This document shows, piece after piece, positions 1 through 64,000 of a DNA stretch of 64,000 nucleotides. Every line of letters begins with the position of its first letter. Position 1 is the stretch's first letter. The stretch lies in IMG/VR virus record IMGVR_UViG_3300006854_000019. One strand, 5' to 3'. The stretch is from a virus. A model generated the notes under the pieces. That model had not been told where the DNA came from. It made no database searches and worked only from the letters and a program-made list of their open reading frames with translations. Made by a program: the position numbers and the translations under genes.

Positions 1-754
1 GGTGGAGATATAGCGGCACTTCGACGAACACAGGCACTTGCTTGCCTGTCGTGGCGGACTTCTCGGTGCCCACGCGCACGCGCGCTTTCGTGTAGGCGTG
101 GCGGCGGCCCTTCCTGGTATCCCATTGCGTTTCGGGCAGCGGGTCCACCTGGAACATCTGCGATTTCCCATCCACGATGTCCGACCATTTCACGTGGTGG
201 AGCTGGATGCCGATGCGGCCGGTGCCGCGCCATTTGGCAAAGCGCGGGTCCATCTTGCTCCGGCGCGCCGTCTCGACGGCTTTTTCGATCAGAAGATACG
301 TGCCCCAGTAGACGCCGCTTGATTTGCGGGCAGCGCGGACCTTGCCGCTCACGACTTCCTTTTCTTTCTCCTGGAGCTTCTTCAGTTCCGGGGAGTTTTT
401 CATTTCGAGCCGGAGGGCCTTGAGCTTTTCGCCGATCGCTTTACGCGCATCCTTCAGGCGCTTGAGCTCGCCCGTGTCGTCCTTCTTCTTTTTCTCCGCC
501 TTCATGGTGGCGCGGAACAGATCCACGGCCTTATCGAGCTCGAGGAATTCGGCCTCGAACTTTTCGATGTCGGGGCAAAGCTTGGCGCGATCTTTTCGGT
601 ACTCGGCGCGCCGGTCGCGCTCGATTTCGATCAACGTGTTGTAATACACGTGCGCTTTACGCAGCTGATCGAAGAATGCGTCCGTGTTCGTGGTCGGTCG
701 AAGGCAGCCGTAGCTCCAGATGCGGGTCGGTAGCGGGCTCGTTCGTCGCTTCAT
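1..754 (-). CDS. tnpB: TnpB-family RNA-guided endonuclease / IS200-IS605 OrfB-type 'transposase', N-terminal ~251 aa; gene runs off the window
   Basis: Absent from the ORF track (no stop in window). Hand translation from ATG 754..752: MKRRTSPLPTRIWSYGCLRP..AHVYYNTLIEIERDRR..K/E coiled coil..SGVYWGTYLLIEKAVETARRS..DPRFAKWRGTGRIGIQL..VRVGTEK..VPLYLH. This layout and the GVYWGTY / DPRF-W-G-GR-G-Q motifs match TnpB-family proteins of high-GC bacteria as I remember them. Confidence 0.65.
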   Translation of the reverse strand, partial: MKRRTSPLPTRIWSYGCLRPTTNTDAFFDQLRKAHVYYNTLIEIERDRRAEYRKDRAKLCPDIEKFEAEFLELDKAVDLFRATMKAEKKKKDDTGELKRLKDARKAIGEKLKALRLEMKNSPELKKLQEKEKEVVSGKVRAARKSSGVYWGTYLLIEKAVETARRSKMDPRFAKWRGTGRIGIQLHHVKWSDIVDGKSQMFQVDPLPETQWDTRKGRRHAYTKARVRVGTEKSATTGKQVPVFVEVPLYLH

Positions 755-798
755 GCCACCACTGATAGCAGTGACAGCACGGCGGGGTCAATTCTTTT

Positions 799-1155
799 TC
801 AGGTGGGGATCGCGCGGTGCTTTCGCCAGGGGCGATCGAAGCTCCCGCTACGGCGCGACTTAGGCGCTGTTTTGTGCCCTTTTTTCTCGACATACCAGAC
901 TACGGCGCCGAGCGTGAGAAGACCTGCAATGCTGAGGACGAGCCCTGTCTTCGACGGGGGCGTTGCGTCGCCCATGCCCGAGGTGGCCTTGCCCGAGCAG
1001 GCGCAGCCAACGCCCTGCTGGCGGGGACCGACGAGATTTGGGTTATCGCCCCAGGTAACCCATGGCGATTCCTTCCAGCCGTCTGCATCCGCCTGCCACG
1101 GCGTACCGGGCTGAAACATCTGGTAGTACTCGGGCGTCGTCGATACGTAGCTCAT
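799..1155 (-). CDS. tail-anchored membrane protein, hypothetical (118 aa)
   Basis: Internal ATG of track ORF 799..1242. Begins MSYVSTTPEYY; single C-terminal helix GLVLSIAGLLTLGAVVWYV then a K/R-rich tail; ATGA overlap with upstream gene at 1152..1155. Confidence 0.7.
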   Translation of the reverse strand: MSYVSTTPEYYQMFQPGTPWQADADGWKESPWVTWGDNPNLVGPRQQGVGCACSGKATSGMGDATPPSKTGLVLSIAGLLTLGAVVWYVEKKGHKTAPKSRRSGSFDRPWRKHRAIPT

Positions 1156-1436
1156 GGCTTCTTCTTTCGGAGGAGAACGAACGCGGTCACGACGAGCCCG
1201 CCGCCGATGATCCAGGGCCAGTTCTTTTTCGTGCGATCCCACACGTCCGCTGCCATCGCGTTCACGGCGTCATGCATGATCTGCTGAAGCGGGACATCGA
1301 CCCGGAGCGTCGGGAAGAGCGGAACGTTCGTGGGGATGTCGTACGGCACACCGAGCCCGGCGGCGACGCTGCCCCATTCGGCAGTGCCGTTCGATCGGAT
1401 GATGGCGACCTTGCCACTCAAGTCGGCGTAGCTCAC
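1152..1436 (-). CDS. tail-anchored membrane protein, hypothetical (94 aa)
   Basis: GTG-AGC-TAC start (MSYADLSG); C-terminus WPWIIGGGLVVTAFVLL-RKKKP; GTGA overlap with upstream gene at 1433..1436. Confidence 0.7.
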   Translation of the reverse strand: MSYADLSGKVAIIRSNGTAEWGSVAAGLGVPYDIPTNVPLFPTLRVDVPLQQIMHDAVNAMAADVWDRTKKNWPWIIGGGLVVTAFVLLRKKKP

Positions 1437-1690
1437 GGAACACGCCCCAGGTTATTCGCGCGGACCTCGATTCGCTCGAACACGCTTGCCTCGGGATCTT
1501 CGTCGTACATCTCGACAGCTTCGTCCCCGCCATACCAGCGCGCGCCTTTGCGGCTGTGGATGATGACGTCGAGCGTAGCGCGGCCCCGCTGCAGCGCTTC
1601 TTCTATGGCCGCCAAACAGGCTAGCGAGTAGTCGTCGAAGTAACCGTCGCCGGCGGCATATTCGACATCCGGATGTGTAGGGCTCTTCAT
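1433..1690 (-). CDS. hypothetical acidic soluble protein (85 aa)
   Basis: ATG 1690..1688 overlaps stop of the J-domain gene (ATGA); natural-looking sequence (DVEYAAGDGYFDDYSLACLAAIEEALQRG). Confidence 0.65.
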   Translation of the reverse strand: MKSPTHPDVEYAAGDGYFDDYSLACLAAIEEALQRGRATLDVIIHSRKGARWYGGDEAVEMYDEDPEASVFERIEVRANNLGRVP

Positions 1691-2313
1691 GCCGCAGCCT
1701 TCCGTTTCTCGTACTCAGCCGTGAGGAGATCGAACGCACGCTGGATCTGCTTGAACTTCGCCTCAGCCTTCATCTTCGCTTTTTTCGCTTGGAACTTGTC
1801 CGGGTGCCACTGGCCAGAAAGTTTTCGGTGCGCCTTCTTCACGTCGTCCCAGGAGGACTTTAGATTCACGCCGAGTTGCTTCCGGGCCCACATGAGCTCT
1901 TTCTCATGCTCGGCCACCTGTTCATCGTCGACCTGTGCACGGGTCTTTCCGCCCGGCGCTTCGCGGCGGCGCGAGGAGGTCGCCATCGCTTCGGCAACGC
2001 ACTGGTAGCAAATGGCGTCGCCCTTCACGTCGATGCACGCGTGGGTCAGGCAACAGGGCTGGCGGCACACACCGCAGGCCGTGATCGCGACGCCCGGGCA
2101 CGAGCCGGCGGCTTTGCCGTTCTTGTAGACCAAGACCTCGCAGGCAAACCCCGCCGATAGGCGCGGGAGCCATTTGGGCACGGCATCGATTGCTAGGCTC
2201 TTGAGCCATGGGCGGAGCTCTTGCCAGATACGGGCCGTGCCCGGCGGATCGGCTTGGATGGAGCTTGCAATGCGTGTGAAGGCATCGAGGACCTGGGCGG
2301 CGTTCATAGCCAC
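1687..2313 (-). CDS. J-domain (DnaJ-like) protein with Cys-rich N-terminal region (208 aa)
   Basis: C-terminus WDDVKKAHRKLSGQWHPDKFQAKKAKMKAEAKFKQIQRAFDLL = J-domain helix II / HPD loop / helix III. N-terminal half has a Cys cluster (CPGVAITACGVCRQPCCLTHACIDVKGDAICYQC). GTG at 2313 or ATG at 2307. Confidence 0.85.
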   Translation of the reverse strand: MAMNAAQVLDAFTRIASSIQADPPGTARIWQELRPWLKSLAIDAVPKWLPRLSAGFACEVLVYKNGKAAGSCPGVAITACGVCRQPCCLTHACIDVKGDAICYQCVAEAMATSSRRREAPGGKTRAQVDDEQVAEHEKELMWARKQLGVNLKSSWDDVKKAHRKLSGQWHPDKFQAKKAKMKAEAKFKQIQRAFDLLTAEYEKRKAAA

Positions 2314-2318
2314 CGATG

Positions 2319-2792
2319 TTATCGCTTCTTTTGCAAAACCACTGCACCGACGAGGGCGGCGGCGGCGACAGCGCCGGCGATCATGAGCATTTTCTTCTTT
2401 TTCGCCGCTTCATCGTCCGCGGGCGCGGGCGTGGGCGTCGCATCGGCGCCGAAGCCGAAGCCGGTCAGCGCGGACTTGCGCATGAAGAGTGGCTGGGTCC
2501 GGTGGGGGATGCGCCAAGCGCCAAGTCCACTCATCTGCATCTTCCGGAGGAAGAGCGGGCGGCGGCGGCGCGGGATATGCCACCTGCCAAGGACGCCATC
2601 CGAAAAGGACGTGAGCATCTGCTCGTAACGCGCCGCTGGATCGGCCTGGGAAAACAGCCCATCGCGAAAGCTCCGCGGCTGATCGAAGCCGAGGCTTCCG
2701 TCCGCGTAGGCTTCGCGCTTGGCGCCAAATGCCGCCTGGGGGGTCGAAGTCGAAAAGATCCCGTCCCGAAATGAACGCTCGTTTAACGCCAT
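2319..2792 (-). CDS. tail-anchored membrane protein with RSFRDG(I/L)FS repeats (157 aa)
   Basis: ATG 2792 with GGAG about 10 nt upstream; internal repeats RSFRDGIFS / RSFRDGLFS and RIPxRxxPLFxRK; C-terminus KKKKMLMIAGAVAAAALVGAVVL-QKKR. Confidence 0.75.
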   Translation of the reverse strand: MALNERSFRDGIFSTSTPQAAFGAKREAYADGSLGFDQPRSFRDGLFSQADPAARYEQMLTSFSDGVLGRWHIPRRRRPLFLRKMQMSGLGAWRIPHRTQPLFMRKSALTGFGFGADATPTPAPADDEAAKKKKMLMIAGAVAAAALVGAVVLQKKR

Positions 2793-2851
2793 TGTCCGTA
2801 TCTCCTACAAGCGAGTGTAGGGGGAGCCGGGCAGCGCGCCAAGAAAAAGGG

Positions 2852-3073
2852 CTAAAGTTTCAGCCGCTTCTTGATCTCGGGGCCGTACTTCACGCCCACG
2901 AAGAGCGTCGCGCCTACGAGGATCGTGCCCCAGGCCCAGCCCGGGATCCCCGCCCGTTGCTCGGCCGCGCCGAGCCCAAGAAGCCTGCCGGCGAGGCGTA
3001 TCGGATTGTCGTCGATACGCTCGGCCGCTTCGGCGAGCTTCATCAGATCCTGGGGCGAGCTCGTGAATTCCAC
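2852..3073 (-). CDS. small membrane protein (73 aa)
   Basis: GTG 3073 directly after the TAA of the upstream small ORF; C-terminal helix GWAWGTILVGATLFVGV then KYGPEIKKRLKL. Confidence 0.65.
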   Translation of the reverse strand: MEFTSSPQDLMKLAEAAERIDDNPIRLAGRLLGLGAAEQRAGIPGWAWGTILVGATLFVGVKYGPEIKKRLKL

Positions 3074-3220
3074 TTAGCGCCCGAGCCGGAGACGCGGCGG
3101 CGAGACCATGGCCCAGAAAAGAAGCCCCGCGAAGCCGGCGAGAAGAAGCCAGGCGGCGATCTTGCCGGAAGGCGCAGCCTCATCACCGAGACCGCTGACG
3201 GCCACGATCGGCCGTTTCAC
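3074..3220 (-). CDS. small tail-anchored membrane protein (48 aa), below the ORF-track size cut-off
   Basis: Hand translation: GTG 3220..3218 overlaps the TGA of gene 3217..4023 (GTGA). MKRPIVAVSGLGDEAAPSGKIAAWLLLAGFAGLLFWAMVSPPRLRLGR, stop TAA 3076..3074. Same helix-plus-basic-stub design and coupling as its neighbours. Confidence 0.45.
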   Translation of the reverse strand: MKRPIVAVSGLGDEAAPSGKIAAWLLLAGFAGLLFWAMVSPPRLRLGR

Positions 3221-4023
3221 CGCCGGCCCTGCCAGTAGCGGTAGCCGAGGTAGGCGGCGCCGGCGAAGAGTGCCGTGCCGACGAGCAGCTTGCCGGTCGA
3301 TGGGGGCGCGGCAACGGGCGGCGCCGGCACGCTGGTCGGCGGCGTAGATGTGGGCGCTGCGTGGATCTGCGCGCCGAGGGCGATGCCAAAGGGGAGATCA
3401 GGATGCTGCCGCTCGCTGCCCGAGCGGGGCACTTGCACCGGGAACACGAGCTGGCCATTCAGGCGCCGGGCCGCGTCGTCCATCGTGCCGCGGCCGCCGT
3501 CGCGATCGTCGGGATCGGTGCGCGCTGTGGCCCAGTACAAAAACTGGATCTGCGGCACGGGCTTCGGATCGTCCTGCCGGTAGACGCCTTCGGCGGCGAA
3601 GAGCTTGTAGGGGCGCCCGGTGAACGCCGTCTCGGCCGCCATGTACTCGACCGGAACGGGCGTAAGTACGCCGACCCAACCGATGTCGTGGCCGAAGGCC
3701 GCCGATGACGCCATCGATAGGATCTGCTGGCTCAGCGGGTAGACGATGATGTTCTGGTCGGGCGTACGGATGTCCTGCCAGTCAATGCTGCCCTCTTGCT
3801 CGCCCCACGCCGTGTACACACCGATGGGTTGCACAGGCGTCGTGGCGCCGGGGAACTGGCCGCGAAGAATGGCCTCGAGTGTCTGTTCGCCGAAGCCCAT
3901 GCCGCTTGGCATTTCGGCGATCGAACCGAGCCCATTGATCGGCTGGTTGTACGCGTTCTTGTAGTAGGCGCCGAGACCGTTGATGGCCTGGTTGTACTGG
4001 TTTTTGTAGTAGGCGCCGAGCAT
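3217..4023 (-). CDS. tail-anchored membrane protein with N-terminal GLGAYYKN-YNQ-INGLG repeats (268 aa)
   Basis: ATG 4023 with GGAG 8 nt upstream; two N-terminal repeats LGAYYKNQYNQAINGLG / AYYKNAYNQPINGLG; Pro/Thr linker; C-terminus GKLLVGTALFAGAAYLGYRYW-QGRR. Confidence 0.8.
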   Translation of the reverse strand: MLGAYYKNQYNQAINGLGAYYKNAYNQPINGLGSIAEMPSGMGFGEQTLEAILRGQFPGATTPVQPIGVYTAWGEQEGSIDWQDIRTPDQNIIVYPLSQQILSMASSAAFGHDIGWVGVLTPVPVEYMAAETAFTGRPYKLFAAEGVYRQDDPKPVPQIQFLYWATARTDPDDRDGGRGTMDDAARRLNGQLVFPVQVPRSGSERQHPDLPFGIALGAQIHAAPTSTPPTSVPAPPVAAPPSTGKLLVGTALFAGAAYLGYRYWQGRR

Positions 4024-4173
4024 CGTTCGACTCCGTTTAAAAAGCCTGATGACCCGCGAAGCTCACCGGTCCCGATGCACGAGCGCGGCTGAGTTTTTTT
4101 AATCCCAGCCGGGCCGCACTTCGTCCTCGATGCGAACGCACCGGCTCCGCGGGCCACCAAACAATCTGTTCGA

Positions 4174-5124
4174 TCACACGCCACCGCCCGGCGATTGGCA
4201 GGGCTCCATCGCGCGCATGAGATCTTGGAAGGTGTTGTAGGGGACGAGTAGCCCTGTCACGTCGAGCTCGAAGAACGCGATCGGGATCGGCACGGGACGA
4301 AACACGATCACCTGAAATTCCGCGTTGTCGTTCTCGGTCACCGCTTGCATGAACGGGAGCTGGAGCGCGCCCAGGCGCTCGGTGCGCTGGGGCAGAAGCG
4401 ACAGGCCTCCGCCTGCGGTCTGGCTTGATTTGGATGTGCGCGCGAGATTGAACTCAGCCTGCGTAGCGCGCACCGTGCGCCCCGTCTCCGCATTGAAACT
4501 CGTGCTGAAGGTGGTCGTGGCAGCGAAGGCATCGGCCTGATCGGCGGGCGTCACCGGATCGATCTCCATCCGGATGTTGGCCGATTGGTGCGATGTGATG
4601 TTCCACTTGTAGCCGAGTAGGGTCGACAGGCGGCGCGCTTCGATCGGTGCCGTGTCGCCCGCAGCGATCCCGCTTAGTCGGTAGATGTCGAAGCGGTAGT
4701 CGATGATGAGCAGGGCCATGTTGCCCGGCACGGTGAACGAGCCGAGCGAGATCTTTTCGGGCCGCTCGGGCGTCGCGTTGAAGATGCCCTGCACCGGGAG
4801 CTTTCTGTAGAGCTGCTCGAACGGCACCCAGGTGGGATTGGTGAGTAGCTGCGAGAGCTGGCCGCCGGCGAGAACGACGCGTTCGGCGTTACACGGACCG
4901 AAGTAGTTCACCGGATCGGGCGGCGCGAACGGCTCGGGCTGGGTGAAATGCGGATTGGTTTCCCGGAAGCTCCGCACGAGTTCTTGCCCACTGGGGTTCG
5001 GGCGGATGGGCGGCAAGTGCGGCCCCTTGGCGACGGGGCGACCGGGCGCACCCGGCGGCCTTCCGCCACCACTTGGCGGGGTGATGATCCCGAGCGACTG
5101 CATGGGGCGAAGCGGGCCTGCCAT
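4174..5124 (-). CDS. beta-rich structural protein candidate (316 aa; possible capsid / vertex protein)
   Basis: Track ORF 4174..5169; I prefer ATG 5124 (MAGPLRPMQSLG), start uncertain. Pro-rich N-arm, then a long beta-strand-like sequence (ALLIIDYRFDIYRLSG, FQVIVFRPVPIPIAFFELDVTGLLVP). No enzyme motif. Confidence 0.6.
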   Translation of the reverse strand: MAGPLRPMQSLGIITPPSGGGRPPGAPGRPVAKGPHLPPIRPNPSGQELVRSFRETNPHFTQPEPFAPPDPVNYFGPCNAERVVLAGGQLSQLLTNPTWVPFEQLYRKLPVQGIFNATPERPEKISLGSFTVPGNMALLIIDYRFDIYRLSGIAAGDTAPIEARRLSTLLGYKWNITSHQSANIRMEIDPVTPADQADAFAATTTFSTSFNAETGRTVRATQAEFNLARTSKSSQTAGGGLSLLPQRTERLGALQLPFMQAVTENDNAEFQVIVFRPVPIPIAFFELDVTGLLVPYNTFQDLMRAMEPCQSPGGGV

Positions 5125-5181
5125 TTTCTGGTCCAAGCGTACCGCCGAACGGCGAGCGCCTCCTAACAATTCGGTGAAAAC

Positions 5182-5457
5182 TTACGCCGTGTACACGGCT
5201 CCATCGATGACGTGCCCGTGCCACTGGCAGCCTGTGGGCAGGAGGATCGACGGGCGCAGGGTCAGGTTTGCGAGGCCGGTTCCGGTCGCATGCCAGCGCC
5301 CGGGCCCTGGCGTCACGCCGGCGGGCACGTTTCGCCCGGCGAACCAGACCAGGAGCGAATGCTGGTCGGTGAAGCGGCACTTCGGGCAGAGGAAAGTAAC
5401 GCCGCCGGCAAGCGAGAGATCGTCCGTGTGGACGAGAAGCTCGCGATCGCCCTCCAT
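5182..5457 (-). CDS. small Cys/His protein, DUF6527-like (91 aa)
   Basis: FLCPKC...W(x)GTGLANLTLRPSILLPTGCQWHGHVIDGAV resembles the CPxC ... PS(I/L) ... C-x-H-G-x-(I/V)-x-x-G pattern of a phage-associated family I recall as DUF6527. Confidence 0.5.
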   Translation of the reverse strand: MEGDRELLVHTDDLSLAGGVTFLCPKCRFTDQHSLLVWFAGRNVPAGVTPGPGRWHATGTGLANLTLRPSILLPTGCQWHGHVIDGAVYTA

Positions 5458-5504
5458 CGTGTGGATGACGAGCTGCGGCTCGAGGTCGATGAGCCGGAGC
5501 GTAC

Positions 5505-6452
5505 TCAGTAAGGACCGTACCCCGCAGGCTGCACGATGCGGTAGCCGTGAAAGCCGATCGTCAGAATGCCGTTCGGCAGCCGCGTGACCGGGTCGGTGTC
5601 GCCCGCGTCCGCGTTGTTCGTGTCGTTGATGCCTTCGACCGCATCCCAGCCCGCGTCGAGGAAGGGGAAGTTCGTGTTCGGGGCACCGAATCCGGAGAGG
5701 TTTCCGTAGGCGGCGTTGTTGGCGTGCAGGGGCAGGATCTTGAAGGTCAGGACCTCGCCCCGCTCGAACACGTCGAGCGCACCCAGGGGGAAGGGATCGT
5801 TGATCTGCTTACACCAGAGCGAGCTCGGCACTTCGAGGTTCGTTCGGGGGAAGCTCGAGCCGGCGTTCTCGAACTTGATCCGGAAGTCGCCTTCCATCGA
5901 GCGCCAGGGCGAGAGCGTCGGCGGACTCGTCACGTGTGGAGCGCCGGTGCCGGGCGAGGCCTGCACCATCGTGACCTCGACGACGGGCTTACTGTCGCCG
6001 ATGTCCCAGACGCTGGCGATGGGGCGGTAGCGGCCGTTGCTCCGGCCGAGAAACGAGGCGCGGTCTCCGGTCACGGGATCGATGAACTGAAATTCGTAGT
6101 CGGACTGGAAGGTCGCGTAGCGGGCCACTGCCACGAACGGGCCTTCTTGCGAGATGGTGATCGAGCCCTGAAGGACACTCGTCACGCTCGCGCCGACGTT
6201 GATGTCGACCAACAGATCGAACGGGATGCGCCGGCCGGGAATGTTCTCCACGTACTGGATCTTGGGATCACCCGTACGCGAGGCCTCGACCTTTTGAATC
6301 GCCTGCGACAATCGGGCGAGCTCGCCGCGGATCGCATTGGCATCTTGGGACTGAAGTCCTGCTTGCTGCGCGAGTTGAAGGGCCTGCCGGGCAGTGCCCG
6401 ACGCGTAGCCCACTTGGTTCACGAGCTGCGCAAACTGCTGATCGGTAATCAT
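5505..6452 (-). CDS. structural protein candidate: N-terminal coiled coil + beta-rich domain (315 aa)
   Basis: ATG 6452 (MITDQQFAQLV) preceded by GGAGG 6 nt upstream. About 60 aa of helical heptad-like sequence, then a beta-rich body ending GILTIGFHGYRIVQPAGYGPY. Confidence 0.7.
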   Translation of the reverse strand: MITDQQFAQLVNQVGYASGTARQALQLAQQAGLQSQDANAIRGELARLSQAIQKVEASRTGDPKIQYVENIPGRRIPFDLLVDINVGASVTSVLQGSITISQEGPFVAVARYATFQSDYEFQFIDPVTGDRASFLGRSNGRYRPIASVWDIGDSKPVVEVTMVQASPGTGAPHVTSPPTLSPWRSMEGDFRIKFENAGSSFPRTNLEVPSSLWCKQINDPFPLGALDVFERGEVLTFKILPLHANNAAYGNLSGFGAPNTNFPFLDAGWDAVEGINDTNNADAGDTDPVTRLPNGILTIGFHGYRIVQPAGYGPY

Positions 6453-6578
6453 CACGTGCCTCCACAATCGAGGGAGTACCGGCGCGCGGGGTGCGCGCGC
6501 CGTGCCGTTAAGTCGAAGGGCCTAAGCGCGCCGCATCGCCCGCGAAGTGGGAAAGGAGGGAGCCTTTTAGAGGAAGCT

Positions 6579-6610
6579 CGCGAACCACTTCGCGGGCAAT
6601 TGTCGCCCGC
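6579..6610 (-). terminator. two adjacent GC stem-loops just downstream of the capsid-candidate gene
   Basis: CGCGAA-ccac-TTCGCG (6579..6594) and GCGGGC-aattgtc-GCCCGC (6592..6610). A third, GGCGCGCG-gggtg-CGCGCGCC, lies at 6481..6501. No U-tracts. Confidence 0.3.
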
Positions 6611-6636
6611 GGCGCTTGGCGTTTCGGGAGGAGTTC

Positions 6637-7389
6637 TTACTGAACGTCTCGCGAGAACAGACCGTCGAACGTGAAGGTCACGACCTTTTGGATCGCGTCG
6701 ATCGCGTTCAGGTTGTCCCGGAGGCTCAGCATGTCGCGCGACCCTTGGGTCGTGCCGAACAGCTGCGCGTTGCCGTTCGCGCTCATGCCGAAGATCTTTG
6801 CCTGGCAAAGGATGTTCTGGCGGGGCGGGAGCAGGATCGCGCGCGCGAGCCGGAGGATGCCCGAGTGGCCATCGTTGCCGGAGTTCTGCCAGTGGATGAG
6901 GTCGGTCGTGCCGCCCATGTCACCGGAGATTCCGCCGCCGGCCGGGAAGTACCAGGTCGGCATGTTGTCGATGGAGTTCTTGAGGCCGGTGCCGAAGCTC
7001 CAGTGCAGCTGCTCTGCCGTCTGCCAAATCAGACGGTAGTAGTCCTGCACGGTGCCCGGGGCCTGACCCTCGGCGATACCGCCAGTGAGCCACGCCTCGA
7101 GAGAGCCGTAGTCACCGTTCTGCGCCACTTCACCGTCGGCGCCGCCGTCGATCCGCAGGATCGGATTGCGGTACCAGGCGAAGACGCGCAACGCGAGAAC
7201 GACGTGGCTCTGATCGGACGGCAGAGTCGAGCCGTTGATCAGGTTGGTCGTCGACTCGTTGCGTTGCCCGTTCGAGGTGAACAGGCTCGTCGTGTCGGTG
7301 AGGGAACCGGCGCTGAGGCCGGCTGTGCGAACGAGCGTATCCCAAAATGGCTGATGAACGCGCTCGCGAATCGAAACTACCTTTGCCAT
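6637..7389 (-). CDS. major structural protein candidate (250 aa; possible single jelly-roll capsid protein)
   Basis: ATG 7389 (MAKVVSIRERVHQPFWDT). N/G/T/S-rich all-beta-looking sequence ending KVVTFTFDGLFSRDVQ. Preceded by a 276-nt structured leader and followed by clustered hairpins, as expected for a highly expressed capsid gene. Fold assignment is inference only. Confidence 0.6.
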   Translation of the reverse strand: MAKVVSIRERVHQPFWDTLVRTAGLSAGSLTDTTSLFTSNGQRNESTTNLINGSTLPSDQSHVVLALRVFAWYRNPILRIDGGADGEVAQNGDYGSLEAWLTGGIAEGQAPGTVQDYYRLIWQTAEQLHWSFGTGLKNSIDNMPTWYFPAGGGISGDMGGTTDLIHWQNSGNDGHSGILRLARAILLPPRQNILCQAKIFGMSANGNAQLFGTTQGSRDMLSLRDNLNAIDAIQKVVTFTFDGLFSRDVQ

Positions 7390-7614
7390 TGTGTCTTTTG
7401 TCCTTACAGGGCTTCCATTTTTAGAGTGGCTGGTTCCACTTCGTGGATCCCTTTCGGAAGAGCCACAATTCGACCCTGTTGTCGGATGTTCGGGCTGGCA
7501 CTACACGGCACAACCATTGTTCCGTGTGAGCGCCTTCAACGCCCCAAGGCCCGAGCTCCTGGTTTTCCAGGAGACATCGAGCCCGGGAGCGCGGCTGGAT
7601 TCCCTTCTCAGGGA

Positions 7615-7640
7615 CTCACGGTCACCCGCATGACCGTGAG
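7615..7640 (-). terminator. perfect 10-bp stem-loop 26 nt downstream of the polybasic-protein gene
   Basis: CTCACGGTCA-cccgca-TGACCGTGAG; no U-tract follows, so termination is only a possibility. Confidence 0.3.
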
Positions 7641-7665
7641 GGAGCGCACCAGCCTTCGTGATGGA

Positions 7666-9735
7666 TCAACCGAAGACGCCCTGGCCTCCGTCGGTCTGGA
7701 GAATCCCAGCCGGGGTGAGAGCGCTCGCGCTTTGCGGCGAGCTCACCGGCCGGACGCCTGCCCACAGCTGTGGGTCACTCGTCCCGGGGATCCACGTGTC
7801 CGCAGAGGGCACGCGGCTGATAGCGCCGAGACCATTCATGCTCTCGGCGAAGTACTCGCCAACGCCTGCACTGGCCTCGTACGGTTGAACACGACCCATG
7901 CCCGCCGCCGCCTCGTAAGGCGGAAGCTGGCCGACGCCTGCCGCCGCTTCGGCGATCGTGAGCTCGCGCTCGAGATCGCTTGCCGGGTCGATGTGATTGG
8001 TGTTGGTGTTCGGCATCGCGCCGATGCCCGCTGCCGCTTGGTAGAAGTCGGGATTCGGTCCGTAATTGCCGAGACCATTCATGCTCTCGGCGAAGTACTC
8101 GCCCATCCCGCTCATCGGCTCGTTGAAGTACTCGCCCACGCCGCGCCCACCGCTGATCGCGGCGTAGTGCGGCATGATGCTCGCGCCCGCGCCGAGGCCG
8201 TACATGGCGGACAGGCGTGCAGCCGTTCCGTCATCGTACCCAGCGAGGTAGCCCGAGGCCTGCGGAGCAACCTTGTCGAACACGGTAACGAGCACCGTGT
8301 GCAGGAAGGCTGCGGCGAGACCGCCGGTGAGCAAGTACTGCGTCTTGACGTCCTTCACCACCGCGGTCGTGAGCGCGATGCCAGCGATGGCGCCGACAGC
8401 GCCGCCGATGAGTGCCTTGTAAGGCTGAAGGGCTTCGAGACCGCTCGTGGCCGGAGGGGTCGCCGGCGCTGCGGGGGTAGCCGCTTTGCCGAGCACCTTG
8501 TCGAGGACGAGATCGCCCAGGACTTTGGTGATGACCTTCTGACCAGCGAAACCGAGCGCGATGAAGGCGCCTGCTTTGAAGGCGGCTTCGAGATTGCCGA
8601 GAGCGCTGTTCTTACGGAACACGCTCTTCGACCGACGGCTCTTGCGCGCCCGGCGACGGCCGTGATGCCGGCTCCGGTTCGGAGTGTGCCGGCGATTCTT
8701 GCGGTGCGTGCGGCGCTTCGCGTGCGACCGGCGACGGGCATGCACCCGGCGGCGATTGCGACGATGCGTACGGCGCTTGGCCGCGTGGCGGCGGTTCTTG
8801 CGATGCGTGCGGCGCTTTGCAGCACGGCGGCGCGGCGAACGACGCTTGGCCGAAGCCTTGCGGCGCTTCCTACGGCGCGGTGCGGCCACCTTCACAGCAC
8901 GGCGGCGGCGCTTGGCCGACGCTTTCCGCTTCTTCCGGCGGCGCTTCCGCGGGTTTGCCACGTAATCGCTCTCGCTCGAGCGCATGGCGCGGCGGCGCGC
9001 GCGGCGCTGGGCCGAAGCGTACGACGCCCGACGCCGACGACGCCGGCTACGGCGCTTCTTCGGCGTGGCTGCCCGCTTGGCAGCGGCGCGGCGGCGCTTT
9101 CGGGGCGCGCTCTTACGCTTGCCTGCGCTTCGGCGCCTTTTCTTGTGGGTACGCTTGGCTGCATGAGTGCGGCGGTTCGCGGCGAGCCGCGAGCGCCGAC
9201 GACGACGTCGCTTCATGGTGCTTTTCCTTCCTGCGTGCTTCCGAATGCGCTTTCGCGTACTCGAAGTTTTTCGGGTTCGTTTTGCCGAAACCTTGCGCTT
9301 GCGCGACTTTTTGGCGACCTTGCGGCGGTGCCGCGCGGGACGCGCAGCCGCGACGGTCGGCGTGTGCCGGCGGAACTTGCGGCGGCGGGGCGAGCCGAAC
9401 CGCGATCCGCTATGCGTGAGCGGGTGGGCGCGGACCGTGCGACGTTTCGCGTTCTTCCGGTGCGACGCGCTGTGCACCCGCTTGGCAAACGCGGACCGTT
9501 CGGACGCCGTCAGCTTTCTGGCACGTGCGAGGCGCGCATTCGGGGAGAGCCCCGTCATCGCCCGGCGGGCGGAGGTCGGCCGGCGGCGGAATCGCCTACG
9601 GTAGGCGCCCCGGCCGTTCACCGCGGCAATCGCGGTGACCCCTGGATTTGCCCGCATCCCGGGCCGCGCGTAGCCGTAGCTCTTCGCCGCCCTCTTCGGG
9701 ATCGGGAATGCGCGTCCTACTGCTCGTCGCTTCAT
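7666..9735 (-). CDS. polybasic (protamine-like) N-terminus + hydrophobic core + GxGEYF-repeat C-terminus protein (689 aa)
   Basis: ATG 9735. First ~380 aa are dominated by R/K/H with tandem AAKRRTHRKNRRH-type repeats. Middle has hydrophobic helices (GGAVGAIAGIALTTAVV, LLTGGLAAAFLHTVLVTVF). C-terminus carries GVGEYFNEPMSGMGEYFAESMNGLG and a second GVGEYFAESMNGLG. Confidence 0.8.
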   Translation of the reverse strand: MKRRAVGRAFPIPKRAAKSYGYARPGMRANPGVTAIAAVNGRGAYRRRFRRRPTSARRAMTGLSPNARLARARKLTASERSAFAKRVHSASHRKNAKRRTVRAHPLTHSGSRFGSPRRRKFRRHTPTVAAARPARHRRKVAKKSRKRKVSAKRTRKTSSTRKRIRKHAGRKSTMKRRRRRRSRLAANRRTHAAKRTHKKRRRSAGKRKSAPRKRRRAAAKRAATPKKRRSRRRRRRASYASAQRRARRRAMRSSESDYVANPRKRRRKKRKASAKRRRRAVKVAAPRRRKRRKASAKRRSPRRRAAKRRTHRKNRRHAAKRRTHRRNRRRVHARRRSHAKRRTHRKNRRHTPNRSRHHGRRRARKSRRSKSVFRKNSALGNLEAAFKAGAFIALGFAGQKVITKVLGDLVLDKVLGKAATPAAPATPPATSGLEALQPYKALIGGAVGAIAGIALTTAVVKDVKTQYLLTGGLAAAFLHTVLVTVFDKVAPQASGYLAGYDDGTAARLSAMYGLGAGASIMPHYAAISGGRGVGEYFNEPMSGMGEYFAESMNGLGNYGPNPDFYQAAAGIGAMPNTNTNHIDPASDLERELTIAEAAAGVGQLPPYEAAAGMGRVQPYEASAGVGEYFAESMNGLGAISRVPSADTWIPGTSDPQLWAGVRPVSSPQSASALTPAGILQTDGGQGVFG

Positions 9736-9827
9736 CGGTGACTACCTCGTCAGGCAGATCCCTGCGTTGCTCGCAGGGACAGCCGGTCAGTCCGATGAAG
9801 GAGATCCGGTGTTTCGCGGTAAAACCC

Positions 9828-9863
9828 ACGCTACTGGGCGTGCCGGATTAGGTCAAGAAATCG
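9828..9863 (-). promoter_or_regulatory. promoter-like motif CGATTTCTTGACC-N17-TAGCGT upstream of the polybasic-protein gene
   Basis: Minus strand: -35 TTGACC = 9856..9851, -10 TAGCGT = 9833..9828. The 13-mer CGATTTCTTGACC is identical to the one at 53128. Confidence 0.5.
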
Positions 9864-9870
9864 AGCGAAA

Positions 9871-10044
9871 CTATTTCTTGCGCGCCAGCCAAAGAATGCC
9901 GGCAGCAGCAAGAAGGCCGATTCCGATGATCCCGCGAGTGGTCAGGAGCTTCGTTTGCGGGTGCGATTCGTTGTAGGACGGGGCGTTCGTAAGGACCGGC
10001 GGCGGGTGGAGGTCATCACCTACGGGGAAGTTTGCGTACGACAT
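9871..10044 (-). CDS. tail-anchored membrane protein (57 aa)
   Basis: ATG 10044 (MSYANFPVGDD) overlaps TGA of upstream gene by 1 nt; C-terminus RGIIGIGLLAAAGILWL-ARKK. Confidence 0.6.
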   Translation of the reverse strand: MSYANFPVGDDLHPPPVLTNAPSYNESHPQTKLLTTRGIIGIGLLAAAGILWLARKK

Positions 10045-10916
10045 CAGCGGGTCCTCCAAAGCACGAGTCCGAGGGCAGCGGCGCCGGCGACGAGAAGTGC
10101 CGTGTTGCGGATCGTCTCCGATTGTTTCTGTGCGTGGCCAACGAGATGCTCATGCTCGCGCACGACGGCAGTGTAACGGAGTAGCACGCGCGGGGTCGCG
10201 CCGAGGAGCGCGTTCGTGGCATCGGCCAAACGCTGCACAGACACCGCCGGCGGGAAGCTGCAGACGTTGTAGGGCACCGTGTTTGGTGGGAGAGACGAGG
10301 GGGATCCGTTCCAGCCTGGTGGCGGGAACAGATCCATTGCACCAGCGGCCACGAGCTCAGCCCACGAATTGATCGGTGTGAGCGCGCCCTTGTACATGGC
10401 AGTCGGCGGCTTCACTTCCGGATGGGCGCGGCGCGCATCATCGACCGCCTTGATCGAAGCATTCTGCTGGCGCAAGTACTGCTCGTGCAGCGGCGCACAC
10501 GCGCGGAGCTCGGCTGCGGCGCGCATGCGTTCGCCAGCGTGGTCCAGGTAGTCCTGGCAGGCTGGCGTGTTGTGGAACGTCGCGCCGCCCGCGCGCATCT
10601 GTTCGCAGAAGTTACACGGATCGAAACTGTGCACGGTGTTGCAGTCGATCGGGTGACTCACGCCGAAGATGTCATCGAGGACATCGGCCACGGCGCCCAC
10701 GATGGCGCCGGCGACTGCGCCGCAGGGCCCTGGCGGAATGCCGTAGGCCGCGCAGTACGCGTTCGCGGCGCAGCTTGCGCCGTTTTTCGCGGCGTTTTTT
10801 CGCCCGTCGCCCGTCGATAGATCACCGTGGGCAGCGAGTTTCGCGCAATTGCCCATCTTGACGTCGATGTCTTTGCCTTTGTCGTCGCCGAGACCGCGGA
10901 AGAATTGGTAGCTCAT
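10044..10916 (-). CDS. Cys-rich tail-anchored membrane protein (290 aa)
   Basis: ATG-AGC-TAC start (MSYQFFRGLGDD), ATGA overlap at 10913..10916; many Cys in the ectodomain; C-terminus NTALLVAGAAALGLVLW-RTR. Confidence 0.75.
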   Translation of the reverse strand: MSYQFFRGLGDDKGKDIDVKMGNCAKLAAHGDLSTGDGRKNAAKNGASCAANAYCAAYGIPPGPCGAVAGAIVGAVADVLDDIFGVSHPIDCNTVHSFDPCNFCEQMRAGGATFHNTPACQDYLDHAGERMRAAAELRACAPLHEQYLRQQNASIKAVDDARRAHPEVKPPTAMYKGALTPINSWAELVAAGAMDLFPPPGWNGSPSSLPPNTVPYNVCSFPPAVSVQRLADATNALLGATPRVLLRYTAVVREHEHLVGHAQKQSETIRNTALLVAGAAALGLVLWRTR

Positions 10917-11470
10917 CCGGTGATCCCGTCCTTTTCCACGTCGAGTACTTCGCCGGTCACGAGCGCATGCACGCCGGCTTGCGTGTACACGATGAGCATC
11001 ATCTGCCCTGTCTCGGGATGCTTCGTAGCACCGAGCCAGCCGGCAAGATTGATCTGGTAGTAGCCGCCGCGATCGGGAATGCCGTAGTCATCGGGCGTGC
11101 CTTCGTGCAGGCGGGCCTGGATGCCAAGGATCTTGGCGAGCACGGCAAAGCCTTCAGGCATGGGCCGCGGGAGTTCGAGCATCGGGCCCACAAAGTCGTC
11201 GTCATCTTCGGCGAAGATCACAGAACCCGGGGTGAGAAGGAGATTCTGGTTACCTTCGGCGATGTGCTTGTAGTCGACCGGCACTTTCTCGCGCCACTTG
11301 TCGGAGCTGTACATCACCGCCTCGCACGTGCCCACGTGCTGCATCCGCCGCGGCCAGGTCCAGGAGACCGGCGTGATCTTGTTCGCGGGTTCGTCATAGA
11401 ACGTCTCGCGGATCTTTTTGGCCCGCTCGATGTCGCTTTTTCGGTTCGGCGTGTAGATGCGGCGGATCAT
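10913..11470 (-). CDS. hypothetical soluble protein (185 aa)
   Basis: Internal ATG 11470 (MIRRIYTPNRK) forms an ATGA overlap with the stop of 11467..11793; no TM helix; no motif recognised. Confidence 0.7.
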   Translation of the reverse strand: MIRRIYTPNRKSDIERAKKIRETFYDEPANKITPVSWTWPRRMQHVGTCEAVMYSSDKWREKVPVDYKHIAEGNQNLLLTPGSVIFAEDDDDFVGPMLELPRPMPEGFAVLAKILGIQARLHEGTPDDYGIPDRGGYYQINLAGWLGATKHPETGQMMLIVYTQAGVHALVTGEVLDVEKDGITG

Positions 11471-11793
11471 CGGTTTCGCTTCCAGATCCACCAGCCGATG
11501 CCGATGCCGAGGGCGAGCATGCCGATGTTGCCGATGCCGATGCTCATGCTGGCGCCGAGTACGCCCGAGCGGGACATGGGCGCAACGAGCCCGCGCGCTA
11601 CGGGTCCGGAACCGACACGGGTCGAACCCGAGGGGATGGAACGGCCCGCTTCGTTACTCGGGATCCCGATGTCGGTACCGCCTGACAGGCGTGGCACGGG
11701 CAGATCATCGCCGATGCCGACCGATTGACCGGGCGCATCGTAGTAGTCGTACCCGCCGATGTCCGGGCGCCATTGAGAGTAGATCACGCCCAA
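11467..11793 (-). CDS. tail-anchored membrane protein (about 106-108 aa)
   Basis: TTG 11793 or GTG 11787 start; high third-position G+C in this frame across 11705..11793; C-terminus MSIGIGNIGMLALGIGIGWWIW-KRNR. Confidence 0.6.
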   Translation of the reverse strand: MGVIYSQWRPDIGGYDYYDAPGQSVGIGDDLPVPRLSGGTDIGIPSNEAGRSIPSGSTRVGSGPVARGLVAPMSRSGVLGASMSIGIGNIGMLALGIGIGWWIWKRNR

Positions 11794-12145
11794 GTATGAT
11801 CCGCTGGCTTACGCGGGAGGTCCAGATTTCGCGCCGGAACTGCTGCCCACGATCTGAAACGCCACCTGATCGACAGCGCCTACGGTAGTTCCATCGCCGA
11901 AGGGGCAGGGGCGCGAGCATCCACTCGAGGCTCGGGATCGTGTCGGCGTCATCCTTCATGGCATCGAATTCTGCCTGGGTGATCCCGATCACGAGAAAGC
12001 CCTGCCGCTTGTAAACTTGCCGGCGGCGGTCGCGGGCTGGCCGCTTCGCCTCTTCATGGGCCAGTTGAACCGCCCCCTCGAAGCTCACGATTTCCAGACC
12101 TCGGCGGCGACGTGCGATCCGGCGGTCAGCGGGCGTTTCTTTCAT
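11705..12145 (-). CDS. hypothetical basic protein (146 aa as read); 3' end doubtful
   Basis: ATG 12145 in ATGA overlap with upstream gene. The N-terminal ~85 aa look coding. The last ~100 nt have poor third-position G+C and overlap the next gene by 89 nt (see finding). Confidence 0.5.
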   Translation of the reverse strand: MKETPADRRIARRRRGLEIVSFEGAVQLAHEEAKRPARDRRRQVYKRQGFLVIGITQAEFDAMKDDADTIPSLEWMLAPLPLRRWNYRRRCRSGGVSDRGQQFRREIWTSRVSQRIILGRDLLSMAPGHRRVRLLRCARSIGRHRR

Positions 12146-13209
12146 GGCAGATCGGCTAGCTCGGCCCAGCGGGTTTGTTCCCGGGCGTCTTCGACCGCGC
12201 GCATCCCGCCCTGGTTTGCACGAAAAAGCCTGCCTTGGCGGTTTTCGGTGCCGGGATCGAGGTTCGCTTCCCAGCGGTAGCGCATGTCATCCACGTCGTT
12301 TTCGCTGAGGCCCGAAGCGATGTACGCGAGGCTCAAGAAGTTCACGGCGTCCGGATCAAGCCCGCGGACGTCGAGCGCAAGAAGCGTTGTCGATTCGGCA
12401 GCGTAGATCGTGCCCGGTGTTTTCAAGATTTCCTTCCAAAGCCAAAGGATCGCGCTTTCGTCGGGCACGCTTTCCGGGATCGCCACGCCGAGCTCGACCG
12501 CTACCAGGTTGTGTTTCTCCGCACTTTCGTACTCGTAAATGTCGTACGAGACTTCCTTCTCGCGCTCGATGTCCACGTTCAGCGTGTTGACGTATCGGAC
12601 TTTGGCGTCCTCGTAGTCGAGCGTGACGCAGCCTTCAATTTCGTCGGCGGTGATGTTGAGGTCCACGCCCTCTTCGACTTCTTCTTCGGTCTCGGTGTGC
12701 TCTTCGGTAAGGCCCTTGCTTGCGGCTGCCGACCACCAGCGCGATGCGGCGTGCGAGCGGGAGCTCGAGGCCGAGGAGATGCCATCCTTCGACTGGTTCT
12801 TCGGCCACATGTCGATCGCGACATCCGGCAGGTTGTAGTTCGCGTACGCACCAAGACTCAAGGCGGTATAGAGCGAGGTGCCGTAGCCGCCGCCCTTGAT
12901 CGCGACGCCATCGGGCGTGTGCGCGCGTGGGTAGCCCGTGATGCGCGCCGGCTCGGCGTAGTCCGAATGGCGATCGCTTTCGTAGTAGCCGACGCCGAGA
13001 CGGGCGAGAAAGTTATTGGCGCGGAGGCTTCGGATGCCCACGTAGTCCCCATCGGTGATGGTGATGAGCGGCTCCTGGAGTTTCGGGTTCACCACGATGC
13101 CAAGAAGCATGCGGCCGCTGAGCTCGATCTTTGGGCGGCCGGCGCCGGGCGTCGGCGCGCTGAGCTCAAGTCCGGTGTTTCTGCGGTAGCGCGGCATGCC
13201 CCGCCTCAC
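12142..13209 (-). CDS. hypothetical protein with central acidic stretch (355 aa)
   Basis: GTG 13209 in GTGA overlap with the stop of 13206..13487 (alternative ATG 13197); acidic EEHTETEEEVEEGVD segment; no motif recognised. Confidence 0.75.
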   Translation of the reverse strand: MRRGMPRYRRNTGLELSAPTPGAGRPKIELSGRMLLGIVVNPKLQEPLITITDGDYVGIRSLRANNFLARLGVGYYESDRHSDYAEPARITGYPRAHTPDGVAIKGGGYGTSLYTALSLGAYANYNLPDVAIDMWPKNQSKDGISSASSSRSHAASRWWSAAASKGLTEEHTETEEEVEEGVDLNITADEIEGCVTLDYEDAKVRYVNTLNVDIEREKEVSYDIYEYESAEKHNLVAVELGVAIPESVPDESAILWLWKEILKTPGTIYAAESTTLLALDVRGLDPDAVNFLSLAYIASGLSENDVDDMRYRWEANLDPGTENRQGRLFRANQGGMRAVEDAREQTRWAELADLP

Positions 13210-13487
13210 TTCGGGCGGCGCATTACGACGAGGCCGATGGCCAGGACGCCGAGTCCGAGCGCCCAGAGCATCGTCTTGTCACTCGAGCGCTCGCAGGTGC
13301 CGGCGCAGTAGTCGAGGCTCAGGAGGTGCGCGATCTGTTCGGGGGTGCAGAGACCGCCTTGGTTCGTTTGGCAATCTTCGACGATCTTCTGGTTCAGCTC
13401 GTCGCTGTAGCAGGTGTACGACTGATCGGCGGGCTTTGCCGTCGGTGTCGAGTCGAAGGGCCAGACGCCCATCGCCTGATAGCTCAT
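13206..13487 (-). CDS. Cys-containing tail-anchored membrane protein (93 aa)
   Basis: Internal ATG 13487 (MSYQAMGVWPF), ATGA overlap with upstream stop; C-terminus TMLWALGLGVLAIGLVVM-RRPK. Confidence 0.65.
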   Translation of the reverse strand: MSYQAMGVWPFDSTPTAKPADQSYTCYSDELNQKIVEDCQTNQGGLCTPEQIAHLLSLDYCAGTCERSSDKTMLWALGLGVLAIGLVVMRRPK

Positions 13488-14380
13488 GCTGTAGCCGCCG
13501 TTTTCTTCGCGCTCATGAAGCGCTCGGTCACCTGGGGCAAGAATTCGATGAGCAGAAAGACGCCGACACCGATGCCGCCGATGTACATCGCGGTCTTGTA
13601 CCAATCGACGTTCGCGCCTTCGGCGAGCTTGTTGCAGAGATCTTTTTGATCCTGGGTCGGGTTCGGCATCTGCTGGCAGAGCCGGATGTCTTCGTGCAGG
13701 CGCCGGTTATTCGTTGCTGCGTACTCGTAGAGCGCAACGATCGTGGCCAGGCCCAGGATCAACGCCACGGCGGCAACCAGAATGCCGACCGGGATCACGG
13801 GCACTTCGCCGAGCCCGGACGCGCCGCCTTGCGACTTCATGAGCGCGATCGAATGCGCGACCGCTGCGTCCACCTGGTGCACGGTGCCCGATTGGAGCTC
13901 GGGGCTCGTGATGATGTACTTCTGAAGAATGCCGCTTTCGCCGATCTTTGCGACGGCCTGGAAAAGCGTGAGCCGGGCCTGGTAGTCCAGGCCGAATTGT
14001 TCGGGGCCGAGTTTCGCCTGGGCGGCGACCACGTTCGCGTGGCCCCAGTGCGCCGGCGCGCCGTCCGCTGCCGCGATGAAGGCTGCAACCAGGATGTCCC
14101 GGAGCACATCGAACGATGTCTGCACCGCGAGCGAGACGGGAACCGAGGCGTAACCAAGAAATCCGAGCACGCCGTCGGCGCGCTTCGTGAGATCTTTTCG
14201 CATCGCCGCCATTTCGGCGAACGCATTCCGGGGCGCGATCGCGTCGATGCCGGGCAGCATGTTGATCTGCACGAGCGCGCGCGTGTACCACTGGTCGAGC
14301 CAGAGGGCGCGGGTGACTTCATCGTTCGAGGGGGACGACTCGACCGTGAAGCGGACTGCAAGATCCTTGTAATCGGCCAT
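13484..14380 (-). CDS. membrane protein, two helices in the C-terminal third (298 aa)
   Basis: ATG 14380 (MADYKDLAV); helices VPVIPVGILVAAVALILGLATIVALY and AMYIGGIGVGVFLLIEFL. Confidence 0.75.
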   Translation of the reverse strand: MADYKDLAVRFTVESSPSNDEVTRALWLDQWYTRALVQINMLPGIDAIAPRNAFAEMAAMRKDLTKRADGVLGFLGYASVPVSLAVQTSFDVLRDILVAAFIAAADGAPAHWGHANVVAAQAKLGPEQFGLDYQARLTLFQAVAKIGESGILQKYIITSPELQSGTVHQVDAAVAHSIALMKSQGGASGLGEVPVIPVGILVAAVALILGLATIVALYEYAATNNRRLHEDIRLCQQMPNPTQDQKDLCNKLAEGANVDWYKTAMYIGGIGVGVFLLIEFLPQVTERFMSAKKTAATA

Positions 14381-14386
14381 CGTGGT

Positions 14387-14776
14387 TCAGGCGTGCTTCG
14401 GCTTCTTCTTGTGCTTCTCCCACTCCTTGTAGCCGTAGTACGCGCTACCGAGGGAAGCGACGGCGATGAGGCCGTAGGCCCAGAAGGGAACCTGGTTCAA
14501 GGCAGAAGCAATGTCGCGCTTCCACGCCGGCATCTCCGCGCCCGTTTCCACGAAGCGGCGGAACGCCTCGGGCAGGATGCTCGAATCGGTCGGTACATCG
14601 CCGAGGCCGTCGGGCGTCCGGCCCATGTCCGTGTAGTACCCATCGTCATACGGAGCGCGGAAGTTCGACACGTCACCGTACATGCGTCCCGGCGGCCAGG
14701 CGGCGCCGAGGCCCTGAAACGGTACGCCGATGAACGGCGACCGAAAGGACTGCATGCCGATGTACTTCCGACTCAT
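14387..14776 (-). CDS. tail-anchored membrane protein (129 aa)
   Basis: Internal ATG 14776 (MSRKYIGMQSF) in ATGA overlap with upstream stop; C-terminus VPFWAYGLIAVASLGSAYYGY-KEWEKHKKKPKHA. Confidence 0.65.
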   Translation of the reverse strand: MSRKYIGMQSFRSPFIGVPFQGLGAAWPPGRMYGDVSNFRAPYDDGYYTDMGRTPDGLGDVPTDSSILPEAFRRFVETGAEMPAWKRDIASALNQVPFWAYGLIAVASLGSAYYGYKEWEKHKKKPKHA

Positions 14777-15384
14777 GCGTGTATCCAACCCTTCTTTTTG
14801 GCGATCGCGTAGCCGATGACGCCGACGGCCGCGATGCCGCCACCGACCATCAGCATGCTGGCCGTGGTCATCTTCGGCTTGGTCGGCGCAAGCACGGGAT
14901 TGGTCACCGGCGTCGGGGTCGGCGCGGGCGGCGGCGGGGGTGGTGGTGGCGGGGCCAGGTGCGGATCGTAGGAGAACGACTTGCACGTGCCGGGCACGGA
15001 GAAGCCCGAGCCGCCATTGTCGAGCGCCCACTTGAGCGCGCCGCAGGTGCCGGGGCCGAGCTTTCCGTCAGCGCCGACCGTGGCCGCGCCCTTCGAGGCG
15101 AGGAAATTATTCAGGGTGCGCTGCATGAGCGCGGTGTTCGAGCTGTACGTACCCCAGGGGTATGAGCTTGCCGGTCCGCCGCCGCCGGCATTGATCCCGT
15201 GCTGCAGGCCGCCCGTTGCGCAGTTCGCCTGGCAGATGGTGCGATTTCGCGTATCGTCCTCGTCGAAGGACGGGTACTGCGCGCCGCACTTGTCCAGGCA
15301 CTGGTTGAAGCTGAAATCGTCGAGGCCGGAGTCGTCAGCGCCGACGCCGCGATTTTTCGTCTTGAAAATACCCATCCCTTGCAT
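14773..15384 (-). CDS. tail-anchored protein with peptidoglycan-binding-like domain and poly-Pro linker (203 aa)
   Basis: LMQRTLNNFLASKGAATVGADGKLGPGTCGALKWAL fits the PG_binding_1 pattern (LQ..LN..G....vDG.fGp.T). Then PPPPPPPPPAPTPTP and the helix MLMVGGGIAAVGVIGYAIA-KKKGWIHA. Confidence 0.7.
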   Translation of the reverse strand: MQGMGIFKTKNRGVGADDSGLDDFSFNQCLDKCGAQYPSFDEDDTRNRTICQANCATGGLQHGINAGGGGPASSYPWGTYSSNTALMQRTLNNFLASKGAATVGADGKLGPGTCGALKWALDNGGSGFSVPGTCKSFSYDPHLAPPPPPPPPPAPTPTPVTNPVLAPTKPKMTTASMLMVGGGIAAVGVIGYAIAKKKGWIHA

Positions 15385-15390
15385 GGCGGA

Positions 15391-16104
15391 CTATCCTTTC
15401 CTCTTCTTCATGAAATAGATGAGCGCGGCGGCAGCGATCCCGCCGACCACGAGAGCCTTGGTTTCCGAGCTCATGTTCGCCGGCGAATAGCGCCCGGGGA
15501 GTTTCGTGCCGGTGGGCGGGGGAACGACCGAGCCGCCGGGCGGCTTCGTGCCGCCACCCCCGCCGCCGGAACCACCACCCGATGCGCCGCAGTTCGGGCC
15601 CTTCTTCGGGGGCGTGCCGAAACCCTGGCATGTAGAAGGTGGCGGCATGCCGATCGGGATCATCGCGGCGCAGGTGCCGGCGCCGAGTTTTCCGTCAACT
15701 GGGATCGGGCAGTATCCGGCGGCGACGAGCGCGAGATTGATCGAGCCCTGAAGGCCGACCGTGGCCGTGCTGTACTCGCGCCACGGGTAGCCCGCGTCAT
15801 CGCCGAGCCCGCGGAGCCCGCTGATCCCGTTGTTGAAGATCCCGCCGCCCGCCTCTTCGGTGCCGAAGATGCCGCGTTTGGTTTCCCACAAGAGTTCGCC
15901 GAGGCCGGAGAGGCCAGAGAGTCCCGACATGGATGATCCTTTTTCCTGCCAGATGTCTTCGGGCTTGAAGACCGACTGGGGCGAGGTCCTGTAGATGAGG
16001 GGGCCCGTGACCGGACGCGTGTAGATCGGGCCGTGGAACCGCGTGGGCCACGGATGCACCGTCCAAACGAACGGTGAGGGGACGCCCGAATCTTGATACC
16101 GCAT
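15391..16104 (-). CDS. tail-anchored protein with peptidoglycan-binding-like domain, paralogue of 14773..15384 (237 aa)
   Basis: ATG 16104 with AAGGA/GAGGA upstream (track start 16113 is TTG). VGLQGSINLALVAAGYCPIPVDGKLGAGTCAAM; Gly/Pro linker; C-terminus ALVVGGIAAAALIYFM-KKRKG. Confidence 0.7.
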   Translation of the reverse strand: MRYQDSGVPSPFVWTVHPWPTRFHGPIYTRPVTGPLIYRTSPQSVFKPEDIWQEKGSSMSGLSGLSGLGELLWETKRGIFGTEEAGGGIFNNGISGLRGLGDDAGYPWREYSTATVGLQGSINLALVAAGYCPIPVDGKLGAGTCAAMIPIGMPPPSTCQGFGTPPKKGPNCGASGGGSGGGGGGTKPPGGSVVPPPTGTKLPGRYSPANMSSETKALVVGGIAAAALIYFMKKRKG

Positions 16105-16116
16105 CGTCCTCAATCC

Positions 16117-16533
16117 TTACCGATGGTGAAGCGCGACTGCCGCCTCGATACCGAGACCGAGCGGTCCGAGAAAGAGTCCCGCCGCAACGCCCCAGAGGGC
16201 GTACTTCATTTGCTTATCGCGCGAGGGAGCGACCGCCTTGCCCACGAAGTAGCCGGCACCGGCGCTGATGGCGGCGCCGAGCAGCGCCATGCCGAGACCG
16301 ACGGGATAGTTATGACCCGTGGCCGGGACGTTCGTGGTTGGCGGCGTTGCGTCTGCCGAGAGCGCGCCGAGCGCACTGAGCGCGGGAGAATACTTGCCGA
16401 GCGAGGAGAGCACGCCGGGGCGACGCTGGGGCGTGCGCGCGATCGCGCCGAGCCCTGACATGGGCTCGTTGAAATACTCGCCCATGCCGCTCATCGGTTC
16501 GTCGAAGTATTCGCCCAGTCCAAGTTGGTTCAT
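16117..16533 (-). CDS. membrane protein with N-terminal GLGEYF-EPMSG-G repeats (138 aa)
   Basis: MNQLGLGEYFDEPMSGMGEYFNEPMSGLG, then two C-terminal helices (VGLGMALLGAAISAGAGYFVG, YALWGVAAGLFLGPLGLGIEAAVAL); ATGA overlap at 16530..16533. Confidence 0.75.
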   Translation of the reverse strand: MNQLGLGEYFDEPMSGMGEYFNEPMSGLGAIARTPQRRPGVLSSLGKYSPALSALGALSADATPPTTNVPATGHNYPVGLGMALLGAAISAGAGYFVGKAVAPSRDKQMKYALWGVAAGLFLGPLGLGIEAAVALHHR

Positions 16534-17219
16534 TTGCCTTTCCTTCGTTTCGAGCTCCGGAGCGATGCGTACGCGGCGCCGGCAGCAAGACCGGCAAGGC
16601 CGATGAGGCCGATGACTTTCCAGTTCGAGGAGAGACCCGGCGCAGGCGCGTCGTCGGCGCCGATCGCTTGCGGGTTCTGCCGCACGTTGACGATCGATTG
16701 CATCGCCATGGGCGAGCCCTGGCCCGCGCGCATCACGGGACGCGGGGGCGCGTAGACGCCGCCTTCGAGGTAGGCGATCTGCGCGGCGCTATCCATGCTC
16801 ACCGCACCGCTCGGCACGTACACGACGGGGCGGCCCGTCGTCACATCGACCACTTCACTCGGCTCCCACATCCGCTCGCGCGCGAGGTAGCCGGGGAGAT
16901 CGAAGCGCGCGGCAAGAATGCCGGCGTCCGCGTTGATGTTCGGGCGCGTACCGGGCGGATCGAAGACCCCGTTGCCTTGGATGTCGTCGGCTTCGGCGTA
17001 GACCGCGAGCTCGTTCGCGGCGTAGGCCTGATCGGCCGCTTCGTCCTGCACATCGACATCGGAACCGGCGAGATGGCGGCCGTGCGCACGATCGATCGCG
17101 GTCTGGTAAAATGGAGCCGTGCCTGAGGAGTAGCGAAGATCGCTCGGGCCCACCTGGGTCATCCGGGGGAGCTCCCCGCTCCAGGGCTGGTTGTCGTAGT
17201 CGGGATAAATCGGGCTCAT
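16530..17219 (-). CDS. tail-anchored membrane protein (229 aa)
   Basis: ATG 17219 (MSPIYPDYDN); C-terminus WKVIGLIGLAGLAAGAAYASL-RSSKRRKGK. Confidence 0.75.
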   Translation of the reverse strand: MSPIYPDYDNQPWSGELPRMTQVGPSDLRYSSGTAPFYQTAIDRAHGRHLAGSDVDVQDEAADQAYAANELAVYAEADDIQGNGVFDPPGTRPNINADAGILAARFDLPGYLARERMWEPSEVVDVTTGRPVVYVPSGAVSMDSAAQIAYLEGGVYAPPRPVMRAGQGSPMAMQSIVNVRQNPQAIGADDAPAPGLSSNWKVIGLIGLAGLAAGAAYASLRSSKRRKGK

Positions 17220-17223
17220 CGGT

Positions 17224-17562
17224 TCACCGTTTCTTCTTCATCGATCGGTAGGCGATGATGCCACCACCGACGACGAGGGCGGCGACGAGGCCGCCGATGA
17301 CGAGCTTCTTTTTCTGATCGTCTTCACCCGATCCGGCTCCGGCTCCGCTGTCGGTCGGCGTGCCGCGGTCGGTGTGCGTCGGCACCGACGTCATGGACAC
17401 GCACGGGCGAAGCGTCTGCACCCAGCACGGATCGGCGCCTGCGAAGCGGCCGCTGAGCGCGCCGAGACCCGCGATCACGGGGTGGCAGTTCGCGCGCGCT
17501 TCGATGAGCTCGGCCTGCGTTGCGCAGGTGGGGTATCCACCGTTTCCGAGTCCGCTGTACAT
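17224..17562 (-). CDS. tail-anchored protein with YPTCATQA...ADPCWVQTL domain (112 aa)
   Basis: Internal ATG 17562 (MYSGLGNGGYPTCATQAELIEARANC...GADPCWVQTLRPC) overlapping the upstream stop by 1 nt; C-terminus KKLVIGGLVAALVVGGGIIAY-RSMKKKR; paralogue of 17936..18604. Confidence 0.65.
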   Translation of the reverse strand: MYSGLGNGGYPTCATQAELIEARANCHPVIAGLGALSGRFAGADPCWVQTLRPCVSMTSVPTHTDRGTPTDSGAGAGSGEDDQKKKLVIGGLVAALVVGGGIIAYRSMKKKR

Positions 17563-17921
17563 CACGCTGCCTTTCGATGGCGGTAGTAAAGAAATCCGGC
17601 GATGGCGACCGCCGCTGCGATGCCGCCATAGAGCGCATAGTTCGGTTTGCTCGAGGCCGGAGGGACATCGCTCCGCGGCGGAACGAGACTGCCGCCGTTC
17701 GGCGGCGTGTTCGTGTTCGGCGGGGGCTGCGTTCCGCCACCACCACCGCCGCCGCCACCGGTCCACCACGAGTCGTGCGTGGTCGGCGGGACGTTGGTCA
17801 TTTTCGGCGCCACGTGGCTGTCGGTCGGCACACTCGAAAGGCGCGGGGCGATGTGCTCGTCACCGGGCGGCGTGTAGTCCGATTGGACCTTGATATTGAT
17901 GTCTCCGATGGCGGCGTACAT
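17562..17921 (-). CDS. tail-anchored membrane protein, Gly/Pro-rich (119 aa)
   Basis: ATG 17921 (MYAAIGDINIKVQ); GGGGGGGGG / PPPNTNTPP stretch; C-terminus YALYGGIAAAVAIAGFLYY-RHRKAA. Confidence 0.65.
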   Translation of the reverse strand: MYAAIGDINIKVQSDYTPPGDEHIAPRLSSVPTDSHVAPKMTNVPPTTHDSWWTGGGGGGGGGTQPPPNTNTPPNGGSLVPPRSDVPPASSKPNYALYGGIAAAVAIAGFLYYRHRKAA

Positions 17922-17935
17922 CGTCTCGGTGCTCC

Positions 17936-18604
17936 TTACTTTTTCCGTTTCTTCCAGACACGATAAGTGACGTACGCGCCGCCGACCAGAAAAGCAGCCA
18001 AAACTCCAACCGAGCGAAGTCCACCGGCGTTTTTCTGGTCCGTTGTCTCAGGCGTCGGGATCGGCGGCGGTTCGTAGATCCCGGGATCCGGCGTTTCGGT
18101 CACCGATGATTTCGGTGGCGGTGGCGGCGGCGCGAACGGCGGCGAACGCGTGGGTGGTGGCGGGGGCGGTGTGTTTTGCTTCGGCGGTGGTGGCGGCGGC
18201 GTGGTGTACCAGGGGCCCGTCGGCGAAGGTTTCGGGGGCGGGGGCGGGGTGGGCTTCGGGCGTGGCGGCGGCGGCGTGAACCACGTGCCGACCTTGGGCG
18301 GCGGCTTCGGTGGGGGTGGCGGCGGAGGCGTGGGCTTTGGGCGCGGCGGCGTAAACCAGTTGCCGACTTTGGGCGGCGGGGGTTTCGGTGGCGGCGGCGC
18401 GGAACGGGCGGGCGGCGTGAACCAGGTGCCGGTTCTGCAAAGCGGCAGCGTCTGCACCCAGCAGGGATCGGCGCCGCCGAAGCTCCCGGTCATGCCGAGG
18501 CCGGCAAGGTTACGGGCGCGGCATTCGATCTTGGCCTGATCGATATCCGCTTGTGTCGCGCACGTGGGATAGGCACCGAGGGGAGGGATTGCTGCGTAGC
18601 TCAT
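17936..18604 (-). CDS. tail-anchored protein: YPTCATQA...ADPCWVQTL domain + (T/N)WFTPP-polyPro repeats (222 aa)
   Basis: ATG-AGC-TAC start (MSYAAIPPLGAYPTCATQADIDQAKIEC...GADPCWVQTLPLC); four repeats of xWFTPPxxxPKPxPPPP; C-terminus LRSVGVLAAFLVGGAYVTYRVW-KKRKK. Confidence 0.75.
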   Translation of the reverse strand: MSYAAIPPLGAYPTCATQADIDQAKIECRARNLAGLGMTGSFGGADPCWVQTLPLCRTGTWFTPPARSAPPPPKPPPPKVGNWFTPPRPKPTPPPPPPPKPPPKVGTWFTPPPPRPKPTPPPPPKPSPTGPWYTTPPPPPPKQNTPPPPPPTRSPPFAPPPPPPKSSVTETPDPGIYEPPPIPTPETTDQKNAGGLRSVGVLAAFLVGGAYVTYRVWKKRKK

Positions 18605-18607
18605 CGA

Positions 18608-19132
18608 TCAATCCGTTTTGAAGGCGCGCCAGGTTTTCACGCGGCGGAGCATTTGCGCTTCGGTCGTGCCGGCCACCGGATCGCACACGATCCACTTGTT
18701 CGATTTCGGTTCGTGCACGCGCGCGAACACGTGGCTGAACTGGTTCGGGGCGCCGAAGCCCACGATCACGAACTCCGCTTCGCGGCCGACTTGCCGGGCG
18801 CAGGTCGCGATGAGCACCGCGATGTCGTCGCAGTCGCCGGAAGCGACGCCGCGCGCTTCGATCTCTTCCACCATCCGCTCGGCATCCTTACTGAGCTCGG
18901 TGGTCAGGGGATCGTTCACGTAGCGGACCTTTTCGGCGACCGCGTTTCGGATGGCCAGGATTTCGCCGAGGTAGTCTTTGGGCTGGAGACCCGACACGAT
19001 CGACTCGGTGAAGGACCGCACCCTGATGCTCCGCTCGCCGCGCTGGCCGCGAACGTGCGCGATCATCTGGCGAATGGTCGTTTCCGGCCCGCGGAAGGGG
19101 GCGTACGTGGTAGGCGGCGCGGCATCGAGCAT
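18608..19132 (-). CDS. transglutaminase-like cysteine peptidase-fold protein (174 aa)
   Basis: GDCDDIAVLIATCARQVGREAEFVIVGFGAPNQFSHVFARVHEPKSNKWIVCDPV supplies the Cys / His / Asp triad in the order and spacing of the transglutaminase-like core. First gene downstream of a promoter-like motif. Confidence 0.6.
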   Translation of the reverse strand: MLDAAPPTTYAPFRGPETTIRQMIAHVRGQRGERSIRVRSFTESIVSGLQPKDYLGEILAIRNAVAEKVRYVNDPLTTELSKDAERMVEEIEARGVASGDCDDIAVLIATCARQVGREAEFVIVGFGAPNQFSHVFARVHEPKSNKWIVCDPVAGTTEAQMLRRVKTWRAFKTD

Positions 19133-19177
19133 AGTTCGGCCCTTGCTGCCGAACCGGTGACGCCGACTGCACCACCC

Positions 19178-19214
19178 ACTCTACGGGCGTGGGCTTAAAG
19201 TTGGCAAGAAAGCG
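19178..19214 (-). promoter_or_regulatory. promoter-like motif GCTTTCTTGCCA-N18-TAGAGT upstream of the peptidase/membrane-protein block
   Basis: Minus strand: -35 TTGCCA = 19207..19202, -10 TAGAGT = 19183..19178; about 45 nt upstream of ATG 19132. Confidence 0.4.
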
Positions 19215-19233
19215 CGCTGAAACTTCTTCGGGC

Positions 19234-19566
19234 CTACCGGGCGTCCCGCGCGGCGGGGCGGCAGAGCCATTCGAGGAAGAGCTCTTCGGTAGAAACCACG
19301 ACTTCCTTCACCGGGCCGCAGTTCATTTCGATGTAGCGGCTGCCGCCGATGTAGCCCTTCATGCCGCCCGTCCAGGTGCCCTTTCGATGGTAGCGAACCA
19401 CGGTGCCAGGCGGGTCGCTGAGCAGTAAGGGTGTGCCTTGCATGAGGTGCGGCAGGATGATCCTGTCCACGTCCTCAATCGGCATCTCGAAGGTCTTCAC
19501 CTCTGCTTCCAACAGATAAGCCTGGCACTTCTCGCACCACCAGCGCTTTTCGGTCGGCATGTCCAT
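19234..19566 (-). CDS. hypothetical protein (110 aa)
   Basis: Internal ATG 19566 (MDMPTEKRWWCEKCQAYLLE) 10 nt downstream of the upstream stop; the longer track ORF start lies inside gene 19577..19819. Confidence 0.6.
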   Translation of the reverse strand: MDMPTEKRWWCEKCQAYLLEAEVKTFEMPIEDVDRIILPHLMQGTPLLLSDPPGTVVRYHRKGTWTGGMKGYIGGSRYIEMNCGPVKEVVVSTEELFLEWLCRPAARDAR

Positions 19567-19576
19567 GGCGGTGTCC

Positions 19577-19819
19577 TTAGGCGTACACGGACGCCATCCA
19601 CACGGCGTGGATGCGCAGGGCGCGGCGGCCCGAATCGGTGATGCGCCAGACCTTGTACTGCGTTTCACCCTCGTACTCGATCGTGCGGCGCACGAAACCT
19701 AGCGTGGTGAGCTCATCGAGAATCGGCGCTTCGCCGTCACGAACATCCAATAGAAACGGCGGGAGCTCAGTCGCCATTTCGGCGAGCGATCGATGTTCTT
19801 CAGGATTCATCGCGCGCAT
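19577..19819 (-). CDS. small winged-helix-like protein (80 aa)
   Basis: ATG 19819 (MRAMNPEEH) 5 nt after the upstream TAA; ILDELTTLGFVRRTIEYEGETQYKVWRITDSGRRAL resembles a wHTH recognition helix plus wing (weak). Confidence 0.5.
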   Translation of the reverse strand: MRAMNPEEHRSLAEMATELPPFLLDVRDGEAPILDELTTLGFVRRTIEYEGETQYKVWRITDSGRRALRIHAVWMASVYA

Positions 19820-19824
19820 AGGGG

Positions 19825-20175
19825 TTATTGAAATTCTGAAATGTGGCAGCCGCAAAAGCACGGGCGGTCCCTGGCTTTGCGGCAGAGCTCGGCGAGCTTT
19901 GCGTAGCTCTCCGCTTCAGGTACGCGCTTCAGTGCTTGGCCGATGCCGTTCAAGAATCGGCTTGCCTCGCGTTTGACGATGTAAAGCTCTTTCGCAAGCT
20001 CGGTAGGTGCCGTCGTCGAGTCGGCAATTAGTTTCGCGAGTTCCCTAACTTCATCAGGAATCTCTCCGCCGCACTCTTGGCACCAGATATTTTCGCAGCC
20101 CGCTTCTTCAAAATCTTCTGCGGTCGCGAGCTTCTTTGCGAAGTCGACCATGCGCGCATGCACATCATCAGTCAC
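19825..20175 (-). CDS. hypothetical Cys-containing protein (116 aa)
   Basis: GTG 20175 (MTDDVHARM); CQECGG ... CFCGC motifs. Confidence 0.65.
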   Translation of the reverse strand: MTDDVHARMVDFAKKLATAEDFEEAGCENIWCQECGGEIPDEVRELAKLIADSTTAPTELAKELYIVKREASRFLNGIGQALKRVPEAESYAKLAELCRKARDRPCFCGCHISEFQ

Positions 20176-20178
20176 GAG

Positions 20179-20412
20179 TCATTCTCCTCGGTGAACCTTA
20201 CAGAACACGCCGCCCTTCCCAGGCGCCCCACACTCGTCCGAGATCGGACATTTGTTGTTAGCGCGCCGGGTGAGCCACAGCGCGTCGACTTCTTCGGAGA
20301 AGGGTTGGCCGGTGTGGGCGATGTGCGCGGCTAGTCGCTCCCGCTCTTCCTGAATCCAGGTCGGGGCCCAAAGGCCGACCTTTTCGTGGATGGTGCGCTC
20401 GAGCGGGGTCAC
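20179..20412 (-). CDS. hypothetical protein (77 aa)
   Basis: I place the start at GTG 20412, one nt after the TGA of the 839-aa gene. The longer track ORF (to 20502) would overlap that gene by 89 nt. Confidence 0.5.
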   Translation of the reverse strand: MTPLERTIHEKVGLWAPTWIQEERERLAAHIAHTGQPFSEEVDALWLTRRANNKCPISDECGAPGKGGVFCKVHRGE

Positions 20413-20413
20413 T

Positions 20414-22933
20414 TCAGCCGGTTCCGAAAATTTGCTGCACCTTCTGCAAGGTGGCGCGGAGCCACTTCTGCCCGGCGGGGCGGACCAGCGCGCTGGAAGC
20501 ACCTTCGGCAGAATTGCTGATGGCCGAAATCACCTGGCCGGCTTTGAGGGCGGCGGCGATCGCGGCGGCCTGATCGCGGCCGATTCGTTCGGCCAGCATG
20601 TGGGCGAAGTGATTGGCGGCCTCGTCGGGCGTTGCGCCCTGGTCGAGCGCGCTTTCCGCGTAGGGCTTGATGAACTGCAAGATTTCTTCATCAGTGATCC
20701 GAACCGCGGCGGGCGGGGCCGCGGGGTCGGCCTGCGGCGTGGGCGGCGGGCGCGCTGGCGGCGGGGCGGGCGGGACGGCGACGACTGGTGGGGCTTGCTG
20801 CGGCTGGGGCGCGACCTGCTGCGGTGGCGCCGCGGGGGCTGCTTGTTGCGGGCGGGCGATGGGCCCGCTTGGGCCGTGGCCTTCGGGGAAGGTCGGCGGC
20901 ATGTAGGGGATATCGGCGGGGCCCGCGAACTCCGGGCCGTCTTCGGTGGCGAATGCGTAGGGCTGGCCCGACGGGAGGGCGGGGCGTGAGGGGCCGGGCG
21001 CGGGGAGCGCGCGGGGGGGCGCCGCGCCGGGCATCATCATATGGGGCTGGACGGGGGCGCCGTTCTGCTGGCGGAGCGCGGCGATCGTTTTTCCGGCGCT
21101 CTCGACCATCTCGGGCAAGCGCGCGGCCAGGCGGATACCGACCTGCTGCCAGTTCATTTCGCCCTCGGCTTCATCGCCGCCACCTTCGCGCATGCCGAGT
21201 TCTTCGGCAGCAAGCTTGATCTCGTTGATGCGACCGGTGATGTCCTTGCTCTTCAGGATCTCGCGCTTCTGCTCGTGCACTTCGCCGCGCATCCGGGCGA
21301 GCTCCTGATCCTTGGCACTCATCTGTAGCTCGAAGGTCGTCTTCTGCGTTTCGAGCCGTGACGTGTACGTGGACTCGAAGCTTCGTAGCTCGCGCTCGTG
21401 CTGGCGGGTCTGATCATCCATCCGCTCTTTGGTGCGCCGGTCGGCGTCTTCGAGCTGGCGGCGGCAATTGGTTTCGACCTCGGTCACGCGGGAGGCGGAC
21501 GCTTCGCGGAGCTCGCGCATGCGATCTTCGCAGCGCCGCTCGACATCGATGACGCGTTGGTTCGCGCGATCTTCGGCGTCTTTGATCATTCGATCGGCGC
21601 GGGCGGCGGCTTCTGCAGTCCGCTTCATCTCGCGCTCGAGATCTTCTTGGTGCGCTTTGGTCAGCCGCTCGATGTGCGCCTGATGCTCGGCTGTCATCTG
21701 CCGGAGGTGCGCTTCGGATGCGCTCGCGTTACCGCCGCCCATCGTTTTGCTGAGCTCGGCGACAGCGCGCATCATCTCGACCGGATCCTGGCGTTGTTCG
21801 TTCACCATGCGAAGCTTCTCGGCCGCGTCCCGTTCCGCACGGGCGACGGCTTCCTTTCGTTCGCGTTCGATGCGCAGGATGTCCTGCTCGCGCATGTTGC
21901 TCACGAGCTGCACCATGGAAAGCGAGTCGCGCTCTTTTTCGCGGCGCAGATCGTCTTCCTTCTGCGAACGCTCTTTCTCGCGCTGCTCTTGGCGATCCTG
22001 CTGCCGCTCTTCGTGCCCGAGCTGGGCTTCGTACATCTTGGCGTCGGCAGGTGTAGCCGGCCGGCGGGTGAACCCTGGTTGCATGGCACTCCTCGGATCG
22101 TCGTCGTCGTCTTCCTCGCTCTCGTCGGAAACGACGATGGGCGGGGAGCCGTCAATCGGTATTGTGTACGTGACCGCGGGCGAAAGTCTTTTGGGGCGGA
22201 CCTTTTTGGTGACCGGATCGATCACGCCCATTCCATTTTTTGACGGGGGGCCATAGAGGATCAGGTTGTACTTGCCGCCGCCGTACGTGTACTGAAATTC
22301 CTGCGCCGTCATGGGCTCGGTGATCGGCCTCTGCATGCCGCGGACGGACAGTGAGCCCCAGGCTGTGGGCCACTTGCGATCGACCGTGATGTAGTAGTTG
22401 CCGTCGCCGATCGGCGCGAAGCTCATGAGGTCGTCGAGCGTTTCGGGTGTGAAGTCCGTGCCCACGTGATCGGTGACTTCGATGGTCGGCCGATCGCGTT
22501 TGGATGGGTCGGTCTCCTCGGGCGGGATGGGCGAGCCGGCGGAGTAGAACTCTGTGCGCTGGGCTACCTCTTTGATCGACGGGAGATTGTCTTCGGGGAT
22601 CGGCTCTTCTTCGGGCGGCGGGCGGCCGGCGAAGCGGCGCTGGAGGTACTCATCAAGCTCCGTACTAGGTGCGGGATCAGGAGGTGGTCGAGCAGCATCT
22701 GTTCCGTTGCGGCGCTTCTGACGAGGGACGCGAACGAGGCGTTGTCCATTTTCAATCTCTTCGCTTTCGGGCGGGAGCTCATCGAGCGCGGGGGCACGCT
22801 CGGTTTCCGATTGGACTTCGCTGCGCTTCTCGGCACGGCGCGCACGGCCGCGTGCGAGCGCGGCGAGTTGCGCGTCCGACAACGTGCGCTTCGGCTTCGG
22901 CGCGGGGATTCTTTCTTCACTCGTCTCGCTCAT
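20414..22933 (-). CDS. large coiled-coil protein with Pro-rich C-terminal third (839 aa)
   Basis: ATG 22933. Acidic/basic N-terminus, a small beta-like domain (GNYYITVDRKWPTAWGSLSV), about 330 aa of uninterrupted E/R/K/Q heptad-like sequence, then a P/A/Q-rich segment and a helical C-terminal domain. Confidence 0.8.
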   Translation of the reverse strand: MSETSEERIPAPKPKRTLSDAQLAALARGRARRAEKRSEVQSETERAPALDELPPESEEIENGQRLVRVPRQKRRNGTDAARPPPDPAPSTELDEYLQRRFAGRPPPEEEPIPEDNLPSIKEVAQRTEFYSAGSPIPPEETDPSKRDRPTIEVTDHVGTDFTPETLDDLMSFAPIGDGNYYITVDRKWPTAWGSLSVRGMQRPITEPMTAQEFQYTYGGGKYNLILYGPPSKNGMGVIDPVTKKVRPKRLSPAVTYTIPIDGSPPIVVSDESEEDDDDDPRSAMQPGFTRRPATPADAKMYEAQLGHEERQQDRQEQREKERSQKEDDLRREKERDSLSMVQLVSNMREQDILRIERERKEAVARAERDAAEKLRMVNEQRQDPVEMMRAVAELSKTMGGGNASASEAHLRQMTAEHQAHIERLTKAHQEDLEREMKRTAEAAARADRMIKDAEDRANQRVIDVERRCEDRMRELREASASRVTEVETNCRRQLEDADRRTKERMDDQTRQHERELRSFESTYTSRLETQKTTFELQMSAKDQELARMRGEVHEQKREILKSKDITGRINEIKLAAEELGMREGGGDEAEGEMNWQQVGIRLAARLPEMVESAGKTIAALRQQNGAPVQPHMMMPGAAPPRALPAPGPSRPALPSGQPYAFATEDGPEFAGPADIPYMPPTFPEGHGPSGPIARPQQAAPAAPPQQVAPQPQQAPPVVAVPPAPPPARPPPTPQADPAAPPAAVRITDEEILQFIKPYAESALDQGATPDEAANHFAHMLAERIGRDQAAAIAAALKAGQVISAISNSAEGASSALVRPAGQKWLRATLQKVQQIFGTG

Positions 22934-22942
22934 TCGTGTTTT

Positions 22943-23134
22943 TCACTCATCGGGCAGGCGCCACCCCGTATCGTGCCACTCATCAGTGTACCGCGGCGGG
23001 GTGGAGGGCGGGGAGCTCGTTCGGAGAAGAAAGGCGATGATCGCGCGGAGCGGGGACAGAAGAAGATCCAGGACTAGAAAGAACAAGTCGTCGATTGATT
23101 CAGAGATCCATTCGCTCGCAAAATCCACGACCAT
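22943..23134 (-). CDS. possible small protein (63 aa)
   Basis: ATG 23134, 12 nt after the upstream TAG; about two thirds of third positions are G/C by hand count; hydrophobic centre (LFFLVLDLLLSPLRAIIAFLL). Weak. Confidence 0.35.
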   Translation of the reverse strand: MVVDFASEWISESIDDLFFLVLDLLLSPLRAIIAFLLRTSSPPSTPPRYTDEWHDTGWRLPDE

Positions 23135-23146
23135 CGCCCGGGGTCT

Positions 23147-23740
23147 CTACGCAGGGGAACCGTTTGGCTCGAGCGCCGGCGGCGCTTCGGTCTCGGCTTC
23201 GTTCTCTTCTTCTTCGGCGTTCTCTTCTTCGTCCTCTTCGGGCTCCTCTTCCTCTTCGGGCTCGTCCTCGAGCGTGATCTCCTGCACGCGGGCGAGTGCC
23301 TTATCGATCGTGGCACGCATGGCGCTCGCCTGGCGCACGTAGCTCTCGTCGGTCGCCGTACCGATCGTGATCTCGAGCGCGGCGCGGCCGGCGGCGAGGG
23401 CTGCAATGATGAGCTTCGCGTCGGTGATGAGCAGGCGCGAATCGAACTCCTCCGGCTCGCCGATGAGGTCGTCGACACTATCGGCCCACTCGTCGGTGTC
23501 CGACGCGTACTCCGCGACGGCGCCGGCGAGATCGGCAAGGAGCGAAAGTACGGTGTCCCGCATCTCGCCGAAGGCTAGCTCGGGGGTCATCTGACTCTTT
23601 TTGATGAGCTTCAGCCGGGTCTGGTTTTCTACTATCTCGTCCACAATGCGGGCGAGCACATCGGCCGGCGTCTTCTCCGGGCCGAACTCTTCGCCGTCGT
23701 CGTCTTCATCATCGTCTACAGGGCGCGGGTTCTTTGCCAT
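23147..23740 (-). CDS. highly acidic protein (197 aa)
   Basis: DDDEDDDGEE at the N-terminus and EDEPEEEEEPEEDEEENAEEEENEAE at the C-terminus flank a helical core. Confidence 0.75.
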   Translation of the reverse strand: MAKNPRPVDDDEDDDGEEFGPEKTPADVLARIVDEIVENQTRLKLIKKSQMTPELAFGEMRDTVLSLLADLAGAVAEYASDTDEWADSVDDLIGEPEEFDSRLLITDAKLIIAALAAGRAALEITIGTATDESYVRQASAMRATIDKALARVQEITLEDEPEEEEEPEEDEEENAEEEENEAETEAPPALEPNGSPA

Positions 23741-23754
23741 CCTTCGGGTACCTT

Positions 23755-24399
23755 TCAGGTCTGGTTCGCTAGGGCCGTTTCCACGTCGAACGTCTGCTGC
23801 TCGAGGCGCGCTTTGCCTTCCGCGAGCTTCTTTTCGTCGAACGTGTCGAGATCCCGCTCTTCCGTTGCCGGGTCACGGGGTGATCGCATGTCGCATGCGT
23901 GGACGCGATTGTCACGCACGCTGAAAAACTCACCGTTTTCTCCGCGCTGGGCGGTGCACACGCGGCGGATGATGCGGTGGGTTGCGTCCATCTCGAAATC
24001 CACCATTTGCCGCTTGTAGTGCGCGCAGGCCGGGCGAATCGGCTCGACTTCGATCTCGCTGCGCATCGGCGCGGCGGTCCAGCCCATCACGGCGCGGGCA
24101 GTGTTATACTTGACGATGTAGCTCCCGTCGGGCAGCTGCTCCACTTGATCGGGGGTGAAGCGGGCGACGATGCGGCGGTGGCTATCGCGGATCACGAAAG
24201 CGCTCTTGTCCGCCATGCATACGAATGTCTCGAGCTCGAAAGGCGGCACGAACGCATCTTCGAGGGCGCTCGAGACGGCGGGCTTCGGCAGGCCGTCGAT
24301 CGGATCGGTGCCGAACACGCTCGGTTCGAGCGGGAAGGCGTCGTAGATTTCGTGGTCGGGGCGCGGGCCGCCGAAGCCGCCTGAAGATTCGTCGCTCAT
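23755..24399 (-). CDS. hypothetical protein (214 aa)
   Basis: ATG 24399 (MSDESSGGFGGPRPDHE); good third-position G+C; no motif recognised. Confidence 0.75.
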   Translation of the reverse strand: MSDESSGGFGGPRPDHEIYDAFPLEPSVFGTDPIDGLPKPAVSSALEDAFVPPFELETFVCMADKSAFVIRDSHRRIVARFTPDQVEQLPDGSYIVKYNTARAVMGWTAAPMRSEIEVEPIRPACAHYKRQMVDFEMDATHRIIRRVCTAQRGENGEFFSVRDNRVHACDMRSPRDPATEERDLDTFDEKKLAEGKARLEQQTFDVETALANQT

Positions 24400-24434
24400 C
24401 GAAAACTCCGAGATTAGTTCTGAATTCTAGCCCT

Positions 24435-25073
24435 TCAACCGGCAGCTTGCGGTCCAGGCTCCGATTCTTGGGTTTTTGGCACTGTCAAGTCTTTTTCGGA
24501 TTCGAGCTGTCGGGTTACGAACTCGAGTCGGAATTCTTGGGCCACAATCTGGGCCGCTCTGCCTAGTTTGAGCTTTCGGCGGGCTGCAACGTGGGCGTCT
24601 TCGAGCGACTTCGATGCTGTGACAAGCCGTGTCAGCCCTTCGTATTGCCGCACACAGGCCTCGAGCTCTCGAAGAAGTAAGTCCTGTGCGGCGGCGTGCG
24701 CTCGGGCTTGGGACTGGTAGAGGTCACTCCAGCTCTTCTTCTCACCCAGGATGCCTTCTATCTTGGCGACGACCTCTTCTCGCTTTCGCATCTCGTTCGC
24801 GAGCTCGGCCTTTTGAAGGGTGGCGGCGGCGCGAGCTTCGGTCTCGACCGACTCGCGGAGCGCGCGTTCGGCGAGCGCGGCATCATACGAGGTCTTCACA
24901 GCGTCGTCGGCCACGCGGATGGCGCCTTGCAGCTTCTCGAAGAGGTCGTCCACCGTTTTGCGGCGTTGCAAACCAAGGGGCGGGGGAAGGATGCCGAGGA
25001 GTACGAGGGTGTAGAGGGCGATGACGCAAAACGCCACAATAAATGGTTCGTAAACAATTAGGTGATTGAACAC
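24435..25073 (-). CDS. N-terminally anchored coiled-coil membrane protein (212 aa)
   Basis: GTG 25073 with GGAG 8 nt upstream; N-terminal helix IVYEPFIVAFCVIALYTLVLLGIL, then coiled-coil-like sequence. Confidence 0.7.
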   Translation of the reverse strand: MFNHLIVYEPFIVAFCVIALYTLVLLGILPPPLGLQRRKTVDDLFEKLQGAIRVADDAVKTSYDAALAERALRESVETEARAAATLQKAELANEMRKREEVVAKIEGILGEKKSWSDLYQSQARAHAAAQDLLLRELEACVRQYEGLTRLVTASKSLEDAHVAARRKLKLGRAAQIVAQEFRLEFVTRQLESEKDLTVPKTQESEPGPQAAG

Positions 25074-25099
25074 AGCGGGACTCCTGCCCTTTACGCGGA

Positions 25100-25945
25100 T
25101 TATTGATCTTCAGGGAAGATCCGGTTAAAAACCATGTCGGCCTCAGCGAAGTTTCCGCAGCAGAGCGTGACCCGGATTCCGTTGTTACCGAAAGACTCGA
25201 CCTTGACTTTTACGCCGGCTTTGCGCTCCATGCGAAGCTCGAGGTCGCGCAGGTTCGGGTTCACCACGGGAGGCACGCGCGGGCCGCGGCGCTTCGGGCT
25301 CACTATATTGCGAAGCTCGCGGCGGCTCGCCCCATTGAGGACCTTTTTCGTGAGCTCGGCGAGTTGCTCCCCGTTCTTCGCTTTAAGGAGCACGTTCGCG
25401 CGAGCCGTGGGGACTTTCCCGCTGCGGACAGCTTCTCTGACTGGCTCTGGAAGTTTCAATAGCCTAAGGATTTCACTCACGTGACCCTGGGACAGTCCGA
25501 TCGTTTTCGCGGCCATCTCCTGGCTGTAACCGAAGTCCTCAATGAGGTGGTGAACCCCCTCGGCCACATCGATCGAGTTCAAATCCTCGCGCTGCAAGTT
25601 TTCGATGAGCGCGATCGCTCGCTCGACGGGCGGGGCATCGTTACGAAGGAGGCACGGAACCTCGCGTAGTCCCGCGCGCTGCGCGGCACGCCAGCGGCGT
25701 TCGCCAGCAGTGATTTCGTAGGCGTCATCGCCGGTTCGGCGCACGAGCAGGGGCTCGAGGACGCCATGCTCGCGGATGGACTGGGCGAGCTCTTCTAACT
25801 TATCGGGGTCGAAGGATTTACGGGGCTGGTCCTTCGCTGGCGCAATCTTTTCCACCGGGATGGTGAGGAGGGCGGAGATCTCCCCAGCGCGGGGTGGTAA
25901 AAGCGCCTCAAGGCCGCGGCCTAAACCGCGCGCTTTTGTCGGCAT
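25100..25945 (-). CDS. parB: ParB/Spo0J-type partition protein (281 aa)
   Basis: MPTKARGLGRGLEALLP; GERRWRAAQRAGL arginine patch; HTH (QEMAAKTIGLSQGHVSEILRLLKLP); C-terminal dimerisation-like strand region. Confidence 0.9.
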   Translation of the reverse strand: MPTKARGLGRGLEALLPPRAGEISALLTIPVEKIAPAKDQPRKSFDPDKLEELAQSIREHGVLEPLLVRRTGDDAYEITAGERRWRAAQRAGLREVPCLLRNDAPPVERAIALIENLQREDLNSIDVAEGVHHLIEDFGYSQEMAAKTIGLSQGHVSEILRLLKLPEPVREAVRSGKVPTARANVLLKAKNGEQLAELTKKVLNGASRRELRNIVSPKRRGPRVPPVVNPNLRDLELRMERKAGVKVKVESFGNNGIRVTLCCGNFAEADMVFNRIFPEDQ

Positions 25946-26442
25946 GCTGAACCCCTTAACAGGCGATCTTGGATTGGGTCAAGGGTCGATGCCACAGGGC
26001 AGAGGGCGGCGGCGGTCGCTAGGACCACGCGCCGATCGCGGGAGGGGAGGGTGTGCACGAACGAGCTCACCGCGCGGCCGATTTGCTTCGTGCGATCGGC
26101 GGCGAGGGCGGTCACCACTGCGTTCTTGTCCGCGTAGCGGAGGACGCGGATCTGGGCGAGCTGGGCGATGGCGGAGAGGAGCTCTTCGACCGCCTGCACG
26201 CACGCGGGGTCTTCGGTGGGGTCGACCGGCGGGCCGATCGCGAGCACGCGCGGCATGTGCCGCTCGAAGACGACCCCGAGCACGAGCTGGTGCACGCGCC
26301 GGCGCTTATTAACGCTTGACTCCGAGGAAAGGGCGCGGGCGTGAAGGACATCGGCGTCGATGACCACGGCCCGGTTCATGTCGACGACGATCACGCTGTA
26401 GGCAAGGGCAGAAAGCCCGGGCGCGACGCCGATAACCCTCAT
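25921..26442 (-). CDS. RuvC-like (RNase H fold) protein lacking the catalytic acidic residues (173 aa)
   Basis: MRVIGVAPGLSALAYSVI aligns by eye with RuvC MR(I/V)LGIDPGL..GyGvi, but the Asp is Ala. VLAIGPP replaces a.aiEe.F. VVLATAAALC replaces DAaDAlAiAl. Sits where parA would be, overlapping parB by 25 nt. Confidence 0.6.
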   Translation of the reverse strand: MRVIGVAPGLSALAYSVIVVDMNRAVVIDADVLHARALSSESSVNKRRRVHQLVLGVVFERHMPRVLAIGPPVDPTEDPACVQAVEELLSAIAQLAQIRVLRYADKNAVVTALAADRTKQIGRAVSSFVHTLPSRDRRVVLATAAALCPVASTLDPIQDRLLRGSACRQKRAV

Positions 26443-26637
26443 CTACAGATCTCGTGACGCAAGGACGCGTGCGTACAGGCGTAGCGCGTCGAGCAGTACT
26501 TCATCGACTGATGTATCTCCGAGCTTGGCGGCAAGCTCGCGGGCGAGTGCGAGTGTAGTACCACTAACCTCGAGTGGTCTCAAGGTAGTCCGTTCGGCGG
26601 ATTCCGGTTCGCTGTCGTCAGTCGGAGTTCTCACCAT
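26443..26637 (-). CDS. ribbon-helix-helix-like small protein (64 aa)
   Basis: ATG 26637 (MVRTPTDD); the TTG-extended track start has low third-position G+C. LRPLEVSGTTLALARELAAKLGDTSVDEVLLDALRLYARVL = beta strand + two helices typical of RHH/CopG. Confidence 0.5.
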   Translation of the reverse strand: MVRTPTDDSEPESAERTTLRPLEVSGTTLALARELAAKLGDTSVDEVLLDALRLYARVLASRDL

Positions 26638-26678
26638 TGATCGAAGCGTAAGCCGAAGTCGAGCGGGCAATCAAACTT

Positions 26679-26876
26679 TCACACTGGAACGAACTCCCAT
26701 TCTTCCCACTCGAACTCGTCGCCGCGCCCGGGCCATGACTCGCCGGTGATACCGAATCGGAGAAGTCGGTACTGCCCTTCGCCGCGCGCTTCCCGTGGAT
26801 GGGTGAGCGGGCCGCTTTCGGTCGCGACGTGCTCGCTCTTTGGTTCGCCGCAGATCTTACAAATCTCGGTGGCCAT
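26679..26876 (-). CDS. small Cys-containing protein (65 aa)
   Basis: Internal ATG 26876 (MATEICKICGEPKSEH) overlapping the upstream stop by 1 nt. Confidence 0.55.
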   Translation of the reverse strand: MATEICKICGEPKSEHVATESGPLTHPREARGEGQYRLLRFGITGESWPGRGDEFEWEEWEFVPV

Positions 26877-27235
26877 CAGGCCTCGTCTTCTTGAGGCAGC
26901 ATCACGTCGGCCGTCCACCCGCAGGCTGGTTTGCTGCACACGTAGCGCGCTGTCTCGCGGAGCCACTGCACCGGTCGGCTGCAGCGCGGGCACTGGTGCC
27001 AGACGGTCTGGTTTTTCGGGATGTCTTCCTTGTCGATGTATCTGACGTGGCGCTCGAGCGTCTCTGCCGCGTAGCGAAGGTTCAGCGCGATGTATTCGAC
27101 GCTCTCGAGGTGCATCTTTGCGGCAGACCCGACCGCGCCGTTCAGGTTTCGCCACTGCTCAGCGAGGATGGCCACGTCTGCTTCCACCCGTTCGATGAGC
27201 TCGGCCGTGGCGAGAATCGGGTCCATGTCTTTCAT
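26876..27235 (-). CDS. hypothetical protein with C-terminal zinc-ribbon-like CxxC...C..C (119 aa)
   Basis: Internal ATG 27235 (MKDMDPILATAELIERV) in ATGA overlap; HQCPRCSRPVQWLRETARYVCSKPACGW. Confidence 0.6.
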   Translation of the reverse strand: MKDMDPILATAELIERVEADVAILAEQWRNLNGAVGSAAKMHLESVEYIALNLRYAAETLERHVRYIDKEDIPKNQTVWHQCPRCSRPVQWLRETARYVCSKPACGWTADVMLPQEDEA

Positions 27236-27648
27236 TGATCGCCGCGCTCCTTGGCCTTCGCGAGTTCCATCTCGCGCTTGGCCCAGGACATGGTGCCGAC
27301 GACGTTTGCTGGATCGGTTCTGGCGTCGATCTCTGCCTCGAGCTCGAGGACCCTCGCCAGTAGCTCGCGCATGATCCGCATCGCGGACTCGAAGACATTT
27401 TCTCCGCACGGATGCTTCTCGGCCTCACCCGGCATCTCGGCCAGGATGAAGTGGCTGAGCTCAATGAGCCTTTGCACGCCTTTGTCGCGAGCGCGCAGAA
27501 GATCTTGTTGCGTTCGGATGATCCGAATCGCCGTGTCGATCGCGCCTTCGCTTTGACTCGGCTCACCGGGCACCTCGGCCATGATGAAGTCTGCGAGCTT
27601 TTTGATCTGCGCGTCGAGTCGGAGGGCGTCTTGCGAAACGATGGTCAT
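27232..27648 (-). CDS. hypothetical protein with an internal duplication (138 aa)
   Basis: AAGGAG RBS upstream of ATG 27648; repeats LADFIMAEVPGEPSQSEGAIDTAIRIIRTQQDLL / LSHFILAEMPGEAEKHPCGENVFESAMRIMRELL. Confidence 0.7.
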   Translation of the reverse strand: MTIVSQDALRLDAQIKKLADFIMAEVPGEPSQSEGAIDTAIRIIRTQQDLLRARDKGVQRLIELSHFILAEMPGEAEKHPCGENVFESAMRIMRELLARVLELEAEIDARTDPANVVGTMSWAKREMELAKAKERGDQ

Positions 27649-27660
27649 GGTTCTCTCCTT

Positions 27661-29130
27661 TTACGGTGGTGGCGGGTCGTAGTCATCGTAATCGTCTTCG
27701 TACGCGGGCTCGGACGGCGTGAACTTCATCGTGCCGCCCGAGAAGTGAAACTCGATCGTGCAGGTCGGACCGTTTCGCTGCTTGGCAATGATCTGCTCGG
27801 TCGGCTTCGAGGCTTGGGAGCGGTCGTAGTAACCGGGGCGGTAGAGAAACCACACGTTGTCGGCGTCCTGCTCGATGGCGCCCGACTCGCGGAGATCGGA
27901 GAGCTGGGGGCGCTTGTTGGCGCCGCGGTTTTCGACGGCGCGATTGAGCTGCGAGACCTCGATGACGTGGACGTTCAGATCTTTGGCGATCGTTTTCAGG
28001 TCGCGCGTGAGGCTCGCGATCACTTGCTCGCGCGGGACGCCATCTTCTTTTCTGCCCTTCATGAGCTGGAGGTAATCGAAGGCGACTACGGATAGACGGG
28101 TGCACGGTGTGCTCGCGCGGCCGGTTTCGATTTCGCGCTGCAGCTTTCGGATCCGGCTTCTGGCATCGAGTGCGGTGATGGCTGCCGTGTCGTCGATCCA
28201 GATCGGCACGTTCTGCAGCGTGTGCGCGGCGGCGACCACGCGGCTCCATTCGGCCCCGGACATCGACCCACTGCGGATGGCGGAGAAGTCGACGCCGGCT
28301 TCCTGGCTGATGCAGCGCATGGCCATCTGCTCGCGCGGCATCTCGAGCGAAAACAGAAGCGCGCCTTCGGTGCGATCGATCGTGTCCGTGACGCGGCGGT
28401 GCGTGATGCCGCGGAAGAGTGAGACCAGGAACGCGGTCTTGCCCATGCCGGGGCGTCCGGCGAGCACAGTGGTGTCGCCCGAGTGGAGACCCGTCATCTT
28501 CTTATCGAGCTCGACGAAGCCCGTCTCCGTTCCCGTGATGAGCTCGCCCCGCTCGCGCGCACGGCCGCGATCTTCGATCACGCGCCGGACGATGGCACCG
28601 AGTGCTTCGACCTTCGTGTCCTGGTAGACATGGGCGACGGCGGACGTCTCGTTTTCGATCTGCTCGAGCCAGGTCTGGATGGACGCGAGACCGTCGGCGT
28701 CCGCCGGAAACTCGAGTTTATAACCTTCGGCGATCCGGGTGTGAAACTGGTCGAGCGTCACGCGCACGCGCCACGCGTCGCGGATCGCCTTGGCGTGCTC
28801 TTCGATGTGCAGGTAGTAGGGTTGGTTCGAGACGAGTGAAGCGATGTAGGCGGCGCCGCCGACCTGCTGCAGGCGGCCGCGGGCGTTCAGCTCGTTGGCG
28901 ATGATGCCGAGGTCGATGGGCTTTCCGGCGGCGGTGAGATCGGTGAGGACCTCGTAGATCCGGCGGTTCGCTTCCGAATAGAAATAGTCGGGTTTGAGGA
29001 TCGTGTTGACGCGATCGAAGACCGATGGGCTCTCGATCACCTGCGAGAGAACGGCGGCTTCGGAATCGAGTACGTGAGGTGCGACTCTCCCAGTTGGGCG
29101 AGGAGCAGGGGCCTCACGGGGCTGCATCAT
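27661..29130 (-). CDS. dnaB: replicative DNA helicase DnaB (489 aa)
   Basis: Internal ATG 29130 (MMQPREAP) overlapping the upstream TAA. DnaB N-terminal domain (DSEAAVLSQVIESPSVF), Walker A LAGRPGMGKTAF, Walker B VVAFDYLQLM, SQLNRAVENR, arginine finger region. Confidence 0.9.
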   Translation of the reverse strand: MMQPREAPAPRPTGRVAPHVLDSEAAVLSQVIESPSVFDRVNTILKPDYFYSEANRRIYEVLTDLTAAGKPIDLGIIANELNARGRLQQVGGAAYIASLVSNQPYYLHIEEHAKAIRDAWRVRVTLDQFHTRIAEGYKLEFPADADGLASIQTWLEQIENETSAVAHVYQDTKVEALGAIVRRVIEDRGRARERGELITGTETGFVELDKKMTGLHSGDTTVLAGRPGMGKTAFLVSLFRGITHRRVTDTIDRTEGALLFSLEMPREQMAMRCISQEAGVDFSAIRSGSMSGAEWSRVVAAAHTLQNVPIWIDDTAAITALDARSRIRKLQREIETGRASTPCTRLSVVAFDYLQLMKGRKEDGVPREQVIASLTRDLKTIAKDLNVHVIEVSQLNRAVENRGANKRPQLSDLRESGAIEQDADNVWFLYRPGYYDRSQASKPTEQIIAKQRNGPTCTIEFHFSGGTMKFTPSEPAYEDDYDDYDPPPP

Positions 29131-30074
29131 TACTCGACCACCACGTGTGCAGCTTCTGAGAGCTCCTGGATGTAGCGGCCTGCCAGATCGGCGATCGGAG
29201 CCGGGCTTGCGATGATGGTGTTCGCTTTTCGTTTCCAGCGATCGAGGATCAGGTCCCGGAGCTCGAAGAGGTACCAGTCGGGCACGTTCTTCACGGCCAG
29301 CCCATCGATCACCGCGAGCTCGCACTCGCGCAGGTTGTCGAGGGGATCGATCTCTTCGGTGTCTTTTCGGAAGTACTGCTTGAAGCGGCGCTGCATCGTG
29401 GGCGCGTACTCGTAGCGGGCCCAGATGCGGTGATTGCGGCGAAGGACGTTTTGGAGGATGGAGACCGAAAGCGTGGTGTGGACAGGGGCTTTTGCGGTGA
29501 TGACGAGCCAGGCGTCTTCAGAAACGCAGGCGCTCGTTACGAACGAATCGATCTTCTCGATCTCCTCGTCGCCCAGGACCACGTTCTGCCGCTCTAGATC
29601 GGCCATGCTCAGGCGCGAGCTACGCTGGTCGACGCCGGCATCCATCAGCCGGGCCCGCATCGCGTAGGCGCGCCAGGGATCGCAGCGCTCGGCCACCAGC
29701 TTGTCGCCATCCCATCGCGGTTTCATGCCGCGCTTCAGGCACGGGACCTGGTGTTTTTTGCAGGCGGCACCATCAGGAGGGCATGTCAAGCACAATTGAA
29801 TGCGCTCGTCGCACGCGCTGAAGTAGGCCGCTGTCTCGTCGAGGAGCGCGGCCTCAGGCAAGTCCACGCTGTTTGAGCTTTTGGAGCCAGAGAGGCGGAG
29901 ATTTACTAACGCCGGATGGAGCTTCTGAAGGTACGCCAGGGGGCCCCCCGCTTGCACCATTTCCTGACGCATCGCGTCCCGTTCTGTCGCGCGCTGCGTC
30001 AACAATCGGTCGTGTATCGACTGGAATTCTCCCTGACTCGACGGATCCAGCTTGCTCCCTCTGTCCTCGGCCAT
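29130..30074 (-). CDS. helicase-loader-position protein with a degenerate P-loop (314 aa)
   Basis: ATG 30074 (MAEDRGSKL) with GGAG 7 nt upstream. C-terminal half (LVITAKAPVHTTLSVSILQNV...ECELAVIDGL...RKANTIIAS) has DnaC/IstB-like strand order, but no GxxGxGK(T/S). Gene order is initiator - this - DnaB. Confidence 0.5.
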   Translation of the reverse strand: MAEDRGSKLDPSSQGEFQSIHDRLLTQRATERDAMRQEMVQAGGPLAYLQKLHPALVNLRLSGSKSSNSVDLPEAALLDETAAYFSACDERIQLCLTCPPDGAACKKHQVPCLKRGMKPRWDGDKLVAERCDPWRAYAMRARLMDAGVDQRSSRLSMADLERQNVVLGDEEIEKIDSFVTSACVSEDAWLVITAKAPVHTTLSVSILQNVLRRNHRIWARYEYAPTMQRRFKQYFRKDTEEIDPLDNLRECELAVIDGLAVKNVPDWYLFELRDLILDRWKRKANTIIASPAPIADLAGRYIQELSEAAHVVVE

Positions 30075-30984
30075 TGATGTCTCCTGCCCCCGCAGTGGAT
30101 ACCCCATCGAACCTTACGGATACCCCATCCCCGGTGCCCCCTGGGGCAAGAATGGGATATCCACCACCCGGGGTCGAGCGCCCACGTGAACAAGAGTTTA
30201 CGCTAATGGCTTGGTAGGGTGGGAAAGTCTTGGGATCTTCAGAACATGAGCTACTAAGAATGTGTGTGTGTGCTTCAGGTTCGGATGGGGTATCGGATGG
30301 GGTATCGAAGGGGTACAAAGAAGAAGAAGAAGAGAAAGACAAAGATACACACACAGGAAATGAATCTTTTTCTTCTCCGGAGGCGGATGGGGTATCGGAT
30401 GGGGTATCGACCTCGGATGGGGTATCCTGGAACCGAAATTCCAAGCCGATCATCGAATCCGCATTAGAGGCACCAGGATCGTCTTTCCCGCTGGCGATGA
30501 CGTGTTGGGTCGTCGAGACGAGCGCGGGGACCGTATAGCCCGCCCTAAGCCCGGCAATCACTATTCCGAAGGAACTGTTCCAACACCGTACGAGCCCAGG
30601 GTTCTCCGGATTGATGGAACTCGTGAGATTTTTGACATGTGAGAACTTTAGTCCACACACGGGCAGCTTCTTCCAGGTGTTCCACCAGGAGATCAGGGTC
30701 TTCCAGGAGTAACAAAGGTCATAACGCGCTGCGCGAGGAATCGAGATGAGCCGCGTGCCACGGTCGACTTGGATGATCCCCCGCCGCTCGAGGACAGCGA
30801 GCCCCTCCTCGACGTACTCTTCTGGCCGCACGATCTCGTCGCCGATGACCCTGGGGCTCGCCACCACGATGCCGGGAACTTTGATAATCAGGGTCCCATC
30901 GAGAAAAAATTTCAGCACCTGTCGCGCTGGATCCGGCAACGCCTTGAAAAACTGTTCTTGCCAGATGGGATGTGTTAGGCCCAT
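29854..30984 (-). CDS. putative replication initiator (wHTH-like N-terminal domain); ORF reads through the iteron origin, 3' boundary uncertain
   Basis: ATG 30984. N-terminal ~185 aa look coding (EEGLAVLERRGIIQVDRGTRLISIP). From ~30430 the frame translates the iterons (DTPSDTPS). From 30074 it has low third-position G+C while the overlapping loader frame is high. Confidence 0.5.
   Translation of the reverse strand: MGLTHPIWQEQFFKALPDPARQVLKFFLDGTLIIKVPGIVVASPRVIGDEIVRPEEYVEEGLAVLERRGIIQVDRGTRLISIPRAARYDLCYSWKTLISWWNTWKKLPVCGLKFSHVKNLTSSINPENPGLVRCWNSSFGIVIAGLRAGYTVPALVSTTQHVIASGKDDPGASNADSMIGLEFRFQDTPSEVDTPSDTPSASGEEKDSFPVCVSLSFSSSSSLYPFDTPSDTPSEPEAHTHILSSSCSEDPKTFPPYQAISVNSCSRGRSTPGGGYPILAPGGTGDGVSVRFDGVSTAGAGDINGRGQREQAGSVESGRIPVDTRPIVDAARDRTGRDASGNGASGGPPGVPSEAPSGVSKSPPLWLQKLKQRGLA
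30097..30426. other. putative origin of replication: 12-bp iterons GGATGGGGTATC + purine/AT-rich spacer
   Basis: Exact direct copies at 30283-30294, 30295-30306, 30385-30396, 30397-30408, 30415-30426. Exact inverted copies (GGATACCCCATC) at 30097-30108 and 30118-30129. Degenerate copies at ~30152-30162 and 30307-30316. (TG)6 at 30261-30272. Low-GC (GAA)n tract at 30317-30384. Confidence 0.7.
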
Positions 30985-31094
30985 AAATACAGCCGTTTTC
31001 GCAATGTCAAGCGAAATACCAGTTCCGCGCGAGCGGACGAAATCCCCCCGCCGCCCGCGCTGTTAGATTGTGTTCGGAGGCGTTTGCGAGCTAA

Positions 31095-31376
31095 TCAGCC
31101 AGCGCGGCGCTGCCCGAGCTCGGCCGCTTCGGCTGCGGCGTCAGCGCGGAGCTTCCGGGTGTATCCGCGAAGGGCGCGGCGAATGACTTCGGAAATCGTC
31201 GCTCGATCGAGCGTTCGGGCTTCCTGCAGGAGGTTCTCGTCTACGTCGTCGAGCTCTACACGTAGGACCCTCGGTCTGGCTGCGCGGCGCTTACGGTCGG
31301 GTGAATCTGCCATCGTAGAGCAATAGTCCGCACATTCGTTCGGCGTCAACAACTTCGTCACGTAACGCACGTTCAT
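31095..31376 (-). CDS. ribbon-helix-helix protein, VapB/antitoxin-like (72-93 aa)
   Basis: RVLRVELDDVDENLLQEARTLDRATISEVIRRALRGY matches the RHH antitoxin pattern (i.iD.eLl.eA..l....t..e.v..AL). Start is ATG 31376 or ATG 31313. Confidence 0.55.
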   Translation of the reverse strand: MNVRYVTKLLTPNECADYCSTMADSPDRKRRAARPRVLRVELDDVDENLLQEARTLDRATISEVIRRALRGYTRKLRADAAAEAAELGQRRAG

Positions 31377-31458
31377 GTGACCGATCGAAACAATTGGGAT
31401 GGTATCGCAACGTGGCGCTTAGCGGGCTTGACGGGTGCGGCAGTTTAGGCCTGAAAAC

Positions 31459-31486
31459 TTTACCAGGAGTGTGAGCCGAGTAGCAT
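31459..31486 (+). promoter_or_regulatory. promoter-like motif TTTACC-N16-TAGCAT upstream of the spike gene
   Basis: GTAGCATCG core identical to the 53.1 and 53.4 kb copies; the -10 ends 9 nt before ATG 31496. Confidence 0.4.
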
Positions 31487-31495
31487 CGGTCCTTG

Positions 31496-33262
31496 ATGAC
31501 GACGCAGCTTTACGCCGCCGTTGAGTACCGGGTCTTGCCGCCGTGCGATGTGCCAACGGGCGCCACGAAGCAAAATCCCGCCGCGCTCGATGGCCAACCG
31601 GTCGACAAGCTGCCGAACGGCGCGCTCTGCTGGGTGAGCTCCTCGAACACGAGCTACCGCTGGATTCAGACCTCGCTCGCCTCCCCCGATGGCGTGCAGG
31701 TGATTCTCCCGGTAGGGCGGCATGTGCTTCAGCCGGGACGCTGGATCATTTCGTCGAACATCACGAGCACGACGGCCATCGCAAACCCCGTCGACACCAT
31801 CGAGCTCACGAGCGATTCGCGCCTGGTTGACGTCGACACGTCGCTTCTCACGAACGGCACGATCATCATCGTCTTGTCGGTGAACGACATGTTTCAACTC
31901 GACACCGACCCGAGTGCCGAGCTTCTTGCAGCGACCGATCAGATCACCGTCGTCCAGCCGATCCAGGTGCCGACGCATCGGTGGGTGCGGCGAAACTTCT
32001 CGAGCCTACAGTGGCGGCTTCAGGCCCAGTACAACATCAACGCGACCACGGGCAACGACGAGAACATCGGCGATTCGACCGCGCCGCTTCAGACGATCTC
32101 CGAGTGGCAGCGCCGCATCGGAAGGAACGAAATCATCCCGCAGGACATGACGATCATCATCGAAACGGATCTGCCTGCGACGGACCCGTTTTCGATCAAC
32201 TTCATCGTCGGCGATGGCGCGCTCATCAAGTTCCGAGGCCAGGAGACGGTCCTGCACTCCGGCACGTTCACGGCCACGACCAGCATCAATCGCGCAACGC
32301 AGCAGATGCAGGAAGTCGAAGACACGAACCTCGTCGGCGGCTTCGCGCCCTACGTGGGCGCCGTGATCTTCCGCGACACGGGCGCCGAGAGCGCGTTCAT
32401 CGCCAAGTCCACCGGCGCATTCACCGCGCGTACCTCGCGCTTCGGAACCGGCGCAAACGAATACAACCACCTGCCGGGCACGTACACCGAGCCCACGGCA
32501 GGCGATACGTACGAGATCTGGGACATCCCCAAGGTGCACCTCGGCATTGTAGATGTGCGCGGTCAAAGCACGACCGGCACGATCATTTCGACCTTCGCGA
32601 TGTCGCGGATCGAATTCGATGGGCTCGGCGGCATCGGGCTCATCTCGAGCTCGGGCATCGCCACGCTTTTGAACCGCTGCATTTGTAACGACATCACGCT
32701 CACCTCCGACAGCATGTACATCACGGTCACGAGCTTCGTGACCACGCAGTCCGGGTGCTTCTTCTTCAAGACCGGCGGCGTGCAGCGGAACGTTGCGATC
32801 TACCACTACGATGGCGCCGTCCTCTACGCGTGCATGGCGCTGAACGGCCCGCTCAAAGTCGGCGCTCGCTCGAACCTCACGCTCGACGTCGACACGCTCG
32901 GCCAGGGCGGCGGGCTCTGCCAACTCCAAAACGGATCCTTTTTGCAGATCGGCACCGCCTGCTCGTTCGACAGCACGAACAATAACCTCGCGGTCGAAGT
33001 GCAGCGCGGCTCCTTCGCCTACCAGGCTTCGCTTACCGACGGCATCAACGCCTACTGGGGCACCGGTAACGCCCAGCACGGGCTCGTGGTCCGGACGGGA
33101 GGCATGTACGTTTACAACGCCATCAAGCCCTCGTGTAACGATGGGCTAGGCGCCGGGCGCGAAGCGCTCATCGGCGGCGCCGATACCCTCTACGCCGGTG
33201 GTATCCCGGTGTTCAAGACGGTCGGGACGGGTGGCGGCGCTGGGGTTTGCGTCGAGGCTTAG
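31496..33262 (+). CDS. right-handed beta-helix protein, receptor-binding spike / depolymerase candidate (588 aa)
   Basis: ATG 31496 (track start 31493 is TTG). Long run of short beta-rung-like segments rich in N/G/T/S/I/V (NRCICNDITLTSDSMYITVTSFV, LTLDVDTLGQGGGLCQLQNGSFLQIG). Lone plus-strand gene between minus-strand blocks. Confidence 0.6.
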   Translation: MTTQLYAAVEYRVLPPCDVPTGATKQNPAALDGQPVDKLPNGALCWVSSSNTSYRWIQTSLASPDGVQVILPVGRHVLQPGRWIISSNITSTTAIANPVDTIELTSDSRLVDVDTSLLTNGTIIIVLSVNDMFQLDTDPSAELLAATDQITVVQPIQVPTHRWVRRNFSSLQWRLQAQYNINATTGNDENIGDSTAPLQTISEWQRRIGRNEIIPQDMTIIIETDLPATDPFSINFIVGDGALIKFRGQETVLHSGTFTATTSINRATQQMQEVEDTNLVGGFAPYVGAVIFRDTGAESAFIAKSTGAFTARTSRFGTGANEYNHLPGTYTEPTAGDTYEIWDIPKVHLGIVDVRGQSTTGTIISTFAMSRIEFDGLGGIGLISSSGIATLLNRCICNDITLTSDSMYITVTSFVTTQSGCFFFKTGGVQRNVAIYHYDGAVLYACMALNGPLKVGARSNLTLDVDTLGQGGGLCQLQNGSFLQIGTACSFDSTNNNLAVEVQRGSFAYQASLTDGINAYWGTGNAQHGLVVRTGGMYVYNAIKPSCNDGLGAGREALIGGADTLYAGGIPVFKTVGTGGGAGVCVEA

Positions 33263-33272
33263 ACCGGCTCGG

Positions 33273-33458
33273 TCATTCCATCGCCGTCGGTGCCCTGAGG
33301 ACGAACACGAAGCAGTCGTCGCAAAGCGCCGGCATGTTGTCCCAAGCGCCGTAGCACCAGCCGCAAATGTTTCCGCACCGCGTGCACTGGTAGACGCCGC
33401 CGCACCCCTCGCAACCCGGCGCATGGATCACCGGTGGGATCGATTCGGGGAGGTTCAA
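33273..33458 (-). CDS. possible small Cys-rich (zinc-finger-like) protein (61 aa)
   Basis: TTG 33458 overlapping the upstream TGA, AAGGAA upstream; CEGCGGVYQCTRCGNICGWCYGAWDNMPALCDDC. No ATG start available. Confidence 0.35.
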   Translation of the reverse strand: MNLPESIPPVIHAPGCEGCGGVYQCTRCGNICGWCYGAWDNMPALCDDCFVFVLRAPTAME

Positions 33459-33667
33459 GTGCGTTCCTTTTTGCAGTCTGGGCAGGTCGCCATGTCCGGC
33501 GAGGCGATGTACTCGCCCGTTGCCGTGCCGGTCCAGCCGCCGCCGGCGGCGTACGTGTTCGTGAAGCGCTTGCCGCAAGCCGTGTAGAGGCCGTACACGT
33601 CGGCGTTCGACAGGCGCGGGCCGCCGGGGGCATGAATGAAGGGCCAGGTTCCGATCCGTTCGCGCAT
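33455..33667 (-). CDS. small Cys-containing protein (70 aa)
   Basis: Internal ATG 33667 (MRERIGTWPF) with AAGGAG 8 nt upstream; ends ATCPDCKKERT. Confidence 0.6.
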   Translation of the reverse strand: MRERIGTWPFIHAPGGPRLSNADVYGLYTACGKRFTNTYAAGGGWTGTATGEYIASPDMATCPDCKKERT

Positions 33668-33678
33668 TGGAAATCTCC

Positions 33679-34092
33679 TTAAACAGGAACGTTGGTACCC
33701 ACGAAGGCGTGGGCCCGGCAAGCCAGTTGCTGAAGCGTTGCGGTGTCGGGCACGGCGATCTTGCCGTGCGCATCCGGCCAGATCGTACGCTCGAGCCGGA
33801 TCTCGCGCCCCTTGTACATGAGCCGCACGCGGAAACATCCGAGTGTCTCGGGAGAATAGATCACGCTGCCGAGCCGGTCCCCCGTGTAGTTGAAGACGAC
33901 CAGGGGGACGAGCGTGATCTCGAGCCGCGGCCGCGCGCGCGGGCGCGCAATGGGCGTCGGCAGTTCCCGGCACGCGTTCTCGAGCTCGAGAAGCGACTGG
34001 ACGACCAATAGCTTCCGCGGGAAGGCGCGGTGACTTGCCGCCGCCCTCCGTCGCTTTGTTTTGCGTTGCGGTCGCGCCACGTTCTCAGCCAT
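33679..34092 (-). CDS. hypothetical protein (137 aa)
   Basis: ATG 34092 (MAENVARPQRKTKRRR), overlaps the dnaN stop by 8 nt. Confidence 0.65.
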   Translation of the reverse strand: MAENVARPQRKTKRRRAAASHRAFPRKLLVVQSLLELENACRELPTPIARPRARPRLEITLVPLVVFNYTGDRLGSVIYSPETLGCFRVRLMYKGREIRLERTIWPDAHGKIAVPDTATLQQLACRAHAFVGTNVPV

Positions 34093-35176
34093 CCATGACG
34101 ATGGGCGAGATCATCGACAGAAATCCTTCGTCGGAGTCGAAGAGCAGCGGATCAGAGGGACCGCCGTGATCCAGTCGGACGATGCCGCCGGCCGAGTTCA
34201 GGATCTCGCAGACAAGCCGTGCGTTCAACCGGATCACGAAAAAGCCGTTCCCGTCGACCGGCACGACGTCTTCGCCGGTCGAGTCCTTGCCGCTCAAGGA
34301 GACCCGGATTTCGCCATTGGCGAGCTCGAGTCGCACACCGATGTCGTCCTCGGCGCTTCGGGCCGCGTACACGGCGGCGACCGATCGGGCGAGTGTGTCG
34401 GCGTCCACGCGGCACTGCAGGCCCCGCGGCGCGTTTCGCAGCACTTCTTCCCAGGGAACGAACGGCGCTTGCGGGAGCGCGGCAGCGACCACAGTTTTTC
34501 CCGACTCGGCGAAGATCCAGTGGTCGGTGGCGACGAGCGCGACGTCAGCGCCGCCGAGCATGCGGAGCGCTGGGATGGCGGGCGCCGGCACGAACATGCG
34601 GACGCCACCGGCTTCGGCCTTGATCGAAGCGGTCGCCAGCATGGCCCCGCGCGCGGCCACAGCAGTGATCGACGCGGCGGTGCCCAAGAGCTCGACGCCC
34701 ATCCAGCCCGGCCGCGATCGGTCATCACCGATGGCAAAGCCCACGCGCTTCAAGAGCCCCAAGAGTGCCTTGTGCGGCAGGGTGAAGCGCTTCGCGGCCT
34801 TCGGCGGCGCCTCGATCACCGGGTAATCCGCGCCGGGTAGGGCACCCAGCGTGTACTTGCGCTTTGCGGCCGAGAAGAGGATCCTGGAGTCCTTCGGCGT
34901 GTGTTCGAGCTTCACGACGCCCGGCGGCATGTTGGCGGTGAGCTCGCGGATCTTGACTGCGCTGACGGCCCACTTGCCCGGCGTCTCCACGCTTTCAGCC
35001 CGTGCGACCGTATGGATGGCCAGGATGGTGTTCGTGGCCGAGAAGTGCACTTCCCCGTCGGGCCGCGCGTCGATGAGCAGGCGCGAGTACATGTCGTGCG
35101 GGGATTTCGCTTCGGTCGCCAAGATGGTGACAGCGAGCGCCTCTTCGAGCGCTTTCTGTTGGATCGTGAATTTCAC
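34085..35176 (-). CDS. dnaN: DNA polymerase III beta sliding clamp (363 aa)
   Basis: GTG 35176 in GTGA overlap with upstream stop gives (M)KFTIQQKALEEAL. Three-domain length; DYPVIEAP and C-terminal ISPIVMDG resemble clamp landmarks. Confidence 0.85.
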   Translation of the reverse strand: MKFTIQQKALEEALAVTILATEAKSPHDMYSRLLIDARPDGEVHFSATNTILAIHTVARAESVETPGKWAVSAVKIRELTANMPPGVVKLEHTPKDSRILFSAAKRKYTLGALPGADYPVIEAPPKAAKRFTLPHKALLGLLKRVGFAIGDDRSRPGWMGVELLGTAASITAVAARGAMLATASIKAEAGGVRMFVPAPAIPALRMLGGADVALVATDHWIFAESGKTVVAAALPQAPFVPWEEVLRNAPRGLQCRVDADTLARSVAAVYAARSAEDDIGVRLELANGEIRVSLSGKDSTGEDVVPVDGNGFFVIRLNARLVCEILNSAGGIVRLDHGGPSDPLLFDSDEGFLSMISPIVMDG

Positions 35177-35784
35177 TTCGGATTCTCCTTGGGGATGGCC
35201 TCGACGGCGACCTTGAGCTCGTTCTCGCGGGCTGCATCGAGTTCGTTGAAGGCGCCGGTGATGAGCTCGATTTCCTCGTCGTTCCAGCTGTCGTTGACGA
35301 TCATGCACGCTTTGCCGATCATCGACTGCGCGCGCAGGGTCGAATTGAGCAGGGCGTCGCGCGCCGCGTTTGCCTCTTGGAGCGCATTGGTGAGGTGCAT
35401 CACGCGCCGCTGAAGATGGATGCAGTTCTGTTCGAGCATGGGCACGGCGCCGCGCGCACTGAAGAGTGTTTTCGTCTCGAACGCCATGAGCCCGATCTGG
35501 ATGGCGTTGCCGACGGTCCATTCGTCCGGCGCAGCGCCCTGGGTCGCCGACCGCGCCGCCTCGATGAGCTCGCGCGCGTTGTTACGGATGGCAATCAAGA
35601 AGGCGGCATCGTTGTGGCTGTAGGTCTGGTTGTGCCGGAGAACCGTGTGCACGCACCCGTGATGCTGAATCCTCAGCACACCGGCACCGCGGTGTTCGAT
35701 GTCCCCGTGGTATTCAGGGTCCCACGTCCACGGTGCCGGCGTCGCCGCCCGCTCTTTCTCGGCGAGGTCGTCGAAATCGATCAT
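35173..35784 (-). CDS. hypothetical protein (203 aa)
   Basis: ATG 35784 (MIDFDDLAEKERAATPAPWTWD) in ATGA overlap. Confidence 0.7.
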   Translation of the reverse strand: MIDFDDLAEKERAATPAPWTWDPEYHGDIEHRGAGVLRIQHHGCVHTVLRHNQTYSHNDAAFLIAIRNNARELIEAARSATQGAAPDEWTVGNAIQIGLMAFETKTLFSARGAVPMLEQNCIHLQRRVMHLTNALQEANAARDALLNSTLRAQSMIGKACMIVNDSWNDEEIELITGAFNELDAARENELKVAVEAIPKENPK

Positions 35785-36089
35785 GGGTTATGGGGGCGCT
35801 CGAGTAGCTCCATCACGTCGCCGAACAACGTCTCCGCGTCGGCCGCGTACGACACGTTGAGAAGATCGCAGAGCTTCGCCCAGCGCTCCTCGTAATCCGT
35901 CGAACGCGCTTTCCAGCCGGTCCGCTCGTCCATGACCTCTTTGACCCGCGCGGCCACGTACTCGACTGGCGTGTCCTTCGGAAGGCCCACGGTAGCGCGG
36001 ATGGTCTCAAGCTCGTAAACGAGCTTTTGGAGCATAACGCTCGATTCTTCAATGAGCGCATCGAGCTCAGCTTCATTCATCGGTATCAT
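35781..36089 (-). CDS. hypothetical protein (99-102 aa)
   Basis: ATG 36089 (MIPMNEAELD) or ATG 36080; overlaps the upstream gene end by 8-17 nt. Confidence 0.6.
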   Translation of the reverse strand: MIPMNEAELDALIEESSVMLQKLVYELETIRATVGLPKDTPVEYVAARVKEVMDERTGWKARSTDYEERWAKLCDLLNVSYAADAETLFGDVMELLERPHNP

Positions 36090-36411
36090 CGTCGTCTTCC
36101 TTTTCGTCAGTGATGGGTATTGCTTTTCGGATCGCGCGCTCAACGGCATCTTGGACAACCGTGATGATCCGGTCGCGCTCGAATTCAAGGACGCTGCTCA
36201 CGTTGTCGAGGTCTTCCCAGAGCCAGACGATCGTTTCCCGGATCGATTTGACCGGGTCGGTGCATTTGATGTAGGTATCCCCGCCGCACTCCGGGCACGC
36301 AGCGTCAAACCCTTCCCAGAAGCATTTCGTGCATAGGCGGACCGGACGGATCGCAGCGAGCTCGGCCAGTTGGACGCGGATAGCTTCGAGCTCGGTTGCT
36401 GCATCAGTCAT
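36073..36411 (-). CDS. small zinc-ribbon-like protein with acidic tail (112 aa)
   Basis: CTKCFWEGFDAACPECGG; ends EKEDDDDTDE. Confidence 0.65.
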   Translation of the reverse strand: MTDAATELEAIRVQLAELAAIRPVRLCTKCFWEGFDAACPECGGDTYIKCTDPVKSIRETIVWLWEDLDNVSSVLEFERDRIITVVQDAVERAIRKAIPITDEKEDDDDTDE

Positions 36412-36414
36412 CGA

Positions 36415-36912
36415 CTAGCCTTCCTTCGGGTGAAATGCAGCGTGGGCGCGCCGGCCCGATTCGCGGAGTTCATTCATCGTGATGGTACGGATTTGGGCGA
36501 TGAGTCTTCCCATCTCGGCCCGATATTCGTCATCGTCCCAGGCGTAGGGCCCGCGCCCCTCGGTCACCCACGAGTAGCTCACGGCGATGCGGTGGATCTC
36601 GGCGAGCGCCGCTGCGAGCCCGGTTTGGTCCCGGTCGAGCAGACCCTTGAGCCGCACGGTTTCGGCGCGTTCGGCGGCTAGCGCGCGCTTCAGGTCGGCG
36701 ACTTCTTTGTTGAGCCCGACGGCATGGCCGACGACGATCTCGTGCCACTTGTCCGCATCGCGAAGGATGCGATCGGATCCCGGACCCTCGAGAATCTCTT
36801 CCGGAAACGCAGCCATGAAAAGCTGCATGTACTTTCTCTTCCAGGTCTCGAGCTCGTCCGAGCTCCGCTTCCGTTCCGCGAGCGCGCGATTGCCCTCGTC
36901 ATCCGACATCAT
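36415..36912 (-). CDS. hypothetical protein (165 aa)
   Basis: ATG 36912 (MMSDDEGNR) with AGGAG 11 nt upstream. Confidence 0.65.
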   Translation of the reverse strand: MMSDDEGNRALAERKRSSDELETWKRKYMQLFMAAFPEEILEGPGSDRILRDADKWHEIVVGHAVGLNKEVADLKRALAAERAETVRLKGLLDRDQTGLAAALAEIHRIAVSYSWVTEGRGPYAWDDDEYRAEMGRLIAQIRTITMNELRESGRRAHAAFHPKEG

Positions 36913-36925
36913 GGTTCCGGTTCTC

Positions 36926-38542
36926 CTAAAACAGGCTGAGCTGCCGCCCCGACTTGGCGACGAACGCGATGCGCGCACGCGCAATGCTCACGAACGGCTC
37001 GTCCTCGGTGTCCTGCTTTTCAATCCCCACGAATCGAAATCCCTCCGCCCAGGCCGCCCTCCCTACCGAGCCACTCCCGCAGAAAGGATCGAGAACGACG
37101 CCGCCCGGCGGCGTGACGAGCCGCACCCGCCAGCGCTCGAGCGCATCAGGCTTCACGTTCGGGTGTGCATTGCGCACGGCGCCGGCCGTTCTTCCCGCGC
37201 CCGCTCGCGGGTTATTCACGCCGTCCGAACCAGCTTCCCGCCTCACCGCCTTCGATCCAGCCCGTGACGAAATCCCATCGCATCCCGCTTCCCGTTCGGC
37301 CCGCGAGGCCTTCGGCGTGTAGAGAAACGGGTCGCCGGGATCCTGATCCCAATCGAACTGTGGGAAGAACCTGCCGAGCTCGCCGCCCAGATCTTCTAGA
37401 AGTTTCACCGGGCAATCGTCGGAGCACTCGTTCACGCAACCGGGGGTGTGCGCAAAGAGCACATTCGGCGGGTAGCGTCCGCCCGGATGGCAGTCGATCC
37501 CATCGCCCGGCGGCGCCGCGAGCTTCTCCGCCTCCGGTTTTCGGCTATGCCCGCTTTTCCGCCACGATGCTGGCCTGTCCGGTTCGTTCCAGTCGGTCCG
37601 CACCCGGCAGGCGTCGATGTTCATCGCGCCCGTCCCATGCTTCAGCACGTTCTCGGCCACGGTTCCTTCCAGGGGCTTTCGCGCCACGACAATCGGCTCG
37701 AACCCCGGCTTCAGCGCCGTGGTCCACCCATCCCACGCCCGCGCTTCTTTCGTCGCGCCCCGGGTCACCGTGAGCTCGATCGCCTCAGCCCCTTTGCTAT
37801 CGGCCCCGACCACGTACGTGCCGCCCTTTTCCTCGATCGAGATCGCGGCATTGCCGCCGGCGGCGTAGCGGTGGATCACTTCCCGCTTCTTGCCCCACGC
37901 CGCCTTGACCATCTCCCGGGCCTGCTTGATCCGCTTCTTCCACACCGGATCCCGTTCGCCCACGGGGATCTGTTTCACCCAGCGCGTGAGAACGGCAGAA
38001 GCCTTCCACCAGCCGTCAGCTTCAGGGTTCAGCTCCAGCCATTTGCCGAACAGGTGATCGTCGATGGCCTTGCTGACGTTCAGGTATTTAGGAAAACCAG
38101 ATCCGAAAAGCCATGCCTTCGCATCCCGGATCTCGAACCCAGCATCTTCGATCCCGGCGGTCATCCGGTGGTAGGTGCGCGGCGCGCCGGTGGCAAGCAA
38201 GTAGCCGCCTGGCTTCAGCACACGCAAGAGCTCCTTCGCCCATTCGGTGCACCACGCCTGGTAGCGGCGGTTCCCTTCCAGCGTCACGTCGTACTCGACA
38301 TACGCGTCCGATGCGATGTCGCCGCCCGCGCCCGGCGGCACTTCCGTCTCCGTCCGTCCCCGCCCGCGCCCCCGGAACTTGTCCCACGTGTTGCCCATGA
38401 ACGCGATGCCGTACGGCGGATCAGTCACCACCGAATCGATGCACGCATCCGGTAGCCCCCGCAGCACCTCCAGGCAGTCGCCGTGCTCCACACACCAGCT
38501 TCGCCGGCGGCCGAGAACGTCCAGGATCTCATCGGTGCTCAC
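36926..38542 (-). CDS. N4/N6 DNA methyltransferase, beta class, with a large central insertion (538 aa)
   Basis: GTG 38542 in GTGA overlap. Motif IV DSVVTDPPYGIAF near the N-terminus and motif I VVLDPFCGSGSVGRAA near the C-terminus (order IV then I = beta class). No adjacent restriction endonuclease recognised. Confidence 0.85.
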   Translation of the reverse strand: MSTDEILDVLGRRRSWCVEHGDCLEVLRGLPDACIDSVVTDPPYGIAFMGNTWDKFRGRGRGRTETEVPPGAGGDIASDAYVEYDVTLEGNRRYQAWCTEWAKELLRVLKPGGYLLATGAPRTYHRMTAGIEDAGFEIRDAKAWLFGSGFPKYLNVSKAIDDHLFGKWLELNPEADGWWKASAVLTRWVKQIPVGERDPVWKKRIKQAREMVKAAWGKKREVIHRYAAGGNAAISIEEKGGTYVVGADSKGAEAIELTVTRGATKEARAWDGWTTALKPGFEPIVVARKPLEGTVAENVLKHGTGAMNIDACRVRTDWNEPDRPASWRKSGHSRKPEAEKLAAPPGDGIDCHPGGRYPPNVLFAHTPGCVNECSDDCPVKLLEDLGGELGRFFPQFDWDQDPGDPFLYTPKASRAEREAGCDGISSRAGSKAVRREAGSDGVNNPRAGAGRTAGAVRNAHPNVKPDALERWRVRLVTPPGGVVLDPFCGSGSVGRAAWAEGFRFVGIEKQDTEDEPFVSIARARIAFVAKSGRQLSLF

Positions 38543-38760
38543 AGTCCCGCCTTTCGCACGGCATGGGCCCACTGAAGCTCACGCCGATACTCGTCGGGCG
38601 CGTGCCAGTCGCACCGATGCTCGTACACCGCCTTGTCGATCCACGTGGCCAGCTGTTCGCACATCGAACAGTGCGGCAGCGCCGCCACGATCTCGCGCAA
38701 GAGCTCGAGCTCGGTGTGCCCACCCACGACTTCGACCGTAGCTCCCTTGAGACCCTTCAT
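38539..38760 (-). CDS. small Cys/His protein (73 aa)
   Basis: ATGA overlap at 38757..38760; HCSMCEQ...HRCDWH. Confidence 0.6.
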   Translation of the reverse strand: MKGLKGATVEVVGGHTELELLREIVAALPHCSMCEQLATWIDKAVYEHRCDWHAPDEYRRELQWAHAVRKAGL

Positions 38761-39095
38761 TCGTCCGGTTTCCCTGGTGGTGGTTTCAAGATCTTCATGT
38801 AGCCCGGCGTCTCATGCGGCAGGACCACAGCCCGTGCCCGGGCCCGGTGCTCCCGCTGCGCCGCCGGATCAAGTGCAGAAAAAAGGTTTGCGGAAGGCGC
38901 AGCCCCGATGATGCCGTGCCGCTCGGCCGCATCCTGAATCCACGCGACCTGTTTCAGGCTCAAGCGCTTGTAGAGAACCTGCTTACTCATCGCCTCGAAC
39001 GCGATACGTTCGGTCGCGGTCAAGCACGGCTCGTCCGCATCTTTGGCGATGAGCCGCTCGAGAAGCTCCCGGACGTCGGGTTCCGCGTCGGTCAT
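38757..39095 (-). CDS. hypothetical protein (112 aa)
   Basis: ATGA overlap at 39092..39095; MTDAEPDVRELLERL. Confidence 0.65.
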   Translation of the reverse strand: MTDAEPDVRELLERLIAKDADEPCLTATERIAFEAMSKQVLYKRLSLKQVAWIQDAAERHGIIGAAPSANLFSALDPAAQREHRARARAVVLPHETPGYMKILKPPPGKPDE

Positions 39096-39523
39096 CGCTT
39101 CTTGCCCGGGCGGCGTTTCTTTGGCTTGGGCTTTCGTGCCTTCAGAAGGGCAGCGACATCGATCCCGTTCGCCCGTGCTGCGCGGGATACCTTCGCGAGT
39201 TTGAACCGAAGCTTATCGATCCGGTCCTCCAATTTCATGACTTCGACCTGGTCCATGAGGCCGTACTGGTATCTCAGGAGCTGTTCCGCATCTTTCTCGC
39301 CTTGCCGGCTCATCCATTCGTTCCAGTCCTGCTCTCTCCTGTAGTCGCGGTCCAGCTCCTCGTTCTGCTCGCGGAGCTCCCGGATGGTGGCCCGGGCTAG
39401 ATTCAGCTGAACGCCGAGCGAGAGAAGCTTGATGTTGTTCTCGCGGACCTTGCTCTTCCAGTGCTCGCAATCTTTCTCGAGCGCAGTGAACTCGGACAAC
39501 GAAACAATGCGCCCGTCGGTCAT
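39092..39523 (-). CDS. coiled-coil protein with KPKPKKRRPGKKR tail (143 aa)
   Basis: SLSEFTALEKDCEHWKSKV N-terminus, coiled coil, basic tail; paralogue of the next gene. Confidence 0.7.
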   Translation of the reverse strand: MTDGRIVSLSEFTALEKDCEHWKSKVRENNIKLLSLGVQLNLARATIRELREQNEELDRDYRREQDWNEWMSRQGEKDAEQLLRYQYGLMDQVEVMKLEDRIDKLRFKLAKVSRAARANGIDVAALLKARKPKPKKRRPGKKR

Positions 39524-39894
39524 CGCTTCTTGCCAGGTTTGCGCTTCTTCGGCTTCGGCTTCGCTTTCGGCTTTGGTCGCGGCTTTCGCTTCGGGGGCTT
39601 CGGCGGGGCAGCAACGTTAGCTGCGCGGGCTTCCGCGAGTGCCTGCTCGAGCTCGCGAATCCGGGCGTTCAAGGTATCGACCTCCCGGGCCCGCTCGTCG
39701 GCCCGATCCCCCAGTCGCCGGAAAATAACATTGAAGTCCGCTTTCGCACGATCCAGTGTGTCCTGAGACTTCGCGACCTCTTTCTGCGCCCACGCATTGG
39801 CCGCGTCCACCTTACCCTTCCAGTAATCGCGATCCTTTTCGAGCGCGGTGAACTGGGAAAACGTGATGCGTGGATTCGTGCGCTTCGGTGTCAT
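39520..39894 (-). CDS. coiled-coil protein with KPKPKKRKPGKKR tail (124 aa)
   Basis: Internal ATG 39894 (MTPKRTNPRITFSQFTALEKDRDYWKGKV); paralogue of 39092..39523. Confidence 0.65.
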   Translation of the reverse strand: MTPKRTNPRITFSQFTALEKDRDYWKGKVDAANAWAQKEVAKSQDTLDRAKADFNVIFRRLGDRADERAREVDTLNARIRELEQALAEARAANVAAPPKPPKRKPRPKPKAKPKPKKRKPGKKR

Positions 39895-39946
39895 CGGACT
39901 CACCCGCACCCTACGCGGCCGCACGAGAAGTCCTTCCCCGATCCAG

Positions 39947-40174
39947 CTAGCAGAGGACGCCATCGTCCCAGAGCGCCACGACTTCGCCGTTCTTCACGGC
40001 GCGCACCATCCCCCCAAACCGTAGCGCCGTGGTCGCCGCAGCAGTCAAGTGCGGCGCGCCCGCAATCAGGATCCACACGCCATCGCGCTGCCGCTCGAGC
40101 TGGAGCGCATACGCCGCCACGGGTTTGAAACCCACGAACGCCATTCGCCCAAAATCCCCAGACGTCCACTTCAT
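39947..40174 (-). CDS. hypothetical protein (75 aa), first gene of the 40.2-to-33.3 kb minus-strand block
   Basis: Internal ATG 40174 (MKWTSGDFGRMAFVGFKP) with AAGGGAG upstream. Confidence 0.55.
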   Translation of the reverse strand: MKWTSGDFGRMAFVGFKPVAAYALQLERQRDGVWILIAGAPHLTAAATTALRFGGMVRAVKNGEVVALWDDGVLC

Positions 40175-40227
40175 GTTTCGACTCCCTTTTCTTCCCGGCG
40201 CGTTAACGGGCACGCCGAAAGGAAACG

Positions 40228-40255
40228 TTGACATCGGTGACAGCATTGATAGCAT
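40228..40255 (+). promoter_or_regulatory. promoter-like motif TTGACA-N16-TAGCAT (with TG extension) at the 40.2-kb divergent region
   Basis: TTGACA 40228..40233; TGATAGCAT with -10 at 40250..40255. An ATG 7 nt downstream opens only a 20-codon ORF before the first long gene. Confidence 0.45.
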
Positions 40256-40334
40256 AGCCACCATGCCCGGATCGAGGGAATTGTGTGACCCGCGCGAGGG
40301 AAGGACTCCGCCAGCGCGCCCGTAACCCACGGTC

Positions 40335-40547
40335 ATGAAGCCATCCCCCGATAACCCGTACACGCCGAACATGCGCGGCTGCCTGCTCGCGCTTGCTTCC
40401 GGCAGAAGCCTTGCTCTCTACGGCTTGCCCACGAAGCTTCGCCTCGTGAAGTATGGGCTGGCCCGCTGGGTCGATAAACCGGTCACGCTCGAGATCACGG
40501 ACGCCGGCCGCGCGAAGCTCGGGGAAGAGGGGCTGCCGTGCCGATAG
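40335..40547 (+). CDS. hypothetical protein (70 aa), first gene of the plus-strand block
   Basis: ATG 40335, about 80 nt downstream of the promoter-like motif at 40228..40255. Confidence 0.6.
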   Translation: MKPSPDNPYTPNMRGCLLALASGRSLALYGLPTKLRLVKYGLARWVDKPVTLEITDAGRAKLGEEGLPCR

Positions 40548-41254
40548 ATAAGGAAGATCTCATCAACGCACTGCTAGAGCTCGTCGATCGCGAAGCACAG
40601 AAGCGGCTTATGGGGAAGGCCGAGCGGCAGGAGGGGCCCGAAGACTGCGTCTGTGGGCATCAAGATGCCGAGCACACTCGCGAGCCAATGAACGTGAATC
40701 GATTGGGTCCCTGTGCACGGTGTGTCTGCGTGCGGTTTACCCCGGAGTCTAGCGAAGGGAAGGCGGCACGCTGCGTCTGTGGGCATCGGGACGCCGAGCA
40801 CGCCCGTGACCTAATGAAGGTGAATCGATTGGGTCCCTGTGCACGGTGTGTCTGCGTGCGGTTTACCCCGGAGTCTAGCGAAGGGAAGGCGGCACGCTTT
40901 GCGACCTTGATCCGCGAAGCCCGCGACGATCTCGATGCGGTAGAGCGTCACCACGGTGGAAAGCACCGCGCCGACCCAAACGTTATGCGCCGCCTGATAG
41001 ACGCGCTTGATGTGGTCATGGCCCAGCGAAACCTGGCCATGAACGAAGTTAAGAAGCTCAACGGACAGCTGGGCGAGCTCAAGGGGCAGTTTAGAGAACT
41101 GGGAACGTTCTGCGACAGGCTGCTTTTCAGTCGCCGCGATGCGTACCAAGCTCTCAAGGAAGCCGAAGTCGAATGCTCGATGCCGGCCGCCGGCGCCGCT
41201 GCGATTGCGCGAGCGATGGAGCATCTGCTCGGGGAGAAGGAACCGAAGCCATGA
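40538..41254 (+). CDS. Cys/His-rich protein with a 42-aa tandem duplication and a C-terminal coiled coil (238 aa)
   Basis: GTG 40538; CVCGH(Q/R)DAEH...RLGPCARCVCVRFTPESSEGKAAR occurs twice. Confidence 0.7.
   Translation: MPIDKEDLINALLELVDREAQKRLMGKAERQEGPEDCVCGHQDAEHTREPMNVNRLGPCARCVCVRFTPESSEGKAARCVCGHRDAEHARDLMKVNRLGPCARCVCVRFTPESSEGKAARFATLIREARDDLDAVERHHGGKHRADPNVMRRLIDALDVVMAQRNLAMNEVKKLNGQLGELKGQFRELGTFCDRLLFSRRDAYQALKEAEVECSMPAAGAAAIARAMEHLLGEKEPKP
40645..40896 (+). repeat. 126-bp tandem duplication (2 copies) inside gene 40538..41254
   Basis: Unit starts CTGCGTCTGTGGGCATC at 40645 and again at 40771. The last ~80 nt of each unit (GAATCGATTGGGTCCCTGTGCACGGTGTGTCTGCGTGCGGTTTACCCCGGAGTCTAGCGAAGGGAAGGCGGCACGCT) appear identical by eye. 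Confidence 0.85.
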
Positions 41255-41394
41255 TCTGGCCCCTGTTCTTTGTAGCCCTGGTCCTTCTGGCCTATCTTCT
41301 GACGAGAATCGGCCTAGAGCCCGACACCGAATTGCACCGCGCCATCAAGCTCGACGCAAGCGGGGTGCGCCGCCGGAAGAAGGAAACGTTTTGA
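41251..41394 (+). CDS. small membrane protein (47 aa)
   Basis: ATGA overlap at 41251..41254; MIWPLFFVALVLLAYLLTRIG, then a basic tail. Confidence 0.55.
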   Translation: MIWPLFFVALVLLAYLLTRIGLEPDTELHRAIKLDASGVRRRKKETF

Positions 41395-41771
41395 TGGAGA
41401 CGACGACCTTTTTTCCACTGCACACCACGGTGGGTCTGGTGGTTGGCCTGATCGCAGCGCTTGCCGGCTTGCCGTATCTTCTAACCAACATACATGACCG
41501 GCTTGCGCAGGTAGCGACCGGGATCATCGCCGCGCTCGTAGCGACGATCCTCCTCGTCGCCCTGGGCGAAAGCTGGGCCGCGAAAAGCGAGATCAGGCAG
41601 ACCATCGGTGTGTGCGCGCTTTACGGCGTTCCGATCGCCGCCGGCATCTACGCCGCAGCCGCGCACACCCTTTTCACCACGGCCTTCTGGCGATGGCACG
41701 ATCGGCGCCGGCTCCGAAAGGAATCAGAGCCCGTGTGCCCGGAGTGCAAGCGCCGGAGCGCGTACCGGTGA
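41394..41771 (+). CDS. multi-pass membrane protein (125 aa)
   Basis: TGATG junction at 41392..41396; three or four hydrophobic helices; C-terminal CPECKRR. Confidence 0.65.
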   Translation: METTTFFPLHTTVGLVVGLIAALAGLPYLLTNIHDRLAQVATGIIAALVATILLVALGESWAAKSEIRQTIGVCALYGVPIAAGIYAAAAHTLFTTAFWRWHDRRRLRKESEPVCPECKRRSAYR

Positions 41772-41857
41772 CCCGCCCAAAGTTTCTGCGCCGCCCCGAC
41801 TCCATCGTGTTCATAGCGAGCCGGTGGCGCAGAAATCCACGCGATCTTGGAGGAAGC

Positions 41858-42100
41858 ATGAAAACGATCACCATGATTCACAGAGGCGGCTTCAAGCGTT
41901 CGGTCGAAGTGCTGAAGGTCACCGAAGCGATCATCTACATCCACTGGCCGATCGCCGGCACCTACGAGGTCGACCTCTTCACCGGAAAAATGATCGGGGA
42001 TCCGGAGTCGCCGCCCAGGCGCGCCCAGAAAAACTACCTCGACTGGGAAGCCGATGCGCGGGACCTGGCAGCGGCGCGGCGTGAAGCTTCGGCGGCGTGA
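41858..42100 (+). CDS. hypothetical protein (80 aa)
   Basis: GGAGGA RBS 4 nt upstream of ATG 41858 (MKTITMIHRGG). Confidence 0.6.
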   Translation: MKTITMIHRGGFKRSVEVLKVTEAIIYIHWPIAGTYEVDLFTGKMIGDPESPPRRAQKNYLDWEADARDLAAARREASAA

Positions 42101-42125
42101 AGGGCGGGAAGGAAAGGGAAGAAGA

Positions 42126-42461
42126 ATGGTTGCGACAGCGAGGGTTCAGACGGAAGCGGACCGCTTGCAGATAGCGGTCGGATCAATGGAGCTCCCCGCG
42201 TTTTGCATGGGGCTACTCGTGTACGGTGCCCGAAAACATCTGCTCAGTCCGACGCTTGCCGGGCGCTGGGCTGAGGCGGCGTACTGGGCTGCGAACTCGA
42301 TGAACGCGTTGGCGGAGCACCTCAGATCGATCACAGCCGGAGAAGTTGCCGATGCCCTCTGGTACCGCCGCCTGGCAGAAGCCTGCGCCGAGCGAGGCGT
42401 GACCCGGCTTCAGGCCTACGAAGAGATACTGGCCGAGGACAACCCGGGCCCGAGCGAATAG
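42126..42461 (+). CDS. hypothetical protein (111 aa)
   Basis: ATG 42126 after a purine-rich RBS region. Confidence 0.6.
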   Translation: MVATARVQTEADRLQIAVGSMELPAFCMGLLVYGARKHLLSPTLAGRWAEAAYWAANSMNALAEHLRSITAGEVADALWYRRLAEACAERGVTRLQAYEEILAEDNPGPSE

Positions 42462-42667
42462 TGGGGCGCCCGCGAAAGACACCGGCATCCACGTTGTCCG
42501 AAATCCACGTGTATGTGGACGAGGAGCGCTGGGCGCGCGTGAAGAAGATCTCCGAACAGACCGGAGTCCCCGCGTCCGAGCTCGTGCGCCAAGCGCTCGA
42601 CACCGTGCTCGATATTGCAGAAAAGCAAATGGACACACTAGAAAAACTCCAAGTGAAGCCGTGCTGA
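42461..42667 (+). CDS. ribbon-helix-helix (CopG-like) DNA-binding protein (68 aa)
   Basis: GTG 42461; SEIHVYVDEERWARVKKISEQTGVPASELVRQALDTVL = strand-helix-helix. Confidence 0.55.
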   Translation: MGRPRKTPASTLSEIHVYVDEERWARVKKISEQTGVPASELVRQALDTVLDIAEKQMDTLEKLQVKPC

Positions 42668-42900
42668 ACCTCAACATCACGGTCATGGTGTATCGGGAGT
42701 ACACCGAAGAATTCAAGCAGCTCGCCACGCAGCTGATGCTCAGGCTCGACCACGAGACCGTGCTCATGATCCAGCTCAGCGGCCGGCTTCGGATCTCTCT
42801 CGAACGCGACGAGCCGGCGACCACCCTGCGCGTCGTCGATCGCCTGCTCGACCTCACTACCGAACCGCGCCGGCTAGTGCTGATTACGGTGATCGAATGA
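42661..42900 (+). CDS. hypothetical protein (79 aa)
   Basis: GTG 42661 overlapping the previous gene; ends in ATGA overlap with ruvC. Confidence 0.55.
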   Translation: MLNLNITVMVYREYTEEFKQLATQLMLRLDHETVLMIQLSGRLRISLERDEPATTLRVVDRLLDLTTEPRRLVLITVIE

Positions 42901-43427
42901 ATTCCCCGACAGTCGTCATCGGCATCGATCCCGGTCTCGTCTGCCCCGGCCTGGCGCTGATCTTAGGCGGCGATCTATCGCTCACCTGCTCGTACAAACC
43001 GAACCGGAAGCTAGCGCTGGCAGACAGACTCCGCGTGATCAGTGATTGCTTCGCCAAGGAGATCCTGACGCACAAGCCAGACGCGGTGGCCATCGAAGAA
43101 CAGCGTTTCGTGCAGGTCGGCAAGCGCGCGCGCGGGCAAATGGGCGAGCACAACTCGAAAACACTTATCGTCGTCGGTATCGCTGTGGCGCTCGCGTCAG
43201 TGGTCGGTGCAGAAGTCCTGTTCATCCCGCCCCAGAAGGCGAAGATCGCGGCCCTGGGCAAAGGCTACGGCAACGCATCGAAGGGCGCCGTACAGGTCGC
43301 GCTCCGCAGCTTGTTCCGGAAAGTACAATTCGAGGATGAAGCGCAGGCTGATGCCGCCGCCATCGCCATCGCCGGCTACAGGATGATGGGGCTTCCGAAG
43401 GAGCTCCGGCAGAAGGCCAGGCGATGA
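42897..43427 (+). CDS. ruvC: RuvC-family Holliday junction resolvase (176 aa)
   Basis: VVIGIDPGL (Asp 1), AVAIEEQRF (Glu), EDEAQADAAAIAIAGY (Asp/Asp region): all catalytic positions are present. Confidence 0.8.
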   Translation: MNSPTVVIGIDPGLVCPGLALILGGDLSLTCSYKPNRKLALADRLRVISDCFAKEILTHKPDAVAIEEQRFVQVGKRARGQMGEHNSKTLIVVGIAVALASVVGAEVLFIPPQKAKIAALGKGYGNASKGAVQVALRSLFRKVQFEDEAQADAAAIAIAGYRMMGLPKELRQKARR

Positions 43428-43849
43428 CCGACGAAAAGAAGCCCGTCGCCCCCGCGCTGGCCCGCGAGGCAATGCGTAACCTGTGGGCGCATCTGTGGAT
43501 GCTGCACCGGTTTGGATTTGCGGAAAAGGACTGCAAAGCAGGATACGTAGAAAGTGAGCAGGGCTTTGGGATCATCGTCAGCCAGGGCACTTCCGTGTTC
43601 AAATTCATCATCGAACCCGCCGTCGAGCTCACCGACGAGGAGGAAAAGGCGTACCAGAACAGCTTTTACGAAGAGCTAACCAAGCTTTCGGCAGAAGGGG
43701 TGATGGAGTTTCTGGACCAGTCAGGCATCGTTGACACAGCCGAGTCACTCGCCGTCGCCATGACCGATGCTGGACTCAGGATCCCGAGCGATGAAGTTCG
43801 CGGCTTGGCGGAAGAGCGAATCAAGGAGCGCGATGCCAACGCTAACTAG
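43424..43849 (+). CDS. hypothetical protein (141 aa)
   Basis: ATGA overlap at 43424..43427. Confidence 0.65.
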   Translation: MTDEKKPVAPALAREAMRNLWAHLWMLHRFGFAEKDCKAGYVESEQGFGIIVSQGTSVFKFIIEPAVELTDEEEKAYQNSFYEELTKLSAEGVMEFLDQSGIVDTAESLAVAMTDAGLRIPSDEVRGLAEERIKERDANAN

Positions 43850-44273
43850 CTCGCGCACGCCTTGCGATGGCGTCGTGGATTCGATCTGGGTCTGCCGCCA
43901 CAAGTCGAGCAGGGAGTGGCAGATCATCGTGCACCAGCGGAACGCCTTCTACGCCCGCGCCGAAGCGCAGCTTCACATGCACTGCGGCTATGATGAAGTG
44001 GAGCTCGTCGCCCATTCGGTCTGGGTGAGCCAGGGCAAACCACCGTGGGTGGGCCATGTCGTGATCGAAGGCATCGGCGCGCCGGTCACCGGCTCGGGCA
44101 CGAAAGCAAAGAAAAGCGAGTGCCCGACCTGCAAGTCGTTCATCAGAAAAGTGCGGCGCCTATTCGAGTGTACGGATGCGTGGCACCGGGGCCCGACGGT
44201 GTGCCTCACGCCCGCCGAGATGTCGGACGATCACATGCGAGCCTGGTGGGGAAGGTACGAAGCACAGAAATGA
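43833..44273 (+). CDS. hypothetical protein (146 aa), paralogue of the next gene
   Basis: Internal ATG 43833; shares VVIEG(I/V)G(A/I)PV(T/I)G and the C-terminal AWW motif with 44270..44608. Confidence 0.6.
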   Translation: MPTLTSSRTPCDGVVDSIWVCRHKSSREWQIIVHQRNAFYARAEAQLHMHCGYDEVELVAHSVWVSQGKPPWVGHVVIEGIGAPVTGSGTKAKKSECPTCKSFIRKVRRLFECTDAWHRGPTVCLTPAEMSDDHMRAWWGRYEAQK

Positions 44274-44608
44274 ACAAAACCATCAGCGAAGGCCGGGTCG
44301 TGATCGAAGGTGTCGGCATCCCGGTAATCGGCTACGAAGAGAACTACATCCAGTTCGAGGACGGCAGAGACATCGTCGCAATAGCAGATCTCACAGAAGC
44401 CGCCGGCGCTGATTCCATCGATTGGGAACACGCGACCGGCTTCGAGTACGCAGGAGATGACCACTGGGCCGAACCCCGTGCGGAGTTTCGCGCGAAGACA
44501 GGCCGCGCCCTGCCGCGCGTCTACCGGATGAAGTTCACCTGCGAGGTCGAGGCGCTGAGCGAAGCCGATACCGAAGCCTGGTGGAAGAAACAACAGAGGC
44601 CCACATGA
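44270..44608 (+). CDS. hypothetical protein (112 aa)
   Basis: ATGA overlap at 44270..44273; MNKTISEGRVVIEGVGIPVIG. Confidence 0.6.
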   Translation: MNKTISEGRVVIEGVGIPVIGYEENYIQFEDGRDIVAIADLTEAAGADSIDWEHATGFEYAGDDHWAEPRAEFRAKTGRALPRVYRMKFTCEVEALSEADTEAWWKKQQRPT

Positions 44609-44994
44609 GTGACTACGAAGGACGGGAATGCGCCTGCGAAGGCTGTAGCAAGATAGAGGCCTGCGCCCAGCACCGGCAGGGCCCTTGGCTCTGCTACGAC
44701 TGCTGGCACGCGGCGCGCGAGAAGGAAGAGCCGTTCAACGTGGTCTGGCAGGTGGACGGTATGATCTGCAACACCGACGGTGTTTACCTGAAGGAAGAAG
44801 CGGACGACTTCGCGCGCGAGCTGAACGAGCGGAACAAGACGACGCGCTACTACGCCCATCCCGCGCATTCGTGGGTCGGCGAGCGGATGGCGCACCCGGG
44901 CTACATGCAGCGGCGCCGGCGCGCGATCTTCGCCAAGCATCCTGAGCTCAAAACGGACCCGCACTTCGGGTTCACGCCGGGCAAGGACGGGTAG
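44605..44994 (+). CDS. Cys-rich hypothetical protein (129 aa)
   Basis: ATGA overlap at 44605..44608; CACEGCSKIEACAQH...CYDCWH. Confidence 0.6.
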   Translation: MSDYEGRECACEGCSKIEACAQHRQGPWLCYDCWHAAREKEEPFNVVWQVDGMICNTDGVYLKEEADDFARELNERNKTTRYYAHPAHSWVGERMAHPGYMQRRRRAIFAKHPELKTDPHFGFTPGKDG

Positions 44995-45000
44995 CAGCAA

Positions 45001-45267
45001 ATGAGCGACGGCATATCCGACGCCCATGAAGAAAGCGACCTAGCCCGTGCGATCTGGGAGGCAGCGTTCCACTTTCGCGAAGCCACCTCAAAGCTCGGCC
45101 GTGCCATCAGGCGCGCCAGAAACGGCCATCGCGGCTGGGCGATCGCCAGGGTTTTCATCGTGCGCGAAACGAACGAGGCGCTTCAGAGCACAGGCTTCAA
45201 GCTAGTCGATGCCGATCCCCAAAAAGCGTTCGAGTACTACCCCGACGCCTACGGACCCGACGAATGA
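45001..45267 (+). CDS. hypothetical protein (88 aa)
   Basis: ATG 45001; ATGA overlap with the next gene. Confidence 0.6.
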   Translation: MSDGISDAHEESDLARAIWEAAFHFREATSKLGRAIRRARNGHRGWAIARVFIVRETNEALQSTGFKLVDADPQKAFEYYPDAYGPDE

Positions 45268-45533
45268 ACGACGTGGCCATTGTCACGGTTGCCGCGGTCC
45301 TGAACATCATAATCATCACCGCTGCTGGTCTCTGGTACTTCGCGCAGACGCGCGTGGAGATGGTGATTCTCGAGAAGCGCATGAACGACAAGCTCGCCGA
45401 CCTGGAGAAGAAAAACGAACAGCTCCGGTTCTTGTACAATGAGGTCGCAGCCAAGGTCCTGCACAACGACCATCAGTACTCGGCCTGGCTCCTGCCCGCC
45501 TACGTGAAGAAGACCAAGCGCACCCTTAACTAG
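45264..45533 (+). CDS. N-terminally anchored small coiled-coil membrane protein (89 aa)
   Basis: VAIVTVAAVLNIIIITAAGLWYF helix, then KRMNDKLADLEKKNEQLRFLYNEV. Confidence 0.65.
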   Translation: MNDVAIVTVAAVLNIIIITAAGLWYFAQTRVEMVILEKRMNDKLADLEKKNEQLRFLYNEVAAKVLHNDHQYSAWLLPAYVKKTKRTLN

Positions 45534-45542
45534 GAGCACACG

Positions 45543-46214
45543 ATGGGAACTAGACTGGACACGGCGAAGGGCGCCGAGCTCGACGAGCTTGGGAAAACGA
45601 TCGGCCGCCAGAGGCTCTCCATTTCATTTGGCACGACGGTGAATTCCGTGGCCGCGATCGCGGGCGAGCCCCAAATCGATGACGCCTATCGTGCGCGTCT
45701 GCGTGACGTGTGGCCCCGCGATCGCACGAACAGACTGCTCTACGTTGGCGACAGGATCCGCCTGGACGACCTCACCGCCGGACCGATCCGGGAGTTCCGG
45801 CAATGGGGCAGATACTGGGTAGCCATTCTGCACAACGATCGGTACGTCTACACGCACCTCGCCCGCTGCGACACAGAAGAGCATGAGGACGCGCCGGTTA
45901 CCGAGGCGTCGAAGCCCCCGGCGCCGCCGCCCCCCGACGCGCATGCAGAAAAGAAAGTCTGGGAGCGGATGCGCCACGATCGACTCACCAGATGGCAAGA
46001 AGAGCTCAACTGGCTCACGAGCAAGCTGCCCGCCGGCTGGCGCATGATCTTCGATACCCGCGGCCACTTCTCGCACCCGATCGCCGTCGTGATCGAGCCA
46101 AGCGGCAAGGAATGGACGGTCTTCGAGGACAACCCGACGGGCGACGATCTGATCCTGATTCTCCGGCGCCACATCGAGCTCACCGAAGCCGCCCGCGCTC
46201 GAAAGAAGCGCTGA
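45543..46214 (+). CDS. member A of a three-gene paralogue family (223 aa)
   Basis: N-terminal GAELDELGKTIGRQR...DDAYRARLRDVWP and C-terminal LPAGWRMIFD modules, shared with 49304..50572 and 58769..59827. Confidence 0.7.
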   Translation: MGTRLDTAKGAELDELGKTIGRQRLSISFGTTVNSVAAIAGEPQIDDAYRARLRDVWPRDRTNRLLYVGDRIRLDDLTAGPIREFRQWGRYWVAILHNDRYVYTHLARCDTEEHEDAPVTEASKPPAPPPPDAHAEKKVWERMRHDRLTRWQEELNWLTSKLPAGWRMIFDTRGHFSHPIAVVIEPSGKEWTVFEDNPTGDDLILILRRHIELTEAARARKKR

Positions 46215-46633
46215 TGTCACTCCTGAACTGGTCGGAGCTGATTCTAGCCCCGGGCGGCGAACCCACCATCATCGACATCCCGCTGTCCCCCGGTGGCGTT
46301 GAGGTCGAGATCTACAAGAACTGGGTCAGTGTGCGCGATCGTAGTGCATGGCGCGAGGGTACGTTCGTATACCCTGTCGTCATGCAGATCGTGCGCGGCG
46401 AAGTCATGTACATGGACGCGCGCATCATCGCCGAACGCGGACCCCAGAATGGCGTGTATGCCGCCGTCTGGTACGCAGGGGAAGCCGCATTCGCCGGGTG
46501 CGGGGTCGAACGGTACCGGGATCACGATGGCGCCGAGATCGGCATATCGGACGAGGCGCGGGGCTTTCTCTTGGGCTTCGCCGAGCGCTACGATTTCCCA
46601 ATCGATTCGGCTTCGGCCGCAAACCCGGCCTAA
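46214..46633 (+). CDS. hypothetical protein (139 aa)
   Basis: TGATG junction at 46212..46216; MSLLNWSELILAPGG. Confidence 0.65.
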   Translation: MSLLNWSELILAPGGEPTIIDIPLSPGGVEVEIYKNWVSVRDRSAWREGTFVYPVVMQIVRGEVMYMDARIIAERGPQNGVYAAVWYAGEAAFAGCGVERYRDHDGAEIGISDEARGFLLGFAERYDFPIDSASAANPA

Positions 46634-46672
46634 AACTCGACACTCGCTAGCCCCGCCCGGTACCCTTCCCGG

Positions 46673-47812
46673 GTGGCGACCGACATCATCATTTCGGCGT
46701 TCGCGACCCCGCCCCAATCCAGGGCCCGCGCCATCGCCCAGCCGACGAACCTTTTCTCCCACGCTCCGGTAGTCCTGGACGTGAACGGCATCGGCAGCGA
46801 TGTGTTCATGGGTCCAAGCGACACGGAGAAAAAGCCGCGCGAGCCGTGGGGCGGATCCCCTTTCAGCCGCGAAGCGGCGATGTACCGCGCGAAGGGCGAC
46901 GGCAGCGTGCTTCAGGGGATCTTGCGCACCAAGGCCCGCGGCATCGAACCCCGCCGGATCTGCGCGATCGGATTTTCCGCCGGTGGCACGTTCATCAAAA
47001 ACCTGGTGGAAAGCGAGCAGGACAGAAGCGCGCTCGACATGGTGATGATGCTCGACGCGTTGAACCTGCCGAAAGCCTGGAACGGCGATCAGATCCCATC
47101 GACCCTCACCGGTTACGCGAACTTCGGCGCCAATGCGCTCCTTGCCGGCGTGCGCGCCGCGCGCGGCACCGACAACAAGGATCCTTTTCTCGGCCCCACA
47201 TTCATCACGTCGCATACGAACATCAAGCAATCCTCCGCGCTCGAGGCCCAGGTTGCGAACACGACGCTTGCCAGCGAATGGGTCTTCAACGCGAGCCTTG
47301 ACGTGCTCCGCGGCTGGCAGGAGTCCGGCCACGTCGAGCTCGGCGGGATCAAGACGATCAACGTCGACTGGGCCCAGATGACCCAGTCCCTCCCAGCAGG
47401 CGCCTTCCCGGTCACGATCGGCGATCGGCCGGACAGCGCCGGCAACCGCCCCTGGGCCACGACACCGGGTCCCACGAAAACCTGGAAGGAAATGCCCTTC
47501 CCGAACGTACGGGTCGCCGCCGGCAACTTCTACGATTTCGACTACGGCGGAAACGTGGCCGCCGATCACGTCTTCGAGGCCTGGCACGTCCAGGGCGCGC
47601 TGTGGCGCACGTTCCTGATTCCCCGCTGGAACGCCGAATTTAACAGCCCGTACGCCGTAGCAGGCCTGGGCGACTGGTCAACCTGCTGCCCCGGGCGCGG
47701 CGGAAACCTCCTTCCCCCTGGCTACTTCGACACCGGCATGTCGACCCTGAAGCTAGCCGCCATCGGCGCCCTGGGCTTTCTGGCCGGCAAATCGATCGTC
47801 GAGCTTCTCTGA
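46673..47812 (+). CDS. alpha/beta-hydrolase-like (serine esterase) protein with a C-terminal membrane anchor (379 aa)
   Basis: RICAIGFSAGGTFI = G-x-S-x-G nucleophile elbow after a beta strand; C-terminus LKLAAIGALGFLAGKSIVELL. GTG 46673 start is uncertain. Confidence 0.55.
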   Translation: MATDIIISAFATPPQSRARAIAQPTNLFSHAPVVLDVNGIGSDVFMGPSDTEKKPREPWGGSPFSREAAMYRAKGDGSVLQGILRTKARGIEPRRICAIGFSAGGTFIKNLVESEQDRSALDMVMMLDALNLPKAWNGDQIPSTLTGYANFGANALLAGVRAARGTDNKDPFLGPTFITSHTNIKQSSALEAQVANTTLASEWVFNASLDVLRGWQESGHVELGGIKTINVDWAQMTQSLPAGAFPVTIGDRPDSAGNRPWATTPGPTKTWKEMPFPNVRVAAGNFYDFDYGGNVAADHVFEAWHVQGALWRTFLIPRWNAEFNSPYAVAGLGDWSTCCPGRGGNLLPPGYFDTGMSTLKLAAIGALGFLAGKSIVELL

Positions 47813-47816
47813 CCCA

Positions 47817-47848
47817 GGGGAAGAATCCCGCCACCCCCACGTAGGAAA
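47817..47848 (+). promoter_or_regulatory. conserved intergenic element GGGGAAGAATCCC...CACGTAGGAAA (copy 1)
   Basis: Same two blocks recur at 48214..48240. Both sit between a stop codon and the next ATG. Confidence 0.3.
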
Positions 47849-47855
47849 TCAAGCC

Positions 47856-48209
47856 ATGAACGCCGCCGACTTTTTCTACAAGTACGCCGGATACAGTTAT
47901 CCGACTGGCGCGACGCGCGCGAAAAAGGAAAGCGCTCGCCGCGCCGCCGCCCGCAAGCTCGCACGGGCCGAAGCGCGCGCAGTGGCGGAGGGCTACCGGT
48001 TCGAGTGGGAAGAGGATCCCGAGGGTTGGGATAACCTTGGCGATGTCGATCCCGAAGAGATCACCGAGGTGCTTTCGGTGGTGATGTTCGATGGCGACGG
48101 CGAAGTTGTGCAGGCCCTGGGCGGCGTCCAGTTCGGGAGAAATCAGGTTGACAACAGACGCACCGCCCGTGTGATCGAGGCCGAACTCGCGCTCGAACAC
48201 TTCGGTTGA
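47856..48209 (+). CDS. hypothetical protein (117 aa)
   Basis: ATG 47856 downstream of the conserved intergenic element. Confidence 0.65.
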   Translation: MNAADFFYKYAGYSYPTGATRAKKESARRAAARKLARAEARAVAEGYRFEWEEDPEGWDNLGDVDPEEITEVLSVVMFDGDGEVVQALGGVQFGRNQVDNRRTARVIEAELALEHFG

Positions 48210-48213
48210 TCGA

Positions 48214-48240
48214 GGGGAAGAATCCCCCACACGTAGGAAA
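48214..48240 (+). promoter_or_regulatory. conserved intergenic element GGGGAAGAATCCC...CACGTAGGAAA (copy 2)
   Basis: GGGGAAGAATCCCC can fold as a 5-bp stem with an AGAA loop; spacing between the two blocks is 5 nt shorter than in copy 1. Confidence 0.3.
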
Positions 48241-48250
48241 GAACACGAAC

Positions 48251-49207
48251 ATGGCCCGCGACGAAGCCGACGAGATCCCGATTGCGAATGCGTCTGACTT
48301 GTCCTTCGAGTCGGGCCTTTACCTCCTCACCTTCGGCGCCTACGGGACGACCAAGGTATTCGTGTGGGCCGACAGCGTGGAAGTCGCATTCGAGGTGGCC
48401 GCCGAATGGCTCGACGACAACGCCCCCGGCCACCTGGTGAGCATCGACGAAGAGGAGCTCAAGGCCGCCGCCAAGGATCTTGGCATCCCGTGGAATCCGA
48501 AGTGGATCGGACCGGACGGCAATGACGATCGGGATTTCCAGAAAGTCATCGAGCACGCCGAAGCCGACCTCACCCAGATCGGCCACACCACGCTGCAGCA
48601 CGGCCAGTACGTGCTGAGCTACGAGTGGTGGGTAGACGAGGTCGACGCGGGCACCGACGACTACCGGATCGTGAAGGCCCGGTCGTACACCGAATACCCG
48701 GAAGGGATCCGTAGCGACATCGAAGCCGAGCTTACCCGCATGGCCAATGACGCTGCAGTCGTTGCCCTGTCCACGGTGGACGACATGACCGTGCAAGAAA
48801 TCGGGAGTCGCGAAGATGAGTTCTCGATCGTGGGCGTAGCCGAAGCCGGCGATGCACTTGCGGTCGATGGCGACATCCTGATCCCCCGCCGCTGGCAGGA
48901 GCGACTCGGCCTTCCTGGCAGCCAATCCGCCGAGCTCTTCGGCGATGTAACGAGCTCCGCCGCCGTTGGTCACTGGCTCCGCGAGAACGGCTACGAAGAA
49001 ACGCGCTACGGCGGTGATGTGCCGGGCGGCATCGAAGAAGAGATCCCGATCGAGCACGTGGCCCGCGCCCTCGCCAAAGAGAAGGACATCCCCGAAGAGT
49101 TCGCAGCGGACGCAATCCGCGCCGCGCTGAAGCTAAAACCCGACGCCGAGCTCGTCTACTGGGGCTCCTCGAACGCCTACACGTCCGTTTACGTGAAGCA
49201 GCTCTGA
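48251..49207 (+). CDS. acidic hypothetical protein (318 aa)
   Basis: Internal ATG 48251 (MARDEADEIPIAN) downstream of the second copy of the intergenic element. Confidence 0.7.
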   Translation: MARDEADEIPIANASDLSFESGLYLLTFGAYGTTKVFVWADSVEVAFEVAAEWLDDNAPGHLVSIDEEELKAAAKDLGIPWNPKWIGPDGNDDRDFQKVIEHAEADLTQIGHTTLQHGQYVLSYEWWVDEVDAGTDDYRIVKARSYTEYPEGIRSDIEAELTRMANDAAVVALSTVDDMTVQEIGSREDEFSIVGVAEAGDALAVDGDILIPRRWQERLGLPGSQSAELFGDVTSSAAVGHWLRENGYEETRYGGDVPGGIEEEIPIEHVARALAKEKDIPEEFAADAIRAALKLKPDAELVYWGSSNAYTSVYVKQL

Positions 49208-49223
49208 GCTTCACCGCACCCGA

Positions 49224-49253
49224 TTGACACGCCGGTGCTGTCAGTGATAGCAC
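49224..49253 (+). promoter_or_regulatory. promoter-like motif TTGACA-N18-TAGCAC (with TG extension)
   Basis: TTGACA 49224..49229; TGATAGCAC with -10 at 49248..49253; about 50 nt upstream of ATG 49304. Confidence 0.4.
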
Positions 49254-49303
49254 TGATGGCGTTCGTTCCGAATCCCGCCCGCGCCGGGGAAAGGTCGACC
49301 TGC

Positions 49304-50572
49304 ATGACGAAGTTATCCTACACGGGGATGCCGAGCTCGGCGGAGCTCGATGAACTTGGCAAGATCATCGGGATCGAAAGGGATACATCCGAACCGGACA
49401 CAGCCTACTACTGGCGCCTACTCAACATCTGGCCTTGCGCCCGCATCGGCACAGGCGGCTCAACCTGCATCTACCCGGGAGACTGGATCCAAAACCTGGA
49501 CGGGACGCTGACGCTCGAGGTCGAGCGATTCACCCAGGGTAACTCAGGCGCACCCGGCTTTTGGGCGCACGGGACGGTCGTGGCGGGCAATTGCGTGGGC
49601 GAAAAGAGCTACGCTCACAGCTTGCAAGAGTTCTGGAAGAAGCTTGCGCGCCCGGAAGTGAAGCCGGGGAAGGACGGCCCGCGCGATCGAACGGGGTCGC
49701 CGCTACGTGTCGGCGACAGGATCGAGAATGAGTACGGCGAAGTGGTGGACATAACCAGCATTCGCGAGTCCCTGGCCGAAGGCTTCTGCGCGAAGGGTAC
49801 GAACGCCCAGGGCGGCTGCGTAGGTGCCTTTGATCTCGGGACGCGCTGGCGCAGGGTCGAGCCCGCGGAATCGATGCCGGCGGATCCGCCGAAGGAGATC
49901 GAAACGATGAAGGACGTCGTCAGCGTGATGAGCCCGGGAACTTACCCATGGAAATTGAAGGCCGTTCACGATGCTGCCAACAGAAACCTGGGCGAATGGA
50001 GCGGAACAGTCTCGGGGGATCCGTACTATGGCATGTTCGTCGTGAACACGAAGCGCGGCGCCGAGTCGTGCGAGTTCAGGATCCCCGCCGAACTCGTGCG
50101 CGAGGGAAACGAAGAAGAGATCGATGCATGCTTCCGGACACCCTGGAACATCATAAAGGTCATCCGTGCGCAAGATGAACTCAGAGCTGCCGAGAACAAC
50201 ACGGCGATGATGCCCGCCGATGTCGTTCCCGAATGGGTTTCGGTGGGCGATGACGCCGAAGATTATCGGCAGTACCAGAACAAGGTGAATCGGGCTGTCG
50301 GAGCGCTGCCACCAGGTTGGTCCATCGTGTTCGATAGGCACTTGATGTGCGAGAGTTACGCCCTGTACCAACCGGACGGGGTCCTGTTCGCGCGTGAGCG
50401 TGGACTCTGGGGACTCGATGGCCTCCGCGCTGCCATCACCGAAGCCCACGTGAAGCACTCACTCCACCCCGAACGTCTTCGCCGCCCCCGCCGCATCATG
50501 AAGTGGAAGCCACCCGAGGTGCAGAGCTTCGACGAATGGGTGAAGACGTTCACGAAACCGAAAGGATCTTGA
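49304..50572 (+). CDS. member B of the three-gene paralogue family (422 aa)
   Basis: ATG 49304 with GGAAAGG RBS; SAELDELGKIIGIERDTSEPDTAYYWRLLNIWP and LPPGWSIVFD modules. Confidence 0.7.
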   Translation: MTKLSYTGMPSSAELDELGKIIGIERDTSEPDTAYYWRLLNIWPCARIGTGGSTCIYPGDWIQNLDGTLTLEVERFTQGNSGAPGFWAHGTVVAGNCVGEKSYAHSLQEFWKKLARPEVKPGKDGPRDRTGSPLRVGDRIENEYGEVVDITSIRESLAEGFCAKGTNAQGGCVGAFDLGTRWRRVEPAESMPADPPKEIETMKDVVSVMSPGTYPWKLKAVHDAANRNLGEWSGTVSGDPYYGMFVVNTKRGAESCEFRIPAELVREGNEEEIDACFRTPWNIIKVIRAQDELRAAENNTAMMPADVVPEWVSVGDDAEDYRQYQNKVNRAVGALPPGWSIVFDRHLMCESYALYQPDGVLFARERGLWGLDGLRAAITEAHVKHSLHPERLRRPRRIMKWKPPEVQSFDEWVKTFTKPKGS

Positions 50573-50856
50573 TGTTCCCGACAATCCGATTGAAGGGCAC
50601 GTGCGGAACGTGCCGGTTCTGGAAACGGGCTGAACTCGCGGCCTACAAGGAGCTACCCAATCACCGGGTGTGCGAGAAGTTTCCGCCGGTGATCGAGGAC
50701 CGCCGCCCGTTCGCGCCCGAAGCCCCGCTGCTCGACCGGAGCACGCGATCCATCGAGCTCTCGAAGCGCCTGGCAAGCTGCCGCCCAGCCCTCGCCATCG
50801 TCACCGAGACGGGCCTCGTGAGCCAACAGAATTTCTCCTGCGCCTGCTGGGAGTGA
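50572..50856 (+). CDS. Cys-rich small protein (94 aa)
   Basis: TGATG junction at 50570..50574; GTCGTCRFW ... FSCACWE. Confidence 0.55.
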   Translation: MFPTIRLKGTCGTCRFWKRAELAAYKELPNHRVCEKFPPVIEDRRPFAPEAPLLDRSTRSIELSKRLASCRPALAIVTETGLVSQQNFSCACWE

Positions 50857-50859
50857 GCC

Positions 50860-51105
50860 ATGACTCTTGGTGAATGCCCCAAATGCGGCGGATCGAAAAT
50901 CCTCGGGCCCCGCTACACGCGCGTGCACGGCCGCGAGAAGCTCCGGTACACCTGCTACCAATGCAGCTACTCCTGGACGACGGCGCGCCGCGATGCCGAA
51001 GAGCGGAAGCGGCCCGATCGCGATCCAAAGACGCGTGCGATTCTGACCAAATGCTGCGGATGGAAGATCGTGCACGCCGACAACGGCGACTACGAGTTCC
51101 GCTGA
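50860..51105 (+). CDS. zinc-ribbon protein (81 aa)
   Basis: CPKCGG ... CYQC. Confidence 0.6.
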   Translation: MTLGECPKCGGSKILGPRYTRVHGREKLRYTCYQCSYSWTTARRDAEERKRPDRDPKTRAILTKCCGWKIVHADNGDYEFR

Positions 51106-51263
51106 TGAAACGCGGATTCGGTGTGCGTATCGTGCACGCGGCCCAGACGACGTACAGCCCGTACTGGGGTTGGGTAACGACCTACTGGCGGGAAGAGCCG
51201 CTGCCTTCGACGGTCTGTGCCCGCTGGCTTCTTGTGGACCAGTACCTGAATCGCGCAGTGTGA
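51105..51263 (+). CDS. possible small protein (52 aa)
   Basis: TGATG junction at 51103..51107; MKRGFGVRIVHAAQTTYSPYWGW. Confidence 0.4.
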   Translation: MKRGFGVRIVHAAQTTYSPYWGWVTTYWREEPLPSTVCARWLLVDQYLNRAV

Positions 51264-51265
51264 CG

Positions 51266-51895
51266 ATGCAGGCCTACGTTGCGACCTTTGAGGATTGCCA
51301 CGACGGCCCGCTTCAAGAAGTGGTGTGGGGCGCAAACGAAGCCGACGCGAGCGAAGAGGCATGCGGGTTCTTCGGCGGCGATCCGGATGAGATCGAGATC
51401 CGCCGCGCGCCGGAGTTCGATGCGTGCTGGGGCAAAACCTACAGCACGCTGCTTGAAGCCATGCTTGCCAATGGCTGGAGCTTCACGGGCTGCGCGTACT
51501 ACCACTGCCAGCGCCCGATCGGTGACGACGAAGACTACGCCGACGACGATGGGGAGAACGGGTATTGCCCCGATCGCGAGCCTGTGGTCCGCGGCACGCA
51601 TGTCTTCTGTTCGGAGTGGTGCGCCGGTGCCGATGCCGTATGGCACGTGGAACGCAGGATCCAGAGCTGGGAGTTTGCCGAGCAGGTGATCGCTGCCCTC
51701 GGGCCCGACATTGAAGTGACGAGCGCGGACGGCTACACGACGGCAGGGCCGGCCGTGCACTTCCGATTCCCCGGGGCAAAGTACGAAGCCGGCTGGGATC
51801 CATTCGAGAAATCCGCCTACGTCCCGAACGGCGATCACGAGGCATGGTTTGCCTGGCGCCGCCAGGTGAAGGAAAGAAATGGCACTCCCGGATAA
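51266..51895 (+). CDS. acidic Cys-containing hypothetical protein (209 aa)
   Basis: Internal ATG 51266 (MQAYVATFEDCHDGP). Confidence 0.65.
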   Translation: MQAYVATFEDCHDGPLQEVVWGANEADASEEACGFFGGDPDEIEIRRAPEFDACWGKTYSTLLEAMLANGWSFTGCAYYHCQRPIGDDEDYADDDGENGYCPDREPVVRGTHVFCSEWCAGADAVWHVERRIQSWEFAEQVIAALGPDIEVTSADGYTTAGPAVHFRFPGAKYEAGWDPFEKSAYVPNGDHEAWFAWRRQVKERNGTPG

Positions 51896-52166
51896 GAGGT
51901 TCGAGCCGCACCGCTGGCTCCTCATCCATCGCGACGTTCTGATGCTCCGGATGACAGGCGGCCCATCGGGTCCGGCAGGGATCGAGAGATGTGCAAGCGA
52001 GCTCAGGATCGCCGACTACCTGCTCACATTGACCGACGCCGAGCTTGAACAGAACCCGATCTGGCAAATGTGGATCCGGGTGGACAGGGGACTTTACGAA
52101 TGCCTGGGGGCGCGCGCCGAGGACAGCATGTTCTTTCACATCGTGACGCCCGGGAAGGACTCATGA
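51879..52166 (+). CDS. hypothetical protein (95 aa)
   Basis: ATG 51879, overlaps the previous gene by 17 nt. Confidence 0.55.
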   Translation: MALPDKRFEPHRWLLIHRDVLMLRMTGGPSGPAGIERCASELRIADYLLTLTDAELEQNPIWQMWIRVDRGLYECLGARAEDSMFFHIVTPGKDS

Positions 52167-52438
52167 GCCCGTACAGAAAGTCTGCGCCGCCTACGGAAGT
52201 GCCAAACTCGATCCAGTCGGCAACGCTCCCGCACTGGGCCAAAGCGATCCGCTGCATCAAGTGCGGACGCCGGCAGTATTCCCCGGATGCTTACTGCCAA
52301 GGCATTGAAGGCAAGGATGTTTTTGATCCATGTGTCGTTGTCGGCGAGCACCTGCATATCCGTTGCATGGGCTGCGGATACCGCTGGCTCACGCAATGTG
52401 CGGATGCGCCCGGCGCACCAACGAAAGAACAGAAATGA
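52163..52438 (+). CDS. zinc-ribbon-like protein (91 aa)
   Basis: ATGA overlap; CIKCGRR ... CMGCGYRW. Confidence 0.6.
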   Translation: MSPYRKSAPPTEVPNSIQSATLPHWAKAIRCIKCGRRQYSPDAYCQGIEGKDVFDPCVVVGEHLHIRCMGCGYRWLTQCADAPGAPTKEQK

Positions 52439-52641
52439 CCTACAATCACCCAATTGTGCAGGGAATCAATTGGCAGCTGTTCTACAGGTACGAGCTGGAT
52501 AGCCCACCTGTCTTGGGACTACGAGTTAACGATCCCAGTGGGCAGTACGCCGAGATCACGCTTCCCGCAGAAACCGCACGCGCCCTGGCAGCCGTCTTGA
52601 AGGAGTTTGCTGACTCACCGCCGCCACGCCCAAAGCCCTAG
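52435..52641 (+). CDS. hypothetical protein (68 aa)
   Basis: ATGA overlap; MTYNHPIVQGINWQLFYRY. Confidence 0.55.
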   Translation: MTYNHPIVQGINWQLFYRYELDSPPVLGLRVNDPSGQYAEITLPAETARALAAVLKEFADSPPPRPKP

Positions 52642-53108
52642 CGGAGCTTCGTCAGCGCCGCGACGAAGCCGGGATTGGTGAGCGAGTCCTGCCGGCGCGA
52701 CTGGATCCAGCGTACGCATTTCTCGCCCGACCAGTTATAGAGTCGATGGAGCACCACGGCCATGACGATGCCCGATCGGTTTCTGCCCTGCGCGCAGGTG
52801 ACCAAGATCCGCCGCCCGCCACGCAAGCGTCGATCGATCGCAGCGGCCACGGTCAGGATCGCGTTCCATTCGTAGCGTGTCGGCCCTTCCGGATTGTCCG
52901 CTAGCCGGCAGCGTAAGACTTCGACCGCGCTCCCGTACGCGCGCGCATCGGGCTGGAGTTCGGCAGCGGTTAAGACCAGTGTTTGAAACCCGGCCCGTTC
53001 GATCCGTTTGGCAGGATCGGGAAACGAGCCCTGGTAGAGCTTCGGTGCAATTTGCGACACATCGAGAATGGGGCGGTTCTTTAACGGGCCAAGGTCGACT
53101 TGAATCAT
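52638..53108 (-). CDS. dual-specificity / Cys-based protein phosphatase (156 aa)
   Basis: Internal ATG 53108 (MIQVDLGPL). ILVTCAQGRNRSGIVMAVVL = C-x5-R(S/T) P-loop, with an upstream candidate general-acid Asp in RLADNPEGP. Only minus-strand gene inside the 40-64 kb plus-strand block. Confidence 0.75.
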   Translation of the reverse strand: MIQVDLGPLKNRPILDVSQIAPKLYQGSFPDPAKRIERAGFQTLVLTAAELQPDARAYGSAVEVLRCRLADNPEGPTRYEWNAILTVAAAIDRRLRGGRRILVTCAQGRNRSGIVMAVVLHRLYNWSGEKCVRWIQSRRQDSLTNPGFVAALTKLR

Positions 53109-53127
53109 GAGATGACTCCATCCTACC

Positions 53128-53164
53128 CGATTTCTTGACCCGTCCTTCCCTCCATCCGTAGCAT
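53128..53164 (+). promoter_or_regulatory. promoter-like motif CGATTTCTTGACC-N18-TAGCAT, 7 nt from the ATG (leaderless geometry)
   Basis: -35 at 53135..53140, -10 at 53159..53164, ATG 53172. Confidence 0.5.
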
Positions 53165-53171
53165 CGAGTGC

Positions 53172-53363
53172 ATGCTGAGTATCATCATCGCGATCGTCGT
53201 GGTCGGCGTTGTTCTCTATTGCATCAACACCTTCGTTCCGATGGAGCAGAAGGTGAAGACCATCCTGAACGTGGTCGTAATCCTGGCCCTGGTGATCTGG
53301 CTCCTGCAGGTCTTCGGCGTCCTTGGGATGCTGGACCGCGTTCCGGTAGGCACACACCGGTAA
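53172..53363 (+). CDS. small two-helix membrane protein, Thivi_2564-family-like (63 aa)
   Basis: MLSIIIAIVVVGVVLYCINTFVPMEQKVKTILNVVVILALVIWLLQVFGVLG closely resembles a widespread small bacterial membrane protein family. The ATG is 7 nt from a TAGCAT -10-like element. Confidence 0.7.
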   Translation: MLSIIIAIVVVGVVLYCINTFVPMEQKVKTILNVVVILALVIWLLQVFGVLGMLDRVPVGTHR

Positions 53364-53394
53364 AAACCCGCGGCCTGCGGCGCCGGTTCTGGCC

Positions 53395-53431
53395 CGATTT
53401 CTTGCCCCCCGCCCAATCCCTCCCGTAGCAT
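53395..53431 (+). promoter_or_regulatory. promoter-like motif CGATTTCTTGCCC-N18-TAGCAT, 6 nt from the ATG (leaderless geometry)
   Basis: -35 at 53402..53407, -10 at 53426..53431, ATG 53438. Aligns base-for-base with the 53128 copy at CCCGATTTCTTG and CCGTAGCATCG. Confidence 0.5.
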
Positions 53432-53437
53432 CGGACC

Positions 53438-54061
53438 ATGATCCCCCTCGGCGTACTTTTCCTCGGTGCCCTTGGTGCCGCTTCCGCCGCGCGCGCGGCC
53501 TACCGCCCCTTCCGTGCGATCGTGCGGGACGGCTTCGTATCGGCCTGCGCCGGATCGCCCGGCACGGGCGCCTGCACGTCCGCCATGCGCATCGCCAGCT
53601 ACCGCGGCAAGGCGGAGATCTTTTCCCCGGTGGCCGGCAAGATCATCCAGCCCGGCGGCACGAACCCCGGCGGCACGCTTCGGATCGCATCGAGTAGCGA
53701 GCCCATCATCATCACGTACATGGGAGACGCCGCAAAGGGCGGTCTCGAAATCCAGGTGCAGGGTCCGGGGCAGAAGGTGCATGCCGGCCAGGTCGTGGCC
53801 CTCGGCGATGGCCTCGCGATGACCGTCGAGCAGGTCGTGCGCGACGCAAGCGGCCGGCTATCGACCGTGTTCATCGAGCCGGCGAGCTGGCTTGCTGCGC
53901 GCGGGATCCGGGTGAGTGCCAAGCGCCGCAGTGGCCAGGCGGCCCAGTGGTGCGACACCGGCCGAAAGCTCACCGTTCCCCAGTCGGTCGGCCGCTGCGG
54001 CATGCGCCTGCCCGCGCCGAGCGGCATGATGATCCTGCCCGTCTCCGTTTCGATGGAGTAA
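53438..54061 (+). CDS. secreted protein with degenerate LytM/M23-like beta-barrel (207 aa)
   Basis: N-terminal signal-like MIPLGVLFLGALGAASAARA. IFSPVAGKIIQPG...LRIAS...IIITYMGDA...VHAGQVVALGDG follows the M23/lipoyl-hybrid strand pattern, but I see no HxxxD / HxH metal ligands. Confidence 0.45.
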   Translation: MIPLGVLFLGALGAASAARAAYRPFRAIVRDGFVSACAGSPGTGACTSAMRIASYRGKAEIFSPVAGKIIQPGGTNPGGTLRIASSSEPIIITYMGDAAKGGLEIQVQGPGQKVHAGQVVALGDGLAMTVEQVVRDASGRLSTVFIEPASWLAARGIRVSAKRRSGQAAQWCDTGRKLTVPQSVGRCGMRLPAPSGMMILPVSVSME

Positions 54062-54063
54062 CG

Positions 54064-54357
54064 GTGGCGGCCCATCCCCCGCCCGTTCTCCAGGCCCCGC
54101 CAGCCAAGCTCGACTTTGCCGATGTGCTAATTGCTGGCGGCGCCGCGATTGGGCTCTTCACCATCGGCCGTGCCGCTGTCGATCACGTCCTTGCCTCCCG
54201 CGGCCCGGTAAAACCCACGAATTTGGCCCATGCAAAGCCGGGGGTTCCCAAGCGTGCCGCAGATGATGTAGTGGCATTTCTTGCCGCCATTGCCGGGCTC
54301 ACGATCACCGCAGTGGGCACGGTGGAGGCCGTCAAGGAGTGGCTCGGCACGAAGTAA
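54064..54357 (+). CDS. two-helix membrane protein (97 aa)
   Basis: GTG 54064, 2 nt after the upstream TAA; helices VLIAGGAAIGLFTIG and VVAFLAAIAGLTITAVG. Confidence 0.5.
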   Translation: MAAHPPPVLQAPPAKLDFADVLIAGGAAIGLFTIGRAAVDHVLASRGPVKPTNLAHAKPGVPKRAADDVVAFLAAIAGLTITAVGTVEAVKEWLGTK

Positions 54358-54551
54358 TGGCGGCACCGGAAGACGAAGACAGTCCCCGCCTCGAACAGCT
54401 CGAGCGGCTCATCGAAGCCGCCCTCACCGGCATTTCGCCCGAAGTCCACGAACGGCTGGTGCGAAAATTGATAGCCCGTTTGAAAGCTGCGTACGGCCCA
54501 CGCCGGACCGCCAGCGGGCGCTTGGATTTACGGAAGATTGATCCCGAATAA
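54357..54551 (+). CDS. small helical protein (64 aa)
   Basis: TAATG junction at 54355..54359; MAAPEDEDSPRLEQLERLIEAAL. Confidence 0.5.
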   Translation: MAAPEDEDSPRLEQLERLIEAALTGISPEVHERLVRKLIARLKAAYGPRRTASGRLDLRKIDPE

Positions 54552-54562
54552 GGAACTCGTCC

Positions 54563-54925
54563 ATGAAATCGCCCATCATCCTCGCAGCCCTCATCCTCGC
54601 CGCCTGCACCGGCTCCCTCGAACAGAATCGGCTTGCCGCGGCGCCGCCGCGCACAGTGGGCTCGCCCGCGGTGGCCCCGGAACAGGTCGCGCGCTGCAAC
54701 ACACTGGACGATCGGCGCCAATTCTGGGGCGCGCTTGGCAAGGGTGCCGCTGTTCTCGGCGGCGCATCGGGCCTCTCCACACTCCCCCTCGAAGATCCCA
54801 AATACGAAACCACGCGGGTGGGCCTTGCGATTGGCGGGGTCGCCGCAGCGGCCATCGCCGCCGGCGCCATCGTGATCTCCGAAGGCGCATCCGAAAGCTG
54901 GGCCCGGGAATGCAGCACGCAGTAA
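54563..54925 (+). CDS. lipoprotein (120 aa)
   Basis: MKSPIILAALILAAC: signal peptide with lipobox L-A-A-C; hydrophobic Gly/Ala-rich C-terminal segment. Confidence 0.7.
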   Translation: MKSPIILAALILAACTGSLEQNRLAAAPPRTVGSPAVAPEQVARCNTLDDRRQFWGALGKGAAVLGGASGLSTLPLEDPKYETTRVGLAIGGVAAAAIAAGAIVISEGASESWARECSTQ

Positions 54926-55296
54926 CCCTGGTCGCGCTTCTTGCCCTGTCCTGCCGCTGCATGCCGCCGCCGGACAAGCCAGACGCCGCACCGATCCCGA
55001 CCTCGGCGCCCGCACCGTATGGCGATGCAAGTGCCGCCACCACGGACGCTGGGCTCGATGACTGTGGCCGCGCCGAAGCGCGCATCGGCCCACGCGCCCT
55101 GCACCCCGCGCCCGATGGCCTGGAATGCCGGAAGCCGGATGGCACGCCGTGGTGGACGACGCCCGGCGGTACCCCGTTCGCTGTAGCCTGCCGCGCTGCC
55201 GCCGCCGATGGCCGCAACTGGGAACCCCGGTGCATCGCCACGATCCACGACTGCGCGGATCTCGATCGGGCCTACAGCGGGGAGCTTTGCAAATGA
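54910..55296 (+). CDS. Pro-rich lipoprotein with several Cys (128 aa)
   Basis: Internal ATG 54910; MQHAVTLVALLALSC lipobox, then PPPDKPDAAPIPTSAPAP. Confidence 0.6.
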   Translation: MQHAVTLVALLALSCRCMPPPDKPDAAPIPTSAPAPYGDASAATTDAGLDDCGRAEARIGPRALHPAPDGLECRKPDGTPWWTTPGGTPFAVACRAAAADGRNWEPRCIATIHDCADLDRAYSGELCK

Positions 55297-56081
55297 AGCA
55301 TCTCTGCGGCACATTGCCCGATCGCCCAGTCACACGCTTCAGCGATGCCGTGGCTGCAAACTACGGGAGCGCCAAGGCGCTGCCCGCGCCCGGCACGGGC
55401 CGGGTCCTTGCCGTGCCATCGCCCCGCCGGATCCAGTTTGCCCCGGCTTGCTTGGGCTACTCGGGTGCAGAAATCATCGACGCGGCGCACGGCAACGTCA
55501 TCACGGCTTCGGCCATCGGGATCTGGCGGGAGGCCCGGCGCCGGCAGGGCCTGATCGAAAACATCGACGAAGGCACGCGCACCGAATACATGATCGATGG
55601 GCTGATCCACCGCGGCTGGGATCACTATAAGGAGGGCGAAGACACCGATCCGGTAGAAGCCGGCCGCGGCGCCGCACCCGCCGGCGACGATCTCGCCTCC
55701 GAGCTCGACGCCTACGATCACCGCGGTACAACCATCACCCACTATCGGATCTTCGAGCTCGACGCGCTTTCAGATGCCACCGATCGCGGTCTCGGTGTAA
55801 GCGGCGCCTTCGGTCTCAAGGAGCCATTCTTCAATCTGAAGCCGAACGAGGTCGCAACAGCGGCGCACATGGGTGGCGAACAGAACGGCCACGCCGTCCG
55901 CATCGTGCGCGTGTGGAAGATGCCGGGTGGTCGCTATCGCGCGCTTGGGCAAAACCACTGGCCCGATCCCTGGGGCGGCGCGCACGATCCCGAAGGCCAG
56001 TACTGGCCCTGGTGCTTTTTGATCGACGAGGACGCCCTTGTCGGCGCGTGGGATCTCTACGCCCTAGAAGTAGCCCACTGA
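55293..56081 (+). CDS. possible papain-like cysteine peptidase (262 aa)
   Basis: ATGA overlap. APACLGYSGAEIIDAA (candidate Cys) and NGHAVRIVRV...ALGQNHWPDPWGG (His ... N-x-W-x-x-x-WG) follow the order of papain-family landmarks. Weak. Confidence 0.4.
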   Translation: MKHLCGTLPDRPVTRFSDAVAANYGSAKALPAPGTGRVLAVPSPRRIQFAPACLGYSGAEIIDAAHGNVITASAIGIWREARRRQGLIENIDEGTRTEYMIDGLIHRGWDHYKEGEDTDPVEAGRGAAPAGDDLASELDAYDHRGTTITHYRIFELDALSDATDRGLGVSGAFGLKEPFFNLKPNEVATAAHMGGEQNGHAVRIVRVWKMPGGRYRALGQNHWPDPWGGAHDPEGQYWPWCFLIDEDALVGAWDLYALEVAH

Positions 56082-56100
56082 CGAAAGGAAAAAACCGAGC

Positions 56101-56913
56101 ATGACACCCGCAGAGCTGCATCGCTGGGCACGGCCATTCGTGGTCGAAGGATTTAGGACGCGCATCGGCCGGGATCCCACCACTTCCGAAGCGCAGGCCG
56201 AGCAGGGGGTGAGCTGGATCGAAACGCGCGACGGGACAGCGTGGAAGACGGCGGGCCAGGGCTCGAACAACATGGGCGCGATCCAATCAAGCCGCCCGCC
56301 CTGCGATCTTGGCACCTCCTTCCAGTACGTCGACACGCACCCGAACCCCGACGGGTCATCGACCCCGTACACGATCTGCTTTGCGAAATACCCAACGCCC
56401 CAGGCAGGCTTCGATGCGCTGGCGCGCGAAGTGTACGTGAAGCGCCCGTCCGTTCTTGCCGCCGCGAGCTCGGGCAATCTTTACAATGTGTCCGCAGCCC
56501 TTCACGCCACGCGTTATTACGAAGGGTTCGGAAAAACGATCGCCGATAGGATCGAGAATCACTACCAGGCGATGCGAAGCGCGGTTTTAGCGATCGCCGG
56601 CGCACTCGGTGAGCCGGTGATGGACACGGGGCAACCCCCGGCGCTCGAGCCCTGGCAGCTCGATACGTTTCTGCCCGATAATCCACTCATCCTCCGCGGC
56701 TCGTTCGGACCCTACGTGAAGATCTGGCAGCACGTGGCTAACCCCTGGCTCGAAGCCAATGGCCACGATGCCCTGGTGGTCGATGGTCACTTCGGCTCCC
56801 TCACCGAATCGGCGACCAAATTCTTCCAGCGCGCGCACGTGTCCGGAACGGGCGCACCGCTCAAAGTCGACGGCAAGGTCGGCCGGGAGACGTGGGCAGC
56901 GGCGGGCGGCTGA
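56101..56913 (+). CDS. cell-wall hydrolase candidate with C-terminal peptidoglycan-binding domain (270 aa)
   Basis: C-terminus GPYVKIWQHVANPWLEANGHDALVVDGHFGSLTESATKFFQRAHV...LKVDGKVGRETWAAAG = PG_binding_1 pattern. N-terminal domain (EQGVSWIETRDGTAWKTAGQGSNNMGAIQ) is reminiscent of glucosaminidase/FlgJ-type enzymes (weak). Confidence 0.6.
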   Translation: MTPAELHRWARPFVVEGFRTRIGRDPTTSEAQAEQGVSWIETRDGTAWKTAGQGSNNMGAIQSSRPPCDLGTSFQYVDTHPNPDGSSTPYTICFAKYPTPQAGFDALAREVYVKRPSVLAAASSGNLYNVSAALHATRYYEGFGKTIADRIENHYQAMRSAVLAIAGALGEPVMDTGQPPALEPWQLDTFLPDNPLILRGSFGPYVKIWQHVANPWLEANGHDALVVDGHFGSLTESATKFFQRAHVSGTGAPLKVDGKVGRETWAAAGG

Positions 56914-57758
56914 TGGCATCGAAGAAAGCACCGAAGTACGGCGCCCGCGACGTCTTCGCCGCACTCGAGAAGAAATTCGCTGCTCCCGCCTGGGCGCTTC
57001 TTGCCGAAGTCGGGGACAAGACCGGATTCGGGTGCACCCGCCACGCCGATGCCGTGGCCGTATCGCTGTGGCCCTCGCGTGGGCTAGGGATCCACGGCAT
57101 CGAGATCAAGGTGAGCAGGCAGGACTGGCAGCGCGAGCTCATGAATCCCGACAAGGCCGACGCGATCCAGAAATTCTGTGACTTCTGGTGGGTAGCCGTG
57201 GGCGACGAGAGCATCATCGAGCCCGGCGAGCTCCCGCCGACCTGGGGGCTCATGGTGCTCGGTGGCCAGACCCTGAAGACGAAGCGCGAAGCCCCCGCGC
57301 TGAAACCAAAGCCACTCGACAAGGGATTCGTCGCAGCACTTCTACGCCGCGCTGCAGAAGGCCTCGATGCCCGGGTGACGACAGCCCGAAGCGACGGCCT
57401 TGCCGAGGGCCGCGGGCTTGGCCCACCCGAGCTCGAACGGAAGATCAAAGACCTCGAGAATGAAAACAAGAATCTCGAGACCGCGATCAAGGAGTTCGAG
57501 GAAAAAAGCGGCATCAAGATCGGCAAGTGGAACGCAGGCCGCATCGGCGCTGCCGTGGAAAAGATCATGATGCTCAGCCGCTACAATCACGAGCATTTTG
57601 ATCCCATCGTAGAAGTGGAGCAGGCCGAACGGGTGCTGCGCGAGCGGGCGGACAACCTCGCCCGTGCCGCCGAGGAGCTCCGCGCTGCCCGCAAAGCCGC
57701 CGATGGCGCCGCCCGGATCGTCCAGGTTGCCCAAGAGCTCGGCCGCAAAGCGGGCTAA
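56913..57758 (+). CDS. MmcB-like PD-(D/E)xK nuclease-fold protein + C-terminal coiled coil (281 aa)
   Basis: RHADAVAVSLWPSRGLGIHGIEIKVSRQDWQRELMNPDKADAIQKFCDFWWVAV follows D ... (E/D)xK ... K ... Cd.f(y/w), as I recall for MmcB-family proteins. Confidence 0.5.
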   Translation: MASKKAPKYGARDVFAALEKKFAAPAWALLAEVGDKTGFGCTRHADAVAVSLWPSRGLGIHGIEIKVSRQDWQRELMNPDKADAIQKFCDFWWVAVGDESIIEPGELPPTWGLMVLGGQTLKTKREAPALKPKPLDKGFVAALLRRAAEGLDARVTTARSDGLAEGRGLGPPELERKIKDLENENKNLETAIKEFEEKSGIKIGKWNAGRIGAAVEKIMMLSRYNHEHFDPIVEVEQAERVLRERADNLARAAEELRAARKAADGAARIVQVAQELGRKAG

Positions 57759-57761
57759 CGG

Positions 57762-57947
57762 GTGCCCGCGTGCGTGTGCGAAGAGTGCCTGACCCGCGAC
57801 CTCGAGTTCATCGTGGTCTTTCGGGGTGAGACCTGCAGGCGCTGTGGCCGCACCCCACGCCCCGGCGCACTCTTCCCGGGAGAAATCACCCAGCTAGTGC
57901 GTATGAAGCGAAAACGGGACAAGAAGAACGAACGGAAGGCGAAGTGA
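57762..57947 (+). CDS. small zinc-finger-like basic protein (61 aa)
   Basis: GTG 57762; CVCEEC ... CRRCG; KRKRDKKNERKAK tail. Confidence 0.5.
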   Translation: MPACVCEECLTRDLEFIVVFRGETCRRCGRTPRPGALFPGEITQLVRMKRKRDKKNERKAK

Positions 57948-58537
57948 ACGTGGATGCAGGGCTCCAGCCAGTGTTCGCGGCGATCGCTAGCGAAGTCGAC
58001 TACGTAGAACCGGAGTCGACCGGCGCGGCCGCCGGCAAGATCGCCGAAGATCTGGGCATGACGACGGCAGCGGTGAACCGCGCCGCGCGCACGCTCGCCC
58101 TCCGCGGCCTTGTCGTCGACACCGGCTCCGCTATGAAAAAGCGTGGCCGCCAATGGCACTGGATCGACGCACCCAAGACCGAAGGCGGCATGCGGAGTAA
58201 GCCGGGCGCATCCACGGTGTGGGGCTTGCCCAAAGCGGTCGCAGCCGATGTGGAAGAGCGCGGCGCGGACGCGGTGTTCGCGGATTCGGAGAAACCAGCC
58301 ATGAAATCGAACCCCGGCTTCTACGTGTGGGCCCTCGCCGTGGGCTCTTCCGAACCCCTGACCTCCGAAGGCCCCTGGGGCCCGTACGATTCACTCACCC
58401 GCGCCGCGCAGTTTGCGCGCATCGGCGCCACCGAAGGGATCCACGATCGGGTCGTCTCCCGCGGCAAGGACCCGAAGTCCGCGTCGTTCACCATCGTCCG
58501 CCGCTATCAGGCGAAGACGGGGAAGAGCCTGCTGTGA
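57944..58537 (+). CDS. winged-helix (MarR-like) domain protein (197 aa)
   Basis: GTG 57944; AAGKIAEDLGMTTAAVNRAARTLALRGLVVD = HTH plus wing. Confidence 0.5.
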   Translation: MNVDAGLQPVFAAIASEVDYVEPESTGAAAGKIAEDLGMTTAAVNRAARTLALRGLVVDTGSAMKKRGRQWHWIDAPKTEGGMRSKPGASTVWGLPKAVAADVEERGADAVFADSEKPAMKSNPGFYVWALAVGSSEPLTSEGPWGPYDSLTRAAQFARIGATEGIHDRVVSRGKDPKSASFTIVRRYQAKTGKSLL

Positions 58538-58764
58538 GCACAGAAAACTACAAATACAAAACCTGCGAGTACTGCGGCGCGTTGGAGAATGTGTCCTACT
58601 CCAGCGGAGTATCGTTTACCCAGCACGTGTCGTGCTGCACGGTCATTCAGAAGCTCACTGCCCGCGTGGCCGAGCTCGAAGCGTTTAAGGCGAAAGAAGA
58701 TGCCCGCCGCGCACTCATCGAAGAGACGGAAACGGAAGCTCCGCCTGGTTTCGACGGAGGATGA
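58534..58764 (+). CDS. small Cys-containing protein (76 aa)
   Basis: GTG 58534 in GTGA overlap; CEYCGA ... SCC; coiled-coil end. Confidence 0.5.
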   Translation: MSTENYKYKTCEYCGALENVSYSSGVSFTQHVSCCTVIQKLTARVAELEAFKAKEDARRALIEETETEAPPGFDGG

Positions 58765-58768
58765 AACG

Positions 58769-59827
58769 ATGAAACGCTACTCACCACCGGATCAACGCTA
58801 CTCACGGGATCTGCTCGATCATGCCGCCGGCCCCGAACTCACCGCGCTCGGCGCGCAGCAATCACGGCGCGACGAAGGGGAGACGGACGAGGCATACAAG
58901 GCGCGGCTCGCCGTCCATTGGCCAGTCGATTGCAAGGGCGCGCGCCTTTACGTAGGCGATCTGATCGAGAACAAGGTGGGAAACGCCCAGTGCCAGTTCA
59001 CGGTGGAGAAGCTCGACCTCGGTCTCTCCGTCGTTGGTTCGCTGAGCGAAGAAGACTGGGAAAAGTGGGGCAAGGAAATTGTTGGGTACGCGGACAGTTC
59101 CACATATCGGAGCCCAACCTGCGCTGCAGGGCTCCCAACGCGCCGCGCGATCGGCCTCTACGCCTACTCATCCGAGCTCATCACGCGCTACGGCGTGATG
59201 GAGATCGGCGACAAGGCGCGCCGCCAGCTTGGCCGGAAGGCCAGAGTCACCGAAATCGACCGCTTGGAGTGGGTCTATCGCATCGGGTGGCGCGGGAAGA
59301 CCTTTTGTGTGGGCTTTGATGACGAGGCGAACGGGTACGCGCAAGTGACAAGCTGTTTTCATTGCCCCGGGTGCGACGCGCTGATGGATGGCGAGAAGCT
59401 CCGCAGCGTGGGCTGTGAAGGCATCTGGAACTGCCCGGCCTGTCACCAGAAGCGCATCAAGGCCATGATGGATAAAAGCTTCATGGACCGTGTTCCCGAG
59501 CCCCACGGCTTGAGCATCGGGCACCCCGAGCCGCCGGCCGTGATCGCGCCCCGCCCGACCCGCCACGAGGCGCACGCCGCATTCGTCGCGCGAATGAAAG
59601 AGGGAGTAGAACCCGAGCTCCCGCCCGGGCACACGTGCGTGTGCGATATCGAAGCGTGCTGCGAGAACGGAAGCTTCTGCCGGATTTACGATGAGCGCGG
59701 CAAGGAAGCCAAATGGGCGGTGTTGACCGAGCGAACGACCGAGGCGCGCGCGTATGACGTCCTCAAGAGTCTGTCCCACAAGTACCTCGAGCGCCTGAAG
59801 GCCGGGGAGGGCCCGAAGCGCCGTTGA
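58769..59827 (+). CDS. member C of the three-gene paralogue family (352 aa)
   Basis: Internal ATG 58769 (MKRYSPPDQ); GPELTALGAQQSRRDEGETDEAYKARLAVHWP and LPPGHTCVCD modules. Confidence 0.7.
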   Translation: MKRYSPPDQRYSRDLLDHAAGPELTALGAQQSRRDEGETDEAYKARLAVHWPVDCKGARLYVGDLIENKVGNAQCQFTVEKLDLGLSVVGSLSEEDWEKWGKEIVGYADSSTYRSPTCAAGLPTRRAIGLYAYSSELITRYGVMEIGDKARRQLGRKARVTEIDRLEWVYRIGWRGKTFCVGFDDEANGYAQVTSCFHCPGCDALMDGEKLRSVGCEGIWNCPACHQKRIKAMMDKSFMDRVPEPHGLSIGHPEPPAVIAPRPTRHEAHAAFVARMKEGVEPELPPGHTCVCDIEACCENGSFCRIYDERGKEAKWAVLTERTTEARAYDVLKSLSHKYLERLKAGEGPKRR

Positions 59828-59859
59828 CGCTCTCGGCTCCCCGGTGCTAGTGGGGGAGA

Positions 59860-60519
59860 ATGGCCGATAGCGATAGTCCGGCTGATGTAGCGGCAGAAAA
59901 GCCTGCCAAAGAGATCGAGTCGCCGCTCGATGCCTGGGTCCGGGGAGGAACGACCTCGTTCGCGTACGACATGGACGTTGCCCGGCGCCACGCCGAAGCC
60001 GAGGAGCGCCGGAACGTGCAGGACGCGCAATTCGCCGCGACCCGCGGCGGCGCCCTTCCCGGTGCCCTGTCGCCTGACGGAAAGCCCATCGCATCCGATG
60101 CCACGACGCACGCCAGGATGATGAGCATGAAGCTCGGCGGCCGCTCGACGCACGCGAGCATCGTGCTCGGCATCAAGCGTCCCCGCTCGACGGAGATCAA
60201 AGAGTGGATGACCTGCGAGCTGTCGGAAGAGACGCACGAAGACGGGACGAAGGAATACACACTCACGATGTGCTGCCCGCGCTGCGTCTTCACGCTCGGC
60301 CGGCACATGGCCGACTCGCAGATGCACATCAAGCAATCGAACCGGCATTTCGAGGTCGACCCGAAGAACATGGGCGAGATCTGGATCAACCCAGACGACC
60401 CGAACGAAGTGGTCACGCTGGCCGGTACGATCGAGCTCGACGAATGGGCGACGTGCCCCCAGCTCGGCTGCGGCTACCGGTTCAAGATCGATCACTCAGT
60501 GGTGCGTGGCGATGAGTAA
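59860..60519 (+). CDS. hypothetical protein (219 aa)
   Basis: ATG 59860 with GGGGGAGA upstream; CCPRC ... CPQLGCGYRF. Confidence 0.7.
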   Translation: MADSDSPADVAAEKPAKEIESPLDAWVRGGTTSFAYDMDVARRHAEAEERRNVQDAQFAATRGGALPGALSPDGKPIASDATTHARMMSMKLGGRSTHASIVLGIKRPRSTEIKEWMTCELSEETHEDGTKEYTLTMCCPRCVFTLGRHMADSQMHIKQSNRHFEVDPKNMGEIWINPDDPNEVVTLAGTIELDEWATCPQLGCGYRFKIDHSVVRGDE

Positions 60520-60694
60520 GATGAAGGCGTCCAGCCATAGCGTGGATCTCATTTCCGTGTACCTGCTCATCGCCGCCGAAACGTGGAGCAACGGACATTG
60601 GTTCACGATGGGAGGCGCGCTCTTTTGCGTAGGCCTCCATATGTGGAGGGTTGTGAAGGCAAGTCTGGACGAAGCCCTTGAAGCCGATGAGTAA
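60512..60694 (+). CDS. small two-helix membrane protein (60 aa)
   Basis: ATG 60512 (MSKMKASSH) inside the junction GATGAGTAAG; helices LISVYLLIAAE and MGGALFCVGLHMW. Confidence 0.55.
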   Translation: MSKMKASSHSVDLISVYLLIAAETWSNGHWFTMGGALFCVGLHMWRVVKASLDEALEADE

Positions 60695-60881
60695 GTACAT
60701 TGTTCGCTGGCGGGAGTTTGGGGCAGCGGCTGCAACGCTCAGCTTTCTTGTCGGCTGTGAAGCGATCTCGTCGGGCCACCTGCCGCTGGCTTTAATTGCC
60801 GGCGCAAATGGTTTCTTTAATCTGTGGGTAGCGTGGACTGGCCACCGCGGCGAAGAACTCGAGAAGCGCGCGAAGGAGTAA
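60687..60881 (+). CDS. small two-helix membrane protein (64 aa)
   Basis: ATG 60687 (MSKYIVRW) inside a second GATGAGTAAG junction; helices AAAATLSFLVGC and LALIAGANGFFNLWVAW. Confidence 0.55.
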   Translation: MSKYIVRWREFGAAAATLSFLVGCEAISSGHLPLALIAGANGFFNLWVAWTGHRGEELEKRAKE

Positions 60882-60884
60882 GGC

Positions 60885-61598
60885 ATGGAGACGATTTCTG
60901 ACCCAGGGCTGCCGTGGCTGCACGAGCTCAACTTCGATCGACTCGTACGGCTCGAGAAGTGGGTAGAAGAAGATCAGATGAGCGAGCTCGGAATCGCAGT
61001 CGAGATCCACACACAATGGCGCGAAGCGATGCGCGTGGACGGATGGAAGCGCGGTGCGGCCGGCAACGATCACGAGCACCCGTGCATCGTGGACTGGAAC
61101 GACCTGCCATCCTGTGAAAAAGAGCAAGCCATAGGCTACGTGCTCGGCTTCAAACATGGACGGCTAATGCGCCCAGATGAAGAACCCGAGATCAGACCGG
61201 CCGATCCCGACGAACAGGAAGGCATCTTCCCGCCGATCGATCCCGACGGCGGACTGAAGCCGGCCTTCTTCTACAAGTCGGATCCACCGACGCTCCAAGA
61301 GCGCGTGAAGGCGCACGTCCGCAACGGGGTCATGATGGCCGTCGCGCACACGGCCTACAAGATCTCCGAAGAGCTCCGCGGCGAGCTCACGATCGACGTA
61401 CGCAAGGTGACGAAACCCCTGGGCCTGCACAAGATCCGCGAAGGCATCGCCGACTGGCTCGAGGCCTTCGGCAAGGAGTGCGACAAGAAGGCAGCCCTCT
61501 ACGCGTGCCAGAGCACGATCGAAGATGCGGGCGATCTCGCCGAAGACATCGCCGGCACGAACGGAACGCTCGGCCACCAGGGAGGCATTTTCGCATGA
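60885..61598 (+). CDS. RyR-domain-containing protein (237 aa)
   Basis: LGIAVEIHTQWREAMRVDGWKRGAAGNDHEHPCIVDWNDLPSCEKEQAIGYV fits the RyR-domain pattern (iHe.W......GW.yG.......hP.lv.w.eLp..eK..d). Confidence 0.55.
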   Translation: METISDPGLPWLHELNFDRLVRLEKWVEEDQMSELGIAVEIHTQWREAMRVDGWKRGAAGNDHEHPCIVDWNDLPSCEKEQAIGYVLGFKHGRLMRPDEEPEIRPADPDEQEGIFPPIDPDGGLKPAFFYKSDPPTLQERVKAHVRNGVMMAVAHTAYKISEELRGELTIDVRKVTKPLGLHKIREGIADWLEAFGKECDKKAALYACQSTIEDAGDLAEDIAGTNGTLGHQGGIFA

Positions 61599-61891
61599 AC
61601 CGCCAAGAACGCCGGGCAAGCCGAAAACGAATGCGCGTGATCCGCGGCGGCCGTGCCGAAGATCCGCCGGCGCCTGATCTACAAACCCCCGCCGGCGCAC
61701 TCGGCAAAGCCCTCGATGCTTTTCTGAAGCAACGGATGCTCACGGACAAGCGACTGACCCCCGAGATCACGACAGCCGTGGTCATGAACCTGGCCGCAGC
61801 GGTGGCCGTGGCAACCGGAGTCCCGCGCGAGGATTACGTGCGGGCAAGCGAAGTGCTGTACGACGCCGAAGTCGCGGTGAAGCGCGTATGA
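61595..61891 (+). CDS. hypothetical protein (98 aa)
   Basis: ATGA overlap; MNRQERRASRKRMRVIRGG. Confidence 0.55.
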   Translation: MNRQERRASRKRMRVIRGGRAEDPPAPDLQTPAGALGKALDAFLKQRMLTDKRLTPEITTAVVMNLAAAVAVATGVPREDYVRASEVLYDAEVAVKRV

Positions 61892-63207
61892 CCGATCTTC
61901 CCGCTACGGGCGGCAGCGCCGAAGTCCCGAAAGACGGATCGGTCCGCGGTTCCTACTTCGCCGCCGGCGCGCCCGCCGCGCACGCCTACGGTGTCCTTTA
62001 CAATGGCGAGTGGGCAACGCTCCACGACGGGACGGCGCGGGCCATCCGCCGCCACGCCCGCGCCCTGAACGACGCCGGGATCCCGGTACGCGTGGCGAGC
62101 ACGAGCGGGGTGGTGATGAGTGAAAAGGGCTACCCCGAGCCCCTTCACATCGGCATCCATCCTCTGGTCGCGGCCGAGGTCGGAGACTTGCGCGACATGT
62201 CGATCGGCGCGCACGTGCCCATCATCCGGCACCTGGTCGTGCAGGACGCAGAAAAGCTGTCCCGCGCCATCTTTCCCCGGAGCCTGATCCACGCCGAGCC
62301 GGCAAAGCTATTGGCCATGCGGAGCCAGATCGGCGCATCCACTGTAGTTTACAGCGTGTGGGAACGCGATCGCGTGGGCGAAGACATCGTGCGCGTCTTG
62401 AATCGCGTGGCCGAATGCTGGGTGCCCTGCGAACAGAACAAGCAAATGCTGGAGGCCTCGGGCGTCGAACGCGTGGCCGTGATCCCGCATCCCTATCTGC
62501 CGGATGCGCCGGTCCTTCAGTGCGTCCGGCGAAAGCCGATCGCGGAAAAGCGCTTCTACGCGATCGGCCGCTGGGAACCCCGCAAAGGCTTCGACCGGCT
62601 GATTCGCGCCTTCATCAGCGTCTACGGCAAGGACGAATCCGCAACTCTCACTATCAAGTACACGCCCAGCAAATGGAGCGCAGCGGTGAGCCCCGAGGCG
62701 TTTCTCGAAGCCGAGCTTAAGGCGCACCCGCGTGCCGCCGCGGTCCGCCCCCGCATCAAGCTGATTGGGGATGTGCTGCCGGAACCCGCGATCCTGAAGC
62801 TCCACTTCGACAACAACATCTACGTGGCCCCCTCCCACGGCGAGGCGTTCTGTTTCCCTGCCTTCGACGCCAAGCTCGCTGGCAATCAGCTCGTCCACGT
62901 CCCTTACGGCGGCACCGCCGATTTCTCCGATCCCGATCGCGACATTTCGCTCCCGTTTTTCATGGCGCCGGCGCACCCGAGCTACGGCTGGCCCGCCGGA
63001 TCGCAATGGGCGGACTACACCCAGGAAGATCTTGCCGCCGCGCTCGTCCAGGCCGCGCCGCCCCCGGACTTCACCCGCCCCGCAGCCATCGAATCCCGCT
63101 ACTCCATGGCCGAGGTAGGCCAGGCAATGGCCGCCCGGATCCTGGGGATCGCAGAATCGGTAGACAAAAAGGCGGCCGAGTACTACAGGGGCCGCGTTCG
63201 CGCCTAA
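61888..63207 (+). CDS. GT-B fold glycosyltransferase, group 1-like (439 aa)
   Basis: FYAIGRWEPRKGFDRLIRAF ... IKLIGDV ... VAPSHGEAFCFPAFDAKLAGNQLV = the R/K-G motif and E-x7-E region of retaining GT4-type enzymes. Confidence 0.7.
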   Translation: MTDLPATGGSAEVPKDGSVRGSYFAAGAPAAHAYGVLYNGEWATLHDGTARAIRRHARALNDAGIPVRVASTSGVVMSEKGYPEPLHIGIHPLVAAEVGDLRDMSIGAHVPIIRHLVVQDAEKLSRAIFPRSLIHAEPAKLLAMRSQIGASTVVYSVWERDRVGEDIVRVLNRVAECWVPCEQNKQMLEASGVERVAVIPHPYLPDAPVLQCVRRKPIAEKRFYAIGRWEPRKGFDRLIRAFISVYGKDESATLTIKYTPSKWSAAVSPEAFLEAELKAHPRAAAVRPRIKLIGDVLPEPAILKLHFDNNIYVAPSHGEAFCFPAFDAKLAGNQLVHVPYGGTADFSDPDRDISLPFFMAPAHPSYGWPAGSQWADYTQEDLAAALVQAAPPPDFTRPAAIESRYSMAEVGQAMAARILGIAESVDKKAAEYYRGRVRA

Positions 63208-63216
63208 AGTTTCGCT

Positions 63217-63252
63217 CGATTTCTTCGTGTTTTCTCGATCTGCCAGTAGCCT
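63217..63252 (+). promoter_or_regulatory. promoter-like motif CGATTTCTTCGTG-N17-TAGCCT, 6 nt from a GTG start
   Basis: -35 region at 63224..63229, -10 at 63247..63252, GTG 63259. Confidence 0.35.
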
Positions 63253-63258
63253 GATCGC

Positions 63259-63786
63259 GTGGCTGAGGCAGACGACGTACCGAGCGGCATTTTCGAGGAC
63301 CAGGGTGATCCCTGGGAGTTCCCTGAAGTGCCCCTTGCCGTCGATGAGGACGGAAACGGCGGTCCGCCGCCACCATCCGCGCCGCTCCCCGCGCTGCCGC
63401 CAGGCCCCAATCAAGAGCCGAAGGTTTACGCCGCCGAAGGGCCGCCCCCGCCGCCGCTCCCGCCCGTGCACACGCCCGTAGTTTTCGGCGAAGGATCGAA
63501 CCTGCCGGGTGGTGGCGGCAACGCGCGCCGGAGCGCCGGCATCACCCTGCTGACCGTTGCCGCCGGCGCCGGCATCGGCGCGCTTTTCGGTGGCGCCTGG
63601 GGCGCGGGTGCGGGCGCTTTCACGTTCGCCGCGTTCCGCAATGGCTGGCGCGCGAAATCAACCTGGGGCTCGACCGATGAAGCGGTACACGCCGAAGCGG
63701 TCAAGAGCATGACCGTTTCTGTCGTCGGCCTGGGCATCGGCGGTTACTGCGCGTACCGCGCGCACAAATTACGGAACGAGGACTGA
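63259..63786 (+). CDS. Pro-rich N-terminus + Gly-rich multi-helix membrane protein (175 aa)
   Basis: GTG 63259, 6 nt downstream of a TAGCCT -10-like element; helices ITLLTVAAGAGIGALFGGAWGAGAGAFTFAAF and VSVVGLGIGGYCAY. Confidence 0.6.
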   Translation: MAEADDVPSGIFEDQGDPWEFPEVPLAVDEDGNGGPPPPSAPLPALPPGPNQEPKVYAAEGPPPPPLPPVHTPVVFGEGSNLPGGGGNARRSAGITLLTVAAGAGIGALFGGAWGAGAGAFTFAAFRNGWRAKSTWGSTDEAVHAEAVKSMTVSVVGLGIGGYCAYRAHKLRNED

Positions 63787-63789
63787 AGG

Positions 63790-64000
63790 ATGAACTCGAG
63801 CGTTAACGTTCTTGCCGATGCGCAGTTTACGGTTGCCCGAACGCTGAAGCCGTTCAAGGGATTCGAGCGGGCCTACCAAGGGCAGGCGCCGAATATTCCG
63901 ATCGCGATCCCGGGCGGAACGGCGCCCGAAGCTGGAACGCCCGGGTATGCGCCGAATCTGGCCGCCGGCTTCCCCGTCCCGCTCGGCGCCCGCTGCACCC
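63790..64000 (+). CDS. hypothetical protein, 5' part (runs off the window)
   Basis: ATG 63790 with GAAGGA upstream; MNSSVNVLADAQFTVARTLKPFKGF. Confidence 0.5.
   Translation, partial: MNSSVNVLADAQFTVARTLKPFKGFERAYQGQAPNIPIAIPGGTAPEAGTPGYAPNLAAGFPVPLGARCT

Follow-up and report, generated by a model that had tools for sequence, protein, structure and literature searches.

A conserved polybasic protein with membrane-type helices in large soil viruses, a candidate link between genome, membrane and shell

What use a virus might have for a protein whose N-terminal half is dominated by arginine, lysine and histidine, and whose C-terminal half carries hydrophobic helices, is the question raised by one gene of IMG/VR record IMGVR_UViG_3300006854_000019, of which a single stretch of 64,000 nucleotides (the window) was analysed. 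The initial annotation proposed from the sequence that the product condenses the genome while being physically tethered to a membrane, and it knew of no described equivalent in bacterial viruses.

The complete coding sequence lies at 7666..9735 on the minus strand, as first noted, and encodes 689 amino acids from an ATG start with a GAGG 9 nt upstream. The same frame is open for 625–753 amino acids behind an ATG in all eight orthologous loci, each with a conserved N-terminal head. Codon positions were compared in the basic region of the orthologues L003 and L007, the contigs of closer relatives ending inside the gene, and this pair differs at 32, 28 and 105 sites in codon positions 1, 2 and 3, respectively, with 79 synonymous versus 35 non-synonymous codon changes. 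Third-position G+C is 0.77–0.79 in both halves of the reading frame. The 689-aa frame is a genuine gene, translated as such and under purifying selection, and the early worry that it might be an artefact is ruled against by a frame that is open and co-linear in nine genomes and by the third-position bias of its substitutions. Gene callers shorten the gene to 318 aa by starting at an internal GTG, which could additionally yield a short isoform, and otherwise leave a gap of 1.1–1.4 kb without any gene. About 300 clusters at 50% identity match the family profile, and in more than half of the 150 best representatives the called protein has 550–1098 aa and carries the conserved domain C-terminally. 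All family features (head, basic arm, an F/Y-R/K-R/K-N junction, three helices and tail motifs, with AARLSAMYG, GxGEYF repeats, LTIAEAAAGVG, TWIPG and a C-terminal G(V/I)FG also counted as hallmarks) occur in the window protein and its eight orthologues. The family is systematically mis-annotated, being cut to ~300 aa with 1.1–1.4 kb left "empty". Contigs also tend to break within the repeats of the polybasic gene.

The N-terminal half was originally described as a protamine-like stretch of ~380 aa, which holds for the basic arm, but the first ~90 residues form a conserved, non-repetitive head domain. This head (aa 1–95, 9451..9735, minus strand, net charge +26) is 46–54% identical across nine genomes with 18 invariant columns (alignment A5), has the consensus GRAFxI..K.YGY..P..N.GVT.IAAvNGRGAY..SAR..M.GLS..R.ARAR, and is present in distant relatives too. 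The polybasic, low-complexity arm follows (aa 96–372, 8620..9450, minus strand, net +137), supported by its composition and by the codon-position pattern in orthologues, and brings the charge of head and arm together to ~+163. Computing charge and composition, a check suggested at the outset, confirmed the basic character of this half: residues 1–372 hold 166 Lys and Arg (45%) and 18 His versus 3 Asp and Glu, and residues 1–395 are 31% Arg and 12% Lys, whereas the C-terminal 311 residues hold 15 Lys and Arg versus 25 Asp and Glu. The reported protein repeat AAKRRTHRKNRRH / AAKRRTHRRNRRR / HAKRRTHRKNRRH is present with at least 7 of 13 residues per unit being Lys or Arg, and the ~40-bp degenerate DNA repeat placed near 8650–8830 corresponds to tandem AAKRRTHRKNRRH-encoding units at 8747..8832 on the minus strand (Tandem Repeats Finder: period 39 bp, 2.2 copies, 76% matches) with a third, displaced copy at about 8686–8724. 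All nine proteins are strongly positive (net +113 to +171), but their R:K varies between 128:4 and 75:97, their repeats are lineage-specific, and some orthologues, L009 for one, are Lys/Ala-rich. The arm is thus conserved as a charge property and not as a sequence or an Arg:Lys ratio. Because charge is kept while sequence and R:K drift, the pattern is the one expected of a nucleic-acid-binding polyelectrolyte, and the arm is a candidate for binding DNA in this way.

The "two or three" hydrophobic helices of the first description correspond to two strong hydropathy peaks and to three helices predicted by AlphaFold2 at pLDDT about 88–97. Behind the conserved F/Y-R/K-R/K-N junction, helix 1 (aa 377–415, 8491..8607, minus strand) is long and moderately hydrophobic (mean hydropathy 0.94; pLDDT 88–96). 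Helix 2 (aa 433–459, 8359..8439, minus strand; LIGGAVGAIAGIALTTAVV) and helix 3 (aa 463–497, 8245..8349, minus strand; LLTGGLAAAFLHTVLVTVF) are transmembrane-like, with Kyte-Doolittle 19-residue maxima of 2.09 at about aa 442–460 and 1.92 at about aa 468–486 and with pLDDT about 89–97 and 94–97, respectively, and are joined through the tight turn VKDVKT. The three-helix unit as a whole is modelled at pLDDT about 90 from a 109-sequence alignment. The charge runs from +163 before the helices through about 0 to +1 in the loops to −13 after them. The covalent joining of the polybasic arm to two or three membrane-type helices is supported by these predictions.

The C-terminal tail (aa 498–689, 7669..8244, minus strand) is Gly/Ala/Pro-rich with a net charge of −13 and is modelled as coil at pLDDT about 38–55; alignments A1 and A4 nevertheless contain invariant columns here, 23 of them over 109 sequences despite a pLDDT of about 50. 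Its motifs comprise AARLSAMYG, GxGEYF, NPDxYQAAAGxG, NHIDPxSDLxRELTIAEAAAGVG, TWIPG..LWAG and a C-terminal GGQGVFG. The GxGEYF repeats seen initially number three, namely GVGEYF at aa 532–537 (8125..8142), GMGEYF at aa 543–548 (8092..8109) and GVGEYF at aa 624–629 (7849..7866), all on the minus strand. When the window is translated in all six frames, GxG[EA]Y[FYI] is confined to this gene and two others on the same strand, p138 and p268. The small membrane protein p138 (16117..16533) has an N-terminus, GLGEYFDEPMSGMGEYFNEPMSGLGAIARTP, that copies the motif block of the 689-aa protein, and its family retains GxG(E/A)Y(F/S) and QANAGYG motifs together with C-terminal hydrophobic helices. The tail-anchored p268 (3217..4023) starts with MLGAYYKN..NGLGAYYKN..NGLG, a variant of the GxGEYF motif, and its orthologue region in L003 contains GIGAYFKPEYEKPINGLGAYF. 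Since the tail is predicted to be disordered and shares GxGEYF with other membrane proteins, this ~190-aa region looks like a docking tail, and the GxGEYF motif offers a directly testable candidate capsid-docking peptide.

In every locus the polybasic gene is followed by the genes p250 and p320. Immediately downstream, p250 (6637..7389, minus strand) is the most conserved gene nearby, 68–88% identical across the family with 687 matches, and is a candidate major capsid protein. Its AlphaFold2 model is beta-rich at low confidence (pLDDT 52), and its Foldseek matches are all non-significant (E ≥ 0.09), the named ones being mostly jelly-roll capsids, which gives a hint of a jelly-roll capsid fold. 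The second conserved syntenic gene, p320 (5505..6467, minus strand; 52–64% identity in seven loci), is a candidate structural protein without a match in Pfam, PHROGs, NCBIfam or a PDB profile search. The idea that p320 and p250 are paralogous capsid proteins was dropped, hhalign finding no relationship between them. A transmembrane-type segment, mostly a C-terminal anchor, occurs in 12 of 32 genes at 0.8–24.4 kb versus 6 of 39 elsewhere in the window. The polybasic gene is a neighbour of the most conserved genes, which probably encode capsid proteins, and belongs to a module rich in small membrane proteins, two of which, p138 and p268, share its GxG(E/A)Y(F/Y) motif. The many small membrane-protein genes suggest that this virus may contain a membrane.

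The virus itself is a dsDNA virus of ~138 kb, and the family sits on viral contigs of 110–180 kb from soil, with related contigs found in IMG/VR. This virus is present in the samples JGI 3300006903, 3300007076 and 3300006914 and ENA ERZ27257952, and one contig was binned with Gemmatimonadales. The window encodes a DnaB, a clamp, a helicase-loader-like protein, a methylase and a peptidoglycan-binding protein, with the replication genes (DnaB, loader and clamp) at 27–36 kb and the peptidoglycan-binding gene at 56 kb. The 64 kb of the ~138 kb genome covered by the window revealed no hallmark gene for packaging or for a capsid, and the 10 kb past each window edge yielded a TnpB-like gene, glycosyltransferases and two-component genes but likewise no structural hallmark. 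Two scans of the 185,579 species-representative genomes of GTDB found no relative, so the gene is not one that cells or prophages commonly carry. The group is best explained as an undescribed lineage of soil bacterial viruses with large genomes (about 110–180 kb), and the polybasic gene can serve as a signature gene for viruses that have no recognisable capsid, portal or terminase genes.

The search for homologues proposed initially returned no described equivalent in any of the phage records, Pfam, PHROGs, NCBIfam, PDB or literature searched. Neither the 689-aa protein nor eight distant relatives match Pfam, PHROGs, NCBIfam or PDB sequences, and for the neighbouring genes Pfam, PHROGs and NCBIfam likewise yielded nothing useful. 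A set of 50,697 phage records contained no match by blastn or tblastn, and PDB sequences searched with profiles of the C-domain, the head, p250 and p320 returned noise only. Foldseek of the 689-aa model against BFVD found nothing meaningful (best E 0.24), and the literature searched describes neither this lineage nor any phage membrane protein of polybasic type.

The role that we favour, with about an even chance of being correct, is that of a virion protein that links the genome, the viral membrane and the shell and neutralises the DNA. The protein would comprise four parts, namely the ~90-aa head, a ~280-aa disordered polycationic arm, a three-helix core and a ~190-aa acidic disordered tail. 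The arm would bind viral dsDNA electrostatically, neutralise part of its charge and aid compaction, and a few hundred copies would neutralise a considerable part of the ~276,000 phosphates that a 138-kb genome contains. The three-helix core would lie in a lipid membrane and anchor the nucleoprotein to the viral membrane, and the tail motifs, several per chain, would dock on a repeated partner, most likely the p250/p320 capsid lattice, with p138 and p268 using the same docking motif. A wider proposal, more doubtful and put forward tentatively, is that the group represents a new lineage of bacterial viruses that are large, tailless and membrane-containing, in which 110–180 kb of dsDNA would be stored as a protein-neutralised, chromatin-like core held to an internal membrane by this protein, and GxGEYF would act as a "zip code" addressing membrane proteins to the capsid lattice. 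If this wider proposal is correct, no earlier case of protamine-style genome packaging would be known from bacterial viruses. Against a packaging role, the dense packaging in phages is commonly considered to allow basic proteins little space (PMC3281028). Textbook phage packaging relies on a motor and small cations, with a minor part at most for basic proteins (PMC3281028). A conserved arm of about +160 joined to a membrane anchor in a widespread lineage of large soil viruses would show that protein-mediated genome condensation, familiar from adenoviruses, baculoviruses and giant viruses, is used by bacterial viruses too, and would offer a way into the mutual registration of membrane, genome and shell.

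The main difficulty for this role concerns topology. By the positive-inside rule the polybasic arm is expected to stay on the cytoplasmic side of a membrane that comes from the host, and PRD1-type assembly turns this side of the membrane toward the capsid and away from the DNA. With the +163 arm cytoplasmic and the membrane pinched off under a cytoplasmic capsid, the arm would therefore face the capsid and not the DNA-filled lumen. Three membrane passes would put arm and tail on opposite sides, and a two-helix hairpin would put them on the same side. The membrane-tethered, genome-condensing protein of the initial annotation accordingly survives in part: the gene is real, its charge is conserved, its helices are of membrane type and its neighbourhood is probably of structural type, but the positive-inside rule sets it this topology problem.

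The same rule, together with the charge layout (+163, about 0 to +1, −13), favours a capsid–membrane linker that works off the genome, with its arm on the cytoplasmic, capsid-facing side of the viral membrane binding acidic lipid head groups or an acidic inner surface of the capsid as glue, scaffold or tape measure and its tail motifs binding capsomers. We consider this unlikely, since ~370 residues and a charge of +163 go far beyond the needs of lipid or capsid contact, and since arm length and repeats vary freely across lineages, which is easier to reconcile with a bulk polyelectrolyte than with a defined interface or ruler. Such an arm is found in no known anchor or tape protein, and we know of no polybasic arm in SGIV VP88 or in PRD1 P16 or P30, which are internal-membrane anchor or minor capsid proteins of membrane-containing icosahedral viruses. 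The docking motif common to other membrane proteins does agree with a linker, as does the extended, motif-rich tail, which is like those of the "tape" and "anchor" minor capsid proteins of membrane-containing viruses (PMC10090177). PRD1 P16 and P30 combine a transmembrane segment in the internal membrane with an extended part that touches capsomers from below. In the iridovirus SGIV, VP88 has the same layout (PMC10090177). The 689-aa protein shows no sequence or fold match to such anchors (BFVD best E 0.24; PDB profile search empty).

Topology would be satisfied easily if the arm lay in the cytoplasm with the DNA and the helices in the host membrane, that is, if the protein were a non-virion, membrane-anchored organiser that, much as phi29 p16.7 does, acts at the cell membrane of the infected cell to tether replicating viral DNA or to collapse the host nucleoid. 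This appears rather improbable, as the gene (7.7–9.7 kb) lies outside the replication block (27–36 kb), between small membrane-protein genes and p250/p320, and as this role would account neither for the long, acidic and conserved tail with its motifs nor for their occurrence in p138 and p268 as well. The phi29 protein is early and non-structural, has about 130 aa in which an N-terminal membrane helix precedes a folded DNA-binding domain, is not polybasic and has no motif tail, whereas the domain order here is reversed and the arm is of low complexity. It does provide a precedent, from a bacterial virus, for viral DNA being bound by an integral membrane protein (PMC4974454).

A pilot or escort protein, packaged and then ejected into the next host with the genome, could combine hydrophobic helices that form or join a membrane conduit with an arm of nucleic-acid-binding type that coats the entering DNA and shields it from nucleases, a reading that we regard as improbable although it is compatible with a packaging role and shifts the emphasis to entry. 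Adenovirus protein VII stays on incoming genomes. Membrane-containing phages remodel their membrane for DNA delivery (PMC6356626). Against an escort role, the motif tail suggests a lattice partner and not a channel, and computation cannot separate this role from that of a virion linker. The weakest reading, that only the 318-aa C-terminal product is made and that the upstream Arg-rich frame is open by chance in G+C-rich DNA, draws on the dominance of Prodigal-type calls of ~290–340 aa in one database, including P0001 on the identical sequence, and on the abundance of Arg-rich shadow frames in this 64% G+C window, but it is highly improbable, being already contradicted by the conserved frame, head and substitution pattern and further by the 12% Lys (AAG) of the N-terminal half, by the 1.1–1.4 kb that would otherwise be empty, and by a far ATG preceded by a GAGG ribosome-binding site and a promoter-like site. 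Two further candidates were rejected, a holin or lysis protein on account of its size and place (the peptidoglycan-binding gene being at 56 kb) and a strict tape measure because motif number and arm length differ between lineages.

For the favoured role of a protein that links genome, membrane and shell, the closest parallels come from several directions. Protamine-like viral core proteins (adenovirus VII/mu, baculovirus P6.9 and those of asfarviruses) are Arg/Lys-rich polycations thought to neutralise and condense packaged dsDNA (PMC3281028). The 689-aa protein resembles them in its very high Arg/Lys content, near absence of acidic residues, repetitiveness and fast evolution, but theirs are small, soluble proteins of eukaryotic viruses without membrane helices or docking tails, whereas it has membrane-type helices, 45% Lys and Arg in its basic half and a conserved head, and bears no sequence relationship to them (no Pfam match). 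A basic arm covalently tied to a shell-holding part is known from Microviridae J, the hepatitis B core C-terminal domain, circoviruses and RNA-virus coat arms, a design that ties the genome to its container. Those arms have 20–100 aa, bind ssDNA or RNA inside capsids that lack a membrane, and are attached either to the capsid protein or to its inner cleft, whereas here the arm has ~370 aa, the genome is dsDNA of ~138 kb and the anchor would be membrane helices. J-type tethers have a short basic N-terminus (about 20–40 aa) and a hydrophobic C-terminus that binds the inside of the capsid of an ssDNA virus. With 689 aa, a ~138-kb dsDNA element and no Pfam match, the present protein shares only the design logic with J. 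The nearest whole-virion analogue of the proposed model is found in Portogloboviridae (Sulfolobus polyhedral virus 1), archaeal viruses with a genome of about 20 kb and a separate, small core protein that is not membrane-anchored, and there is no homology. Because archaeal membrane viruses with nucleoprotein cores already exist, the concept would be new for bacterial viruses only. Chlamydia Hc1/Hc2, Pseudomonas AlgP and the mycobacterial HupB tail compact DNA with repetitive tails rich in Lys, Arg, Ala and Pro, but are cellular, soluble and without a membrane anchor. Some orthologues, such as L009, are in the style of these bacterial histone-H1-like proteins, although no homology was detected.

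The gene also carries putative regulatory sites on the minus strand. The conserved promoter motif of which it was said to have its own copy was partly confirmed, as the promoter-like TTCTTGACC-N17-TAGCGT lies at 9828..9859, about 95 nt upstream of the ATG, but the pattern TTCTTG-N20/21-TAGNGT has just one other copy in the window (19178–19210, minus strand), the two comparing with 0.04 expected. Orthologues have TTGAC..TAGGCT at an equal distance from the start. Just upstream of the ribosome-binding site, a stem-loop in the 5′ leader (CCCTGCG-AGCAA-CGCAGGG, 9760..9778) was read from the sequence, and orthologues have a leader hairpin at the same place with different stem sequences, some pairs having changed on both sides (RNAalifold, on a poor alignment). 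About 25 nt past the stop codon, a stable 11-bp stem-loop at 7616..7640 (local fold −36.1 kcal/mol, z = −3.3), which is without a U tract, resembles a terminator or stabiliser.

In an ORF scan of the window, the target gene (7666..9735, − strand) reads as 689 aa from an ATG. Because Arg-rich shadow ORFs are abundant at the window's 64% G+C and the public call of identical sequence (P0001) covers only 318 aa from an internal GTG, the reality of the long frame needed a check. Gene finders leave 1.1–1.4 kb uncalled 5' of a ~300-aa product in eight further contigs (two NCBI metagenome-assembled and six IMG/VR), and in all eight the frame is open back to an ATG, giving proteins of 625–753 aa. When the nine proteins are aligned, the first ~90 residues show 46–54% identity and 18 invariant columns (consensus GRAFxI..K.YGY..P..N.GVT.IAAvNGRGAY..SAR..M.GLS..R.ARAR), a conservation equal to that of the C-terminal domain. 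Between the closely related L003 and L007 loci, the basic region differs at 32, 28, and 105 sites in codon positions 1, 2, and 3, with 79 synonymous vs. 35 non-synonymous codon changes, and the head and C-domain give the same codon-position pattern. An exhaustive HMMER search with a C-domain profile matched 300 cluster representatives (104 with E ≤ 1e-30); among the 150 matches listed, the majority are called at 550–1098 aa and have the matched domain C-terminally, and distant family members keep both the head motif and a Lys/Arg-rich middle. GAGG lies 9 nt 5' of the ATG, and the promoter motif that the initial annotation had assigned to the gene was partly confirmed as a promoter-like TTCTTGACC-N17-TAGCGT ~95 nt upstream, with TTGAC...TAGGCT at the same distance in the orthologues. 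Because the frame is open in eight contigs, the head is conserved, and substitutions fall at third positions, the long frame can be regarded as settled and the gene, on sequence evidence, as real, not as the artefact that the initial annotation had weighed and argued against; an extra short isoform could arise from the internal GTG.

Public calls shorten the gene to ~290–350 aa, leaving 1.1–1.4 kb unannotated, at 7666-9735 and in seven other loci (L001, L003, L011-L014, and L016). Assemblies tend to break in the basic repeats, since several metagenome contigs (those of database calls P0003 and P0004) end there. A stem-loop at 9760-9778 (−), just 5' of the ribosome-binding site, occurs at the same place in all orthologues (L001-L010) with differing stems (for example, CCCTGCG/CGCAGGG, GCGCTC/GAGCGC, and CCGCG/CGCGG), and may be a conserved leader structure for mRNA stability or translational control.

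The protein consists of a conserved head (aa 1–95, net +26), a low-complexity arm (aa 96–372, net +137), a core (aa 373–497) with a conserved F/Y-R/K-R/K-N junction followed by predicted helices at 377–415, 433–459, and 463–497, and a Gly/Ala/Pro-rich tail (aa 498–689, net −13) predicted to be mostly coil. The initial annotation had described a basic N-terminal half, a degenerate ~40-bp repeat, hydrophobic helices, and C-terminal motifs, and each point proved correct when checked: residues 1–372 hold 166 Lys+Arg (45%), 18 His, and 3 Asp+Glu, and the last 311 hold 15 Lys+Arg vs. 25 Asp+Glu; the AAKRRTHRKNRRH-type repeat has a DNA unit of 39 bp (2.2 copies, 76% matches, 8747-8832), and shortly after it in the gene comes a displaced third copy; two stretches show strong hydrophobicity (2.09 and 1.92 as Kyte-Doolittle means over 19 residues), with three helices predicted; and GVGEYF, GMGEYF, and GVGEYF stand at residues 532, 543, and 624. 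In all nine orthologues, the sequence N-terminal to the helices keeps a net charge of +113 to +171 while Arg:Lys spans 128:4 to 75:97 and the arm repeats are lineage-specific (for example, HRRNFSAKQRAAALRNLRKARAA units in L005/L010, RRRRTRRAASPV units in L008), so selection keeps the charge and not the sequence. Structure prediction from a 109-sequence alignment gives the three core helices a pLDDT of ~88–97; the long helix 1 shows only moderate hydrophobicity, a Pro/Ala/Thr linker whose length varies leads from it to helix 2, and helices 2 and 3 are nearly charge-free with a tight VKDVKT turn between them. Most invariant family columns sit in the tail despite its low pLDDT (~38–55), including AARLSAMYG, the GxGEYF repeats, NPDxYQAAAGxG, NHIDPxSDLxRELTIAEAAAGVG, TWIPG..LWAG, and, fixed at the C-terminus, GGxG(V/I)FG; in the predicted model, this combination fits a region that would fold only when bound to a partner. 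Distant members (P0273, P0288, P0289, P0302, P0319, P0332, P0338, P0352, P0354, P0361, P0369, and P0377) carry an extra conserved mid-arm block (VAYGPYRRA.L.NP.TGR.EYSY.Y.TK.G..RRIP.WA..G ... FTPN), which is absent or vestigial in the window's clade and gave no Pfam match.

The genes p250 (6637-7389, −) and p320 (5505-6467, −) come after the target in every locus examined, p250 being the most conserved gene nearby (68–88% identity, 687 matches), with at least 70% identity over the best 120 of these; no annotation was found anywhere for its family. Its predicted model is beta-rich and of poor quality, and no fold match reaches significance; those with names are mostly jelly-roll capsid proteins, which gives only a hint of such a fold. 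Within the window, CTCTAAAA is confined to sites upstream of p250 (7419-7426) and p320 (6565-6572). Transmembrane-type segments are found in 12 of 32 genes at 0.8–24.4 kb, mostly as C-terminal anchors followed by basic residues, vs. 6 of 39 elsewhere in the window. About 12 small proteins at 0.8–18 kb end in a single hydrophobic helix and 2–4 basic residues (for example, 799-1155, 1152-1436, 2319-2792, 3217-4023, 9871-10059, 10044-10916, 11467-11793, 13206-13604, 14773-15384, 16530-17219, and 17224-17769; endings ..QKKR, ..RKKKP, ..ARKK, ..WRTR, ..KRNR, and ..QGRR), a uniform tail-anchor design in which the basic tips would all face one side of a membrane. Membrane-containing phages carry many small membrane proteins beside conserved structural genes, and by analogy the module's swarm of membrane proteins beside structural-looking genes follows their pattern.

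A few genes beyond p320, the module has a conserved J-domain (DnaJ) protein (1687-2313 (−)), which may recruit host Hsp70 for assembly, and a 91-aa Cys-rich protein after p320 (5182-5457 (−)) weakly matches BubE (PF20137). In one relative, an HNH endonuclease gene with weak Pfam matches (L016 1072-1920), probably a mobile homing element, separates the target gene from p250. A 646-aa gene cut by the left window edge (1-798 (−); L017 10402-12342), which immediately follows the membrane-protein module, weakly matches a Cas12f1-like TNB (TnpB-type) domain.

In a six-frame translation of the 64 kb, GxG[EA]Y[FYI] occurs in only three genes: the target (three times) and the small membrane-protein genes p138 (16117-16533, −; twice) and p268 (3217-4023, −). 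The N-terminus of p138, GLGEYFDEPMSGMGEYFNEPMSGLGAIARTP, is a near copy of the target's GVGEYFNEPMSGMGEYF...GVGEYFAESMNGLGAISRVP, and its C-terminal end forms hydrophobic helices; in its family (40 matches), a variable N-terminal tail bearing GxG(E/A)Y(F/S) and QANAGYG-type motifs precedes a conserved membrane part. Similarly, p268 and its L003 counterpart combine NGLGAYY/NGLGAYF repeats with a C-terminal anchor. Because this short peptide recurs in several of the module's membrane proteins, these sequences argue for docking on a common, repeated partner.

Protamine-like core proteins are known from adenoviruses, baculoviruses, and asfarviruses (PMC3281028), and the target arm would resemble them by function, and Microviridae J and the basic arms of capsid proteins by design; core and tail resemble the inner-membrane anchor proteins of iridoviruses and PRD1 (PMC10090177). 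No sequence or fold kinship to these families was found, and the target belongs to none of them, as it lacks the defining size or architecture of each. Membrane-containing phages have been reviewed as a group (PMC6356626); the terms condensing, DNA-binding, histone, and nucleoprotein are absent from a 2019 review of such phages, and the literature searched gave no equivalent, in agreement with the initial annotation, whose observation was borne out and strengthened. The target is a new protein family with a new architecture, a known principle applied where it was undescribed, in bacterial viruses, and its virus lineage is itself undescribed.

The best-supported reading, in which we place about even confidence since function rests on inference, is that of a virion protein coupling the genome, the membrane, and the shell: the arm would work on dsDNA as a polyelectrolyte, the helices would lodge in the viral membrane, and the tail, through its several short motifs, would dock on a partner that forms a lattice (probably the capsid). 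The membrane-tethered genome condenser originally proposed is partly supported, in its conserved polycationic arm and predicted membrane-type helices. By arithmetic, one copy offsets ~163 of the ~276,000 phosphate charges of a 138-kb genome, and ~850 copies would neutralise half of them. Topology poses the main difficulty. The positive-inside rule would place the arm and the short basic loop in the cytoplasm, with the acidic tail opposite if all three helices cross, and in PRD1-type assembly it is the capsid, not the DNA, that lies on the cytoplasmic face. Helices 2 and 3 might instead form a hairpin that leaves arm and tail on one side, the membrane might be acquired by another route, or the arm might never meet packaged DNA. 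From this difficulty follow the rivals to genome–membrane–shell coupling: a glue between capsid and membrane, with the arm bound to lipids or to the shell; a non-virion DNA organiser, for which p16.7 is a precedent (PMC4974454); and an escort protein ejected from the particle. An annotation artefact is very unlikely, given the eight further open frames, conserved head, and third-position substitutions.

The window looks viral, with genes for DnaB, a helicase-loader-like protein, a sliding clamp, an N6/N4 methylase, glycosyltransferases, and a peptidoglycan-binding protein (56101-56913), and most of its genes are orphans. The roughly half of the genome covered showed no recognisable terminase, portal, HK97 capsid, or packaging ATPase. 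Related contigs of 110–179 kb are present in IMG/VR (none among 185,579 bacterial and archaeal representative genomes), several JGI and ENA assemblies of soil or rhizosphere type also contain this virus (contigs up to 138 kb), and binning placed one related contig in Gemmatimonadales. On the window's own contig, ~7–9 kb past the right window edge (L019 18275-20495), lie two response-regulator genes and a histidine-kinase gene; together with the peptidoglycan-binding protein gene and a dual-specificity phosphatase-like gene in the window, they are unusual signalling content for a virus. At 30281-30430, five TCGGATGGGGTATCG-type 12–15-mers occupy the window's lowest-G+C stretch (0.58), where gene orientation and GC skew switch and the helicase-loader/DnaB genes adjoin; by its sequence, this looks like an iteron array and possible replication origin.

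Follow-up and report, generated by a model that had tools for sequence, protein, structure and literature searches.

A short glycine-based motif recurs through a run of membrane-protein genes in an undescribed large bacterial virus. Its features suit a common docking or assembly tag better than they suit cut sites of an adenovirus-style protease. The window analysed is the whole 64,000-nt stretch of IMG/VR record IMGVR_UViG_3300006854_000019, and the module is its minus-strand run at 799-19132, whose 29 proteins were compared with the remaining 59 in the window (Table 1). The carriers, from about 20 to about two dozen small membrane proteins, share a short, degenerate linear motif, [hydrophobic-preferring]-[A/S/N/Q]-G-[L>F,M,V,I]-G; an acidic or small residue frequently comes next, with an aromatic one after it (GLGEYF, GLGAYY, GLGDD..YPW). 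We give a probability of about 45% to its being a multivalent tag by which the membrane proteome of the particle docks or co-assembles.

Table 1. Module genes that carry the motif or bear on its interpretation.
Feature	Coordinates	Strand	Details
Membrane protein, 118 aa	799..1155	-	Starts MSYVS; QQGVG, TSGMG before TM segment
Cys-rich protein with C-terminal J-domain	1687..2313	-	Pfam DnaJ E 5.3e-12; no motif; within gene run
Tail-anchored protein, 157 aa	2319..2792	-	MSGLG, LTGFGFG; C-tail QKKR
Tail-anchored protein, 268 aa	3217..4023	-	N-terminal repeats NQAINGLGAYYKNAYNQPINGLG...PSGMGFG, nt 3883-3984; INGLG x2
Soluble protein, ~315 aa	5505..6467	-	N-terminal helices + beta-sandwich; SGFGAPN loop
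Soluble protein, 250 aa	6637..7389	-	Most conserved of module, 68-88% identity
689-aa protein	7666..9735	-	Four regions; ends in GVFG
Tail-anchored protein, 290 aa	10044..10916	-	Starts MSYQFFRGLGDD
Gly-rich tail-anchored protein, 108 aa	11467..11793	-	SVGIGDD at residue 24 (RRGLGDD in orthologue); LSGGT of non-enriched type
Membrane protein, 298 aa	13484..14380	-	ASGLG directly before first TM segment
Protein of ~129 aa	14387..14776	-	FQGLG, PDGLG on either side of conserved VSNFRAPYDDGYY; likely start MSRKYIG
Tail-anchored paralogue, 203 aa	14773..15384	-	Starts MQGMGIF..., then NRGVG; C-tail KKKGWIHA
Tail-anchored protein	15391..16113	-	LSGLG, LRGLG; Gly/Phe-rich segments GIFG, GGGIF
138-aa protein, two TM segments	16117..16533	-	MSGMG, MSGLG; N-terminal array MNQLGLGEYFDEPMSGMGEYFNEPMSGLG, nt 16441-16527
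Tail-anchored protein, 229 aa	16530..17219	-	Motif lost in window copy
Tail-anchored protein, 112 aa	17224..17562 (listed ORF 17224-17769)	-	YSGLG(2-6), IAGLG; C-tail RSMKKKR; likely true start MYSGLG
Pro-rich tail-anchored protein, 222 aa	17936..18604	-	LAGLG at residue 33; Cys-containing N-terminal module; 75-bp tandem repeat at 18228-18403
Transglutaminase-core (papain-like fold) thiol enzyme, 174 aa, soluble	18608..19132	-	Pfam PF01841

Enrichment of the motif in the window and in relatives

The recurrence of G-hydrophobic-G (GΦG) in the module is not chance. The 29 module proteins hold 49 copies of G[LMIVF]G where 14.5 would be expected (z 9.7), and shuffling in blocks of 10-30 residues, which keeps local composition, raises the expectation only to 16-18. 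In the 59 non-module proteins, motif counts are at expectation, neither enriched nor avoided. The sequence-only reading had proposed (M/I/L)-x-G-x-G as the recurrent motif; counted against the rest of the window proteome and against shuffled sequences, [MIL]xGxG is indeed enriched in the module (24 observed versus 9.5 expected, z 4.7) and at expectation in the other proteins, but it is not the conserved core. The stricter [MIL]xG[LMIVF]G reaches 20 against 2.4 (z 10.9), AΦG and GΦA show no deviation from expectation, and G[non-hydrophobic]G is depleted (26 versus 40.8 expected). The conserved element is [small]-G-hydrophobic-G, and its defining residue is the hydrophobic one between two glycines, which lies outside the adenain consensus. 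The (M/I/L)xGG-x type (ISGGR, LSGGT), earlier counted as part of the signal, drops out at 16 versus 9.1 expected, barely over chance; as we read the match list, many of these matches sit in hydrophobic TM stretches.

Every motif instance listed earlier, in the 689-aa protein and in 16117-16533, 3217-4023, 2319-2792, 15391-16113, 17224/17936 and 11467-11793, is present. The phenomenon is wider than the 7666-16533 interval first given to it and extends over 799-18604. When only motifs that lie outside TM segments are counted, 18 of the 29 module proteins have one or more (8.8 expected), in agreement with the claim that many unrelated proteins have the motif in common, and sequence clusters suggest that these carriers form roughly a dozen families. 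The further statement that most copies lie in G-x-G-E-Y-F repeats describes the 689-aa and 138-aa proteins but not the remaining carriers.

Fourteen related viral contigs were retrieved with the transglutaminase-core enzyme as query, and a motif-rich gene run lies downstream of the enzyme at each locus. Their module genes contain 124 GΦG against 55 expected, with 50 against 44 in replication genes, and 71 of the 101 module proteins carry the motif (37.7 expected). Enrichment is also found in relatives whose 250-aa protein has 58% and 31% identity. Alignments indicate that orthologues have gained and lost particular sites but have kept their total motif load. Orthologues of 3217..4023 retain one GLG at an aligned position. 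Those of 16530..17219 mostly have GLG/GFG at two aligned positions (AGLG/SGLG/AGFG, plus NGLG/SGIG near the TM segment), whereas the window copy reads HLAGSD and AIGADD, and site turnover is therefore apparent. Given this turnover, a load that is still kept where the neighbouring marker protein is down to 31% identity indicates selection.

These data bear on the possibility that the motif has no dedicated function and arose from shared ancestry and as a side effect of flexible linkers rich in Gly, with modules duplicated, shuffled and kept by drift. The module proteins are Gly-rich, and part of the sharing is plain homology, which also weakens the case for a tag: 16117-16533 and 7666-9735 both encode the EYFNEPMSG unit, a 33-nt unit (EYFAESMNGLG) is present as two identical copies within one gene, 3217-4023 contains a 45-bp tandem repeat (2.1 copies), and 14773/15391 and 17224/17936 are paralogue pairs. 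However, the excess survives composition-keeping shuffles, and GxG with a non-hydrophobic middle residue is depleted, opposite to what plain Gly-richness predicts. Repeat units also vary at synonymous sites with the peptide kept; codons of the EYFNEPMSG-M/L-G unit common to the 138-aa and 689-aa proteins differ between the two genes, including TCA versus AGC for Ser. Together with the dozen or so families of carriers and the load kept despite site turnover, this makes an origin without function quite improbable.

Topology of the carriers and the 689-aa protein

Across the related loci, 62 of 101 module ORFs are tail-anchored, and their C-tails hold 174 K+R against 3 D+E. Because they are tail-anchored with K+R-rich C-tails, the motif carriers would form one topological class that needs co-sorting. 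The motifs show an N-terminal bias, with 50 of 74 in the first 40% of the N-domain and some starting from residue 2-4 (MQGMG..., MYSGLG...). A second cluster (15/74) adjoins the TM segment, and most motifs are distal, far from it. The locations are thus the N-terminal arms of C-tail-anchored proteins, probably flexible to judge from their Gly-rich composition, and a 5-10-copy array in the C-domain of the 689-aa protein, which places all copies on the membrane face opposite the K/R-rich C-tails.

The 689-aa protein, of which gene callers annotate the last 318 aa only, is a membrane-anchored, protamine-like DNA-binding protein. It comprises a conserved N-terminus (46-61% identity in 6 genomes), a 395-aa protamine-like basic domain (169 K+R versus 4 D+E), 2-3 TM segments at about residues 401-486, and an acidic C-domain with nine GΦG motifs (residues 511-645, nt 7801-8205). 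The motifs listed earlier are MSGMG(541), MNGLG(552, 633) and ISGGR(527). Each of 115 homologues has 5 to 10 GΦG in its C-domain, and the repeat unit differs by clade (GLGEYFAQN, 9 aa; GMGEYFxEPMS, 11 aa); such variable copy number and unit length are typical of avidity-driven linear motifs. The commonest motif context in the family is AAAGVG, at about one copy per homologue, and the very C-terminus is G-[VIL]-F-G in all retrieved homologues examined for it.

The cluster beside the TM segment raises the possibility of a structural or ligand loop in place of a protein-docking tag, either inserting at the membrane interface and shaping curvature or forming G-Φ-G-D/E-D turns that would bind divalent cations, as the RTX GGxGxD repeats do. 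All carriers are membrane proteins, and acidic residues are enriched at +3/+4 in relatives (D 2.3-3.0x; GLGDD, GIGDD, GVGADD). However, most motifs lie at the distal N-terminus, neither the 9-11-residue period nor the residue types agree with the RTX nonapeptide, Pfam scans matched no repeat family, and the EYF and AYY variants have no acidic pair. We consider a loop very unlikely.

Possible proteolytic processing and the transglutaminase-core enzyme

The proteases of T4, phiKZ and adenovirus were recognised via a short consensus common to many virion proteins, and adenain (MEROPS C5) has the consensus (M/I/L)XGG-X and (M/I/L)XGX-G. In the main rival to a docking tag, the motifs would be maturation cleavage sites, and the transglutaminase-core enzyme would be a particle protease cutting at or beside GΦG. 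The N-terminal arms would be removed and the array of the 689-aa protein dismantled, by analogy with adenain acting on pVI/pVII/pVIII and with T4 gp21 and phiKZ gp175 removing targeting peptides. Substrates of the adenovirus protease (AVP) are listed in PMC5409498. As in adenovirus, a short Gly-based motif is found on many otherwise unrelated proteins of the putative particle, a very basic DNA-condensing protein is among the carriers, and a thiol enzyme is encoded alongside.

The enzyme is the first gene upstream of the membrane-protein gene run. Its match to PF01841 (Transglut_core; E 2.8e-7, 31.2 bits versus a cut-off of 23) and a Cys101-His134-Asp151 triad invariant in 14 homologues uphold its earlier description as transglutaminase-like, and its assignment outside the adenain fold also stands, with no clan-CE family matched by any window protein scanned. 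Because the triad is invariant, the operon plausibly encodes an active thiol enzyme, and the protein is a candidate protease. The superfamily includes bacterial LapG, a transglutaminase-like cysteine proteinase that cuts at an Ala-Ala site, not Gly-Φ-Gly, and the fold also yields cross-linking enzymes and cell-wall amidases; we know of no transglutaminase-core protease with Gly-X-Gly specificity. The window enzyme differs from known PF01841 members as a minimal stand-alone core with no sequence match in the PDB.

Cleavage has further points in its favour. M/I/L occupies -2 in 20 of the 49 window GΦG, a formal (M/I/L)XGX-G match, and M, I, F and V are enriched 2-3.4x at this position in relatives, which is equally what a protease S4 pocket would select. 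The N-terminal bias is compatible with propeptide removal, the motif-rich run accompanies the enzyme at all 14 loci, and a conserved, triad-bearing thiol enzyme at the head of the module is left unexplained by a tag. The analogy to adenain nevertheless fails in detail: (i) the defining hydrophobic residue would be at P1, which adenain leaves unspecified; (ii) M/I/L at P4 accounts for only 27% of the 124 motifs in relatives, where Ala, Val and Gln are common, and 25% in the 115 homologues of the 689-aa protein, where Ala reaches 40%; (iii) the type-2 consensus (M/I/L)xGG-x is not enriched; and (iv) the enzyme fold differs. Moreover, sites are positionally unconserved in orthologues, with both missing from the window copy of 16530-17219, arrays spaced at 9-11 residues would give tiny peptides only, motifs at residues 2-6 would free just 3-5 residues, and non-module proteins do not avoid the motif. 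Cleavage thus seems unlikely, though it is compatible with targeting if a tag is used and then cut off, and the two roles could coexist as with T4 capsid-targeting peptides.

A proposed docking tag, its candidate partner and comparable systems

Between the two roles raised by the sequence-only reading, assembly or targeting fits site turnover, variable copy number and extreme N-terminal motifs better than cleavage does. The docking tag is supported by an enrichment that is confined to the module and to a hydrophobic middle residue, withstands local-composition shuffles, is replicated across the lineage and is biased to N-termini, and by the C-terminal G-[VIL]-F-G of the 689-aa homologues, where cleavage would be pointless. 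The motif would act as a common 'sticker' that collects some 20 membrane proteins, unrelated in other respects, in a single membrane patch specific to the virus, with avidity provided by tandem copies and many carriers. It may dock into a repeated pocket of a conserved soluble shell or matrix protein, for which 6637-7389 is the best candidate; alternatively or in addition, it may self-associate weakly through Gly and aromatic residues, as FG-type or kinked low-complexity segments do.

The 250-aa protein is a candidate shell or hub protein and possible motif receptor because its conservation is exceptional, as a hub would show, with a mean column identity of 79%, far above the rest of the module. 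It has 687 homologues, all unnamed (110 representatives at 50% identity); in some members, large segments are inserted beyond about residue 160, one of them Ice_binding-like. The second soluble protein, 5505..6467, has 653 homologues and an LSGFG at residues 254-258 from the MITDQQ start (257-261 in the full ORF); within SGFGAPN, G250 and N251 of a 34-sequence consensus are invariant and the other positions are majority residues only. AF2 models of both (pLDDT 46 and 56, respectively) were too poor for pocket search, and Foldseek with the latter gave weak jelly-roll-type matches (TM-score below 0.25).

In T4, N-terminal short peptides with a common consensus steer many head proteins into the assembling particle, and the N-terminal bias of the window motifs is similar. 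However, the T4 gp21 and phiKZ gp175 sites end in Glu (L/I-x-E, S/A/G-x-E), are present once per protein and belong to HK97-fold capsids, where the protease that cuts them is a serine protease of herpesvirus type; the carriers here are membrane proteins with tail anchors, and no HK97 module was found. The degenerate, multivalent Gly and hydrophobic or aromatic motifs, apparently flexible segments, variable copy number and rapid turnover resemble FG-nucleoporin GLFG and LARKS segments (GLFGPGGYGGGIFDGSQMGFGGLG in relatives; C-terminal GVFG), but window carriers usually have 1-3 copies, the centre is mostly Leu rather than Phe, and the setting is bacterial and viral.

We infer that the module builds the virion. 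As in PRD1, PM2 and Bam35, a contiguous late-type run encodes many small membrane proteins beside soluble candidate shell proteins; however, no sequence or profile similarity to these phages was found, PRD1 has no GΦG enrichment (5 versus 10.5 expected), genomes here are about 10 times larger (125-180 kb), the membrane-anchored protamine-like protein has no counterpart in them, and neither a double jelly-roll capsid protein nor an FtsK-type ATPase was identified. More generally, the window and the 10 kb past each end yielded no recognisable capsid fold, packaging ATPase, terminase or portal, and no annotated relatives of the lineage were found. In 15391..16113 the motif is closely followed by a domain with a weak likeness to PG_binding, and PG_binding_3 scores, all below the cut-off, were E 0.05 in 14773..15384 and 0.007-0.04 in 5 of 7 relatives. 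The J-domain protein is conserved in 5 relatives and may recruit host Hsp70 to assembly.

The Gly-hydrophobic-Gly motif

The window has a G+C content of ~64% and is densely packed with genes. It is part of a contig of ~135-138 kb (ena:ERZ27257952:k141_3898925), and its IMG/VR relatives lie on contigs of 111-182 kb. Most products of the minus-strand gene run tabulated below (the module) are small, with a single hydrophobic segment at the extreme C-terminus followed by a short K/R tail. Outside the module, Pfam and PHROGs matches identified DnaB, the pol III beta clamp, ParB, RuvC-like nucleases, a DNA methyltransferase, a PG_binding endolysin-like protein and glycosyltransferases; no tRNA was found in the window.

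Features of the module
Feature	Coordinates	Strand	Remarks
Gene run	800-19132	minus	~28 genes, uninterrupted
J-domain protein	1687-2313	minus	interleaved in module
Soluble proteins without family match	4174-5169 (331 aa), 5505-6467, 6637-7389	minus	interleaved in module
689-aa protein	7666-9735	minus	basic N-part, 2-3 TM segments, acidic motif-rich C-domain
Transglutaminase-core protein	18608-19132	minus	interleaved in module

The sequence-only reading had listed (M/I/L)xGxG-type pentapeptides in these proteins as possible adenain-like maturation sites, or else as an assembly or targeting signal, and every pentapeptide was found where it had been placed. The proposed count of [MIL].G.G against shuffled sequences gave a clear excess in the module, with the rest of the window at expectation. 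However, the signal is G-hydrophobic-G (GΦG, or G-[LMIVF]-G), of which (M/I/L)xGxG is a subset. Examples of motif peptides are SGMGEYFNEPMSGLG, NQAINGLGAYYKN and EAAAGVGQLPPYEAAAGMG.

Motif counts in the 29 module proteins (expectation from composition-preserving shuffles of each protein)
Pattern	Observed	Expected	z
[MIL]xGxG	24	9.5	4.7
G[LMIVF]G	49	14.5	9.7
[MIL]xG[LMIVF]G	20	2.4	10.9
[MIL]xGGx	16	9.1	2.4
G[non-hydrophobic]G	26	40.8	-2.5

In the same shuffles, AΦG and GΦA occurred in the module at expectation, and the 59 non-module proteins of the window had no excess of any tabulated pattern. Gly-richness as the sole cause was not borne out, given that block shuffles of 10, 15 or 30 residues, which preserve local Gly-richness, yielded 16-18 GΦG against the 49 observed. 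Furthermore, 18 of the 29 proteins carry at least one motif outside TM segments (8.8 expected), and PRD1, used as an internal-membrane phage control, showed no GΦG excess (5 versus 10.5 expected). Thus, the shuffle, block, per-protein and PRD1 controls indicate that the recurrence is real, and it is improbable that the motif is just a side effect of common ancestry and Gly-richness.

Fourteen related loci (L006-L019) were retrieved using the transglutaminase-like protein as probe. The non-TM residues of their downstream gene runs contain 124 GΦG against 55 expected (z 9.5), carried by 71-72 of 101 proteins, whereas their upstream replication genes contain 50 against 44 expected. In the logo of these 124 motifs the central residue is mostly L (.56) or F (.16), position -1 is A, S, N or Q, position -2 is led by V (.14), A (.11), I (.10), M (.10), L (.07) and F (.07), positions +3/+4 are A, G, D or E, and aromatics are over-represented at -6 and +7 to +9. 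A transglutaminase Gln-substrate tag (LLQG-like) was considered and rejected because Gln occupies -1 in only 7% of the 124 motifs. Among relatives from MAG collections, arrays of GΦG(EYF) and AAAGVG stand beside the 250-aa marker protein (6637-7389) and are kept both in L025 and L026, at 57-58% identity, and in L030, at 31%. L030 belongs to the more distant set L029-L031, whose identity is 29-33%. As to hosts, MAG binning alone hints at Planctomycetota and Gemmatimonadota.

The C-terminal domain of the 689-aa protein has 5-10 motifs per protein (median 8) in 115 homologues, most commonly in the contexts AAAGVG, AAAGMG, AAAGYG, AMYGLG, GVSGLG, GVNGLG and AQNGLG. Its repeat units vary from clade to clade (GLGEYFAQN, GMGEYFREPMN, GLGEYFSSGVS), and every homologue in the retrieved repeat-unit set ends at the C-terminus in G-[VIL]-F-G. 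The repeat-unit peptide is constant despite synonymous codon changes, including a TCA/AGC serine switch. Most instances had been said to lie in GxGEYFxEPMSGxG repeats, which is the case in the 689-aa protein and the 138-aa protein (16117-16533) but in no other carrier. Alignments revealed gain and loss of sites among orthologues; two columns of the 16530-17219 family, for instance, are GLG/GFG in most relatives but AGSD and AIGAD in the window copy. Of 74 motifs in single-TM tail-anchored proteins, 50 fall within the first 40% of the N-terminal domain and 15 adjoin the TM segment; several proteins begin with the motif (MQGMG, MYSGLG, MNQLGLG). A membrane- or metal-binding loop is an improbable reading of the motif.

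Tail-anchored carriers and the 689-aa protein

A hydropathy scan classed 62 of 101 module ORFs in relatives, and ~14 in the window, as C-tail-anchored. These proteins have no N-terminal signal peptide (judged by eye only), one hydrophobic segment no more than ~15 residues from the C-terminus, and a short tail. The tails of the 62 ORFs contain 174 K+R against 3 D+E, and the motifs and K/R tails are on opposite faces of the membrane. The very short tails (window 800-18604; L006-L019 beyond position 10400) are 41% K/R, with D/E nearly absent. A sortase-like or GlyGly-CTERM sorting signal was weighed for the TM segments and basic tails and rejected, since neither an N-terminal signal peptide nor a conserved motif ahead of the TM segment is present in these proteins.

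Two further features were observed among the carriers. The paralogues 14773-15384 and 15391-16113 share the segment LQxxLNxALxxxGYxPIxVDGKLGPxTCGA, and PG_binding_3 matches recur in this family, all of them sub-threshold (E 0.007-0.05); if the match is real, a cell-wall-binding domain shares its membrane face with the motifs. The tail-anchored protein 17936-18604 is ~40% proline and contains a 75-bp tandem repeat (18228-18403) encoding PPPKP...GTWFTPP units; the N-terminal module of the protein contains Cys and has a paralogue in 17224-17769.

The N-terminal 395 residues of the 689-aa protein (8551-9735) consist of degenerate basic repeats with 169 K+R against 4 D+E. In public gene calls the protein is reduced to its C-terminal 318 aa. 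The long form is nevertheless real, because the ORF is open in each of six genomes, among which residues 1-90 show 46-61% identity. The N-terminal domain is protamine-like and membrane-anchored, and a membrane-tethered DNA-condensing protein would be unusual for a bacterial virus. The first hydrophobic segment (401-419) is weak, with a score of 1.05. The side on which the protamine-like domain lies relative to the motifs depends on whether this segment spans the membrane, and the label "ectodomain" is therefore tentative.

Possible docking tag or cleavage site

The transglutaminase-like call made for 18608-19132 was upheld by a match to PF01841 of 31.2 bits (cut-off 23; E 2.8e-7; residues 41-152 of 174). 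All 14 sequences compared retain C101 (DCD), H134 (SHV) and D151 (W-I-V-x-D), and the product is thus probably an active thiol enzyme; a search of the PDB returned no sequence relative. Because the transglutaminase fold occurs in proteases, amidases and cross-linking enzymes alike, it does not by itself assign an activity.

The motif is tentatively read as a docking or co-assembly tag (probability roughly 0.45). Such a tag would bring the DNA-binding membrane protein together with the tail-anchored proteins in a single membrane patch. It may dock in a pocket that recurs on a soluble, conserved protein, for which the 250-aa protein would be the natural candidate owing to its mean column identity of 79%; alternatively, it may act by weak Gly/aromatic self-association. 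As a class, short linear motifs have a short and degenerate core, lie in flexible, non-globular regions, are gained and lost in evolution, and are often multivalent. A degenerate short core, turnover and varying copy number were all found here, with flexibility judged from composition only.

The main rival, that the motifs are cleavage sites, is unlikely, and would be compatible with a targeting role. The type-1 consensus is formally matched in the window, position -2 prefers hydrophobic residues, motifs are placed N-terminally, and a conserved thiol enzyme gene lies beside the motif-bearing genes. There is also precedent for one short consensus common to many virion proteins, as in T4 and phiKZ. 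The same is true of adenovirus, where a short cleavage consensus is shared among many virion proteins (PMC5409498). However, the match to the adenain consensus is partial. Adenain requires M/I/L at P4, whereas this was found in 20 of 49 window motifs, 27% of the 124 in relatives, and 25% in the 689-aa family (A.40, M.20, V.15, Q.05), in which AAAGVG is the commonest context at ~1 copy per homologue. Both adenain site types would be expected, but the type-2 pattern (M/I/L)XGG-X is at chance, with many of its module instances lying, by reading, in hydrophobic TM stretches. Nor was the corresponding enzyme seen, since no Pfam match to a clan-CE (adenain/Ulp1-fold) protease was obtained among ~70 window proteins, in 64 kb of the ~135 kb contig. 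Sites also turn over among orthologues, and arrays spaced at 9-11 residues, like motifs at the C-terminus or at residues 2-6, are hard to make sense of as cut sites. Variable P4, turnover, arrays and terminal motifs typify a multivalent short linear motif; together with the type-2 pattern at chance, they favour the docking or co-assembly tag.

Very little is known of how membrane-bearing bacterial viruses choose their particle membrane proteins, and one statistically clear tag on most of a particle membrane proteome would make this selection testable. Were the transglutaminase-like enzyme to cut at the tag, it would open a new class of maturation proteases in viruses, one whose consensus is defined. 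A broader and improbable scenario is a hitherto undescribed lineage of bacterial viruses, large (125-180 kb) and membrane-containing, in which the tag would be both address label and cut site for a transglutaminase-fold maturation protease, DNA would be packaged by a membrane-anchored protamine-like protein, and the particle would be built from ~20 tail-anchored proteins, every one bearing the Gly-Φ-Gly tag. This would amount to a "target, then trim" logic like that of adenovirus and T4, independently evolved with another protease fold and on a membrane proteome.

Lineage and particle candidates

Profile, structure and literature comparisons gave no match for the carriers or the motif, and no description of the lineage or motif was found in the literature. 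Neither megablast of window 1-20000 nor tblastn of the ~320-aa protein (5505-6467) matched any of 50,697 phage records. A profile search with the 250-aa protein (A1) over 1.84 billion representatives recovered 110 relatives with no link to a named family. In metagenomes, 687 homologues of the 250-aa protein and 653 of the ~315-320-aa protein were found, all "hypothetical"; the carriers' virus lineage is widespread yet wholly unannotated. A short consensus common to particle proteins is of a known kind, and this version appears to be new in its Gly-Φ-Gly core, tail-anchored carriers, transglutaminase-fold neighbour enzyme and unannotated lineage.

Pfam and PHROGs searches of ~90 proteins left the structural module blank save for Transglut_core and DnaJ. 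In the window and 10 kb on each side, no terminase, portal, tail, HK97 or double-jelly-roll capsid, or FtsK/HerA-type packaging ATPase was recognised. AF2 models from 34-35-sequence alignments had pLDDT values too low for use (46 for the 250-aa and 56 for the ~315-aa protein). The top Foldseek matches were jelly-roll proteins (ConA lectins; SPV1, CRESS and picornavirus capsids) but weak (TM-score <=0.25, E >=1e-3), and PDB profile searches with A1, A2 and A3 returned nothing. We infer particle building by the module from gene content, the IMG/VR classification and the weak jelly-roll-type matches. Structural genes with no match to known capsid, terminase or portal families may reflect an undescribed particle architecture.

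Some 250-aa family members (P0242, P0244, P0245, P0249, P0269) insert 100-260 residues after ~160, one insertion being an Ice_binding-like beta-solenoid, which fits a surface-exposed loop of a candidate shell protein. The J-domain protein fuses a DnaJ domain (E 5.3e-12) to a Cys-rich N-terminal region, an arrangement kept in five relatives, and its place in a structural-looking run suggests host Hsp70 recruitment for assembly. Upstream of the transglutaminase-like gene, 20414-22933 encodes an 839-aa protein without family match, whose centre is long, helical and rich in Glu/Arg and whose C-terminal part is rich in Pro/Ala. Relatives keep it at this position, with a length of 808-897 aa in L006 and L017, and it may be scaffold- or tape-measure-like. 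Directly after the structural-looking run lies a 646-aa protein (window 1-754, partial; L022:13270-15210) with a TnpB/Cas12f-like C-terminal region and a PHROG transposase match (E 1e-12). About 7-9 kb past the right window end, L020:16904-19124 encodes a two-component system of two response regulators and a HisKA/HATPase_c kinase. In a further relative (L003:18138-20408), homologues of window 59860-60519 and 61888-63207 (a glycosyltransferase) directly follow the structural run, indicating that gene order around the module is rearranged among relatives.
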